DNA from: Lytechinus pictus
Lineage: Eukaryota
NCBI RefSeq assembly: GCF_037042905.1
Contig: NC_087254.1
Span: forward strand, 25,172,001-25,236,000
Length of the DNA stretch: 64,000 bases
Reading direction: 5' to 3'
Shown: positions 1-64,000 of the stretch, in pieces
How positions within the stretch are numbered: the stretch's first letter is position 1
Layout of the letters: the number at the start of each line of letters is the position of its first letter
Translations under genes and position numbers: made by a program
Notes under the pieces: generated by a model
What the model was told of the DNA's origin: nothing
Databases searched by the model: none
Seen by the model: the letters and a program-made list of their open reading frames with translations, nothing else

Positions 1-607
1 TTGCATACAAAGCAAGTTCAACAGCTTTATTACTTGCACATGAAATATCATAAAGCTGTACATAAGAACTGATTCCTCTTTACAATGTATATTTTCCTTT
101 TTATAAAATGTTGATATTATGAATTTGTGGGCCTAACTACTGTGAGTGGAAGATATTTATGACTGAATTGTTTCTGTGCAATCTTTTCTGCACATGATAT
201 GCATAGAATGAGTTACTAGGCAGATTTTAAATAAAATTTAAAAATTTCAGAGTCTTTATCTTTCCATCTATGAATCAAATGTAAGTAAGTAAATACGTTT
301 TTTTTCTTTGTCCTTATTTAAAGGCATGACGTCATACTTTTCTGCCTTGCAATCCCTGCAACGGCTGTGTAGCCAAGGAAGCATTGCACAGACATTCCTG
401 TGCGGGTGAAATTAGCTACAATCTAAGTTCTTCAGCTTTGTTATTTTCGATAGCTATCTCACACAACCCACCTCCCCCTGCACATGCTTTGCATGCGCCA
501 ACAACCCTGAAAGTGAACTGGGCAAAAATGTTGGACACACACACAGCCAACAAGAATGACATCATCACCAAACATATAAGTAGAGAGAATATGAAATATT
601 CACATAC

Positions 608-3600
608 CTCTTGACAAACTTCTGAAGTTGTTCTTTGGTTGGTGTTGGTCTGGCTTCCTGATGGCATGAAATGAATGATTCTACAGTGGACACTTCTTCT
701 GACCAATCCGCTACACTCACTGATGCAAGTCTGAAGGACAGGACAAACAAGACAAGAGGATAATCAGATATAGGGGAAGCGCTGGGCATTTTATTAAAGG
801 GGCATAACGTCCCACAGCTAAATATAGGTGATTCTGATTTATTTCTTTCAGTAGAAAAATTGATTTCATCTGGTCAAACAGCTAGCTAAATCATATTTTC
901 CCCATACTTTTTCTTTGTTTCTTTTCTTTTCTTCCTTTCCATCCTTTTATTTTTTGGCTGTTTAAAAAAAATACATTTTACTTGTTTTCAAAGTCTGCAA
1001 TATTTAAATGCAAGCAAGACTGCCAGAGGTATTCCACTTTTAGGGAGATTTGTTTGGCCCTGTAAACATATATAAATACTTCCAATCGATTGTAACTCTC
1101 TGTTCACGTTTTGCCAAAGAATAAGAGCTCTACTAAGTTGATTTAAGATTGTTACAAGGCCCTTTTATATCATCATCAATGCTTTTCTGAATAGTGGATT
1201 GAAAAGGAAAAAGGTAAAAACAAACAAGAGGACGATGAAAGCCAAAGAGAAGTATAAAAGAGCAAAAGTCCTACTCCCATGCCCTCCCCATATCTATAAA
1301 GTTTGTTCATAGATCATTTTTGATACCTTTCTGATAGGTCTGATCCTGTACCACTCAGCTGATCACTGCTCTTTGATCCATTGCTTTCCCTCCCTCTGGA
1401 GACTGATGATGTATCAATAAGATTGGTGTCTTCCTCTTCAAATGAAACAACATTATGAAGAAATTCGTGATAGCTTTAATGTGATCGTATGTAGCTGAAG
1501 GTAATTGCCATCATACACATAAAAATATGCTACTTTGGGAAGTCATCTGTAGTTATTAAAGGACAAGTCCACCCCAACAAAAACTTGATTTGAATAAAAA
1601 GAGAAAAATTCAACAAGCATAACACTGAAAATTTAATCAAAATCGGATGTAAAATAAGAAAGTTATGGCATTTTAAAGTTTCGCTTCATTTCACAAAACA
1701 GGTATATGCACATCTCGGTCGGTATGCAAATGAGGAACTGATGACATCACTCACTCACTATTTCTTTTGTATTTTATTATATGAAATATTTTTATTTTCT
1801 CGTCATTGTCGTGTGAAATGAAGTTTCATTCCTCCCTGAACACGTGGAATTCCAACATTTTGTGCTTCAGGCAAGGAGGTCCTAATCGTCAAATTCGTAA
1901 AAATTGAAATATTGTATAATTCAAACAATAAAAAAAACAAAAGAAATAGTGAGTGAGTGACATCATCGACTCTCTCACTAGTTCGTTCATATAACTATTT
2001 TGTTAAAAATAAGCGAAACTTTGAAATGTCATAATTTTCTTATTTTACATCCGATTTTGATGAAATTTTCAGCATTGTGCTTGTCTGATTTTTCTCTATT
2101 GATTCAAATCAACATTTTTCTGAGGTGGACTTGACCTTTAAAAAACTTTGCCACTTCATAGTAAGCCATTTTGAAATCATCTGAGCCTAAATCTTGCATG
2201 ATAGTAAATACTAAAGACATTCAATTATGCAATCATTACCCATCCATTCCATGAATTTAGAAAACCTACAGATAATTGTCCTATTGTACCTGGAAATTAC
2301 TAGTAATCCGTTTATTAATATGAATTATTGATATCCTTAAAGGCCCTGTCACATCGTTCTGTGAAAGCCTTGCGGCTGAGTTGCGAGCAATCACCCGCAA
2401 ATCACTGGTGAAATGTTTTGAGCATGTTAAAAAATGTTTTATGTACAATTCAAACTTGTGTGCGTACCTGCCGGCTTTATTACATGGAATACCAGAAATA
2501 TCCCTCTCATTAGGGCTAATATTCCTAATAATATATTTGCCCAAACTCTTTGAATATTTCTGGTGTTCTATTCTAAGTCATCCAATACAATAAATATACT
2601 TACATAGAACTCAATACACACTATTTCCATACCTTTTGATATCGAAGACATAGATAATCTTTCAGCATCTATTCTCTGATGTCGCAACCGTCTTGGTGAT
2701 GATGAGGATGTCTTTGAATTCCTGGAGATTGCTTCTCTAGTCTCATCTTCTGCTTCATACATTGTGACTGGAGAGTAGTCAGTTGTTACAGAACGATGAG
2801 GGGACCACTCAGCAGACCGGCTGCTCACCAAGCCTAGAAGATGGACAGAAAAGATGGAAGATTTTTATTCATTTTCTAAACATCGGCTGGATAGCCCTTG
2901 GAAGAACAACGAAGTTGGCTTTCATCCCATGCTACTGGAAGCAGTCAGTTGGTGCATAATGCTGAGAAAACCATTCCCAGCAACTCATCAAGCATGTAGG
3001 GGGCAAGAATTTGACATGTTGATTCCTTGCTAAAATCATGACCTTTCCTGAAATACATGTATCCATTTTCTCCAGGTTTTTGGATAAAACCTGCTCCAGC
3101 CGGAGTTCTTGTATGGAGGGCTGATCAGCATTTCAGAGACATCCCCAAACCCCTTGGAGATTGCATAAATTATCGCTCCAACATAAATTTTCCTCATGAA
3201 AAATCTGCATGTTATGCCTATCATAAATAAAACCCAAATTTTATCAATGGAGGCAATCAATATCAATTTGTTTTGGAACTCAAACCCCTACCATAAGCCA
3301 AAATTGAAATTATGGTGGGGGTAATAAGAACCAGAGAAATTATTGCCAAAATTATTATTAACAATCTAAATGCAACAAGTGGAATGCCTCTGGCCGTCTC
3401 ACCTGCATCACGCGATTCAATATAGCAGCAGTGCTGATTTTGAAAACTACTATAACTCGCACAAGATGTTCAGTGATACTTGGTTACTCTTATTTCCACG
3501 TTTTATGAACTAGACCCATACACTTATAGAGATATGATGGTAATTCAACAAATACCCCCAACGTGGCCAAAGTTCATTGACCTTACATGACCTTTGACCT

Positions 3601-6600
3601 TGATCATGTGACCTGAAACTCGCACAGGATGTTCAGTGATACTTGATTACTCTTATGTCCAAGTTTCAAGAGAAAGATCCATCAACTTTCTAAGTTATGA
3701 TGGTAATTCAACAGATACCCCCATTATGGCCAAAGTTCATTGACCTTTGACCTTGGTCATGTGACCTAAAATGCGCAAAGGATGTTCAGTGATACTTCAT
3801 TACTCTTATGTCCAAGTTTTATGAACTAGACCAACACACTTTCAAAGTTATGGCGGTAATTCAACAAATACCCCAATTTGACCAAAGTTCATTGACCCTA
3901 AATGACCTTTGACCTTGATCATGTGACCTGAAACTTGCACAGGATGTTCAGTAATACTTGATTACTATTATGTCCGAGTTTCATGAATCAGATCCATAAA
4001 CTTTTAAAGTTATGATGGTAAATCTACAGATACCCCCAATTCGGCCAAAGTTCATTGACCCTAAATGACCATTGACCTTGGTCATGTGACGTGAAACTCA
4101 TGCAGGATGTTCAGTGATACTTGATTAACCTTATGTATAAGTTTCATGAACTAGGTCCATATATTTTCTAAGTTATGATGACATTTCAAAAACTTAACCT
4201 TAGGTTAAGATTTTGATGTTGATTCCCCCAACATGGTCTAAGTTCATTGACCCTAAATGACCATTGACCATGGTCATGTGACATGAAACTCAGGCAGGAT
4301 GTTCAGTAATACTTGATTAACCTTATGGCCAAGTTTCATGAACTAGGTCCATATACTTTCTAAGTTATGCTGTCATTTCAAAAACTTAACCTCAGGTTAA
4401 GATTTGGTGTTGACGCCGCCGCCGCCGCCGCCGTCGCCGTCGCCGTCGGAAAAGCGGCGCCTATAGTCTCACTCTGCTATGCAGGTGAGACAAAAATGTG
4501 CAACTATTAATAATAAATTTAGAAATTTGAAGGTCAATTCATAATTTTTAAAGATACTGCATTGCACTACTAGAGGAGAGGAAAGAACACATAACATGGC
4601 GAAATAGTGACAGGGGCCATTATAACTCTCCAAAATCAGAACTCAACAGCGTAATCTAAACAAATTGCTGATTTTCTCTGCTAAAACTTAAGCATAAATT
4701 CAGACAGGAAATTCTCCAATTATGTGTTTCTTTGATCAGTTAATAGAAGAAATTAGTGCTGACTGAAAATAATTTTAGTATACTTAAGGAGGTTCCAATC
4801 TTACCCATCATTAAAAAAAATCCATATTTTATTATTCCAGATAGAAATCATAAAAAAATTCATTTTGCAAAATTGATCGTGGGCGCTGAAGCAACTGAGC
4901 AGCACCAGATCGACATAGCTCTATCCCTAAAATCAATGAACGCCAAACAGGGTATAGCAGCAACTCCCATATTAACTTTTTGGGTCTGACGCGGCCGGGG
5001 CTTGAGCTCCCAACCTCCCAGTTGTCAGACGGACGCTCTACCATCTGAGCCAACACACCGGTTAAAGTGGTTAAAACATTCTTTGTGGCTTGGGGAAGGG
5101 AGTATATCTCTTCAAACATTGAATCACTTTGAGTAATATAACATACAACATAAAGAAAAAAATATACTCACCATGCCTGACTGGGCTTTGAGGATTGTTG
5201 ATGGAGGTCGGGTCGTAACCATGGAGAGGCTTGTAACCTGTATCAGCCTGGTTAAAGGTCATTACACTTTTGTTCTCACCACTCAGCTTACTGGCTATCT
5301 GTTGAAAGCCACCCTTCACTGTCTCTCCAAGGGATTCTATTGTAACTGGTTCTGTACAGGATCAAGCAGAAATTCTCTTATTTTTTCCAAACAATATGAA
5401 TAAAGGCACAAATATATAATTCGTCACAATGACTGGGAAGTCTCAAAGCAAAAATATACTACCTTTAAAGGAATCCATATTTGCATAAAAGAAATTCTTC
5501 TTTTCCCCCTCTTAATAAACATATTCTTACTAAACCTAATGAAAAACTAGCTGATTTTCATGCATAAATCTAGAAAATTTAACTCATTGATTACAATATC
5601 ATGCACATGTGCACAATAAGAGAATCACAAATTGATATGGAAAACAGTGTAAAAGTATATAGTTGATTTGAACATCCATGAGCTCACAGTTTTATCAAGT
5701 CCACTGTTCACATGTGATTTCGTCACAATGATTGAGAAAAGTCTCAAAGCAAAAATATACTACCTATAAAGGAATCCATATTTGCATAAAAGAAATTCTT
5801 TTTTTCCCCTCTTAATGAACATATTCTTACTAAACCTAATGAAAAACTAGCTGATTGTCATGCATATATCTAGAAAAGTTAACTCATTGATTACAATATC
5901 ATGCAGATCTGCACACTAAGAGAATCACAATTTAATATGGAAAACAGTGTAAAAGTATATAGTTGATTTGAACACCAATGAGCTCAGTTTCATCAAGTCC
6001 ACTGTTCACATAATGAAATTCATATTAGACTCCCACCGTAGCAACAAGCCTCAATAATATTAATAATAATAATTTTATATACTGCAAATAGCAAATTGCC
6101 TTCTGATCAATCAAATATCAATATTGTGATCTCTGCTAAATCCATTCATTCACTATTATACCCATTTTCAATATATATATGGGGAATTAAGAACCAATCA
6201 ATGCATGAACCACAGTTCACACCAGATTCTATACCACCTTTTCAGTGGAGGTACCGTGACCGAGTGGTCTACGGCGCCTGATTATACATGGAAAATCCGG
6301 GGTTCCAACCCTGGCCGCGGCACCTATGCCCCTGAGTAAGGCATTTAATTGACAATGCTCTTTTATCCTGCATTCAAATAAATGAAAATCCTATTCTAAT
6401 CCAGGCGGATGTTGCTAAGCTTCATCACATGATTTCTTATTAAATTTTTATTATCAAATGGTACTACAAAGCCTCTTACTCTGTGACACAGCTGAAGTGT
6501 TTCCAAATCCTTCCATCTTCTTGGTGTTGCCGCCCTCTCTTGACTGCTTAATGTCGTGTGTCATGTGACCTTGTTTCCAAGACTGATTGGTCGATGGTCT

Positions 6601-9600
6601 GGTGTGTGTGACCTCTGTGTCAAATAACTTCTCGCTCAAAGCCTGTATCCGAGAATATTTTAAAAGTATTAGTATGATTCCAACCACTAAATGTTATGTA
6701 TACTACTAGTGCATTAAAACTCTCACAACTGAATATTAAGATATATCCTGTTCCTCAGATATTTAATGAAAAAGTTGTAACACAATAACAACGTTTTGGA
6801 TTATCTGGTTAAAGTTTCTGACCTTATGATTCAAAGATCTATTTAATTTTAATAAACATTAATATGAAATTTGCATAACCTATGATGAGTACTATGAAGT
6901 AGTTGACAGGCCCTCATAACATCAAGGTTTGTGACTAATGCGAATGTGAAACAGCAATAATGGATCCTCATTAGTCTTTCTTAATGAATAAGGGGGCAGC
7001 TATGGGGTTGATAAGCTATATCCTACTGGTAATTGTTTTTTAAATGTGTTCTGGGTCTCGGTCTCATACATATACTTAGAAATGAAATTAATGCATTTCA
7101 GCAAATAATTCTTTATTGTCCTATAAAATTTGAATAAGATCCTTTATGCAAAATTATGTTGATAAGGTTACCCAGTTAAACACATTGCAGTTGTTGTGAC
7201 CTTGTCTATACAAAAATTATATCTAGCACGCAATTTGCTTAAAGTCAGCGACAATGAGACCATAATATAGTCAACTGCTGTTTACAGTAAAACACCACAG
7301 AGGTGCCAAATAAGACTGAAATTGTATCATTTTTTGGTCATAGCTTGCATGGCAACACAAACAAAATTAAGGTTAATAAAATAAATATCATAATAATAAT
7401 AGCAATAATGCACAGTTTCTATAGCACATACAAATGTTTCAAAGCCCTGCATACTACTACCCAACACTTGTTCAAGTGAAGGGAAATTGTTCTTTACTAT
7501 TGTAGCCCATTGAAATGGATCATTGCTCTTTCACCAATACATACTGACCTTAGCTGCTTTTCTCACAGCAACATATGGAGCCATTCCATGGAGGGGATCG
7601 GGAGGGCCACTACACTCTGATAAAGAGAGAAAGGAAGGCAGGTTGGGAACAGAAATTGGAAATTAGATTGATGCTTTTTTAACTGTGGAAAGGTATTAAA
7701 GCAGAGATCCTCCTTTTCCTTCTTCTTTTTCCTCTTCTAATCCTTCTTCTTCTTCTTCTTCATGTTCTTTGCTTTCTCATCCTTCATTCTTTCTCATTTT
7801 CCTTCGTCTTCTTTGTCTTTTTTTCTCTTTTGTTCCTGATTGAAGATTTCTGTTTAGGTGCAATTTGTTTTTTTTTAACAGAGAAAGATAACAAAATCTT
7901 CTGAAATGAAAGAGTTTAATCAAGTTTGCTGATTTCAAGAGACCAAAGTGCAAACTATTCAACTAGCATTTTGAATATTCTTGGGCCAACAAAACCTCCA
8001 TCTCAAAAAAGTTAAATGTTCAGGAGAACAAAGAAAACTGTACTGCCATAACATATATCCAATGGGATAGTCTTCTCTATGATGGCATGGCTAACTAGCT
8101 TCCGGGGCTTACATGAATCCGAGGCCATTCAAAGACCAAAGCCATGGATGGCCCATTGACCGGCATTGATGACCACCTCATTGGCCTTTGAGATTTGTTA
8201 TGCACTTTTTTTATTTATCTAACTTTTTGTCATTTGTGCCAGAAAATAAGCAAGTGCTAGAATTATTGAATCTAAGTGTAAGACTTGAAATTTAAGGCCT
8301 GGGCTTTATATCTTTCAGTCAGAATAATGGGATTCTCCTGATATACTATCTAGTCATTGAAATAATTAAATTATATGAAATAAATGAAGCAATATTTTCA
8401 CAAATATTTGAGATACATGGTCTTATCACCCCATTAATATTATCTTGAAATCTAAAGAGATTTTATTCACCATGAGAGTAAAAGCCAAAATATCTATTCA
8501 ATACATATACTTAAGTTATTTTTTAATCAATGAAATATATAGCTCAATTCCTCATAAAATAATGAAGCATTTTTATGTTTACAAGCAAACTATCCCATCT
8601 TATCACCCTTCTCATACACACTTGCCTTTTATGTAGAGGAGTAAAAAAGACTACCTTGACTGCTTGTTTATTATTTGTCAATATGCTGTATTTTTTACAA
8701 TGTACTAGTAATGTGTAATACAGGTTTATCTTATTTTCAATTTTTTTTCTCTCAATTATTATTTGTGATTTTTTAATCAGAAAATCATGAAAATCCATTT
8801 TTTTTTTAATTGATGTAAGCAGCTTGAACCTCATACTTACTTGCAGATGATTGAATTCCTTGAGCCTTACGTCTCAGACCTTCACAGAAAGATGGATGGC
8901 CTTTCTCAACCAAATGAAGCAATAACTTCAGAACCTAACAAATATAATAAAATAAAGTACTTGTTTTAGCTACTTGATGTAGTAATCCCTTTGGCAGTAC
9001 TTACAGAAAGCTATACTAGGATGAAGTGATCCACTGGAAGAAGTGTCATGCAGTGTAGAAACGGTGATGGGTAAACATAGCAATTTGTATACACAGTAAC
9101 ATTCTATGCTCGACGCGAGTAAAAAAAATTATCTATTGAATTTGAGAACAATAACACGATCACCCTTTCCAGTGCTGATTCTAATATTTCAAATTAAATT
9201 CTGAATACAATCTACAGAATTTAACAACTATTTAAATTACATTTTGAATAACCTATGTATCCGCAAACAAGAATAAACATTAAGCTGGCTCAATAATGCA
9301 ATAAACTTTCGATCTCCTCCAAATTGTTTTCTACATACATGTATACGTTATGAAATATTTATTGTAAACAAACTTGATATACAAATCAATAAACATGTTA
9401 TCATGATTCATAGTTGGAGTAAAGGATAAAGGGTGCAGTTGCCCCCTCTCCCCAACCCAAAGAACAAAAGGATATTACTTCTTTCTCTGTTGTGCTCTCT
9501 CATATCCTCCTCCTCTGTCACTCTCCTACCATCCCTCTCACTTTCTATTTGAAATCTATCATTCTCTGCCTCCTTCTCCCTCTTCCTCCCCCCCCTCCTC

Positions 9601-12600
9601 TCCCCCTCTCCCCAACTCTCTCTTTCTCCCTCTCTGAACTGCAACAGTTTCGACATCTCCATACCTTGTATTTGATATGACATGATTTCTTCTCCAGTCT
9701 TTCCACCATGAAGTCAACCAAACATTGACAACTGCTTCCAGATTCATATGTTATATCTACAAAAAAACAATAAGAATAAACAATTCATTAAGAATAACAT
9801 CAATTTACTCTTTTTATGGGTATAATTTTCATGTCTGGTGATCAGTCATAGCAGCTTCTCTTGCTCTAGAGTATTAAATATACATGTTACATAATGTAAG
9901 TATCTACATAGCTTAGAATATGTTGGGTAGGTAGGCTAGTGGTTAGAGCATTGGAATCATAATCGGAAGGTTGTGTGTTCGAATCCTCACTCTACCATTG
10001 TCTATACTTTGATAAAAAGACATGAGAGTAAATCATGCCATCTATAAGGTCAGCCACTATGCCTAATTATCTTAGACTTAGAAGCAGAAGACAAACATAT
10101 ATATAATACACAAGCATTTTCTTGTTTTTCTATGTATGAATAAACATTTCTATGGTTATTTATGTGTTTTTATGGTTAAACACTCCTGCAAGCCCTGCAA
10201 ATCTTTTTAACTTAGTTTAGAACAATATATTGCTATAATTACGTCTTTATCAGACATATTCAAAGAAGAATAGCATGAAATTGTTAACATCATTATTTGT
10301 TTACTTGACCAAAAATACAAACCCTTATTACCAACAGATAATCATATTAAATGTGGGGAGAGAATAATGGTTTTATCATCCATCCTTGCNNNNNNNNNNN
10401 NNNNNNNNNNNNNNNNNNNNNNNNNNNNNNNNNNNNNNNNNNNNNNNNNNNNNNNNNNNNNNNNNNNNNNNNNNNNNNNNNNNNNNNNNNNNNNNNNNNN
10501 NNNNNNNNNNNNNNNNNNNNNNNNNNNNNCATATGCTAACTTTAAAATCCTGTCCAGATTCAAATATTATTTAATATGGGTTAACTAGCTACCTGTTGGA
10601 ACCGAGTGATGCATGCAATAAATAAAAAGCAAGATGAAGTCCTTATTTAAGAGGTTCATACATGGACCCTGGGATCAACCGCATAGCCAGGATTTAATTT
10701 TGGAGGGGCAGTAAGTGCACGCAAAGCGTGCCAACACTTACAGAGCGCGCAAAGCGCGCTCCCTAGGGAGGAAGATGCATGGAGGGCGCGAAGTTTTTGA
10801 TATCTCATCAAATTCAAATCAAAAGAAGGCGTCTCTTGCGTCTTTAGTACCCTTATCAACTCAAAAATTGACTTGCTGTGATTAAAAAGAAATTATGAGC
10901 TACCCCAAAAATGGGAAAAGATTATAGAATTTGAAACAATTCCTCTTTCCGCGCAAAGCGCGGAAGCTTAAAATGTTTTATAAAAATAGAGAACAGAAAT
11001 TATACAATTATGCCTATCTTAGTCACATTAGATTTGAGTGTAAAAAGTTTATCTACATTAAATTTCGTTAACTCAAGTCGCAAAACAGAATAGAAATGGG
11101 TATATACAGAAGATAATAGGTCCTATTCCTTCCCGCGAATCGCGTTGAAGCTTTGATTTTTAGAAATTTATCTGAAACTTTAACCTGTTCTAATTTTGAT
11201 ATTTCTTAGATTATATATAGCTCAATTAAGAAGAAAAACAAGCCCAAAATAAGAAAGGGATGATGCAAGCTAGAAGAGGGACTTTTCCTTTCCCATGCTC
11301 GAACACAAGAGCCAAAATTTTGTATCAATGCAATATAAAAAAAATACTTCTCATACTTTTTACACCCATGTATACTTTATAATTTCTGGCGAGAATATAC
11401 GATTCCCACGGCCGGGAAGGGGAAAAACGGAGTAGAAAAAAGGTGTGAGGGAAACAAAAGGGAATGGCAATTTTGATATTTTTCCCGCGCAAAGCACGGA
11501 AGAAAATTTATAGCATGAAGAAAGAAGAACGTCTCGTTTAGGTTGTTTTTCTTTTGACCAAAAAAAGAAGGAAAAAACAACAAAAGCTATACCTTTCTTC
11601 CCTCTTCTCCTTTTGCTTTTTCTTTTTCTCCTTTTCCTCTTCTTTTTTTTTCTTTTTGGGAGCGTTGGGGGGGGGGGCGACCGCCCCCTTGGCTAAGCAC
11701 CTGCCTGGGATTACACAACTAATGGATTACTTAAAGGACAAGTCCACCCCAACAAAAACTTGATTTGAATAAAAAGAGAAAAATTCAACAAGCATAACAC
11801 TGAAAATTTCATCAAAATTGGATGTAAAATAAGAAAGTTATGGCATTTTAAAGTTTCGCTTCATTTCACAAAACAGTTATATGCACATCTCGGTCGGTAT
11901 GCAAATGAGGAACTGATGACATCACTCACTCACTATTTCTTTTGTAATTTATTATATGAAGTATGAAATATTTTTATTTTCTCGTCATTGTCATGTGAAA
12001 TGAAGTTTCATTCCTCCCTGAACACGTGGAATTCCATTATTTTATCATTCTGTGCTTCAGGCAAGGAGGTCCTAATCATCAAATTCCTAAAAATTGAAAT
12101 ATTGTATAATTCAAACAATAAAAAAACAAAAGAAATAGTGAGTGAGTGACATCATCGAATCTCTCATTTGGATGTAACTGGCTCGTTCATATAACTATTT
12201 TGTGAAAAATAAGCGAAACTTTGAAAAATCATAACTTTCTTATTTTACATCCGATTTTGAAGAAATTTTCAGCATTGTGCTTGTCTGATTTTTCTCTATT
12301 GATTCAAATCGACATTTTTCTGAGGTGGACTTGACCTTTAAGAATTTATCAAACTTACCAGCTATTTCTTTAAAGAGATAGCCAGGGGTTGGAACATCAT
12401 CATCCTGAGTTGCCTTCAAAAGCAATGGCCACTGTTAAACAAGAAGAAAGATTCCTAGTGATGAATTTGCAGGCATTCACATTGCTGCATTCTTACATTT
12501 TCAGGGCAGTAGAAAATATTATAAGTGCCTGATCTTTAAATTTATAATCTGTGAACATTCAACTAAAATTACACCTACAAGTGCTGACCTGTTATGAAAG

Positions 12601-13771
12601 TTACTGAACTTTCCTTTCACTAAACCAAAAGAATAGAGGAAAGAGGGTTGATAATATGGAAAGGGGAGATTAATGTGATCATGTGAATACATTATAGAAT
12701 AAGTCATAATAAGGTTGAAAATGAAGAATTGAAAATACAATAATATTGCATATTCCTGCTCTAGCTTCTTTTTTCTGCTCCCCGTTCTTCTTTTAAAGGG
12801 AAAGTTAACCCTGAATAAAAGTTTGTTGTAAAAAATAGCAGTAAATATCATGAAAAAATAAAAAATTTGATTTCAAGCTGCCCAAATATTATGTAAGATA
12901 TAAAATGCACAAATTTCAATTTTTATTGGTTTATGATGACTTGTTTTTGTTTTCTAGTTTTACTTTAGGAACCAGTAGGAAATGACTCGTCTATTGATAT
13001 ACTGAAGAAAAGTAGAAACCATTTTCAATTTTCTGAGAAAATGACATTTTATTGATTTTTTACCATACCATATGTAGGAAAGCTGCTTGTATATTATAAC
13101 CTCGTTCGTAGGATGAGTGCTTGTATAGACATCCAGTCTAGTAAAAATAACTTTATTCTCGATTTTTTTTTTCAAATCTTAGGAAATATTTTCTTTTAAT
13201 TTTTCTTCTATTTTTACAATAAACTTTTCATCAGGGTGAACTTCCCCTTTGATCCTCCATCCATCTTCCTTTCCTTCTTTCTCTTAATTCCTCGATTTTC
13301 TTTTTCTTTCCTTGCTTCCTTCCTTTCCAACTCCAAGTTTCTTTCTTTCTGTCTTCATCTTAGCTTACCTTCCTTCCTTTCTCTCTTTTTTCTTAACCTC
13401 CTTCATCATCTTTTCATTGTTATTATTACTATTGATAATTACATTTCTTCTTATTTTTTTTTCTTGGTTTAACAGGTATCTAATTAAGTCTAAAGCGCCG
13501 AGCGCATTGTCAGTGTCTATGTCTAGATCTTCAGCGAGGCTACACAATAAGTTAAGCATGGGACTAAGTCACTGCCACTGACAATGACTGGTGCGGTAGT
13601 CAGTCAGCTCTGAAGACCAAAATACATGAGTTCGTATCATTGCATTTATGATTTCACGTCAGCCATGGTACAAAATAAGGCGTCAAATAATACATATAGG
13701 AATCTTACCTTGTTGACGAAAGTTACCTTCCCAATAACGCCAGAGAAAAACTCGTTTGGCCCTGCCATCAT
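608..13771 (-). CDS. TEPSIN: AP-4 complex accessory subunit tepsin (ENTH domain plus start of C-terminal VHS/ENTH-like domain); 3'-partial. Exons: 13709-13771, 12359-12431, 9665-9756, 8841-8934, 7549-7616, 6480-6642, 5172-5351, 2633-2833, 1327-1435, 608-730
   Basis: Spliced translation MMAGPNEFFSGVIGKVTFVNK|WPLLLKATQDDDVPTPGYLFKEIA|DITYESGSSCQCLVDFMVERLEKKSCHIKYK|VLKLLLHLVEKGHPSFCEGLRRKAQGIQSSA|KCSGPPDPLHGMAPYVAVRKAAK|ALSEKLF...MEGFGN... matches the recalled tepsin ENTH domain (LLKGTSDDDVPCPGYLFEEIA, GPPDPLHG). All introns are GT-AG with compatible phases. The low-complexity linker exons (1327-1435, 2633-2833) are less certain. Confidence 0.92.
1556..2141. mobile_element. Non-autonomous TTAA DNA transposon (Kolobok/T2-MITE-like), family A copy 1
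   Basis: TTAA-AGGACAAGTCCACC...GGTGGACTTGACCT-TTAA, long imperfect inverted arms; near-identical copies at 11731 and 21069. Confidence 0.85.
3374..4496 (+). mobile_element. Helentron-associated non-autonomous element (HINE/DINE-1-like) with an internal ~160-bp tandem array
   Basis: Subterminal IR GTCTCACCTGCAT (3396-3408) / ATGCAGGTGAGAC (4479-4491), 3' hairpin 4466-4491, (GCC)n microsatellite near 4414-4447, six repeat units marked by GATGTTCAGT at 3465, 3628, 3781, 3943, 4106 and 4298. Confidence 0.7.
4876..5062 (-). mobile_element. tRNA-derived SINE
   Basis: Minus strand TGGCTCAGATGGTAGAGCG (A box) ... GAGCTCAAGCCC (degenerate B box), followed by a non-tRNA body. Confidence 0.7.
5420..6010. 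repeat. Direct tandem duplication of ~299 bp in a TEPSIN intron
   Basis: TTCGTCACAATGA...CCACTGTTCACA occurs at ~5420-5712 and ~5719-6010 with scattered substitutions. Confidence 0.9.
6247..6400 (+). mobile_element. tRNA-derived SINE (degenerate)
   Basis: TGACCGAGTGG (A box) ... GGTTCCAACCC (B box), then the typical SINE body ATGCCCCTGAGTAAGGCATTT. Confidence 0.6.
9925..10075 (+). mobile_element. tRNA-derived SINE (degenerate)
   Basis: GGCTAGTGGTTAGAGC (A box) ... GTTCGAATCC (B box); no clean cloverleaf. Confidence 0.55.
10390..10529. other. Assembly gap (N run)
   Basis: Run of N. Confidence 1.
10676..11703. mobile_element. hAT-like non-autonomous element with 8-bp TSD
   Basis: TSD CCTGGGAT at 10668-10675 and 11704-11711; imperfect TIR CAACCGCATAGCCAGG / CTTGGCTAAGCACCTG. 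Confidence 0.75.
11731..12341. mobile_element. Kolobok/T2-MITE-like family A copy 2
   Basis: TTAA TSDs; near-identical to 1556-2141; ends about 17 bp from the TEPSIN exon 2 boundary. Confidence 0.85.
12793..13252. mobile_element. TTAA-AGG non-autonomous DNA transposon (related family)
   Basis: TTAAAGGGAAAGTTAACCCTGA ... TCAGGGTGAACTTCCCCTTTGA inverted termini. Confidence 0.7.
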
Positions 13772-14089
13772 TACCAAATTACAATAACCATCAACTTTCG
13801 GCGATCCATAAGTCAACTAAAAAAAGTGAGAAAAAAATCAAGAAAATTACATTTCCTCATCTTAAATTCAGCAAAATACTTTATTTTATTCCTAATTAAA
13901 AATTACCTACAATCTACTTTCTATGTTGAGGCCTAACATTATTGTATAGAACTATTTAGACTAAATCATTCTTAGTTTTATTCTCCACTTCCAGCGTTTA
14001 ATAACTAATGTTTATATCTATCGATGTTCATCTTCATCTTTGTTCTGTATCCGACACTCCTCTGGCACTTTATTGAATAATACCACCTT
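13772..14089. promoter_or_regulatory. Putative bidirectional promoter region TEPSIN/MPST including a putative first MPST exon ending at 14089
   Basis: TEPSIN ATG at 13771 (minus). A strong donor CTT|GTAAGT at 14089/14090 (plus) can pair with the acceptor AACAG| at 16042/16043 just upstream of the MPST ATG. Confidence 0.45.
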
Positions 14090-14588
14090 GTAAGTATGAA
14101 TTTGCAAAATATAGACTGTCGTGTTCGTCATAAATCAAAATAATAAGCTAAATCAGATAATGACCTTGGGAAAATTCCCATTGATTTGTCAAACGACCAG
14201 GCCCAGGACCAAAATAAAACTTAAAGTTAACTTTTGAATTGCAGAGAGGGACTCGAGTACCGGTACTAGCGGTAGGCGAGAAGAGAGGCAATCTTGGTCC
14301 ACGCGCTTGTTCAATGAATAAGGATTAAGGCCATTCATGGGCGTGGCCGTGGGCGCGGCATGTATGGTATTAAACTGTATGTTGTTAGCCAAAATAAAAG
14401 GTCGACCTTATTATTAACCATGTTAACTGCAGTTTTCAAAGTGGAAAGTATTATTAAACTAGATGATATCAAATTAGAGGGTGAAAAATAAAATTAGGAA
14501 ATGCCATGGAATGGCTTTTTGAATTAGCGAGATTATAAATCTATTCTAACTTTACATTAATACTAGTGTGAGCTAGCTGGCATGGCAT

Positions 14589-15620
14589 CCCGGGGGCCCA
14601 CTTACATTGAGGAGTTATACCATGCGCGACCCCAAAAACACATAAAATTAAAAAGGATGTCTTTTTCAAGATAGGGCACGTTACGTATGTAAAGTAAGAA
14701 GGGTGTCAAAAACACTAAAATAATGAACAAAATATTAAGGGTATCCATTTCGCGAGGAAAGCTATGTGTTTAGGGTCAGATTTGTGAGGGAATAAAGAAT
14801 TAATACAAATGTTTTATAAAGGATGTACTTTTCGCCCCAAGTCAATAAACACTACGTGTTTAGAGTACGAGGTGTGGGAGGTGGGGCCGTACTAAACCCA
14901 ATGATGTAGGTAAAGCCAAGGTAAAACCAACAACCAACGTCCGTGACATAACAATTGAAATATCGCAGTACTTGTTTAGGGGTTCAATTCAGGGAATTCT
15001 TAATTGCCAAGAGTATCATTTTGTTTCCAATGCTTTTTAATAAGGGTAGGGTTTCACACGTCAATACTTAAGGGGTGCATTTTCAGAATATGGAAAATAT
15101 GTGTGTAGGGTGCTTTTCGAGACCCCATGGTTGCGCCCGGCCGCGCATGGTATCCACTCGCAATGGAAGTACTAAACCCAATGATGTAGGTAAAGGTAAA
15201 ACCAACAACCAACGTCCGTGACATAACAATTGAAATATCGCAGTACTTGTTTAGGGGTTCAATTCAGGGAATTCTTAATTGCCAAGAGTATCATTTTGTT
15301 TCCAATGCTTTTTAATAAGGGTAGGGTTTCACACGTCAATACTTAAGGGGTGCATTTTCAGAATATGGAAAATATGTGTGTAGGGTGCTTTTCGAGACCC
15401 CATGGTTGCGCCCGGCCGCGCATGGTATCCACTCGCAATGGACGTGTGAAACCCTTAATTGCCAAGAGTATCATTTTGTTTCCAATGCTTTTTAATAAGG
15501 GTAGGGTTTCACACGTCAATACTTAAGGGGTGCATTTTCAGAATATGGAAAATATGTGTGTAGGGTGCTTTTCGAGACCCCATGGTTGCGCCCGGCCGCG
15601 CATGGTATCCACTCGCAAAT
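14589..15620. mobile_element. CCCGGG-terminated MITE (family B) with triplicated right end
   Basis: Left TIR CCCGGGGGCCCACTTACATTGA...ATACCATGCGCGAC; right-end block GCGCATGGTATCCACTCGCAA occurs three times (~15140, ~15420, ~15600). Confidence 0.8.
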
Positions 15621-16067
15621 GACATTTTAGCCATAATATGTATTGGAGTACATGGAAGAGTAGTCCTTGCCTTACATCACTATGACATCCCATATGCGGC
15701 CAATTTGAAGTCTCCATGGGTATAGTGATTACCAATATTTACAACTTTTAACAATTATAACTTTCTTGTTGCTTGTCCAATATTGTTCAAACTTTCACCT
15801 ATCAACTTGTCTGATTTTTCTTTTTCTTATAAAAACAAGTTTTTATTTGGGTTGGATTCCCCTTTAATAGGCCTACCTTATGGACTGGTAATTCAATTTT
15901 TTATTTTGTTTTAACTACTTTTTGTGTAACTTCTACAAAATAATATTATTGCTCAATAAGACAGTGACAATTTTGAATTGGTCTTGGTAAATCCTGTCTA
16001 ACACTCCTTTTCTTTTCTGTTTTGCAAAAAATAAAAAAACAGGAACCGACTTCATTTGGTTGGCAAG

Positions 16068-17502
16068 ATGCAGAGAGTGAGTAGTCTAGTAAGCTGTGAA
16101 TGGCTTTCCCGAATCTTATCACCACAAACTCAATATCTCAGAGTTCTGGATGGGAATTGGTACATGCCAGGTAGCGGGAAGGACCCAAAAGCAGAATTTG
16201 CCAAAAAGCACATCCCTGGTGCAGAGCAGTTCAGCATTGATGATTGCACCCTCCCACACTCTCCTTTCTCCCATACTCTTCCAACACCAGAGTTCTTCGC
16301 CGAATATGTTGGGGAACGTGGCATCTGCGACAACACGCATGTCGTAGTCTATGACAGTCACCCACAGTACGGAATATTCTCAGCGGCAAGGGTTTGGTGG
16401 TTGTTTCGTGTTTTTGGACACAATGCTGTCTCAGTACTCGATGGAGGGCTCCCTCTGTGGGAGAAATCAGGTTATCCTTTATGTAGCAGCACAGCTCCCA
16501 GTGAGGTGGAGAAAAAGGAGTTCAAAGCCGAGCTTCAACCAAATTTGGTCCGAAGATTTAGCGATATGACAGGCAATCTGAAAGCAAACAAGTTTCAAGT
16601 GATGGATGCCAGATCTCCAGCCCGATTCTTTGGCCAGGTGCCTGAGCCACGAGAAGGTACGTATCTGAAATTTTGATTTTTTTTTTTTTTGATTTTTTTT
16701 TTTATGGAAACAGATTTGAGTAAATTGCTTTTGACTGGAGTAATTAATTAAAACAAGTTTAACAATAACATTAATTCAAACTAGCATACATGTAAACTAC
16801 ATGACAGTTTGATTAAGCAGAGTCTTGAAAAGACATTCTGAGATATGATGAGCATATGGTCATGATGACTGTTATTACGGTAATGGCCATTTTTAAGAAA
16901 AACTTGAAAAACATCCTAATAAATCATGAAATGTACCGGTACTAATTATATAAAATAATCAGTCTTAAGAGACATTATTACAGGGAAATTTGGTTTTAGG
17001 CAATTACAATCAATATTTAGAAAACATAAACACTTATGATTGTCTGATGAATTTAGATTACTCATATTTTAGAAAATTAGAATATTTTTAGAAAATTCAT
17101 ATTCATATGTCATATTGTGCTCTAACATATTTTAATCATGATTGTAAACATGACTTCTTGTCTTGCTTTTGTTTGTAACATGTAGGATTATGCCGTGGCC
17201 ATATGCCAGGTTCTGCTAATGTGCCTTTCAATACCCTACTCAATGATGATGACTCAGAAAAAGCACGCCTGATGAAGTCCCCAGAAGAGCTTACCAAGAT
17301 ATTTGCAGACCGTGGCGTTGACCTCTCCCAACCTGTCACATCAACCTGCGGGTCAGGGGTCACGGCCTGTATCCTTGCATTGGCTGCGTACAGAGCAGGA
17401 AAGAATGATGTTGCTGTGTATGATGGATCATGGGAGGAATACGGTCAGAAAGCAACGGAAGATCAGATTGTGGTATGTAATCCTGAAGCAAATGCTGGTT
17501 AA
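16068..17502 (+). CDS. MPST: 3-mercaptopyruvate sulfurtransferase (tandem-domain rhodanese), 301 aa; exons 16068-16656, 17186-17502
   Basis: LVSCEWL, LDGNWYMP, HIPGA, SAARVWWLFRVFGH, VLDGG, DARSPARFFGQVPEPR, GHMPGS, active-site loop CGSGVT (Cys codon 17347), YDGSWEEY; a single phase-1 intron after EPRE-G, the position recalled for vertebrate TST/MPST. Confidence 0.93.
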
Positions 17503-17742
17503 CAGATTACAGAATGTGACCTTTAGACACCTGAGTACTTGAGATGTCTAGAATTTAAAAAATTGTCAAACTAGGAACAATTCATTTTTGTCAAAGGTTT
17601 TTTGTTCAGAGTTAATTTCATTTAATAAACCACTAGCAATTGTGGGGGACTCTTTTGCAATGTCCGATGGCTATTATTATGTCTTGCAGTCAAATCTTCC
17701 TTTACCCCTATCAATTTTTGACTGGTTTGAATTCCTGTTTAA

Positions 17743-19286
17743 CAGGGCTCGACACTAGCGGCGGTCCGACGGTCCCAGACCAGTAAAAATCGCTGTCGGG
17801 CCAGTAGATTTTCAGAAATAGGAAGATTTACTGGTCCGACATGACCAGTAAAAAATATCATTTTCTTTGTTTCTTCCCTCTTTTCTTTCATTTTTTTTGT
17901 TCTTTCTTTCCTTTTAAANNNNNNNNNNNNNNNNNNNNNNNNNNNNNNNNNNNNNNNNNNNNNNNNNNNNNNNNNNNNNNNNNNNNNNNNNNNNNNNNNN
18001 NNNNNNNNNNNNNNNNNNNNNNNNNNNNNNNNNNNNNNNNNNNNNNNNNNNNNNNNNNNNNNNNNNNNNNNNNNNNNNNNNNNNNNNNNNNNNNNNNNNN
18101 NNNNNNNNNNNNNNNNNNNNNNNNNNNNNNNNNNNNNNNNNNNNNNNNNNNNNNNNNNNNNNNNNNNNNNNNNNNNTTTAATTCTCGAGTCCATCCATCC
18201 TATATTCATCTCTTCTCTCATTCCTTTCTTTCCTTCTTTTTACCCTTTTCTTTCCTTCATTCTTTGTTACTTTCTTCCTTCCATCCATCATTTATTTACC
18301 CTTTCTAGTTGTTTTTTATTTCTTCCTTCTTCCAACCCTTTCTCTCTTTCTTACATTCATTCCTTCCTTTCTTATATATGTCTTGTTCTTTCCTTTTTCC
18401 CTTTGTTAAATCTATCCTTTTACCTTTCCTTTCTTTTTTTGACTGCTTGCTTCCTTTCTCTCCTTTATTCTTTCATTCCTTCCTTTCTTTGTCTCTCAGT
18501 CTTTCTTTTTTTCTTCCTTTCATCTATTATTTTCTCTTTTTTTTTATATTGCTTGCTTCTTTCCTTCCCTTCCTTTATTTCTTTCCTTCTATCTATCATT
18601 TACCTTTCCTTTATTTCTTCCTTAATTCCTTTCTTCCTTCTTTCAATCCTTCCTTCCTCTCTTTCTTTATTTTGACCTTCTTTCCATCTCTCCTTTTACC
18701 CTTTCTTTTGTATTGCTTCTTCTTTCTTTCCTATACTACTTACTGGATTTGTTCTTTCTTTCTGTATTGCTTGCTNNNNNNNNNNNNNNNNNNNNNNNNN
18801 NNNNNNNNNNNNNNNNNNNNNNNNNNNNNNNNNNNNNNNNNNNNNNNNNNNNNNNNNNNNNNNNNNNNNNNNNNNNNNNNNNNNNNNNNNNNNNNNNNNN
18901 NNNNNNNNNNNNNNNNNNNNNNNNNNNNNNNNNNNNNNTCCTTCCTTTCCTTCTTTAGTTCTTTCTTTTTTTCCTTCCTTCACATCTATCCTTTCTTTAC
19001 CTTTTCTTTTTTTCTTCCTTCCTTCCTTTCTTTTATTCTTTTCTTTCTTTCTTTCTTTCTTCGTTTCTGTCTTGCTTTCTTTTTGTCCTTCATTCCTTCA
19101 TTTTATTTGGGGGGGGGGAACGAAAGGCTAGAAAAATAAACTTGCGCCTTTTTTTAATGTTTTCTTTATTTTTGGGGACCAGTAGATTTTAGGTTCGGAC
19201 CAGTAAAAATTTGAAAAACTGGGTATCTACTGGTCCGACATGAATAGGTTGGACCAGTAGAAAAAATGGGTTAGTGTGGAGCCCTG
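17743..19286. mobile_element. hAT-like non-autonomous element with a long internal pyrimidine-rich tract (contains gaps 17919-18176 and 18776-18938)
   Basis: TIR CAGGGCTCGACACTA / TAGTGTGGAGCCCTG (14/15 match); subterminal GACCAGTA repeats; no convincing TSD. Confidence 0.65.
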
Positions 19287-21068
19287 CATTTAATCATGGC
19301 CACAAATTGAATCTGATCACGTTTTGTATATTTTTTAGCATGAAACAGACTCGAATAAGACTCAGTGGCTCAGTGCACACATATTTTTTTTTCTCTCATT
19401 GAACACTGCTTGGATAAAACTATGTATTCCTTGCCATTTCTGGCAGACAATAGCCATTTGAAATAATACTGAGCTTGTCAGCAAATGTAAAACAAGCTAA
19501 TTTCTAAAACATGGGAGCAAGTTGTAAGAGAGGATGTGCTATTTCTATTCAAACTTTGTCCTCCAAGAACTAAAACAAATGGATTGACATCTGATTTAAT
19601 GCATTAGATATTCATAGCTGCAATTTATTTAATGATAAGGGAGTCATATCCTACACACATGTACGAAAATATTGAATAATCATGATTTCATGTAAGAACA
19701 TAAGAAAAGGAAAGGGGGATGTGACATCATCAGCCCACCTAATGAATAGTCTTGATGATATGTAGAACTGTTTTCACAAAATATTCAAAACTTTAAAATT
19801 CAAGTTAACTTTGTTATTTGTCATCTTTATTAATGGAAATGTCCAACATGTTGCTTGGTGAATTTTACTATAATTTTTCAGACTAGAGTACCCCTTTAAC
19901 ATGGTTGAGACTTATTGGTTATTTTGGGTGCAAAGCTACAATTATGCTGTGAAAGAGTCATGTTTTGATTTATGTTTTGATTCTTTGGGGAAAAAAGGGA
20001 AAGAAATTAACACTAAGTCTTTAAGTACTTTGGAGATGATGGAACATTATAGCCATGTAATAAATTGTGTGGGTACTTTGTATTTCTTCAATAGGATTAT
20101 TTGATGTTTTTTTTATAAATTACAATTTTGTATATATTCTGGGCTATTGTATTCTGGAAATATTTGAAGTCATTCTGTCCTATTCTACCTGTTTTACAGG
20201 GTTATTATGTTAATTGGTTCAAAGTAAACAATTATTTCACTTTGTGTTGAAAATGTGTGGTATTTGTCTATGCAAAGGCTAAATGTAACAGGGGATACTT
20301 ATCATTAGAGAAATAACAATGTGTGCTCTTATCTTTGGGAAAATAAGCTCAAAAATGTACTAACTTAAGTAGTGACAGGAGGTAATATTCTTGATGTCGC
20401 CAAAGAGAAAACAAGATTTGAAATGAATGCTACCATACATGATCAGTCAAACACTGAAATATTACAGCAATAGGCCTATCGCTGAATCCTAAAGGTTTTT
20501 TTGCAAATGCTTTACAGGGTACATTGATGTCACATTCCCATAATACTGCAGTATTGACATCCCAGGGTTACCATCATTAGAAGGTGTAACATCATGCTTG
20601 TACAATGAACTTTTATAATGAACCTTAAAATCGTCCTTCCATCTCGTATTACGCTCAGACTTTACATTTTGAAGTATTGTGTTTGCCCACCCTGAATAAA
20701 TCTTTGACTTTTTTATAGATAGGTTATACCCTTTTCATGTGTCTAGCTAGGGTTGAAAAAGTCCCAAAACTAAACCCTTTTTTAAATTATTTTAAGTCCC
20801 AAAAGTAAACCCTTTTACAATTATTTTTGCATTTTTGATGCACATTTCATTGCATGTACATTGCCCAGCCATGAAAAAAACAACTCTTGTACTTGCTTGA
20901 ATAGTGTCCACCTTGTAAGGGTCCCTCCCCCCCCCCCCCCCCCCCCCCCGATTGGCATATAAACTGGATCGTAGAATAAACCATGTATACCTCAGAAAAC
21001 TGGATATCTATAGAATTGAGTATCCATGCTTTAATCATGGAGCTATTTATGTTTAATAGCTCCATGCT

Positions 21069-21665
21069 TTAAAGGACAAGTCCACCCCAACAAAATGTCT
21101 ATTTGAATAAAAAGAGAAAAATCCAATTAGCATAGCACTGAAGATTTCATTAAATCGGCTGAAAAATAAGAAAGTTATGACATTTTCAAGTTCCGCTTGA
21201 TTAAAAAAAATAGTTATATGCACATCCCGGTTGGTATGCAAATGAGGGAGCTGATGACCTCACTCACTCACTATTTCTTTTGTATTTTATTACATGAAAT
21301 ATTCTAATTTTCTCCTCATTGTCCTGTGCAACAAAGTTTTATTTCTCCCTAAACATGTGGAATTACCCTTGCTCAACACTTTATGGTTCAGTCAAGTTGG
21401 TCCTTGTCAAATGTGTAAAAATTGAAATATTGTATAATTCAAACAATAAAAACAAAAGAAATAGTGAGTGAGGGACATCATCGATTCTCTCCTTTGCATG
21501 TGACTAAATTGTGCATATAACTATTTTTTTTTTAAAGCGAATCTTTAAAATGTCATAACTTTCTTATTTTACACCCGATTTCGATGAAATTTTCAGCATT
21601 ATGTTTGTCTGATTTTTCTCTATTGATTGAAATAAACATTTTTCTGGGGTGGACTTGACTTTTAA
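21069..21665. mobile_element. Kolobok/T2-MITE-like family A copy 3
   Basis: TTAAAGGACAAGTCCACCCC ... GGGGTGGACTTGACTTTTAA. Confidence 0.85.
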
Positions 21666-22745
21666 TATTAAGTAGTAGACATATATAAATGCAACTAGAC
21701 ATCACTTTGTGTGCTTCCTTTGATATCAAGAATCTCATATTGATACCTTGATGTTCAGTTTACTTGTTATGCACAAAACCGAAAAGTACATATTCACAAA
21801 TATACAGCTGGTTGTTGGGTGAAGTATATGTATTATTTGTATAGAGATGCACAAATTCAATTCATCAACATTCCCCATTCATGTACACACAAATTTGTGT
21901 CAGGTATGATACTATTGGAAGTACCTCGGGACAAACTACAATGTACGATACAAGAAGGCACAAAAAGTTTCCCCTATAATCATTGTGGCATAATTTTTTA
22001 GATAAAAATAGCTTTGTCAATGTGTTCCTAAAGGTATACTTTGTCTGAAGTCTGTGTGAAATTAAGGTGATTCATGCATGGGTGAGTATCTCAGACAAAA
22101 TATGAACTTTTCAAAAGTGAACAGACCACAGTCTTTTTTGGTGGGGGGCGTATTGGGGTGGTATTTTGAAAAGCGGTAATACTGTAATTTTGACTATTTA
22201 CAATTTTGCCATTCATTTTTTAAACAGTTTATCAATCTTTTTTTATTTTTCAAAAAGGTTAGTCAATAAGTGTCAAAATATCTATATAAATTTGTGTTGC
22301 TTTTGTTCAAAATCACCTGTGTAGAAATCAATGTTTTACTATATTGTACTTCAGCTCATGATATTCAGTTTGAGTTCTGTGTTTACATCACACAGACATC
22401 TTTGCATGATAAGTTGCATTTTTGCTTCTATTTAACTTTAAATTTTCCTCATTTTTTTGTTTTTGTATAGACCTGCATTTACTACATATTACCCAAAATG
22501 TGCTTGAAATACTTTTTAATACCTCCTTTGAAATATGTTGTCTTTATTGCCTGATGTGAAATACTAGTTTAAATCCCACCTTGAAATAGTTGACCAGTAA
22601 TACTGCGACATGTCTTTAGTGTGAAAAGTACATGTAGATACTTGCTTATGCAATCTGAAATAAAGTAAAGAGACTATACTACTGTGATAAAAATATATGT
22701 AAAGCAAAGGTGTTTCATGCATTAGATTTAAGTCTTTTCAGTTGC

Positions 22746-22960
22746 TTAATAATGATAATAACTATAATTATAATAATGATAATAATAATGATAATAGTAA
22801 TAATGATAATGATAATAATAATGATAATGATTAATGATGATAATAATAATAATGATGATATTTATTTTTGTTATCATTATTTTATTATTGTTCTTATTAT
22901 TATTATAAAATGACAATAATGATAAAAATACAATGATAATTCTAATCATAATTAGTATGA
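22746..22960. repeat. (ATA/ATG)n trinucleotide microsatellite
   Basis: Visible in the sequence. Confidence 0.9.
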
Positions 22961-24573
22961 TGACATCAATATTGAAGAATTAATAGAAGAAATAATAAAC
23001 ACAATTGGAAGAAGAGAAGTAGAACAATCACTGTTTTATTGAATGCCATGAAATATATGAGCTTTTATAAGAGAAACAATCTCTGATGTTAAATAATTTA
23101 CAATATTAACCAGAAAACTATATATATATATATATATATATGTTAATGTTATGCATTTTTCTTGTATTTTGATATCATCAGAATGATTAATAATGCAGTT
23201 TTTATGTATGTATTTTTCTTTTGGTAAATGTATGAAGTATAGTTTTGTAACTATCATAGTGCTTTTCTTTAATATTTTATTTCTAAACATCAAAATAATT
23301 TATAAAACTTAAAATGAGAAGAAGGCCAGATTTTTGTTCATGGATTACATAATAAAAATGTTGCATATACGTCAATATACCTAGACATCTTTATTTTGTC
23401 ATCACATTTCTCAATCTACATATTCCCTTCAATCCATCTTCCTGCTGTATCTACAACTACAAGTATATACATTTTTCATCATTTACTCAGAGTTGTGTGG
23501 TATTAAGCTATATTCAAATGAAATAAGTATTAACTAGAATAAGGAATTAATATCATTTACAATACTCTTCACAAGACCTAGAAAATCATTGAGATTTTGA
23601 AAACTTATGCGATGTGTTTTTATGATGGTGTGTGCAATTTTGTGTATTTTCATGTATCTATACATGTGCATTGCAACAGAAATTGTAAAAATATGCGATG
23701 TGCTAGTGAATAATGGTTTAACCAAAAATCTGGTACGTTTTAACCACAAGAGATTTGGAAATGATGATTTCTCTGTGGCCAATTTTTATACCAATGTGGT
23801 ATTTTTTGCTTACATGTACGCACTCTATATAGTTAACCATTACACTGGTTATTTGATCAATTCCTTTATGAGAGTGTATCTAGTTGATGAATTTAACACA
23901 CAGTGCATTTATAATTGTGGAAAGAATACTACTAATATTATTTAATGCTTTGATGTTTTATTGTCGTGTGAAACTAAATTGAATTTATAGATTTCAGATC
24001 AGCAGAGCTGAATAAAAACCCCTGTGAGGGATGGAATGGAAAAAAAATAAATGCTGTGTCTGAGAATTTTTTTTTTTTTAGTTGAAGGTTAAATTGTGAT
24101 TTTAGAAAGAAAGGAAATCCTGTGTATCCCGCCCCCCCTCTCTCTCTCTCTCTGTCTCCCCCTCTTTTCTTTTCTATCTCTCTCTCTGTCTTTCTTCCCC
24201 TCCATTTGTAAGTTAGCGTGATTGAATAAACACTCGACTATTTCTATTAACAGTTCAAACAATCATATTCGCTTGCGTTCAAAGTACCATGTTTGACAAT
24301 GAGGTTATGCCAACGATCAAATCTTGGTTCAGCGATACAGGATATGAATTTGATTAGAAAAAAAAAAGAAGATAAAAAAAATAACTGAGTCATTCTGAAT
24401 ACGTCGGTTTGTTATGAACCTTATGAAGAACACGTAGATTATACAGCCTACATTGCTGGACTTACTGGGATTTTGTTATACTAGTTTGGGGTGTATAGGC
24501 GCTTGTGGCTGAAATTTGCTACTTTACAAGTGGTAAGATTATCATTATTTATTTTATGATAATTTTTGTATTG

Positions 24574-24835
24574 TTAACCCTATCTAGGCCGGGGTATTTT
24601 GGGAGTTCATATGGCCGGGGGGGGGGGCCTCCCAGGCCCCCCTTGAAATCTCGGCCGTCGACTTCACAATCGCGCCAAAAATTGGCACGCGGGTTGCCTG
24701 GGACATAATCTACAAAATCGTATAGTAATTTATTTCATGCGAATCGCTATTAAGTGATTATGTTAATTTATGCGTATTAGTATGCAAAATCATACTTATC
24801 CCTCTAACTCCCTGAATAAAGCTCAAAATGTTAAA
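24574..24835. mobile_element. piggyBac-like element fragment (left end)
   Basis: TTAACCCTATCTAGGCCGGGGTATTTTGGG start, similar to the element at 46143. Confidence 0.5.
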
Positions 24836-25071
24836 AGAAGTTAAAAGAGAGGGGGAAGAAGCGAGAGAACTTACTGTGCATTTTGATATCTTACTCAAAT
24901 ATGGCTCAAATCTTTTTTCTATCACATGCCTTCCCTTCGTTTGTAAACTTGGTTGCTGTCAGAAGTAATTATGTTTCTATCAACAAGCTATCAATATACG
25001 TGACCACTGTCACTGTAGATTTCAACATTGGACCTCTCTCCATAGAACCCAAGGATAAAGGAAATTCCACC

Positions 25072-26133
25072 CCCGGGGGGGGGGGGGGGCCACTTACATT
25101 GACACGAGTGGATACCATGCGCGACCAAAAAAACACGTAAAAAGGATGTCTTTTTCAAGATAGGGCACGTTACGTACGACGTAAGTATATAACGTGATAA
25201 GGGTGTCAAAAACACAAAAATATTGAAAAAAAAAAATATCTATTTCGCTCGGAAAAATATACGTGTTTAGGGTCAAATATGCGGGGATGATAAAACAAAA
25301 TCAAAATGTTTTATAAAGGATGTCCTTTTTGCCCAAACACTACGTGTTTAGAGTCCGATTTGCGCGAGGTGTGGAAGGTGGGCCGTAAACCAATATAATG
25401 GTGTGTAAGGTACCCGTGACATAACAATAAAATATCGTTGTACTTGTTTAGGGGTTCATTTCAGGGAATACTTGCCAAGAGTATCGTTTTGTTTCCAATA
25501 CTTGTTAAGGGGTGCATTTTCAGAATATGGAAAATACATCGCTGTACTTGTTTATAGGGGCTCAATTCTGGGAATACTTGCCAAAAGCATTTGTTTCCAA
25601 TACTTGTTAAGGGTTGATTTAAATATAATGGAAAAACAAACCAACAAGCATTATGAATCCTATGTAAAATAAGGAATTGTCCCCCCTTTTAATTTTGGTT
25701 GTTTTTCACAAAGCAGGTACAAAATTGTGATCATCACAGTGCATGAGAGTGGATGATGTCACTCCTATTGGTTAAAGTATGCAATAGGCCTACTTTAAGT
25801 TTTGCAGATTTAACCATTAGAAGACTTCATCAAACAGTTGTAATTCCACATGTCCAGAGATGATTCAACGTTGTTTCATATTACATTGAGGAGGAAATTT
25901 AAATATTTCACATTTCATGTATTATGAGATACAAAAAAATAGTGAGTGTTGTCATTTATTCCCTCATTTGCATACCAACCCAACAGGAATGGGGAGATAT
26001 CTGTGTTTTGTGAAATTAAGCAAAAAGCTTTGAGAAAATTTCACAACTTCGTTATTTTACATAGGAATTTAATGAAATTTTAGCTTGGGTTTGTAATTCA
26101 AACTAACATTTTGTTTGGATGGACTTCCTTTAA
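25072..26133. mobile_element. Family B MITE (truncated, ~25072-25615) fused to a degraded family A element (~25610-26133)
   Basis: Family B left TIR CCCGGG...CCACTTACATTGAC; family A-like right end GATGGACTTCCTTTAA. Confidence 0.65.
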
Positions 26134-26797
26134 ACTCTCCTTCCGATATAGAAGAATACATACAGCGAATATTTTTTTCTTCAGTGGTTCTGCACTATAT
26201 TTTCAATTCTTTAAAGAAAAAGAATGAAAACTTACTGCACATTTTGGTTTGATAATTAAATGTGTTATTTCCCCAAATGGAGTATAGAAAGATTAAAAAT
26301 AATAATAAATAATAATTATAATAATAACAATAATAATACTAATAATAATAATGATAATAATAATAATGTTCAGTAATAATTCAATATTGAAAATCTTCAT
26401 TGCACCGTGTACACAAAACACATTTTCAATGTTCACACAATGTTTTAAAAGGCAAATGCAACATTGACTAAAAAACTTGTTTCCCGCTCGCTTCATTCCC
26501 TCGCTTATATTTAAATAGGATCATTCGAGAATCAAAATGATTCGTCAATAAATGTGATCACATCATAATAATCATAAGGGACTTATTCTGAATGGTTTCT
26601 GAAGCGAAATAATTCACAGAAAGCAAAGCGAATGCTATTTTTTAAAACAACTGTTTACATAAATCTTAGTTTTTTTTATATGCATCATTTAAATGACAAG
26701 GAAAGAGATCGAGAGAGAAGTAACATATTAAAGAAAAGTGTGTTGTTACATGATCAAAATTCTATCTTCTGTAGGCTAAAATATCAAGCGGAACACC

Positions 26798-28443
26798 ATG
26801 GCATCATCTGCAGGGAAAGTCCCCGCTTTAGTGACAACGGAGTGGTTGGCCGAAGCTTTAGAGGCTGGGAAGACCCCAGATGGAAGATCGATTCGTCTCC
26901 TTGACGCCACATGGCTCGGTATGGCAGATGAAGGTCGGGACGCTCACGGCAAGCAGCACATTCCAGGAAGTCTCTACATCGACCTCAACCAGCTCCGCAA
27001 CAAGGACACTTCGTATTACTTCACCATCCCGACTTCGGAGTTCTTTGCCGAGTTCGTTGGGAAGACGCTCGGCATCGACAACAACACACACGTGATCGTC
27101 TACGAGAATGACCCTTACTATAGTATCATGACGGCGCCTCGGATCTGGTGGATGTTCCGATATTTCGATCACGGCGTCGTGTCGGTGCTCGATGGTGGAC
27201 TTCAGCAGTGGGTTGCCGAGAATCGAAGGGTCACCGATGAGGCAACACCAGCTCCTCAGCCAGCCAATTTCAAGGTGACGAGAACGCGTACTGAGATCTT
27301 CAAGAACTTTGATGATATCTTAGAGAACGTAAAGGAAACTAAATTTCAGTTGATGGATAGTCGTCCAGTAGAATGGTATGATGGTACATTGCCTTCTCCT
27401 TATCCAGGTAAAATATATCATCAAAACTTTGGTTTTAATTATTGACCATAATCATAGGCGGCGGGGGGGGGGGGACGTGTCCCCCCCCTAAATTTTAGGT
27501 GGGGGGACGGTCCCCCCCCCCCTTAATTTTTTGTTGATAACCCTTTTTTTTTTTTTTTTTTTGCTTGTCAATTTTTTTTGCCTGCGTCCCCCCTAAAATT
27601 TTTGGTTGATAACCTTTTTTTTTTTTTTGCTCTTCAAAATTTTTTTGTGGTCCCCCCTAAAATTTTTGGCTTCCGCCGCCAATGACCATAATAAGGACAT
27701 CCGACAAAAATATTCTGGTAATTGAAAAAAAAAACACGATCATTATAGCGTTCTAAATCAGCAGTATACGGCTGCTCACTAAATGCTCTCTCTGATGTTG
27801 TTCAGGTCTAGATACCCAACCCACCCACCCCTGCATCTGATTTACTTGTTACGCAATTGTACACTATATGTCCAACGATCTAGCCTACTATTTGTATTTA
27901 GTCTGTATTTGTTTATTTTGTTGATATAGAAATGTATTAAGAGTATTGAATTTTGAAATCTGGATTCGCAATACGAAATCTTTCTGTCTAAAAAAATAGA
28001 GATAATTTCTTGTGCACGGGATCGAGTCCCCATTTTTTCCAAGTGCATGACTGTAAATTGCAAAATAACAGATAACATGTCCTCCGTTTACAGGTTTAAA
28101 ACTCGGGATCATGAAGATGGCAGTCAACATCCCCTTCCCAAATATCCTCACAGAGGGATCCTCCAAGTTCAAGAAGCCCGATGACATCAAGTCACTCTTC
28201 CATTCAAAGGGCATTGACCTATCCCGACCTTTGACCTCGACCTGCTTCGTTGGTGTCACCGCTTGCATCTTGGCCTTTAGCGCCTTCTTGGTCGGGAGGG
28301 AGGACGTGGCGGTGTTCGATGGGTCTTGGGATGAATATTCTCAGAGAGGCCCCGATGATTCTATGACTGTTTATGAAGTTAAGGTCAACCTGAATGATAC
28401 TGATGACACTTTCCCGCCTGTGCCGACATTCAATAAACAATAG
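26798..28443 (+). CDS. Divergent MPST/TST-family sulfurtransferase paralogue 2, 319 aa; exons 26798-27407, 28094-28443; active-site loop CFVGVT
   Basis: Intact ORF: LVTTEWL, LDATW, HIPGS, APRIWWMFRYFDH, VLDGGL, DSR, DLSRPLTSTCFVGVTAC, FDGSWDEY; same phase-1 intron as MPST; acceptor TTCTGTAG just upstream of the ATG. Confidence 0.9.
27453..27684. mobile_element. hAT-like MITE, 8-bp TSD, in the intron of paralogue 2
   Basis: TSD ACCATAAT (27445-27452, 27685-27692); TIR CATAGGCGGCGG / CCGCCGCCAATG. Confidence 0.85.
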
Positions 28444-29293
28444 AAACGACTTCCCTATGATGAGCATCATGAATTTACAATCGAACGTTATTTACGCTTT
28501 CTTGCTTCTAATGGAGATTTATAAATTTAGATTGTTGTTATCAACGATGTAATTTGAAATAATACTACATTATAACTATCTCAGAACCAAATATGTGTGA
28601 TACCGCGGAAGGAATAATGATGGGGCCATTTCAATTCCACTGACCCTCTCTTTCTGACTTCATGATAAACAAAGGTCCGTTCATATTCATACCGTGGAAA
28701 TTCCCGGTTCATAATTTTTATAAAGATATAAATTAGTATATGATCTCTTTGTATTCATAACTCACGTATCTCAGTCAATAAATAATTATAAGAGAAAAAA
28801 AAAATCATTTTTTTTTAAATATCATCGTTAAAATGCCGAATGCTATCACAACGTTATTGGTTAATTTACCAGCATTATTTAAGTTATGACGGAAACCAAA
28901 GGACCTCTTAATGTGATTGTTTCTTCTATATTGTACCGTATACATTGTTAATCTTTCTTTTGAAAAACAATTATAACTAACTTTATAGACGCCGCGGAGT
29001 TCATCCTCTTTCAGAAAAATAAATTTAGTAATTGTCATTTACACCTCTCATTGAATTTCTAATAAATTTGTTTCTGAACATGAATTTCGTCCGTCCGTCT
29101 CAGTTCATTGTGAGAGAGAGACCAATAAATATTATAAAGTTACTTTCAAGACCCATTTACACATTTTGTTTTTCCTTTTGTCAAATCCATATCAGCCGCA
29201 ATATCTGCATCAGCTGCAAACTTGTAAAAACACCATTAACAACAACAACAAGAACAACTCAATTTGTTGCTATATTATTGCTGATATGAGTCA

Positions 29294-30342
29294 CAGTGGC
29301 GTAACTACGGGGGGCATGGGGGCACGTCCCCTCCAAAAAAAAAACGGGGAAAAGGAGAAAGAGAGGGAGAAAGAAAGAAAAATCTTAGAGGGGGATGAAT
29401 AAATCATTGCATATTATATTATACTATGTTATATTATATATTACGTAATAAATATTTTTCATAACTTTATGAAACATAATTTGCTTAGGGCCTATGTGTT
29501 CATCATTCCTGGTGCTCGCATTGTCTGTTTAAATCCTGTTGTACTAAAAACATCCCGTTTTCAAGTCAATATACACCAAATAGGCCTTTAGTTCCAGTTA
29601 TTATTGCTTTAAGTAGTGGCATAATATTATGCTTCTTTTTCATGTTTACCTAAAGCGATTGCCCCCTTCTAAGGTCTGAATATAAATTATTTCCAATCCG
29701 TACATACGTTTGCGTTAGTGGATTGGTGAAATATGTAAGCTCTTTATGAATTCCTAAAAACAATTCTTAAATTGTCCCTTTTCTAGTCTGAATATCGAAA
29801 ATTTTCAACTCGCGCTTCGCGCTCGCATCAATTGTATAGTGAAATACTTATGGTCTTAGTGAATTCCTACAAACAAGCATAAGACTAAATGCCCCTCTTC
29901 AGGTTTGAATTCCAAAAATGTTCAGCTCACGAAGTGATATACGTATCATGCTGATGATTACAATGACTACAAAAAGTGTTTCATGTGTTTAAATGTAATT
30001 CTAACAAAATCAGCAAGCGCTTGGCGCTCGCATTAGATGGATATGGTGAGATATGTATGCTCTTCATGAATTTGAAAAAAAGTCCTCATTGTCCCTGTTT
30101 GGGGTCAACATATGCAAATTTCAGCTCGCGCTTTGCGCTCGCATTGTTTGTTTACTATTAGTGAGACAGGTATGTATCATGATTGTAATTTTTTTATAAT
30201 GTCCCTTTTTTTAGGTCTGAATATAAAAAAAAATTCAGCTCGTGCTTCGTGCTCGCATTAAGTGAGTGAGATACATATTCGTTTAATGGCACAATCCTCA
30301 AAATTTCTCTTTCCCAACGCCGTGACCCACGGTACACCACTG
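29294..30342. mobile_element. hAT-like non-autonomous element, 8-bp TSD
   Basis: TSD ATGAGTCA (29286-29293, 30343-30350); TIR CAGTGGCGTA / TACACCACTG; internal repeats CTCGCGCTTCGCGCTCGCAT. Confidence 0.85.
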
Positions 30343-30823
30343 ATGAGTCATACATGCACTTTGGAGGAAAGGATTAAACAAATATGGCAGGTGGGACTCT
30401 TGCTTGTGAGCAAGAGTAAAGAGTTAATAAGCAAACTATTTAACACCAATCTCTAGTCTGTTTTCTTGATCATTAAAAGCTTGAAAAGGAACAATGTTAA
30501 AAGCGTACAATTTCAATACAATTATTTGACAGTTACATACGAATATCCAATTTCTATGGATGTCCTTTAACTTGCCTCAGTGCCCCTCTCATTATTGGTG
30601 ACGGATAATTGTGTGCCCTTTGATTTATTTGTCCATCTTTTCAATTCATGCTGTCAAACGTTTGTCGTTATCATCATTTCAATTCGTAATGTAATAACCT
30701 CTAGAAGAGTGACCTTTCCATACAAAAATTGAAATTTAGGGCTTTGATAGCACAAACAATTAATTGTACTCATCGCATTTTAAATAAAGCTTAAATGTGC
30801 GCATTTTAAAGCATTATCGGTAT

Positions 30824-30993
30824 GGGCGTTGTGGCGTGCGCCTGTAATCCAAGCTACGTGGGGGAAGTTACAAATTGATGCAGAGGTTCGAACCCTGGTC
30901 ACGTCTTTCGGATGGTGACGTTAAAGGTCGGTCCCAGACGTAAATAATCATATATGATTGATACACGTCTGACAAAACTCAAATACACACACA
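30824..30993 (+). mobile_element. 7SL-RNA (Alu-domain)-headed SINE with B box and (CA)n tail
   Basis: Perfect 12-bp TSD CATTATCGGTAT (30812-30823, 30994-31005); head GGGCGTTGTGGCGTGCGCCTGTAATCCAAGCTAC; B box GGTTCGAACCC at 30885-30895; ACACACACA tail. Confidence 0.8.
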
Positions 30994-32066
30994 CATTATC
31001 GGTATAGGAAAAATACACTGCATGTTTTAGAAATCTATATAGCTACAATTGTCTATCTCTAGCTAGCTAGATGGATGGATATATAGAGAAATAGATAGAT
31101 GGATGGATTGATGGTTGAATGGATGGATAGATAGATAGATAGATGAACCCACGATATTTCTCTAGAAAATATTTGAAGTATTTGGGATTACTTGCAAAAG
31201 TGGGGTTTGCACCAGACTACAGACTTTGCCACGTACCATCCTCTGCCCCCCGACGCTTCTGCCTGGATACACTCAGATGCGAGTGTTTTCATAATTTTCA
31301 GAAAGGTTGAATGGGGTCATATGCGCATGAAGCAACCTTAAAAGACTGAGATTAATGAGTTAAAAACAATTTGACAGTTGATCCGATACCTCAGTCTCAC
31401 TTGGGAATCTCCCTCGATCCAATAACTGACCCAAAACAATAAGACGGTCGAGTTGAACTGGGTCTATAAGAATTCATGATGTAATATCTTATTGAATTAC
31501 TAGATTATTTAAAAAAATCTCAACTTCAGTACGCGGGAGAACATGGTGGTATTTCTGGAGGATTTATTTCTTTATTTTATTTTTATAATCTGTTATGGAT
31601 ATTATGCAAAACATGTGATGGGCATACTTGGCTTACTCGACCAGAACAATTCTGATTCTGTAGGACATTACAATGAGTTTGGTATTTTAATCCTTATCAT
31701 CCTTGTCAAGAACATTATTATAAACTACGAATGTCAGATTTGTTCCCAACAGCGGTGTCCCAAACTGACGGGTCATTATTTTGCGCCAAACATAACGATT
31801 TGAATGACTGATGGTGATGTGAATGTTGTTTTGAACTTTTGGTATACATGTAAACCCTCTGTGGGATTACTTTGCATGCTGTGACAGAGGTTTTCCAGAA
31901 TATTCACTAGATACCTAACCTATACTGTACAATATAAACAGGCACCATATCTCACTCGGCAAACACGGGTTGTAAATAGACAGCCCGGATAGACAGTCTA
32001 CATTCTTTCGCATAATTATACTGAAAAGAACTGCGGCCGGCAACAACAAAATTGATTCATTATAAC

Positions 32067-35000
32067 ATGGCTGGGAATGCTTCGTCAATACCACCTCTGG
32101 TAACCACAAAATGGTTAAGCGATGTACTACGTGAACAACAATTCTCTTCGTCGTCGTCGTCATCGTGCTCGGTTCGTGTACTTGATGCGACATGGCTAGG
32201 GATTGTGACAGAGGGTCCAGATGCTTTCCGAGTTGAGCACATTCCCGGATCTGTTCACTTTGATCTCAACCAATGCAGAGATAAATCTTCCCGCTTTTAC
32301 TTTACACTTCCATCTGCCGAAGAGTTTGCAAAGTAAGTGAAGGAAACCAGTGAATATAAAAAACACATATTTTTGTCTTAAACCATATTTTTTAAAATTT
32401 ATATTATAGTCTGTTGCATTTGAGTCCCGTCTACATTGATTTGATTTTCAGAGATTAATAATTTTGTAAATGGGCGGCATTGAAATAGGGTATAGATGGT
32501 AAACGTGTTATGTGGCTATAAGCCTATATACACGGGATCCAATAGAAAGCTGTGTATGTCATTTTCCACAAAACCAATGTCTTTCATCCACCACATAGTT
32601 CTATTATCAATTTATACTCTTTTTACTCATTCGGAGTACACAGTTGCTTCACGTATAAAACGCCCGACAAAGCATTAATAAATTTTTACCATATTTGCAG
32701 GTAGTCTATTCACTGATTGCTTTTCAGGGTTTTCAGTATTTACCCGATGACCTCGTTCTCTGCAGTCCTGGTTCTCTGTTCACGTGTATCGATAATTTAA
32801 GAATGAACAATAGAACAACTTCTGAATAATGAGGCATATAGTGATTTTAATTTAAAAAAAATGAAAAGACTTATACTATATGTATAGATTTAATTTACGT
32901 AGTTTATAATGGAAGATATTGGATATTGAGATTTTATTTGGTACGGATTTGACAGTATTAACCAAAAAATTACATCAAAACATTGAAGAAGATACATAAC
33001 GACATATTTTTTTTGCATTCAGTGTTTTTTTTTTATTCCTTTTTTTTTAATCGCCCACAAATTTCAACGAATAAAGATGCGAAATGTGAAATATGATATT
33101 TGTTTAATGTTATGACAAAATCTCTAACGAATTTCGATTTTAATTCTTAAGAAGATCAAAATTTTCGCTCACTCAGAAGTTTTGGGAAATGTTACCCCGG
33201 TATTCCGGTGTGCCCTCTCATTTTTTGTTGGCTCATTGCGGCACTGACATAACCACAGGGGTCACATTATCATTCATAATGGATGATATCATTAATGATT
33301 TCCTTGGATGGCAGGTACGTAGGCGAGCTAGGTATCGACAACGAGACCCACGTGATCGTATACGAGAATGATCCAATATTCAGGATGATGTCGGCACCTA
33401 GGACATGGTGGATGTTCAGAACGTTTGGTCATGACAAGGTATGGAGAAGAATAAGTACAAAAGAGGAAACGGAGAGAAGGGGAAAGAGGAGGGGAGGAAA
33501 ATGGAATAATAACAGTTCGGAGACCAAGTCATTTCAGTCAATAAAAACATTTGGTTTCACTAAAATTATCGGAGTTAGTGCTGGCAACTTTGTGTTTATG
33601 GAACCATGGGCGGGAATCCCAGGGGGGGGGGGGGCAGTGGGGACGCGTCCCCCTACCCCCAAAAAGTAGGGGGGGACACCGTATCACTGATGTCCCCCTA
33701 TACTATTTTTGGTCTTTTATGATGGAGAAAAATACATCATCATTTAAAATCGAAATAATACATGTATTTTGGATTAAGTGACCTTACATTTTGGGTGAAA
33801 ACCTTTTTGGGGGGTTAAACTGACCTTACATTTTGGGTGATAACCATTTTTTTTTGCTTGTCAAATTTTTAAGCCCCTGGTCCCCCCTACCTTTAGGGAC
33901 AGATTTCCGCCTATGTATGGAACCAATCTTGTGTCTCATTAGGATCGATGTATTCTTATCTTATTTTTTTCTCTTGTGTCTTGAATTATATTTTTTAAAG
34001 AATAGTATTATACATATTATTTTATCCATTCGTTCAACGAAATCTTGAACTGTTATGAAAACCTTTCTATATTGTTCCTTTTCTATACATTTGTTCATAA
34101 TTTACTCTTTCTTGAACAGTATTTCACAAGGAGTTAAGCCATGTTTCGCTTTCATCTTGGTAGAAAAATGAAAGGTCAAAATATCAGTGTGAAACAGAAC
34201 GAAGTTTTGTCATCTTTTGTTCAAAGTAACTCGCGTGGTTTGAAACCCATTTAATATGGGGTTCACCAAAGGAATATGAATGCCAAAGCCAAAGTTAAAC
34301 TATATATATATATTCGGTTTTTCCTTTAAAATTTACTTCCAAACCAATCAACTTTAATACCCAAAGATCTCAATACTGGACGGAGGTTTGAAACAGTGGA
34401 AGGAGGATGGTTTCGCGGTCGAGGGCGGGAGCCAGACGGTTGACCAGCGGACCTTCATGGCCAAGCCACCCAACCCACGCCTCATCAAGCATTTCGACGA
34501 GGTTTTAGATAACCAGAAGACCGAGGAGTTTAGTTTGATTGACAGCAGGTTACCAGAATGGTTCGACGGGAGTATGGATTCTATTTGGCCTGGTAAGATA
34601 ATGAGAGAGGAAACAAGCTTATAATGAGCCCCAAAAAAAGAAGAAACAACAAACAAAACAGAATTGAAAGATTAACTACAATATTGAGAACAAAACTATA
34701 CAAATGAGAAAAGATGAAATAGAAGAGAAAAAAATAATCATTCATGTATGTAGTCATTAAAATATTTAAGAATTTGCCCTACAATTCGAAAACAGATGAG
34801 AAGGAATAACAAAACATATACCACCCCCCCCCCGAAAGACATGCGCATAATGCCCGGGGGCCCACTTACATTGGCGAGTGGATACTATGCGCAACCAAGA
34901 AAACACGTAAAAAGGATGTCTTTTTCAAGATAGGGCACGTTACGTACGTAACGTAATAAGGGTGTCAAAAACACTGAAATAATGAAAAAAAGGTATATAT

Positions 35001-36200
35001 TTTCACTAGGATAGCTACGTGCTTAGGGTCAAATTTGCGAGGGTGTATAAGACTAAAATGTTTTATAAAGGATCACTTTTTGCCCCAAGAGTCAACACTA
35101 ATAATTTTGAAGCGCTCTGAACAGTCGTAGATTGATAAAGCGCTATATAAATGCCAATTATTATTATTACGTGTTTAGAGTATGATTTTGCGCGAGATGT
35201 GGGAGCTGCAGGGGCTGTACTAAACCCAATCAGGTAAAACCGACGACAGTGACATAATAAAAATATCGTTGTACTTGTTTAGGGGGTCAATTCAGGGAAT
35301 ACTTGCCAAGAGTATTGTTTTGTTTCCAATACTTGTTAAGGGTAGGGTTTCACACACTATACTTGTCAAGGGGTGCATTTTCAGAATATGGAAAATACGT
35401 GTTAAGGGTGCTTTTCGAGACCCCATGGTCGCGCATGGTATCCACTCGTCAATGGAAGTGGTCCCCCCGGGGCATTATGTTATATTGTCGAGCTATATGA
35501 AGATTTTTAACAATGTAACTTGATGCTGGGATTATCAACGGAAGACTTGGAAATAGGTAAAAGCAGAAACATTTGAAAAAAGAGATAAATTAGAAGGAAA
35601 GGGGGAGATGAGAGTGATACCTTAGATAAGTTTACCAAAATACTGGAAGTAAAATAATTCATTTTGTGGAATATTATAGCAAGTAAAACAAATCAAATAA
35701 AATTATTTAGGGCCAGAAAGACAAGGTATTATACGAACATGCACATATAGGTCCAGATCTTCGGGAAAATTGAAGAAGAAAAATAGAAAAAGTAGAAATA
35801 GAAAGAGGAGAAAACGTGAAATGCAAAACATATTTGTAAACATTAACTAAGAATAAACTTATAACTGTCATATACATATTTTATTTCATCTTCTTCTATA
35901 GACTTGCCATTGGGGTACATCCTTAAGTCGGTCAACGTTCCTTTTGGTCGATTGGTCCGTAGTGATAGCGATCGCATGGTAGCGCGGGAAGATATCCTTC
36001 AACTTTTTCAATCGGCGGGTATCGATCTCTCACGTCCTCTCGTCAGCTCATGTTTTGTCGGCATCAGCGCATGCACAGTCGCTCTCGCTGCCTACGTGGT
36101 CGGGAAGGAGGACGTTGCGATCTACGACGGATCGTGGGATGAGTTTTGCAAACGAGCACCAAAGGACTCGCATGTCATCGTTCCCGATCCTCCAAAATAA
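32067..36200 (+). CDS. Divergent MPST/TST-family sulfurtransferase paralogue 3, 304 aa; exons 32067-32332, 33315-33438, 34367-34592, 35902-36200; active-site loop CFVGIS
   Basis: Four exons join in frame (915 nt): LVTTKWL, LDATW, HIPGS, APRTWWMFRTFGHDK|ISILDGGL, DSR, DLSRPLVSSCFVGISAC, YDGSWDEF; GT-AG introns. Confidence 0.88.
33605..33915. mobile_element. hAT-like MITE, 8-bp TSD
   Basis: TSD TATGGAAC (33597-33604, 33916-33923); TIR CATGGGCGG / CCGCCTATG. Confidence 0.85.
34853..35471. mobile_element. Family B MITE, complete, containing a LINE 3'-tail insertion at 35101-35169
   Basis: TIR CCCGGGGG-CCACTTACATTGGCGAGTGGATAC / GTATCCACTCGTCAATGGAAGTGG-CCCCCGGG; flanks GCATAATG / GCATTATG. Confidence 0.85.
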
Positions 36201-37052
36201 AAAAAGATAGGGGGAGTTGGGCTTAAAGAAATTGTGAACATGATAAAAATGCCGGGTTAAATTCTTCTTCAAAACCTGAAGATGAGCTGTCAATTGAAAC
36301 AATTATTTTCTTTTCGCAAAAAGTACGCAATTAAATTTACCATTTCCCACACGATAGGCTTAATTGACAGTCAAAGTACTGTATAAAATGGATTAGAATA
36401 GCTTTTTATACAGTATTGATCTTGATTGATCATTTGCAATTTTCATTCACTTTTGATAACCAATTTCATTATCTTGATGACACGTGTACACAAGCCCCCC
36501 CCCCCCCCATCCAATCACTAAAAAGGACCCAAACTTAAATATTAACTATACAAGTCAATGGGTCATATTCATCATGATATGAGTTTTATGGTTATAAAAA
36601 TAATATAAATATCAGAATATGACGGGCAGTTCCCCTTCCCTAAGTAATCATTGAACTCAAGATAAAACCCATATGTCTGCAAAATAATCAAAATCCAATT
36701 TCAGATATGCACAAATATCTGCTTTATTGCTTTTTCCCCTCACTTGTATATGTTCTTGAATGATTCATATCTTCTTGCCCTTCTCCCTCCAAGAAAAATT
36801 ATTATTCTGAGTGTAGCCTTGATTGTTGCAACTTTTGGCATTTGAAAGGAGAGATTGACCCCAATATGATATCAGACCTCGTATTTTTTTTGTAAATATA
36901 ACCTCTGAACGATCATTTTTTTTCTTGTGAGAGTACAAGAAAACTTTCATAAAGTTGACCATATACCAAATACTCTATTCATATAAAGGGTGGACATTTC
37001 ACAAGGGTAATTGTTATTTTGTGTTGACCCTCATTCCAAAAAAAATCTCCTG

Positions 37053-37355
37053 TACACTGATAGAAAATTTATGCTTAAAATAAAAGAAGTTCCTGCAGCA
37101 GAATCTCGAGAACACCTGTAATCTTACCAGATTGCGTAATCTTACATTATATCATGTAAAATTACAGGAAATTGGTATTTGGTGTATGGAACCTTACAAA
37201 TTTCCTTAAATAAAACACCCTTTTCCCCTTTTAAACAGACCTGTTCTGTTAAATTGCAGAAAACTTCCTGTTTTATGAATTTAGAGAATGATTCTGTTAT
37301 TGCTTTCTGCAAAATTTTGTTTTTCTGAAAAATCAGGGTTTTTTTTAACAGTGTA
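37053..37355. mobile_element. TA-flanked MITE (Tc1/mariner-like termini)
   Basis: TACACTGATAGAAAA ... TTTTTTAACAGTGTA. Confidence 0.55.
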
Positions 37356-39376
37356 TTTTTGTAAACAGATTATCATTTATTGTGATTCCCCATTCAATTA
37401 TATGATTGTATATTGTATTAATGTATGGGGAGGGGGTGGGGTGAAGTAAATATAAAAAAGTACATGGATGTTAAACGTCTTAGAATATGCTATTTCAAAA
37501 GCTTTTCATGACTCAATATCAATTTGAAACTAACTATACTCCCAACAACTCGATTAGAATGTGAAATACCAAGTTTGCAGACATGTGGTTTTCATATTAA
37601 AGTTCCCTTGCTCTGCTGTGCAGCTGAGAAACTACTTCTATTGTAAAAGCAAATGGTAAATGCATGGTAGAACATGGGAGTTATGAATAACACAAATATC
37701 AGTGGTAAATTACACCATGGAAATGAACATAACACTATGCACACAAAATGTATTATAACAAAGGATATTGATCACAATAGATTTCACCCTTGCATAAATT
37801 ACACTGATGGTCCTCTTTGTACACCACAGGTGGCGTAGTGTTAACCCCCCTCCCCGATTTAAACAGTGTACGGTCTCTGTAGACAGGTGGGGCGCTATGG
37901 CTGCTTTGGCTGTACATTTGTAATAATAAAAAATAAGAAACAAGGTGATCTCCAGAAATACTTTATATATTTATTACTCCATAAATTCATTTGGTTTCTT
38001 TTAGTAGACATTGTGATATGCTATATGTGTGCTTTATATATACAAAATATTTACAACTTGATATTCCATTTATATTCAGTCATATCATATTCATGTAAAG
38101 TACATCATCATAGTCTTATTTATTCAAACCATAGCTATACACTTGTAATTTGTGAAATCAACAAATCCCCAAAACAATATACTTCAATATTTCAAATAAA
38201 TGTGTTAAGATCCACTTCCTTATAAAACCATACTTTAGCATATAGGTCCACGATAACAGTATGACATTGATAAGTTCTCTCTCCTTTAAAACCACCCTGT
38301 TTTCTGGATAAAAGACAGGTATTCCTCTAATAAAGATAGACTACCGTATCAGATAATTTTCGTCACTTGATAAAGAGTTGCAGCGGCACTCGAAAGCTCG
38401 TTAACTTGTAAGCTAGTGAACACTTTTTGCGAGAGTAATCACAAATTTCCTAGAAAGCTAGTGAACACTTTTTGCGAGAGTGATCACAAATTTCCTTGTT
38501 GACCATAGTAGATTGCAAGACAAAACAAATGAATGCCCTCTAGCGATTAAACATATGTTGTTGTAAATAAAACAGATATATTATTTGAAGGCCAGTTTCA
38601 TTTTGAGTTTGTGAGCTGATGCAACATACTATTAATTACCACATTGTTTATTTGAACAAGACATGTATTACCAGTTGTTACATACATGTCATAGCTGGTT
38701 TGTGTTGCAGATTTCAAGTAAAAATTAATGGTTAATGAGGTAAAAAGTTGTTCATCATTAAAATCAATAAAAATTGTGCCTAAATCAGTTAGGCCTGACC
38801 TCCAGTATCTCCTATAAATGCTTTCATAAATTGAACAGCGACTAAGTCTGAAGTTAGCAGTCAAGTTTGTAAAGTTAGGCAGCTGATAATAATACTGGCT
38901 TTTAACTTCAACTTTATAGGCCCGAGTCACAAATATTCAGAGTCAAAATGTAAACATTCATCTATCCCATATTCTCCAAATAGCAAAAGAAAGATAATGT
39001 ACATATAATTTAAATGTTATACAAAATCACACAAAATCAAATAACTAAAAGAAAGATAATTTCACAGCAATGACCCATACTCCCTTCACAGGCAAAACAA
39101 GAATATTCTCATAAGATTCTGTAAAGAATATAATACTTAAAGTATAGTTAGATTTAAAGATATTTATTGATTAACAAATAAACAATGGCATTAAACCCCT
39201 CCTTTTTTCTTCAAAGATACTTTAAACTGAAAATGACACAGAGTTATATTAAACAGCTACAATAAAAAAATCTACTCCGGATACTTTAACTTTAAAGAAC
39301 AAATTCAGAACGTTAAATGTAAAAGTAATATCAAACATTTCATAAATAATTTAAAAGAAATTAAATCAAATGGCCG

Positions 39377-39898
39377 AAACACAAAACTCTCATATATGTC
39401 CTGAAAAATTATCTTCTCCAAAATAATTTGATAGCATTTTTATGTGGTATTTGTTTACGATTGGATAATAAGGAGGTTTTTTTTTTGTGAAGCATAATTT
39501 GATTTGCACCAAAGTAAGGCATGAATGCAAGGAGTAAATCCAGATGTCCATGAAGTCATAATCCTACAAGAGTTGCAGTAAATATGGTAAAGCTCATTGC
39601 AAAATGTATTTTTTGCATGACCTAACATGATAATTGCTTAATAAACACCATTTAGTATTCATTCCTATGTTAAACAAATCTATTGAAAATGTATGCAATG
39701 GCATTTACTGTAACTATGTGATTATGACTTCACGGACATCTAACATTATTCATGCTGTACTTTGGCAAAAATTTGAATTTCACACCACAACAAGCAATAC
39801 CTCCTAATTATCGAAGTGTATACATATACCACATAAAAATGGTATCAAATTATGTTGGAGAAGGTACTCTTTCAGGACACATATGAGAGTTTGTGTTT
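39377..39898. repeat. Long imperfect inverted repeat (foldback MITE)
   Basis: AAACACAAAACTCTCATATATGTCCTGAAA...ATTTTTATGTGGTAT is mirrored by ATACCACATAAAAAT...TTTCAGGACACATATGAGAGTTTGTGTTT. Confidence 0.8.
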
Positions 39899-42800
39899 AA
39901 GTCACATTTTTTTCATTAAATTTGTGATTTTACCGGTAAAATTTTTTTTCTGACTCACACTGTAGTTTCTGCAGACAAAACAATGGAAATCAGAAAAGTT
40001 GTTTTCATATTCTAAATGTTGCCAAAACTGAAGGACATGCTTTCCAAAAATATCAAATTGCTGTTTAAAATCTGAGCTGTTTTATGGGTCATACTTGTCT
40101 TTATCCTCCATTTTTATCCCTTAACATGTTGATAATTGATTTTTATACTTTTTTGTAATTGCAATAAATAATCAGCCACAAATTTTCCTCAATGTGCATC
40201 TTAATCTGTACCTATCATGTAACATTATTAAAATCATCCTCGTTATTCTCATATTCTGACATCCATTTTATTTTTTTACAAAGAACAAAAAGGTGATAAT
40301 TGAAAAAAATAAGTTTGATGTTGGGGGAAAAACAACATTCTTATATACATATACCTATCTTTGTATGTGTTATTGCTTAAAATAATATACAATGCGCTTT
40401 AGTATGTGGTTATACTCATAAAAATAAAAGCAAATATAATATCTTTATAACTCCTTGCCTTTTGGAGGATCTTGTAATAATGTCTTAAGATGAAACATAA
40501 TACTTTTCAAATTATCATCCAATAGTTGAGGTAACAACAGGTATAACAAAGTTAAATGTGAATCACAGAAATAAAAAGTTTACATTTGGCCATTACCTGT
40601 TTTACATCTAATTGATAATGATCACTGAGCCAATGACTGATGAAATAAATTCCTTCAGGTTACTTTTATAAACACTTTAACTATAGGAAATCTTTGATAA
40701 AAATATGTTTACACGCCGTGAATTCAATTACATTGCACATGCACTGTATTTCATGTTGAAAACATTGGTCTTCATGTCTTCTTTCACTCTCGACTGTATA
40801 CACTCTCATTTCAAATTCTCCATTGGAAATGAATAAACACAAGATGTGAATTCCAGAGATAATTCCATGGCATAACAAATCCTAATATGTAACTGCATTA
40901 TTTTTATATCATACTTCAGGCATCACAACAATTTCTCATGTGATTTACCACCTGTCTAACTTGTTGGAGGAAAAACAAAACTTTTGACCAATCAGATGCA
41001 TATATTCCATTGAACCAGGGGAATCCCCTTGTGCTAGTCTTTCACTTCAAGCATGTTGCTACAAAGTAATAGCATTCGTAAAGTATGGAAATCAGGTAAA
41101 AAGATGTGAAAATAATTGTGCACCACTCTATTTTAGTACTATAATCATAATAATATAAAACATTATCATTGTTTTTATTTTATCATTACTATAATTATTT
41201 TCGTTATTGTTATTGTTATTTTTTATTATTATTATGATGATGATTATTATTATAATTATTATCATCATTGTTTTTTAGGGGTGGACCACTTACTTTATGG
41301 ACCACTCAACTCTATATTAATATATTAGAGGAAAATAGTTTAAAAGCAGAATGAAATAGTTATGCATATGAGGAATATTGACGAGGGCGGAGGTTAAAAG
41401 AAACAAATTTTGTTACTTTGACACCAAACAGAAAAATCATTAAATGGTAGCTTCGTAAATCCCTTTCATAATATAATTTTCTACTCTTCTTGGTCTTAAA
41501 TCAATCTAGATCTTCTTTCATTTACTCAAACATCATGAGAGTACCGGTACTCTTTCACTGCAAGTCATTTTACAAAGCAACATATATCAATATATACTAT
41601 TTCCTTTCACAATATACAAAAAATATTTGTTTTGCTTACAGTATAATCATTTTCAAACTTAATGTTTTATACATATGCTTTCATGCCTTTTATCAAAGCC
41701 ATTTTTTGTCTCAATTTAAAAATGTATTATCAACAAGGTGTATAAAATCTTAAGAAGAAGAAGAAAATACTTTATCCATATACTTTATATATGTTATTAA
41801 TCTAGTAACATGTCAACCAATAATATTTATAAGACTACAATTCAGAAAGAATACAAGGAAAGAAAGCAAAGAATTGCACAATTAATATAACATTTGGAGC
41901 ATCTTGGTAGATGTTTCATAAAAATGTTCCTAAGTTATGCACAGCTTTCTTTTAATGGTTTACACTTACACCAACTCAACTGATGACACTCTCTTGGGTG
42001 CTAAATTTACACTGACACTAACACCACTGATAACACTTTCTTGGGTGCTAAATTTACTCTAACACCACTGATTACACTTTCGTGGGTGCTAAATCACTTC
42101 AATCACTTTGATTCATATTAGCTTAAGCTGAATCTGACCTTTATAGATTAAAATGGTTAACAACCATCTAAATGGAAAATTGATCAGTTTACAAATTTTG
42201 ATTAGGGTTACAAGAAATGCACTCCAAATATGCTTAAACCAGGAAAATTTGGTGTATATTCATTTAGTATAAGAAAGGGTCATGAGTTGTGCGTAAAGTT
42301 GTGTATAACATGATCAGCTCTATGAAACACTCCCCAGGTCACCTCACCATACACCTGTATTACCAATTTGAAAGTGAACATTACACCCCTTAGATACTAG
42401 AAATAAGTAGTATGATTAAAACACACTGAAAGAATACTATGCTATTTAATTTGAGAAATATTCTCTAAATTAATAACTTTGAGAATGTAACAACAAAATA
42501 TACAGTGCCAAACATATTTAAATATGATTGTGACAAGTGCTAATATTGCAGCAATTCGTACATGGTCAACAATAGTGCAAACTTACATGTACCCTGACAT
42601 AAATACAAACACATTAAACAGAATAAAGGATTCAAGATTAAGCATTAAAAGTAGACTTTTGTCAGTGACTTGCAGACCTTGATCACGTACCTTGTTACAA
42701 AGCCAATGAATATTGGTCAGAGTGTTTATAAGACAGTGAAATAAATTACCCCATCTATAGTTATGCTAAATTTATTAGCGTTCTACTCTTGAGAGTCCCT

Positions 42801-44663
42801 ACCCCCAAAACGAAAGTTTCTTGCTTTTTTTTTATATCTCCTGAATTTTGCAAATATATGCAACTGAGCTTTTTGTGCCAAGAGCTTTATCTGAATCGTA
42901 CATGACCTGTAAACACTGGTGTAGGACTAAGTATGGTATTCAAGTACTATCCAAAAACCATTTCAATGTCAATGCCTACATATTGCAATCGGTCATGACG
43001 ATTGTTTATGCCCCTTACGCAAAATGGTCTGCGAACACTTGTGACCTTTTGGTTGCATGACAGGCTGCAACAGGCATCAGAATGGCTTTCATAAATGCAA
43101 CAGCAGTCGTACAAAAAAAAGTGACCAGTAAGTCGCAATTACCCACATACATATAGCGCTCATGCGAATGGCACTGCGTTCACAAGTGAGTGTTGCATGA
43201 GTGATTACAAGTGGTTTTACACCAATCTCAAAACTCAATACCGGTAGTTGCACTACTGATTGCATAGTCATGACAGTCGACTTGAGGCAATGCGATCACT
43301 TGTACAATTGCATGAAACCGGTGGGACTGGTCTTAATGGTTGTAGAAGCCAATGCGAGTGAATCAATCGTACTTGATTGCTCTTTTAATTTGACCATGTT
43401 CAAAGTTCTGGGCCTCATCTTACAAAGGGTTACGATTGAACCAATCAACCGTAACTCTATAGAAATCCATCTATGTCATAATTTTTTCTACGAAAACTTT
43501 GCACAATGTATGCAAAGAGAAGCACAGTGAATTTTCAAGAAAACAATTAATGCATGAATATACATCATAGCTAGAAAATACTTTGAACAAACATACATAA
43601 AAAATTTTGACGTTGCTGGCCGTCGATAATTGTGATGGATCAGATCAATCGCAACTCTTTGTAAGACCAGTCACAAACACCTCAGGTTCATGCAATCGCC
43701 TACGACTGCGAGTGCTTGCAAGACACCAAGCAATCAATCGTGCAACACCAAGAAAAAACAGCTGTAGATGGTGGTAAACTGATCAGGGATCTATTGTGAA
43801 AGGGCCTTTAGGAGCAAATTTGACATAGAAATTTCTTTCTTGTTTATGACCACTTTATTTTTTACAGGTGATAATAATGGAGATTTAATGTATATAGTGC
43901 TATCTATCTAGATATAAATTTATTCCTTATTATTACCATGGCTTTAGCTGCCACTTCCAGTGCTCAGTGCATTGAAGCAAATAATCCTGCCAGGTATCTA
44001 TTTGCCTCACATGGGGTGAATGCAGCACATGAGATTTCCTGAACATGTAATATTATGTAATCTGATAAATATTGATGCATGAGAAAAGAAACAACAAGCA
44101 AAAGCATTACATTGTGATACACCCTCATATTTGACATTGATCATAAAATCCCCAAATACTGCAATCTTCAAAATAAACATGACACCATATTCAAACAGAT
44201 CTTTCTCATCAGCTGTATCTATTAATTTCTCTGGAAAACATTTCTTCGATTCAGTACACAACCTTCCCCCACTCTAATATGTGCATAGCACAATTTCTGA
44301 ACTTGTTGAAAAGATTTTTAACTTGAAATTTCAACTTCTGTGCTCAGTCTACTCTCATAACATGTTCAAGACTTCAACTCAACATGTTGATATTCATACA
44401 TTTCTCTGGAAAAATATCTTTATTTCAATTGATAATAATCACCATACTCTATTACTCTGTACACAGAGTAATCTCATATGGAAAGATTTCAACTCAAAAT
44501 CTTTCAACATGAATATTTCTCTGGTAGGAATTTCTCCTACAATATAGCCGTCATTTTGTAATATGCATCTTCCTTCTACGTTACTTTGTGCACAGTGCAA
44601 TCTCTTAATATTGGTAATGTCCTTTATAAAACTGGAAGTAGAGTCCTGTCATCTCTACTGTCA

Positions 44664-47600
44664 TCATGATCCTCCTTGAGCGAGATCGCTTTGATCCTCG
44701 ACAGCATCGGCGAATTCATCATCGTCTCCGGCATCGGTGGAGTCTCTACTCGACGTTCTCTCGAGACCCTGGTGCACCTTTCTGTTCGTTTCCGCTTGGA
44801 GGCGCTGTTCATACTTCCTCACGTCTTCTTCGGTCATGTCTGAAAGGAAGGATAATTCATCAGAGCAACAAAGAGCAGTTAAATCATCAAACAAATCAAT
44901 CGAGGTGTGCTTAAAGGGATACTCCGAGCTGAAAATATTTATATCTAGATAAATAGAGTAAAATTCAGAGCAAAATGCTGAAAATTTCATCAAAATCGGA
45001 TAACAAACAAATAACAAATAAGTTATTGAATTTTAAAGATTTGCATTATTCCGGTAAAACAGTTCTAGGCATTTCTTCATGAATATTCATTAGGTGGGCT
45101 GATGATGAAACATCCCCACTTTCCTTTTTCTTATGTTATTACCTGAAATCATAATTGTTTCATTTTTTCATAAATGTGTAAATGATGTGTCTCCTTTATG
45201 ATGAAATAAGTTGTAGCAATAAATAACTAATGCACCAGTTGTCAATCCAGTTGTTTTAGTTCTTGGTAGAAAATTCATGAATGAACCTAATTTCATATAC
45301 TAAAATACAAAAGAACAAGTGGGAATATGACATCAGCCCACTTAATGAATATTCATGAAGACATGCCTAGAACTGTTTCACCGGTATAATGCAAATCTTT
45401 AAAATTCAATAACTTCGTTATTTGTTATCCGATTTTGATCAAATTTTCAGCATTTTGCTTTGTGAATTTTCATCTATTTATTGAGATATGAATATTGTCA
45501 ACCTGGAGCATCCCTTTAATGGAGTTAACGCTTTATATTTGTTTGTTTGGTTGTTTTTTAATTCAGCTGTTGCTGATAATTTTGGTACCAAAATCTTATA
45601 ATGACCCCAAACAAAGACAAAATGTATCTGTTTGTCAACACTTATGTACAATGACTTGCCAAGAAATATGGGTGGTGTTTAATAAAACTGTTAATCATAA
45701 CTTTACATATAGGTGCTACTCTTACTCCACATCACCAGACTTATCTGTTTAAACATAGGAAGAATTCCCCTTTTCAAACATATCATAAATTTTGAATTCA
45801 GATGCTTACCAATTCATTGAATTTCAATCTTTAAATATAAGATTTCAAATTAAGTCAGTTGGAATGAATACGAGAATCTGATTAGGCTTCAAAGGGCATT
45901 TCACAAATTATGAGTGAAGTCGTGCATAACTTCTGCACAGCTTTATGAAATGTAATCTTTCCCAGACAGGAAGGCAACCATTAGAAGAATTAAGGGTTCA
46001 ACTTCACAAAGTGTGACAAATGAGTTCTTGATTTTGACTTCACAATTAAGCAGGGTGATATATAGTACCAAAGTCTTATCAATGGCGTAGATTAAAGCAG
46101 CGAAACTATTGTTTGATTTACTCTGGCGACAATTGCTCCACTTTAACCCCTACAGAGCTGGGTTATTTGGACCCCTCGGCCTTCAATCGTGCGAGCGTCG
46201 CCAGTGGTAGTGTGCGCTAAAATATATAAGGATGTATGGTTATTTTTTTTGAAATAATAAGATATTTCATTAAATGAATTAATTATGCTAATTTAGGCAT
46301 GAAATTAAACATTTGCTCTAATCAACTATCAAACGGCACCAAAACTGCTATTTCTTCATTCACAGACTCTTTGTAGGATCCTGATCAAATGTACTTAAAA
46401 AAAATTTGGTATCGCAATTTTTTTCTTATGTATTTTGTTTTTTAAATTTCTTATGTATTTCTATGTTTTTTATTGTTTTGTCAATAGAAATTGTTGCAGA
46501 CTCAATGCTGATCATTTACAAGACAAAATTAATTAAGTTTAATCAGTAAAAGTAGGAATAATGATACATTTATCAATTTTGGCTAAGTACACAATTTGCA
46601 TTGGATTTGTACATGAATTCACGTTTTTGAGCAGTTTTGGGTCTGACATGCACTAACATAATGCCCAGGGGGGGGGGGGGGGGGGCCACTTACATTGACG
46701 AGTGGATACCATGCGCGACCAAAAAAACACGTAAAAAGGATGTCTTTTTCAAGATAGGGCACGTTACGTACGTAACGTAATAAGGGTGTAAAAAACACTA
46801 AAATAATGAAAAAAGGGTATCTATTTCGCGAGGAAAGCTACGTGTTTAGGGTCAAATTTGCAAAGGTATAAAAAATCGAGACTAAAATGTTTTATAACGG
46901 ATGTACTTTTTGCCCCAAGAACCAACACTACGTGTTAAGAGTACGATTTGCGCAATCGTGGGGCTGTACTAAACCCAATGATGTATGTAAAGGTAAAACC
47001 GACGTCCGTTACATAACAGTTGAAATATCGCCGTACTTGTTTAGGGGTTCAATTCAGGGAATACTTGCCAATTATCGTTTTGTTTCCAATACTGGTTAAG
47101 GGTAGGGTTTAACACGCCAAAACTTGTTAAGGGGGCATTTTTAGAATATGGAAAATACGTGTTTAGGGTGCTTTTTGAGATCTCATGGTCACGCATGGTA
47201 TCCACTCGTCAATGGAAGTGGCCCCCTCCGGACATAATGTTGCGTAATTTCGTAACATCGTAACCGGGCATCGCAAATTTGGTCTCAAAAGTTGTGCGAG
47301 ATTTAAAAGTAAAAAGTCACGGTTGAAAAATTTTGCGTGGCGGATTTATCGTGAAAAATTTAGAATCTGCCCCCCCCCTCAGGCCTTTTAGGGTTAAATT
47401 CCACACACTAATCGAAAGTCTAACTAACCCTGGATTCAACATCCTATACTAAACCTAACTATAAACCTTACATAGAACCCTGTTGCAACCCTATATCGTA
47501 GAAGAAATAAAGCCAGGAACAATTTGTCACAGAAGCAAATATTGTGTCACATATTATTCGGGGAGGGGGGGGGATGAACTGTTGCGTCATCCTTCCACTT

Positions 47601-50600
47601 GAATAGTACGGCGTCATGTATAACGCCCATGAGTTGTAATGACTATCAACTGTTTTAGTATAAAACTAATCCATGCTTACTACGCTTATCATGGAGATCA
47701 TAAAACTGGTAAGCTTATTGTTTCTTAGCTATGTATATTTCCATGAGTAACTACCTACAGCCTTTATGTTCAAGATATGTAGCAAAGAAATGACAATGTA
47801 GAAGAGTCAGTGAAGCAAAGGAAGAGTAGAAAGCTGCAATGTATAAACAAATCATGATGTATATACCCCCCTCTACTGTTGATTGACATGCCAATCCCCA
47901 AAGTTGGCAACAGGCATGCATAAGGCAATGCATTAGCAATTTTCAACTTTAGCAAGTTAACCAGTTGTTGTATTCATGATTTTGGTTGTGTTTTCATGGC
48001 CAGAAATAAACATAGTTTTTAAATTATACTGAAAGGAAATTTGGGTCACCTAATTAGTGAAATCAAAGCGAAGTTCAATCCTGTTACGAAATTTGCTTAT
48101 GCAGTATGGATTTGGTGCAGTGAAAATATCATCAAGTTGTATAAGTTTCAAATGTACCAAATTTCTTCAATGCGAAATTTTTAGAATATGTTTAGTTATA
48201 TCATTACTGCTGCTATTCCTATCCCTGGAAGAGCCAGGTGTCCTATCGATTGACTCCAATGTACCCTATCCTTGGACTTGAACAATACTGTGCCCTCTTA
48301 AAGTCTTCTAAAGCGTCGTGGCCCAGTGGATTAGTCTCCGGACTTTGAAACAGAGGGTCATGGGTTCAAATCCAAGCCATGGCGTAATTTCCTTCAGCAA
48401 AGAATTCATCTAGTGTGCTGCACTCGACCCAGGTGAGGTTAATGGGTACCGGCAGGAATTCCTAAAAAAAAGCTGTATGCACCTGAATAGGTAGCCTAGC
48501 TTAGCTGGGTTATAATAATAGCAGGGCCCGCTGGGAGCTGGGTAAATATACTGTTATTATTATTATTATTATCATTATTATTATCATTATTATTATTCAT
48601 CATTGTGCTGTAATATGGAAATGTGCTCTAAAGACCTTGCCCTAAAAATATTGAAAAGTGAAGCCTGCATCAGGAAGAACTTTCCCTTCAGATATTTTGG
48701 AAAGAAGTTTGTGATAATCAGGCCACATATAAATAAAACAATGCAATGAGTTAAGGGGAATTTTGCAGGTTGTGTAATACTTTGTGTGAAATGAACTTAC
48801 CATACCACTCATCAATCCATGAAAAAGCTTGTCTGTGACCCAGTAATAGGATGTCTTGTATTGCCTATTAAAATGGAGAAATGATAAATAAAGAGAGTAT
48901 AATTTATAATATCATATCCAAGTTGAGTACTGTAAAGTCTGTTTTAGAGGCAATCTCCATATACCAGTCATCTGCCTAAAGTGACTATTTACACCACAAT
49001 TGCAACCAAGGCATGTGTATAAAAAAGCAGTCACTTGTCTTTCATAGTGACCACAATAAACTGGTGAATTCCCACGGAAGAATAAACATGTATTTTGGGG
49101 CTTCCTGCCTATAGTGACCTATGATTCTCGTGGAGACATAATACATGTATACATCTGTCTGCAGTAGCCACTCATCCACTTCCTTTGAGCTGTCACTGTC
49201 GACATGTTTCCTGTCATTACCATAATCAGCAAATGTTATGCAATTGGTGCCCAGTGTCTCATACTGTGAAGGGTACAAGATCTTCTTACAGGTATTTGCC
49301 AAACATGACTGTCATAGAAAACATCTAATTACTGTAAACTTTAGCAAAATTACAAAAAATGAGCAATATACATCTTCACAAAGACAATAATACAAGTTCC
49401 AACATGCGCTTATCTGTGTTGGTAATCTTCAGTATGCTGGCTTTTGAGCGCAAATTTCATGATATCACAAAGTTTAATTTGCATATTTACTACTAGCTCT
49501 CTGCATATTGTTAAAATTAATCTTTGAATTTAAAGATTATAGCAAGAAATTATTGTTTGCTGCAACTACACAAGTCTTGCTTTAACTTCATTATGTTAGT
49601 GGCATATATGTATGCAGTAGATCTATAGTGGTATGAACGTCAGCATTTCATGCCCTGGATAATAATACTAACTGGATCAAGAGCTTTCACATATTTCCAT
49701 ATCTATCAAGCCACATGTTTTAAGCTGGTGGTATCAAGTTTTAATGAAGCCAGAAATATAACTCCCGTTGAATATCAATCAGACTGAAGGATAAAAAAAA
49801 AAGAGCTGATCAAAAGAATTTGAAGTCATGATAACACCTATATTCCTGGAAGTGTTTAAAAAAGGGTCAACTCTTGAGATGCTTAATTTGTCAATAGCAT
49901 CATATAACACACAATACTTTAACAGACTTTATTCATTATAATTTTCCCACCTTGGTTAAGAACACCTGAATGGTAAATATCTCCAATGAAAGCTGATATA
50001 TTACTCTGATGAAAAAATTATCTATACACTAATGGAGCTGGCAACAATAACTCCATAAAAAGTATGATGTTACATCAACTAAGGATATGGGACTGCATGG
50101 TATGGAAATATAACAGTGAATGATTTTAAATGTATTTGTATCTTCAATCATGCAAAATGAAAAAAAAATATTCAGAAACTTCAAATTGAATCATCAAGAT
50201 TTCTGTATACAGATGAAAATATCCCTTTACTTTTTATCAGCAATACTCCATCATTCATTTCTTTTTGGTTAGATAGGGTACTACAGTGTTCCTAGATTGT
50301 ATGCACATTAAATGGATGGTTAAAGAGCAAGCATGATGACGTGACAAAATGGCAGAGAAGGAGATCAAGCTTTCTGACAAAACACCTCTGCAAATCATTT
50401 CCATAATGAAGGTATCAGCATTGTAATGATGGTTTAGCTCTAATGACTCCCTAAGGCTATAATGACATGTTACTTTTCATTAGTGAGAAGATCTCAAAGA
50501 CTTTGTTGGATATAATGCTACTAGTAGTAATCCTGTGGATATAGGTGGGTGCATAATAGGTCTTTTATGATATTCTCTCTTTGTAAAGTTCAAAGAGTGG

Positions 50601-53334
50601 GATGTTGAGAAGAAAAAAATTAATACTTTAACAAAAAAAAAGGAAACACAATTTCAATTAGGAAATAGACCAGGGGGTGTTTCACAAACTTGTTTGTAAG
50701 TTAAGGGCGACTTTAAGAACGACAGGTGAACCTTTCTTACATTCTAAACCATCACCAATCAACATTTTGGTGTATACCATTTACCACAAGTCAACATCAA
50801 TGAAAATTTGGTGTACAGGTATCATTTACCACAACACAGGATCACTTGTCGTTCTTAAAGTCGCTCCTAACTTGTGAACAGCTTTATAAAACACCCACCA
50901 GAAACAATACAATGAGGTTATTCATGACAACTAACAACCTTCACATGTTTCACAGAGATGAACTTTATACCTCCAGTATCTGTGTGCATATGCTATCTCA
51001 TGCATATTCTCAAGGGTAGACAAATAGTATCCATCTCCTGAAATTATCTAATCAATGCAGTGATTCATACTGTAAGCCAATTCAACTCTACACCATGACT
51101 GTAAACAGAAATAAATTCTTAGTGGGCCAAAAAATTGCAAAAAAAAAAATTTGTGAAATGGTAAATTTGGGAGAAAAGGCGTATTGGGAGGGGGGGGGGG
51201 TGGGAGAGTCCCCTCCCTCTCCTGCTACGTGTACCCTACATGTATACGAAACACTTGCTGGTGTTTTCATGTAAACAATGGCATACATACCTTATGTACA
51301 AAGCTTTCCACTTTCGTCTGTAGACCCCAAAGCTCAAACTTGACCCGTACCAATTTGTAGGAACACATAATAGGATTACTTGTCTCCTGTGGGATTCAGA
51401 TTGGTGACAAAAATGAGATTAGAATTATATTAAAATGTGGAATCCACTCTGATATCTCATGGCAAAAGGAAACAAGTGACAAAAAATAATCTTAATAATA
51501 ACAAAAAACATTTGTCTGATGCTGTCTATCTAAAAATATTTTATTCCCAGGTACAAAAAATAGAAAGAATATTAAAGAGGAGTCGGATGAGTGTTGTAGT
51601 ACATGTTGAACTGTTAAAAAGATACCAAACTTGATCAGATTTGGAGGTCTCTAATGATTATATAATTCTCAAAGATAATGGCAAATTATTCCAAGAGAGA
51701 AAGTGCGAAGGCAGAGAAAGTATTTTTTCAAAAGCCTTTGATTTTTTTAGAACACAATGATTTAAGAATATACACTGGTGTATAAGGCATGAGAAGATCT
51801 TGGGAATATTTGTTGGATAAACCTTTTACAACTTCTATGCTGAAACAATTTTCAAATCCATGTGCTTGTGAATTGAAAACCGATAAAGCCTTTATGCCCT
51901 GCCCAATATAGCTAGCAGCAGGGGCATTTGTGTATACAATTTAGTACATAAGAAGGGTGTGAAATAGGAACATATCAAGAATTCAAAATTGCTCATAAGC
52001 AACCATCTTGCTCAACCTATTGCATGAAAATGACAAAATAATGCATAGTCAAAGATTTAATTGACTATAAAATAACATAGGAGGATTTAAGCTCATATCC
52101 AGTGTTTGCAGCAGTAAGAATAATGCTCTGAATCTGAATAAATATAGAGTCAAATTATCTGCCATGGATATAAGATAAGAGTTCGAGATCATCTGACATT
52201 CAACTCATATGATTTCAGTGAGTCTTCTTTTTTTTAAAATTAGAGCACTTTTTAACCTTCTCAGTGCAGCTTGATTATAATTTGCAAACGTTTCTCAACA
52301 TTTTCATTGTATAATGGAAAATTTTATTGCTTAAAACGATGGAAATTGAATTATATAACATGATGATAATGATAGAATGACAGAAAAGTATCAATCCAGA
52401 AAGAACTATCAATGTAAAGATTTTGTGCACAGCAGATACTATGTACAGAGAGTTTGCAAATTCCTCATCAAATTTGACCAAGCTATAATTCAATACTGAG
52501 GCCTTCTGTACATTTATTCTAACTCCCTCAGTTTGTCTGTTCACAATATGAAATGGAATTTCTATTGAAGGGAATAAAAAATTAAAATCAGAAATATATT
52601 TAGTCCAACTCACCCTCCAATCCTTTTGTAAATGACCCCTCCCAGTCTTTTTTGACTTGAACTTTGTAGGATCCTGAAAAAAGGACAAGTACGAATATGT
52701 CGATGGGTTATATAAAATACATCTTAAATTAGGTTAACAACTGGAACCAGGTGTGACCAATTGAAATTAGATGAGATTTCCAGTTGACAAATTTCAAACT
52801 TAGTACAGTATATTATGTGTATCTAATTGCATTTGTTTCTGGGCTTTGATTTTATATGCATATGTGTAGTTATCTAAATTATATTTGAACTAAGTTTAAA
52901 TCAATTCAATAGCTTTATTTTTATAAATTATGTTTATGTAAAAGAAAATAATTTAGCATTATGCTTGGCATAAGAATTTTTCTTCAGTTGCATTTGATTC
53001 AAATAGCATCTCTTTACCATACCCCAGCCCGTTTGACCCCTTTTTTATAGGGGAGTTGGCTTGGCAGTATCCTGGGCGTAAGTAAATACTTTAGCAAGTC
53101 ATCAAGTAAAGCATACTGATGTCATAATGATATCACAATGATTATTGAACTTAATTAAAATGTGTTTTATCAATTGTATACAGGTAGTACACATTATCAT
53201 TTTCTGAAATATCAAGAATGACACATTCTTATTACCTCATTTTCCTTGTAATACTTTTCTGGAACATTGTTGTATGCTATATCAACATGGACAACTTCTC
53301 TTTCACTTAATTCTGTATCTGAAAGACTAAGGCA
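44664..53334 (-). CDS. PITPNC1: Cytoplasmic phosphatidylinositol transfer protein 1 (rdgB-beta), 5'-partial; exons 53236-53334, 52614-52673, 51291-51386, 48801-48864, 44664-44839
   Basis: [33 protein letters not shown]|[20 protein letters not shown]|[32 protein letters not shown]|[21 protein letters not shown]|[22 protein letters not shown]...stop. Matches the recalled class IIB PITP (ILLIGHRQAFAWVDEWY) with a short tail. Upstream exons were not found in the window. Confidence 0.92.
44911..45519. mobile_element. TTAA-AGG foldback DNA transposon (Kolobok-like)
   Basis: TTAAAGGGATACTCC ... GGAGCATCCCTTTAA with long inverted arms. Confidence 0.8.
46143..47397. mobile_element. piggyBac-like non-autonomous element (TTAA-CCC...GGG-TTAA) containing a family B MITE at 46664-47231
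   Basis: TTAACCCCTA ... TAGGGTTAA; the inner MITE is flanked by the direct repeat ACATAATG. Confidence 0.75.
48312..48600 (+). mobile_element. tRNA-derived SINE with a conserved central domain and (ATT)n tail
   Basis: TGGCCCAGTGG (A box), GGTTCAAATCC (B box), core GCTGCACTCGACCCAGGTG...AATGGGTACCGGC, (TTA)n tail. Confidence 0.75.
50674..50898. mobile_element. Harbinger-like palindromic MITE (CAG flanks)
   Basis: CAG-GGGGTGTTTCACAAA...TTTATAAAACACCCAC-CAG; same family as 55805-55974 and 56096-56273. Confidence 0.7.
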
Positions 53335-55804
53335 CTGGAGAAAGAAAATAATGGAGAATAAAAGTAAATGATAATTTATATATAAATTTACATTCATCAG
53401 GTAGATAGCCCTTTATGAAGGGCTGGTTTTCAAAGTACCCCAGGCATAAATATAGACATAAAACAAGTGTGACAAAAATAAGGATGGAAAATGTAACCCC
53501 TAAAATATCATGAGGTGAAATGATAGAGAACAGTAAAATGTAATGTTAATCACCTAGGGTAAAGTGAAATAACTGAAAACCCCTTTTCTTAATTATTTTT
53601 ATCATCTTAGCAATATATATGTACTCTTAAAATTTTGATTTGAAAATAATTAAGTTGTAAAAAAAAAAAATTCAACCTCCATTAAACCTGGTATTTTCTG
53701 ATGAGGGTCAACTTCCTGCTCGGAAAACAAGGTATTTTCTTTTATCAGGTATATTCAAATCAAGTGAGTATGAAAGTATCGATTGTAAATGAGATTCAAA
53801 GGGTGAGAAGTGTTGAATAATCACTAAAGCAGAAGGAGGTAACCTTATACTAGTAACCTCCATCCTTAGGCATGCATTTCTCAGGAAATGACAATATCAT
53901 ATAATATCTATGAGTGGACCTCGGAGAAAGTGTGTCAATACTTATCATCATGCAAATACATGATTCTAACGGTCAAACCTCCAAAAATATGGGGGATGTT
54001 AAAAACAGCAACTTCAGTTGAGTTGATGATTCAGCATTGAAGATAATGAATGATCTACTTGCAGCAATGTTGTTTCTAACGTGATTCAATGAAAATGACA
54101 CCCTAATGAGGTGGTGAAAGAAAATAATTGCAATTAATTGCAAATTTCCTTGCAAGCATACAATTGATAGATCCTTTCTAACTAATGCAAATCAATTTGA
54201 ACTTTTTGTTTCAAAAAGTAGACCAAGAATATTGAGTGAAAGTTTGCAATTAAAATTGTAAGACTTATGATTGAATTTGGGACCTAAAATTGACTTGCAA
54301 TTGATTGGAAGGTTCTTAAAACGCTCCATAAGTCATGTAAGCGTAATCTGAAAGCACACTCAAGTTGTTTTTTTTCTGAGCAACATTAAAACCATGTGCC
54401 CACGTGTTTGCCTGTGTCACTGATTATCAGTGCATTTGGTTTTCAGTTAAATTTTGTCTGTTGTATACTTGTATATTCATTAGTGCATTTGCATTGCATT
54501 ACGATAGGAATAATTAAGAAAAAGGTTTTATCAAAGGTGTCAAGACTACATTATGTATAAGATGCTACTACATGATAATACCATTAATTAAGAAATCATC
54601 TACATGTATACTCTACTACTGAACCCATTGGTAAACAGTGAACTTAATATCTACTGTAGATCATTATATTGGGGAATACAGGATCTCAAGAGAGGGGGGG
54701 GGGGGGGGGGGTGGGGGTGCATATTCGTTTTCCACTTTTGTTTCAATCTAATTGGGTCTGAATGGGTTACATGTATGCGTTCTTCCACTGTCAAATTTCC
54801 ATAATGATTTAATTATTAAATATATGCCAACAATTTACATTAAAATACCCTATTGTTTACAAGGAAGAGGGACCCTGGTTTAACTAGGCTGAAATCCAAA
54901 TGGTGATCTTTTGCATTCATTGATATTTTCTTACTTTTATAAAACTATGTGGATTTCTTTCTTGTTTATTTTCACGGATTGATTCCAATTCAACCCATTG
55001 CATTTTAAAATCTTGTAATTAATATTGGACATATGTTGGTATAACAAGATATCATTTGGATAGATCATTAAACTCAAGCTCAGACACAAATCCAGACATT
55101 TACTGGTCATTATTCACAGCCAAAATATATATTATTAATATTCATGAAATGTAGAGTGTACTTTAATGAATATTAGACATTTTATGACTCAGGATATATT
55201 CTTCTCTGAGGTGTGCAAAACTAGAAATATCAGTGATCAAAAAGTTTGGATGAGTGTCACAATCCTGTGTCAAGAACTCTGGCCTGTTACACAAATATTA
55301 GCAATTGTTGCTACACTTTGCATTACTATGATTCTGGTATATATCATAAAAAAAGATTAGACTTCACTTTGAATTTGAAGGTCTCTAGCTATATGTGATA
55401 GTTCTCTAATTCTTGGGAATGATTTTGCCTATTAAATTTGATTAGCAATTTTTGCTCAAAAGAGAAAAGCTCTCAACTACATGTACGTTGTCCTACATAA
55501 ACAAAATCTTTCTTTGTAGCAGTCTTAAAGAATGTGGAGCAAATTGTGATGCGTTCCCAGGAAAATTATTACAAAGAGAAGGTGCTGTGGTTGAAAGCGA
55601 GGCTGTTCATTGTATTGAATAGCAAATGCTGGTGTGATGATCTCAGGCTTCGAGCTCATACTACCATAGATTATACTGTATGCCAGATCATAGATCACTT
55701 GTGTTCCAGTTTAAAGTCTATCAAGATTCAACAGTGATAACGTGAGTAATGAGTAATAACACCCTATTGTACTTGTTTTAATTCTATGTGGTTTGCCTGT
55801 TCAG

Positions 55805-56273
55805 GGGGCGGTTTCATAAAGCTGTTTGTAAGTTAAGAGTGACTTTAAGAACGACTGGTGTAACTTTCTTACGCGCTTACCATCACCAATGAATATACCA
55901 TTTTCCACAAGAAAGGATCACCAGTCGTTATTAAAGTCCTTCTTAACTTACGAACAGTTTTATGAAACACCCGCCAGGGCTCTTTCAAAGTCAATTGCAA
56001 AATTGAATTTAACTATCTATGACTAACCCTGACAAATAGTTATGATTGATTGTGAATACATGTATTGAGTGTGTCTCTTTATGTTAGACCCCCAGGTAGG
56101 TGTTTTATAAAACTGTAAGACGTTATAAGTGACTTTATGAACGACCGGAGACCCTTTATTAGGCACTTAACCAACATCAATGAAAATTCAGTGTACATCA
56201 TTTACCACAAGACAGGATCACCAGTCGTTCATGACGTCGCTCATAACTTATGAACAGCTTTATGAAACACCCA
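55805..56273. mobile_element. Two adjacent Harbinger-like MITEs (55805-55974, 56096-56273)
   Basis: Each has inverted arms GACTTTA(A/T)GAACGAC / GTCGTT.. and is flanked by CAG. Confidence 0.7.
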
Positions 56274-59200
56274 CAGGGTATCACTAGTAATGACACCCAC
56301 ACCACCAGCGTTCTCTTTCAGGAAACAGATATATGCCAATCGATGAATTCTGGGAAGCAGAGTAGCACCGCCAGAATGATTGCTTTACCGATGATTTGAT
56401 ATGCTGAAGATTTATGCTAACTAACCTATGATTTACAAGGAGGAGAGAGACACTGGTTTACCTAGATCTCAAACATCTTGTGTTTCTTTCCAGATCTCTT
56501 TCATTTTGATACCATTGTAGATCTTCGCAAGATTGAGAAATGAGAGAGGTGCAATCGCTAATCTCTTCAATCTACATGCAAGCTGATCATCCACGCAGTT
56601 GCCCCAGTTTCTATGACTGATTGGAACGTTGGAATTAAAAGGCCATGCATAAATGTACATACATGTATGAAGTATGGGGAAATCACAATTTTTATCGGAA
56701 AGCACTTTGTTAATAATTGTTCATATGATGCAAAACTTGAAAGCCAGAAAGTTATCACAGAAATATCACTATTAAGGTATGTGATGTTGATGGGTTAAAA
56801 ATTGAGCTGCGTATGATTTTTACAAGTTTTTTCATTGCCACCCCTTCTACAATGGTACCCTGAGCATAATACAGACATTGAGTAATAGTGCAGTGCATTA
56901 ATACAGCTCAATCTCAGAACTTTACATTTCAAACAAGTTGATTAATGTGCCCTATACTCTCAAACAGTCACATAAATTCTAGTTACTCAGATCTTTCCTC
57001 ATTTTCTGGTTCTTTTTATATATGTTGTTTGTTTCCTTGAAGTCTAATCATTACATCACTACTGCTTGACGGATGAGGTCTGCATGTAAGACTAGCATAA
57101 GAGACACATGCAAAACATGGTGGCAGTATATATGGAGAACTCTGAGAGGGGCAAATTGAATTAGGGAAACGAGAATGAGATGGATCTCGTTTATTAGGAT
57201 GAGCGCCGCTCCAGGCGACGAAACAATCCGCCACTTGGTTTCTTCCACCCTTAGGATGAGTGGGTTTTCCTCGTATCAGACTAGCCGCGGTGAGAGGGGC
57301 ACTAAGCAGCTAATGGTCAGTCTGGTGATTGACATGGACATGGTCAAAGAACGTCGTTCTTTTTTAAATTTCTTAACATGCACTGCAAGAATCAAGTCTA
57401 CTGTTTATGCTTGACCCCCTTGAGATGGAGAGTCACATTACATGCTGGGGGAAGTGAGGGGGGGGGGGGGTAGATGAGATGCATACAGTAGCATTGCTCT
57501 TAACATGCCAGAAGAGTTTCAGCTCAAGATGGGATTTATGTGTACTATTTGGTGACAATTTGCAATAGTGGCATGTTAAGAGTTAAGGATAAGAGTATGA
57601 AATACTATATTGAATAGCTGTAAAGATAAAGATGAGACATCTTTAAGTAATAATAATAATTTCTGAACCTGAAAAGGAGATTCATCAAGATATATTGTAA
57701 ATCTAGCAAATGAATATTCATAAGCAAGATTTAAATATAAAACTTTTGCAATGTAAGATGTCCAACTTTGGACTTCATGTGGTATTTATAGCCTCGGTTT
57801 GTAAAGCAAAATAAGAGAAACTATTGATGAAGAGTATCAATTATCTCTTTAACAAAAGAAATTGAGTGATTTGTACAGAACTAGACTCCGCAGATGAAAT
57901 GTAGACAACTCATATACTGTTTGCCCGGTACATTACAAAAAAAAACAACTTTTGCAATTAAAAAAAAAAAGATCATTATTCAGCAACAATAACCAATTAA
58001 AGAAAAATCAAGCATATCCAAATTTAGAGTAAAAAAGTAATATGCAAATACATACATGTAGTATGTTCCACATCAATATATTCTTTCATTATCTGTATTA
58101 AAAGTTTTTAACAACAGCCAATCCCTAATCACAAGGGGTACATTTGACACTTCTTTTATCTCGCAGTGGAAAATGCTTCAAGTCGAATACCAAAGTTATA
58201 AAATGTTTCTTAAATTCTCTCTGCCAAAAGTGAGAACATTACATGATATCAAAGCAAATAATCAGAGGCTATCAGATCTCATTCGGAATCAGCAGTTGGC
58301 AGTCTGACAATTCATACCAGTAATAAAGGCACATCTTTAATGGCCATCTTTACTTTGGTTGACAAATACAAATAACATCCAACAAAAATAATCATATATC
58401 ACTTCTTGTCAATTTTTCATACATGTAGTGATCTATTTTTTTGGTGGATATTTGGTCACCTTTCATCATTTCATATTCATTGTTTTTTTTAATGAATCCT
58501 TCGGCGATAAACCTTTAAAATCAAATCTTTGTTTCTTGACAAAAAAAATCCCTGGGCCCAGGAGACGGCGCCATAGAGATCTTCGGCAGGCCTCAGTCCC
58601 TTCGCATCAATCTTTCAACAAATTTTCCTAATGTTTAATACTGCAGGCGTCCAACCGTGTAAGGGGGTGAGCCAAGCGATATTAACTGATAACACTCACA
58701 GAGGGGCTTCTCCAATACCAAATCCCTATGCAAGAAGATAGATGGGACTCTACATACATGTGTACCTTGATTGATTAGAGTTCCATCGCAATAATTAAAA
58801 AAATCAAATGTAAGTCATAAATGCATGCTCCTTATTGGTCAGAAATTCAGGTTGCATTTGATTTTTAGATTCACATTTATTGAATAAACTTTCAGCAACT
58901 GGCTCTAGGTCGAAAAATGACAATAGATATCAATTGATAATCTGAGAACAATTTTGAGATTTACACCTCATTATTTATATCTGAATTTGTAAAAATAAAA
59001 CATTTTGATATTTCCACCCAAGACATTTTTCTTCACTTGAAATTCATTTGCAAAATATCTTTTCTCGACAAAAATTTAATTCCTTGCTGCGTCCTGTATA
59101 TTCTGTCGAAAATCTGTGAATATGGCAGTCACTAATTCGCAGTTAAGCTTTCACCATCTCATTTGCTTACACCCTTAATTCCGAAGAGTCAACTCATTAC

Positions 59201-59920
59201 AATGTCTCACAGACAGGACTATGGACCATTCATGTAGTACTGATAACATTCACATCATCCTATTATAAGTAGGGCCTATGCTCAAAAATCTATTTTAAAT
59301 GCAAAATGAAGTAGTGAATTATTAACTGAATGAGAACAGCACATGTATATCAATCAAATTAGTATTATATCACATCCCATATTTAAAATACACAAATATG
59401 CATGACCTGGGACTACATATCTTGCTTTTAATATCCCCCAAGCACACTTTAATTGGACAGCAAATGATGACATTATTACCAGTAGATCTTGGTTGGAGAT
59501 GGCATTAATTGGAAAGGTCACAGCTTGTAGAAAAGGGCAGCCAAACACATCTTGGTTTTTATACTACCATACAGATCTACAGGGAATTTCTTTGGAACAA
59601 ATTAGACCCTGCCTGATGGCTGGTCTCTAATCACTACTGAGATTTGCTAAAGAGATTTATGAGTAGTGTGGTTTAAAGGCACAAATTGGATTTAACTATT
59701 AGGAAAAAAAAGGTTCTGATGGAATAAGAGGTATACTGTATGGCTTCCTGGAGTATAATTAACAATACATAAACTTTATAGATGAAATTGAAGTAAATAA
59801 GTGTCTATATACATGTAGGTGATTAATATTAAATTGAGGTTCACCCTGCACCCTTCTCCAGAGCATCCAGTTGGCAAGACCATGAGAGTGTCCGAAGATG
59901 GTGGCATGCGACACAAACAC

Positions 59921-60390
59921 CATGGCCCTGTTGCATGAGTATTATGGTAACTTTGCCATCCAATGGTAACTTTCATTGAATCCTTGATTTTGATTGGCTG
60001 ATGAGCATTGTTACCATGGTAGTTACCACTGGATGACATTCGGCGTGTTTCTACAGGGAATCGTTAAAAACGGTTTGTCGTTTCCGTAATAAAACGACCG
60101 TATCGTCCTTAAACCAACCTGTTTCTACAGAGTGAATAATGCGATGAACTCACATTCTACAGAAGAAATAAACAGATTTACACGGCAATAACCTCCTCTA
60201 AGAGGTGGTTATGACAAACCGTATTTTGTGCAATGCAGTTTATCAATAAACTGCATCGCGTCTTTTTCTACAAAGAAGTTTTCCAGAATTCTGGATACTT
60301 ACATGTATGCGGGTAATGCCGTTTAACGATTCTCTGTAGAAACACGCCGAAAGTTACCATAGTAGTAACTTTTATGCAATGGGGCCCATG
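59921..60390. mobile_element. Palindromic MITE interrupted by a second MITE (60039-60351)
   Basis: Outer GGCCCTGTTGCAT / ATGCAATGGGGCC; inner 30-bp TIR TTCGGCGTGTTTCTACAG(G/A)GAATCGTTAAA (29/30 match). Confidence 0.8.
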
Positions 60391-62457
60391 TCAGAAAATT
60401 CTTCATGGTGTATAATGTTACTATTATTGTGAAATCATATTAATAATATCTTGAGGAATAAATGGCCACTTGGCTTATAAAACTCTAGTCATTCCTGTCT
60501 GACTAAGAGGGTTGCAATTATGATTGCATTGTCAGCTGAATCTGCGATTTTGATTTTCAATCATGGACAGAGTCACTATTAAAGACTACGTATGATTTAC
60601 GGAAGCAGTCAACTATAAGAAGTATAGTGCTCTTTCATACCTTGTAAACATATCAAACAAGACAAAAAGATCAAAATATCTGATTTTTAACAATTTTATC
60701 AGAATGAAATTACATCATAATGTAGAAAAACATTCTATTTTATTCCCTACTGTATTTTGTTCAATACATAAATATTCTTCTAAATTAGATTGCATGTTAA
60801 AAGAAGGTCACTGAATTTCAGTTTGAAAAAGACACACACTCCAGAAAATCTTATTAGCACAGTCTATGTAAATCAACTCAACACTGAAATGTATCCAATC
60901 AAAAGCGTATTCTGATCATCTACACTGTACATAAAGATGATTTACAGACAATGATGCTGTCATCTTGACACACTTATCCTGACTCATAAAGGATCATTTG
61001 ATATGAGTATCATCTTTTACATGTATGTCCTCTGCTACAGAGTGTTCCAATAAAAAATTATTAGAGTTCACTGAAAATTATATATGTAATTTTTCCATCA
61101 ATCACGCCCCAATGCAGTGAAAATAAAATGAAAAATAACAGATACTTATTCCCCATCTGAACAACTCTATTAAATAAAAACAAATTTATTCTACACCAAT
61201 GTAAGGTAAAAAGGTCATTGCAGCTGGTCATGATTTCAAGATAAATTCTCTAAAACCAAAGCGAATTTTAATTACCATCATCAAGCAAGCTAATAAATAT
61301 GAAGTAAAACTTGCTGAAAACTGAACATATTTAATATGCTTATCAACCATACACAGAGGGAAGAGTCATCTATATGTTATGAAGGATTGCATCACATAAT
61401 TTGCTAATTACTGAGTAGTTACAATTTTTTTAAAATAAATATTTGACAATTTGTCACATATTCCTTGATACATGCATAAATTTTGTCATATTCTGTTTGA
61501 TTGATTATCACATATTTTGCGAGAGTTAAGAACTTGTAATATCTACATGTAAGAAAGAAAATACCCCTAAGTTATTTAAAAATTTGAAGAAATATCACAA
61601 GAGTTTTCTTTATGCCAAGTGGTTCTGACCGTGTGAAAACCAATCAACTTTAGATGTGAAAAGCAAGAAGAATGCGCATCCTTTCATGTGAGAGTGGTTG
61701 CTGGCTCATGCTACACAAATCCTTGTGGTCTGAATTTGCCACCTAAAGGCCCTAACACTGTATTACAGGCTTTGTGCTAGACTTGAAGTACAAGTATTAA
61801 CGTCCAATTGTTGACAAAAAGTTTTGATAAAAGAGAACATGGTTAAGGCATTGTGAATGCACAGAATAAACCACTTAAAAAAACCCTATCCCCTATAATA
61901 AAAAGAGTGATAAGTGTACAGAAATCAGCATTAGAATATGTGAAGTAACTTCTAGGATAATCACTCCCGATATGTCTAGGTTATTCCTGGCTGAATACAC
62001 TCTAAATGAATTTAAACATACATCCAAATACACTGTAAAGAGTGAATGTTCAACCTATGGATTTAGATCTATATCTTATAAGACTTTAACTCAAATCACA
62101 TTCTGATTGAAAAATGAATCTTGATGATTTAGATTTGAATTACAAAGTTGAACTGGTCACTATTAAACCACAAAAGATCTGGATTTATTTTAAATTCCTG
62201 TTATCAAGAGTTAAAATATAGACTGTGAAGAATTAGATTTTAAAAATGTTGTTTGCTGATCATCTGCAAGGTGCTGTCATATCGCTAATTACCATTTCTA
62301 TTTTGACCTAGTAACTTCCATGACTTGTGAAAGTTGATTGAAAATACTAAAGTCCACAACATGAATGTATTCATGCAATGCAACAGCGTGGCAGAAGCTT
62401 GTAGTTTGACTGACTTGTGCACATGTATGCACTTTCCGGGCCACTATTGAAGCATAG

Positions 62458-63203
62458 CAATTCTCGCTACCCCAAATAGCGATTTCGCCGAGATCCGGGA
62501 AAATCCCTGTAACGCGCATTGCATTATGGGATAGCTTTTCGGTATTACAACTTCCTGTTCGGAAGTCCAATGCACTGTTTTGCCATTTAGATCAACAGTG
62601 CCGTCATGCACAACAACACAACGTCGCTTTCGCTCGGAAAGTTCGTGATCACAACCCTCTCTTTCACGATACAGTTTAACAGCCTTTTCTGCTAAAGTCA
62701 CTAATTCTGCCCGACGCTTTCCATTGCACGGTATTCCTCTGTCAGTTAAGATTTTTTTTAAGTTCCGAAACTGATTTTCTATCCATTTTGTGGTCGACGA
62801 AAAATTGAACGGAATGAATGCTGTATATATTTAGCGTCTAGTCGAATACGATCGTGATGTCAGGCCGGTCGCTAAATGCAAAATTTTAAGATATTCATTT
62901 TTTGTTTAATTTTTTATAACCAAATAAAAACATGGATAAAAACTATTTTCACATGAAATATATTTTTCATTTTTATTCATAATTCAAATGGAATCAAAAC
63001 TGACCAAATTAAATAAAAAGTATTATAATCTGTACATATTACGCTGATTGTCATCGATTTCAGCGTGGTGGAAAACTCAGTATCGCGAACCTCGCGCGAG
63101 CATGACTCTGAACCGGAAGTGTTGAAGACGACCCGACGGAGTGAAAATTATCTCGTCTCGCGCATTATGAGATTTTTGTTCCTATTTGGGGTAGCGAGAA
63201 TTG
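62458..63203. mobile_element. DNA transposon deletion derivative with a perfect 22-bp TIR and a frameshifted SAP-domain ORF remnant
   Basis: CAATTCTCGCTACCCCAAATAG (62458-62479) / CTATTTGGGGTAGCGAGAATTG (63182-63203); minus-strand MDRKSVSELKK/ILTDRGIPCNGKRRAELVTLAEKA from 62786. Confidence 0.75.
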
Positions 63204-64000
63204 AATGTGGGCTGATTTTACCTTTGACAATACACAATAACCATTCCTATAAAACTGACCCCCAAGATCAATTGTTAAGCTTTACATTTTGGGGCCCAGA
63301 ATGTGTACAGCAGAATTAATAATTTGTTCAAAAAGCAAAGAGAAAGTGGTTTTCTGTCATTCGTACACACTCTATCTGCAATAATTGCAATTTCTGGCAA
63401 TAGTATTACATGAAATATTCAGGGAGGAGCAACTCACCGAAGATAGCAATCATATCACAAAATTAAAATTTTAAAAATTCATAATGTGTTGGGTTGGGTT
63501 TCTGCCAAACCTTAAATGTTTTCTAATTTTCCATCTTTTATCAAAACCACCTTTACATAAGAGTGGACTTTCTTGCAGGGACCTGGGAACAATTCTTTTG
63601 TTAACCGGGGGGGGGGGGGGGGGGGGTGCTGATGTACTGTAAATTACACAAGAAAAAAAAAGGGTTTCATTTAAAAATTGAAGGTCATTTTGGTCCCTGG
63701 AAATTTGATAAAGGGGGGGGGATCCCTACAGAATGAAGGTAATTTTGGCCCCGAAAAATTTGACAAGCAAAAAAAACAAAGAAGTTTTTACAAGAAATCC
63801 AGGGGGTGCTGCCTATGGAGAATAATACACGCAGCACACCCCCCCCTTCCCAGAAAATCTTGGGGGTGCTTCAACACCCTCAGCACCCACGCTCCCTTGG
63901 TGATCAATCTATTCAATGTGCAAGATCAAAGCATATTATAGCAGGAAACAGGTGTTTTCTATGACGGCTAACATATACATGTATCCAATGAATTTCATTT

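Follow-up and report, generated by a model that had tools for sequence, protein, structure and literature searches.

Three tandem two-domain rhodanese genes in the sea urchin Lytechinus pictus and an echinoid sulfurtransferase clade with a probably altered substrate pocket

Which substrate a rhodanese accepts is generally attributed to its active-site loop together with a handful of cationic residues. The closest described systems are 3-mercaptopyruvate sulfurtransferase (MPST, EC 2.8.1.2) and thiosulfate sulfurtransferase (TST, EC 2.8.1.1). MPST carries the loop CG[ST]GVT, a Ser250-His74-Asp63 triad, and two arginines, Arg188 and Arg197, that hydrogen-bond 3-mercaptopyruvate (3-MP) (PMC12926118). 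TST combines the cationic loop CRKGVT with Arg186 and is without the His/Asp triad; the positive charges of its loop bind the substrate, and the Km for thiosulfate rises 17-fold once they are neutralised (PMC9369223).

The window analysed is a stretch of 64,000 nucleotides of the L. pictus genome (NC_087254.1, positions 25,172,001 to 25,236,000), in which positions 16068-36200 hold three two-domain rhodanese genes on the + strand, with open frames and canonical GT-AG introns. A preliminary description had called them tandem, intact, and same-strand, and the translations of the spliced models agree residue for residue with RefSeq entries of L. pictus, namely P0349 (gene 1, 301 aa), P0352 (gene 2, 319 aa), and P0009 (gene 3, 304 aa). 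Gene 1, which is canonical and MPST-like, consists of exon 1 (16068..16656), encoding the N-domain and linker with Asp59, His69, Arg186, and Arg195, and exon 2 (17186..17502), encoding the catalytic domain with a GHMPG motif, the loop CGSGVT (17347-17364), and the stop codon (17500-17502). Exon 1 of gene 2 (26798..27407) carries Asn64 and Phe75 (MPST His74), followed by Trp193 (27374-27376; MPST Arg188), Ser200 (Glu195), and Tyr202 (27401-27403; Arg197), and exon 2 (28094..28443) carries GIMKM (28105-28119) and the loop CFVGVT (28243-28260). Gene 3 is divided into exon 1 (32067..32332; Asn68 and Phe79), exon 2 (33315..33438; N-domain, with Arg112 in the loop where MPST has Tyr108), exon 3 (34367..34592; linker, with Trp195 at 34559-34561 and Trp204 at 34586-34588), and exon 4 (35902..36200), which holds GYILK, the loop CFVGIS (36051-36068), and the stop. 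The catalytic Cys heads the six-residue C-domain loop in both proteins (Cys254 in gene 2, Cys256 in gene 3), its codons lying exactly at the positions first given, 28243 and 36051. Two assembly gaps in CT-rich simple sequence (17919-18176 and 18776-18938) are located 3′ of gene 1; the gap span begins 417 nt past the gene 1 stop and ends 7.9 kb ahead of the gene 2 ATG, and its flanks are collinear with L. variegatus, in which the segment 17738-19287 is absent. Because the gaps are intergenic and outside every exon, they raise no frame question for the three genes.

Gene 1 retains every MPST determinant, as had been claimed: the motifs ID-D, FSHTLP, PARF, and EPR, the CGSGVT loop, the Ser-His-Asp triad, and both arginines. 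The motifs listed earlier for genes 2 and 3 are likewise all present in the translations (DLNQ, YFTIP, VEWY, PSPY, GIMKM, and CFVGVT in gene 2; DLNQ, YFTLP, PEWF, DSIW, GYILK, and CFVGIS in gene 3). Neither gene has the MPST loop; the triad positions read Val256/Phe75/Asn64 in gene 2 and Val/Phe79/Asn68 in gene 3, and the arginine positions read Trp193/Tyr202 and Trp195/Trp204. These replacements are real, but part of the reported loss is relative to MPST only, since TST is also without the His/Asp triad. AlphaFold2 models, a check proposed at the outset, indicate that both proteins retain the fold of two tandem alpha/beta rhodanese domains with the active site in the cleft between them (pLDDT 93.0 and 94.1; pTM 0.91 and 0.92 for genes 2 and 3), and in Foldseek the gene 2 model matches TST and MPST crystal structures at TM 0.92-0.95 and rmsd 1.6-2.0 Å. 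All three proteins exceed the Pfam PF00581 gathering score of 22.2 bits (81, 55.4, and 73.8 bits for genes 1, 2, and 3), although Pfam reports only the N-domain stretch of gene 2 and no longer recognises its C-terminal domain. The scores against the bacterial equivalog model NF008557 (228.6, 171.6, and 190.7 bits for genes 1, 2, and 3) all fall below its cut-off of 250 bits and are weakly informative, as even the canonical gene 1 falls short, which marks the model as over-stringent for animal proteins.

Genes 2 and 3 had been presented as two MPST-derived paralogues, a view that has to be widened to a five-gene echinoid clade, here termed the Trp clade and divided into paralogue types A, B, C, and D, gene 2 being type A and gene 3 type C. 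The L. pictus genome contains six two-domain rhodanese loci, one canonical and five with the Trp; the five Trp-clade members lie at three loci, and two of them have mitochondrial presequence-like N-termini, the type B extension comprising 43-52 residues without an acidic one. The clade also occurs in Strongylocentrotus and in Diadema (types A, C, and D), and word-indexed searches found it in no organism outside echinoids. It is monophyletic with 100/100 support, and within it type D branches first, as sister to (C,(A,B)). S. purpuratus and L. variegatus show the same gene order of MPST, A, C. The four types apparently diverged before Diadema and Lytechinus parted. In the comparison of L. pictus with S. 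purpuratus, dN/dS is 0.17 for gene 2 and 0.12 for gene 3, close to the value of the MPST gene (0.09-0.11). The Trp clade is therefore under strong purifying selection, and the earlier proposal of selection rather than decay holds, the genes having been kept from Lytechinus to Diadema. With this conservation, and with no paper on the clade and no name beyond "TST-like" found in literature and databases, the proposal of an uncharacterised subfamily also stands.

The same replacements are fixed across 13 sequences from four echinoid genera and so are not a product of chance. Relative to MPST, Arg188 is Trp and Glu195 is Ser in 13/13; Arg197 has become Tyr, Trp, or Leu, His74 Phe, Tyr, or Val, and Tyr108 Met or Lys; the Gly-Ser of the loop has become [FYAN]-[VI], and GHIPG is lost. 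An unbiased column screen, for which residue roles were taken from PMC12926118 and PMC9369223, returned just eight clade-specific replacements among family-conserved residues, six of which coincide with described active-site residues of MPST or with the pair of loop positions beside the Cys. By contrast, the cradle loop keeps its six-residue length under the consensus C-x-[VI]-G-[VI]-[TSA]-A, and the Cys, Gly+3, and Ala+6 (Cys254, Gly257, and Ala260 in gene 2) do not vary in the alignments, which comprise 64 or 13 sequences.

The comparison with MPST and TST bears on the origin of the clade. MPST, represented by human 4JGT and the adjacent gene 1, shares with gene 2 the two-domain fold (TM 0.93-0.95, rmsd 1.7-1.9 Å) and with the clade the Cys-headed six-residue loop and a phase-1 intron between linker and catalytic domain, whereas the loops differ (C-G-[ST]-G against C-[FYAN]-[VI]-G) and identity is about 36-39%. 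The MPST gene is the tandem neighbour of genes 2 and 3, and the AU test does not reject a grouping of the Trp clade with MPST of sea urchins (p-AU 0.46); tandem duplication of the adjoining MPST gene is the most likely origin. The best sequence and structure match of gene 2 is TST (bovine 1RHD/8Q5Z, human 8AGF; 42-43% identity, TM 0.92-0.93), yet vertebrate TST nests inside vertebrate MPST and its grouping with the Trp clade, chosen after the tree had been seen, is rejected (AU test, p = 0.032), so that the resemblance does not reflect orthology. A putatively mitochondrial form, type B, is a further parallel with TST. Variants from other lineages show that the MPST/TST family has altered this pocket repeatedly. 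The gastropod Babylonia protein P0253 has Tyr for Arg188 and a linker (PSFFPG) similar to the PSPYPG of sea urchins but, unlike the Trp clade, has retained CGSG in its loop and falls among the MPSTs of molluscs, and teleost paralogues with CAVG, CSCG, and CTAG loops keep both arginines.

We consider it probable (about 0.68) that genes 2 and 3 encode functional enzymes of the Trp clade, an echinoid-specific group of two-domain MPST-family sulfurtransferases in which the side chains binding anionic donors were replaced in concert. The rhodanese ping-pong route would be retained, with a persulfide on Cys254 or Cys256 held by loop backbone amides, and the donor and/or acceptor would no longer be 3-MP or thiosulfate. 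The partner fitting an aromatic pocket flanked by Glu192/Asp195 would be either a small molecule of neutral, aromatic, or cationic character or a persulfide, carried by a protein or by a compound of low molecular weight. Types A, C, and D would be cytosolic and type B mitochondrial. The putative pocket geometry is taken from homology. The replacements claimed for it are present, most of them aromatic or hydrophobic; the pocket is perhaps not wholly hydrophobic, as Asp195 and Glu/Asp192 are fixed in the clade, Lys is usual at 211/212, and position 109 is Lys/Arg in 10/13 sequences (Ser in Lytechinus gene 2). Similarly, the claim that anionic 3-MP or thiosulfate cannot be bound in the usual way agrees with the loss of the canonical anion residues from a protein that keeps Cys, loop, and fold, but it derives from residue identity, and Lys/Arg109 with Lys211/212 could supply substitute charges and rebuild an anion site.

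Should these basic residues compensate, the Trp clade would consist of ordinary thiosulfate/3-MP sulfurtransferases that fill, in mitochondria as well, the TST role missing in sea urchins. No CRKG-type TST was found among the L. pictus two-domain rhodanese loci, type B has its mitochondrial-like presequence, and gene 2 scores higher with TST than with MPST; this reading is nevertheless unlikely, given that the Arg188/186 position is invariantly Trp, 0/13 loops have a basic residue where the loop charges of TST matter for thiosulfate, position 109 is not basic in Lytechinus gene 2, and vertebrate TST orthology is rejected (p-AU 0.03). A bolder reading, in which the Trp clade forms a catalytic class not seen before among animal sulfurtransferases, is a long shot as well: a metabolite characteristic of sea urchins, cationic or aromatic, would occupy the aromatic/acidic pocket (Trp193, Tyr/Trp202, Phe75, Phe255, Glu192, and Asp195), for instance ovothiol or another thiohistidine, or a pigment of the polyhydroxynaphthoquinone type, and sulfane sulfur would be moved to or from it by cytosolic and mitochondrial isoforms, an unseen branch of echinoid sulfur metabolism.

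Alternatively, genes 2 and 3 might encode non-catalytic rhodanese-fold proteins for binding, scaffolding, or regulation, with the Cys kept for redox sensing only. Inactive rhodanese domains are frequent, as in the N-domain of the two-domain fold, and the missed Pfam domain of gene 2 and the lost GHIPG motif would suit such a role; it is improbable in that the Cys, Gly257, Ala260, and the length of the loop do not vary among four types whose split predates that of Diadema and Lytechinus, and the changes, which cluster in the substrate-binding pocket, are conserved too.

EanB, the anaerobic ergothioneine synthase of Chlorobium limicola (6KTV), works through a Cys persulfide, its substrate being aromatic, N-methylated, and non-anionic, and is a conceptual precedent only. 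It is YnjE-like, with about 430 aa and an extra domain (304-319 aa for genes 2 and 3) and no established signature residues in common with them, and in the Foldseek search with the gene 2 model it appears from rank 32 down, behind all generic rhodaneses, at 22% identity and a target-normalised TM of 0.56-0.58. The comparison drawn with it earlier therefore reduces to a distant generic match, and size, identity, and rank set the clade apart from EanB-type sulfur-insertion enzymes. Ovothiol is abundant in sea urchin eggs. An EanB-like transferase for thiohistidines (ovothiol/ergothioneine) or other N-methylated or aromatic sulfur compounds is very improbable, for although Trp193, Tyr/Trp202, Phe75, and Phe255 with acidic Glu/Asp192 and Asp195 recall, by their composition, a cation-pi box, nothing links genes 2 and 3 to thiohistidines, the similarity to EanB is not specific, ovothiol is distributed far more widely than the Trp clade, found only in echinoids, and to our knowledge its synthesis by OvoA/OvoB needs no rhodanese.

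A single animal lineage has thus replaced nearly all substrate-setting residues together, purifying selection has preserved the change, and the gene has grown to five copies against one canonical MPST, which offers a concrete, testable case of new sulfurtransferase specificity. Since sea urchins have no TST of the vertebrate type, the automatic label "thiosulfate sulfurtransferase-like" probably misleads when pathways such as sulfide detoxification are reconstructed. Both L. pictus and S. purpuratus serve as laboratory models, open to recombinant assays, to expression measurements by stage, and to knock-outs. Expression of Trp-clade genes is predicted, indirectly, from same-species sequencing runs presumed to be RNA: 100% of the sampled words of gene 3 exon 4 occur in eight runs and only 26-31% of those of a 6-kb genomic stretch, the pattern expected of exon-only contigs, and a spliced contig of 1091 bp encodes a complete type D protein.

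The rhodanese cluster lies in chromosome-scale L. pictus DNA (contig C10, 25.17-25.24 Mb) and, on ORF and splice-site reading, comprises three genes on the same strand, with open frames and introns that are all GT-AG. The first gene, g1 (16068-16656 and 17186-17502), encodes a protein of 301 aa identical to the RefSeq protein P0349; g2 (26798-27407 and 28094-28443) encodes 319 aa identical to P0352; and g3 (32067-32332, 33315-33438, 34367-34592, and 35902-36200) encodes 304 aa identical to P0009. RefSeq names P0349 "3-mercaptopyruvate sulfurtransferase-like" and P0352 and P0009 "thiosulfate sulfurtransferase-like". No copies besides g1-g3 were returned from the whole window by tblastn with family members. 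At the C-terminus of g2 (28380-28443), the current model P0352 agrees with the window, whereas P0001 (313 aa), an earlier RefSeq protein of L. pictus, does not: the two differ by two substitutions and in the last ~12 residues, which could reflect differing haplotypes or annotation versions in a tail that is unstructured (pLDDT below 50). The idea that g3 carries a mitochondrial presequence, hinted at by the 365-aa RefSeq model of its L. variegatus orthologue (P0353) with a 61-aa N-terminal extension, was rejected; in L. pictus, the DNA homologous to this extension (31876-32066, upstream of 32067) contains stop codons and frame shifts, and the extension is thus probably 5'UTR read as coding, or an annotation artefact.

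In human 3-mercaptopyruvate sulfurtransferase (MPST), 3-mercaptopyruvate (3-MP) is hydrogen-bonded by Arg188 and Arg197 and the enzyme has a Ser-His-Asp triad; reported ligand contacts in MPST crystal structures are Arg188, Ser250, Tyr108, Glu195, and Arg197 (PMC12926118). g1 is an ordinary MPST, as the preliminary description had proposed, and possesses all the determinants (Asp59, His69, Arg186, Arg195, and the loop CGSGVT). By contrast, g2 and g3 lack the MPST loop, both arginines, and the triad, which are all the defining MPST features tested. The replacements previously listed for both genes, including a loop of CFVGVT or CFVGIS and the exchange of Arg188 for Trp, are all present on sequence check, and the catalytic Cys is located exactly where it had been placed, at 28243 in g2 and 36051 in g3.

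Independently of that choice of residues, 13 members of the echinoid clade sharing the Arg188-to-Trp exchange (hereafter the Trp clade, with paralogue types A to D, g2 being type A and g3 type C) were aligned with 51 other MPST and thiosulfate sulfurtransferase (TST) proteins from animals and bacteria, and columns were screened for at least 70% conservation in the 51 and for clade residues almost never found among them. Only eight columns pass. In g2 numbering, these are position 75 (Phe/Tyr/Val in the clade, MPST His74 elsewhere), 192 (Glu/Asp/His/Gln for Gly), 193 (Trp in 13/13 for MPST Arg188, TST Arg186), 200 (Ser in 13/13 for Glu195), 202 (Tyr/Trp/Leu for Arg197), 211 (mostly Lys for the Pro of GHIPG), 255 (Phe/Tyr/Ala/Asn for the loop Gly), and 256 (Val/Ile for the loop Ser250). 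MPST Tyr108 is additionally replaced by Met or Lys. Set against the known ligand contacts, these changes indicate that divergence is focused on the substrate pocket and is itself conserved. Loop position 255 is Phe in types A and C, Tyr or Ala in type B, and Asn in type D; its constancy within types and difference between types suggest sub-specialisation. Furthermore, most clade members carry Lys or Arg at position 109 (Ser in Lytechinus g2) and Lys at 211 or 212, and these basic residues could rebuild an anion site.

The preliminary description correctly recognised two paralogues but underestimated the family, since searching the entire L. pictus assembly in six frames revealed six two-domain rhodanese loci, including three more Trp-clade genes on contigs C10 and C11. 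The type D gene (G000:C10:5052504-5053594; locus L001, 5.05 Mb) has the loop CNVGVT and the motif SHWFDG, and a type B tandem pair is located on the minus strand of C11 (G000:C11:10420613-10431111, 10.42-10.43 Mb), encoding the proteins P0006 (loop CAVGIT) and P0007 (loop CYIGIT). The type B proteins have 43-52 residues ahead of the conserved fold start, with 4-6 Lys/Arg, many Ser/Thr, and no Asp or Glu, a sequence composition matching that of a mitochondrial presequence. The same whole-assembly search found no CRKG-type TST. Among 5.8 billion proteins, profile and region searches found the Trp clade in Lytechinus, Strongylocentrotus, and Diadema alone, apart from a few unassigned fragments; a fragment from ENA sample ERZ26222911, P0105, is type-D-like. 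Clade members score 345 bits or more, whereas the next matches, vertebrate TSTs, score 304 or less, and the rebuilt region alone (residues 183-265), searched against the same 5.8 billion proteins, returned no non-echinoid protein.

When 50 sequences were analysed by maximum likelihood (LG+C20), the 13 Trp-clade members formed a monophyletic group at 100/100, with type D sister to (C,(A,B)). Since Diadema possesses three of the types (A, C, and D), the duplications are older than its split from the Lytechinus/Strongylocentrotus lineage, which is Triassic. Forcing the Trp clade together with urchin MPSTs costs only 0.6 lnL units (p-AU 0.46), MPST, A, and C follow one another in this order on a single strand in S. 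purpuratus and L. variegatus as well, and an intron between the linker and the catalytic domain is common to MPST and Trp-clade genes; an origin by tandem duplication of an echinoid or echinoderm MPST gene fits these observations. Orthology to vertebrate TST was hinted at by phmmer scores, g2 matching TST at 3e-47 versus MPST at 3e-39. However, vertebrate TST is nested within vertebrate MPST in the tree, which places the divergence of TST from MPST within vertebrates, and a topology constrained to unite the Trp clade with vertebrate TST is 31.7 lnL units worse (p-AU 0.032). Both tree and AU test thus reject orthology and leave similarity. g2 and g3 likewise lack the cationic loop and Arg186 of TST and so share none of the defining TST features tested. 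Kinship to the anaerobic ergothioneine synthase EanB is not supported, as that enzyme ranks 32nd or lower among the structure matches of the g2 model, with 22% identity.

In pairwise comparison of L. pictus with S. purpuratus, g2 has a dN/dS of 0.17 and g3 one of 0.12, compared with 0.09-0.11 for the MPST gene (dS 0.65-0.92). These values, far from 1, bear out the earlier claim that the paralogues are under selection rather than in decay. AlphaFold2 predicts confident folds for g2 (pLDDT 93.0, pTM 0.91) and g3 (pLDDT 94.1, pTM 0.92), and the g2 model superposes on bovine TST, human TST, and human MPST with a target-normalised TM of 0.92-0.95 and an rmsd of 1.6-2.0 Å. In g2, the Pfam Rhodanese model recovers just the N-terminal, non-catalytic domain; the catalytic one (residues 170-300, encoded by the end of exon 1 and 28094-28443) stays under the reporting level, yet its fold is predicted at pLDDT above 90. 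Expression of g2 and g3 is only indirectly supported. Eight same-species sequencing runs, tentatively taken to be RNA, contained every sampled word of g3 exon 4 but only 26-31% of the words of the 6-kb stretch 26700-32700, a share close to that of the exons of g2, the first exon of g3, and their UTRs together (coding sequence alone being 20%) and more than the first exon of g3 alone could supply. Furthermore, the whole of a type D protein can be read without introns from a Logan contig of 1091 bp, which represents a spliced transcript of a relative.

By descent, g2 and g3 belong to the MPST/TST two-domain family of the rhodanese superfamily, and the Trp clade is a subfamily that is lineage-specific, selected, and expanded and whose substrate pocket has been rebuilt. 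Full-text searches found no literature on sulfurtransferases of urchins or on a loop of this kind, and the database names derive from automatic similarity only, in agreement with the initial view of an uncharacterised subfamily. In rhodaneses, the sulfane sulfur is carried on the Cys as a persulfide, which the backbone amides of the loop cradle, and the loop and nearby cationic side chains select an anionic donor. Thiosulfate binds to the positive charges of CRKGVT, whose neutralisation raises Km 17-fold (PMC9369223). The Trp clade has kept the fold, the Cys, and a loop of six residues in which Gly+3 and Ala+6 are invariant, and it is under purifying selection; its members would still transfer sulfur via a persulfide but would no longer use 3-MP or thiosulfate. 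The new partner may be neutral, aromatic, or cationic, or else a protein or low-molecular-weight persulfide. The predicted pocket would be formed by Trp193, Tyr/Trp202, Phe/Tyr75, loop residue 255, and Val256, flanked by a fixed Asp195 and Glu/Asp192. A thiohistidine substrate is plausible on composition only. The Trp clade provides a concrete lead toward putative new sulfurtransferase chemistry.

Independent pocket remodelling is also observed elsewhere. In the MPST-like protein P0253 of the gastropod Babylonia areolata, Arg188 is replaced by Tyr and the linker reads PSFFPG, similar to PSPYPG in the urchin, but the CGSG loop is retained, whereas the teleost paralogues P0265, P0278, and P0304 have the loops CAVG, CSCG, and CTAG and keep both arginines.

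The window contains three N runs, two of them inside the cluster region, where the gaps start 417 nt past the g1 stop codon, end 7.9 kb ahead of the g2 start codon, and are surrounded by CT-rich simple sequence. The flanking blocks (17156-17738 and 19287-19644) are collinear and adjacent at the orthologous L. variegatus locus, and the gap-bearing 1.5 kb is therefore an intergenic, L. pictus-specific simple-repeat segment; a gene broken by the gaps is ruled out, as no exon, frame, or gene order rests on them. Between g2 and g3, ~190 bp (30814-31003) missing at the collinear L. variegatus point (locus L006, position 18774) looks like a lineage-specific insertion. Finally, a dispersed repeat of ~130-200 bp has three copies at tandem-like spacing just upstream of g1 (14889-15618) and recurs in the last intron of g3 (35337-35459) and downstream (46688-47219), the copies being 84-100% identical.
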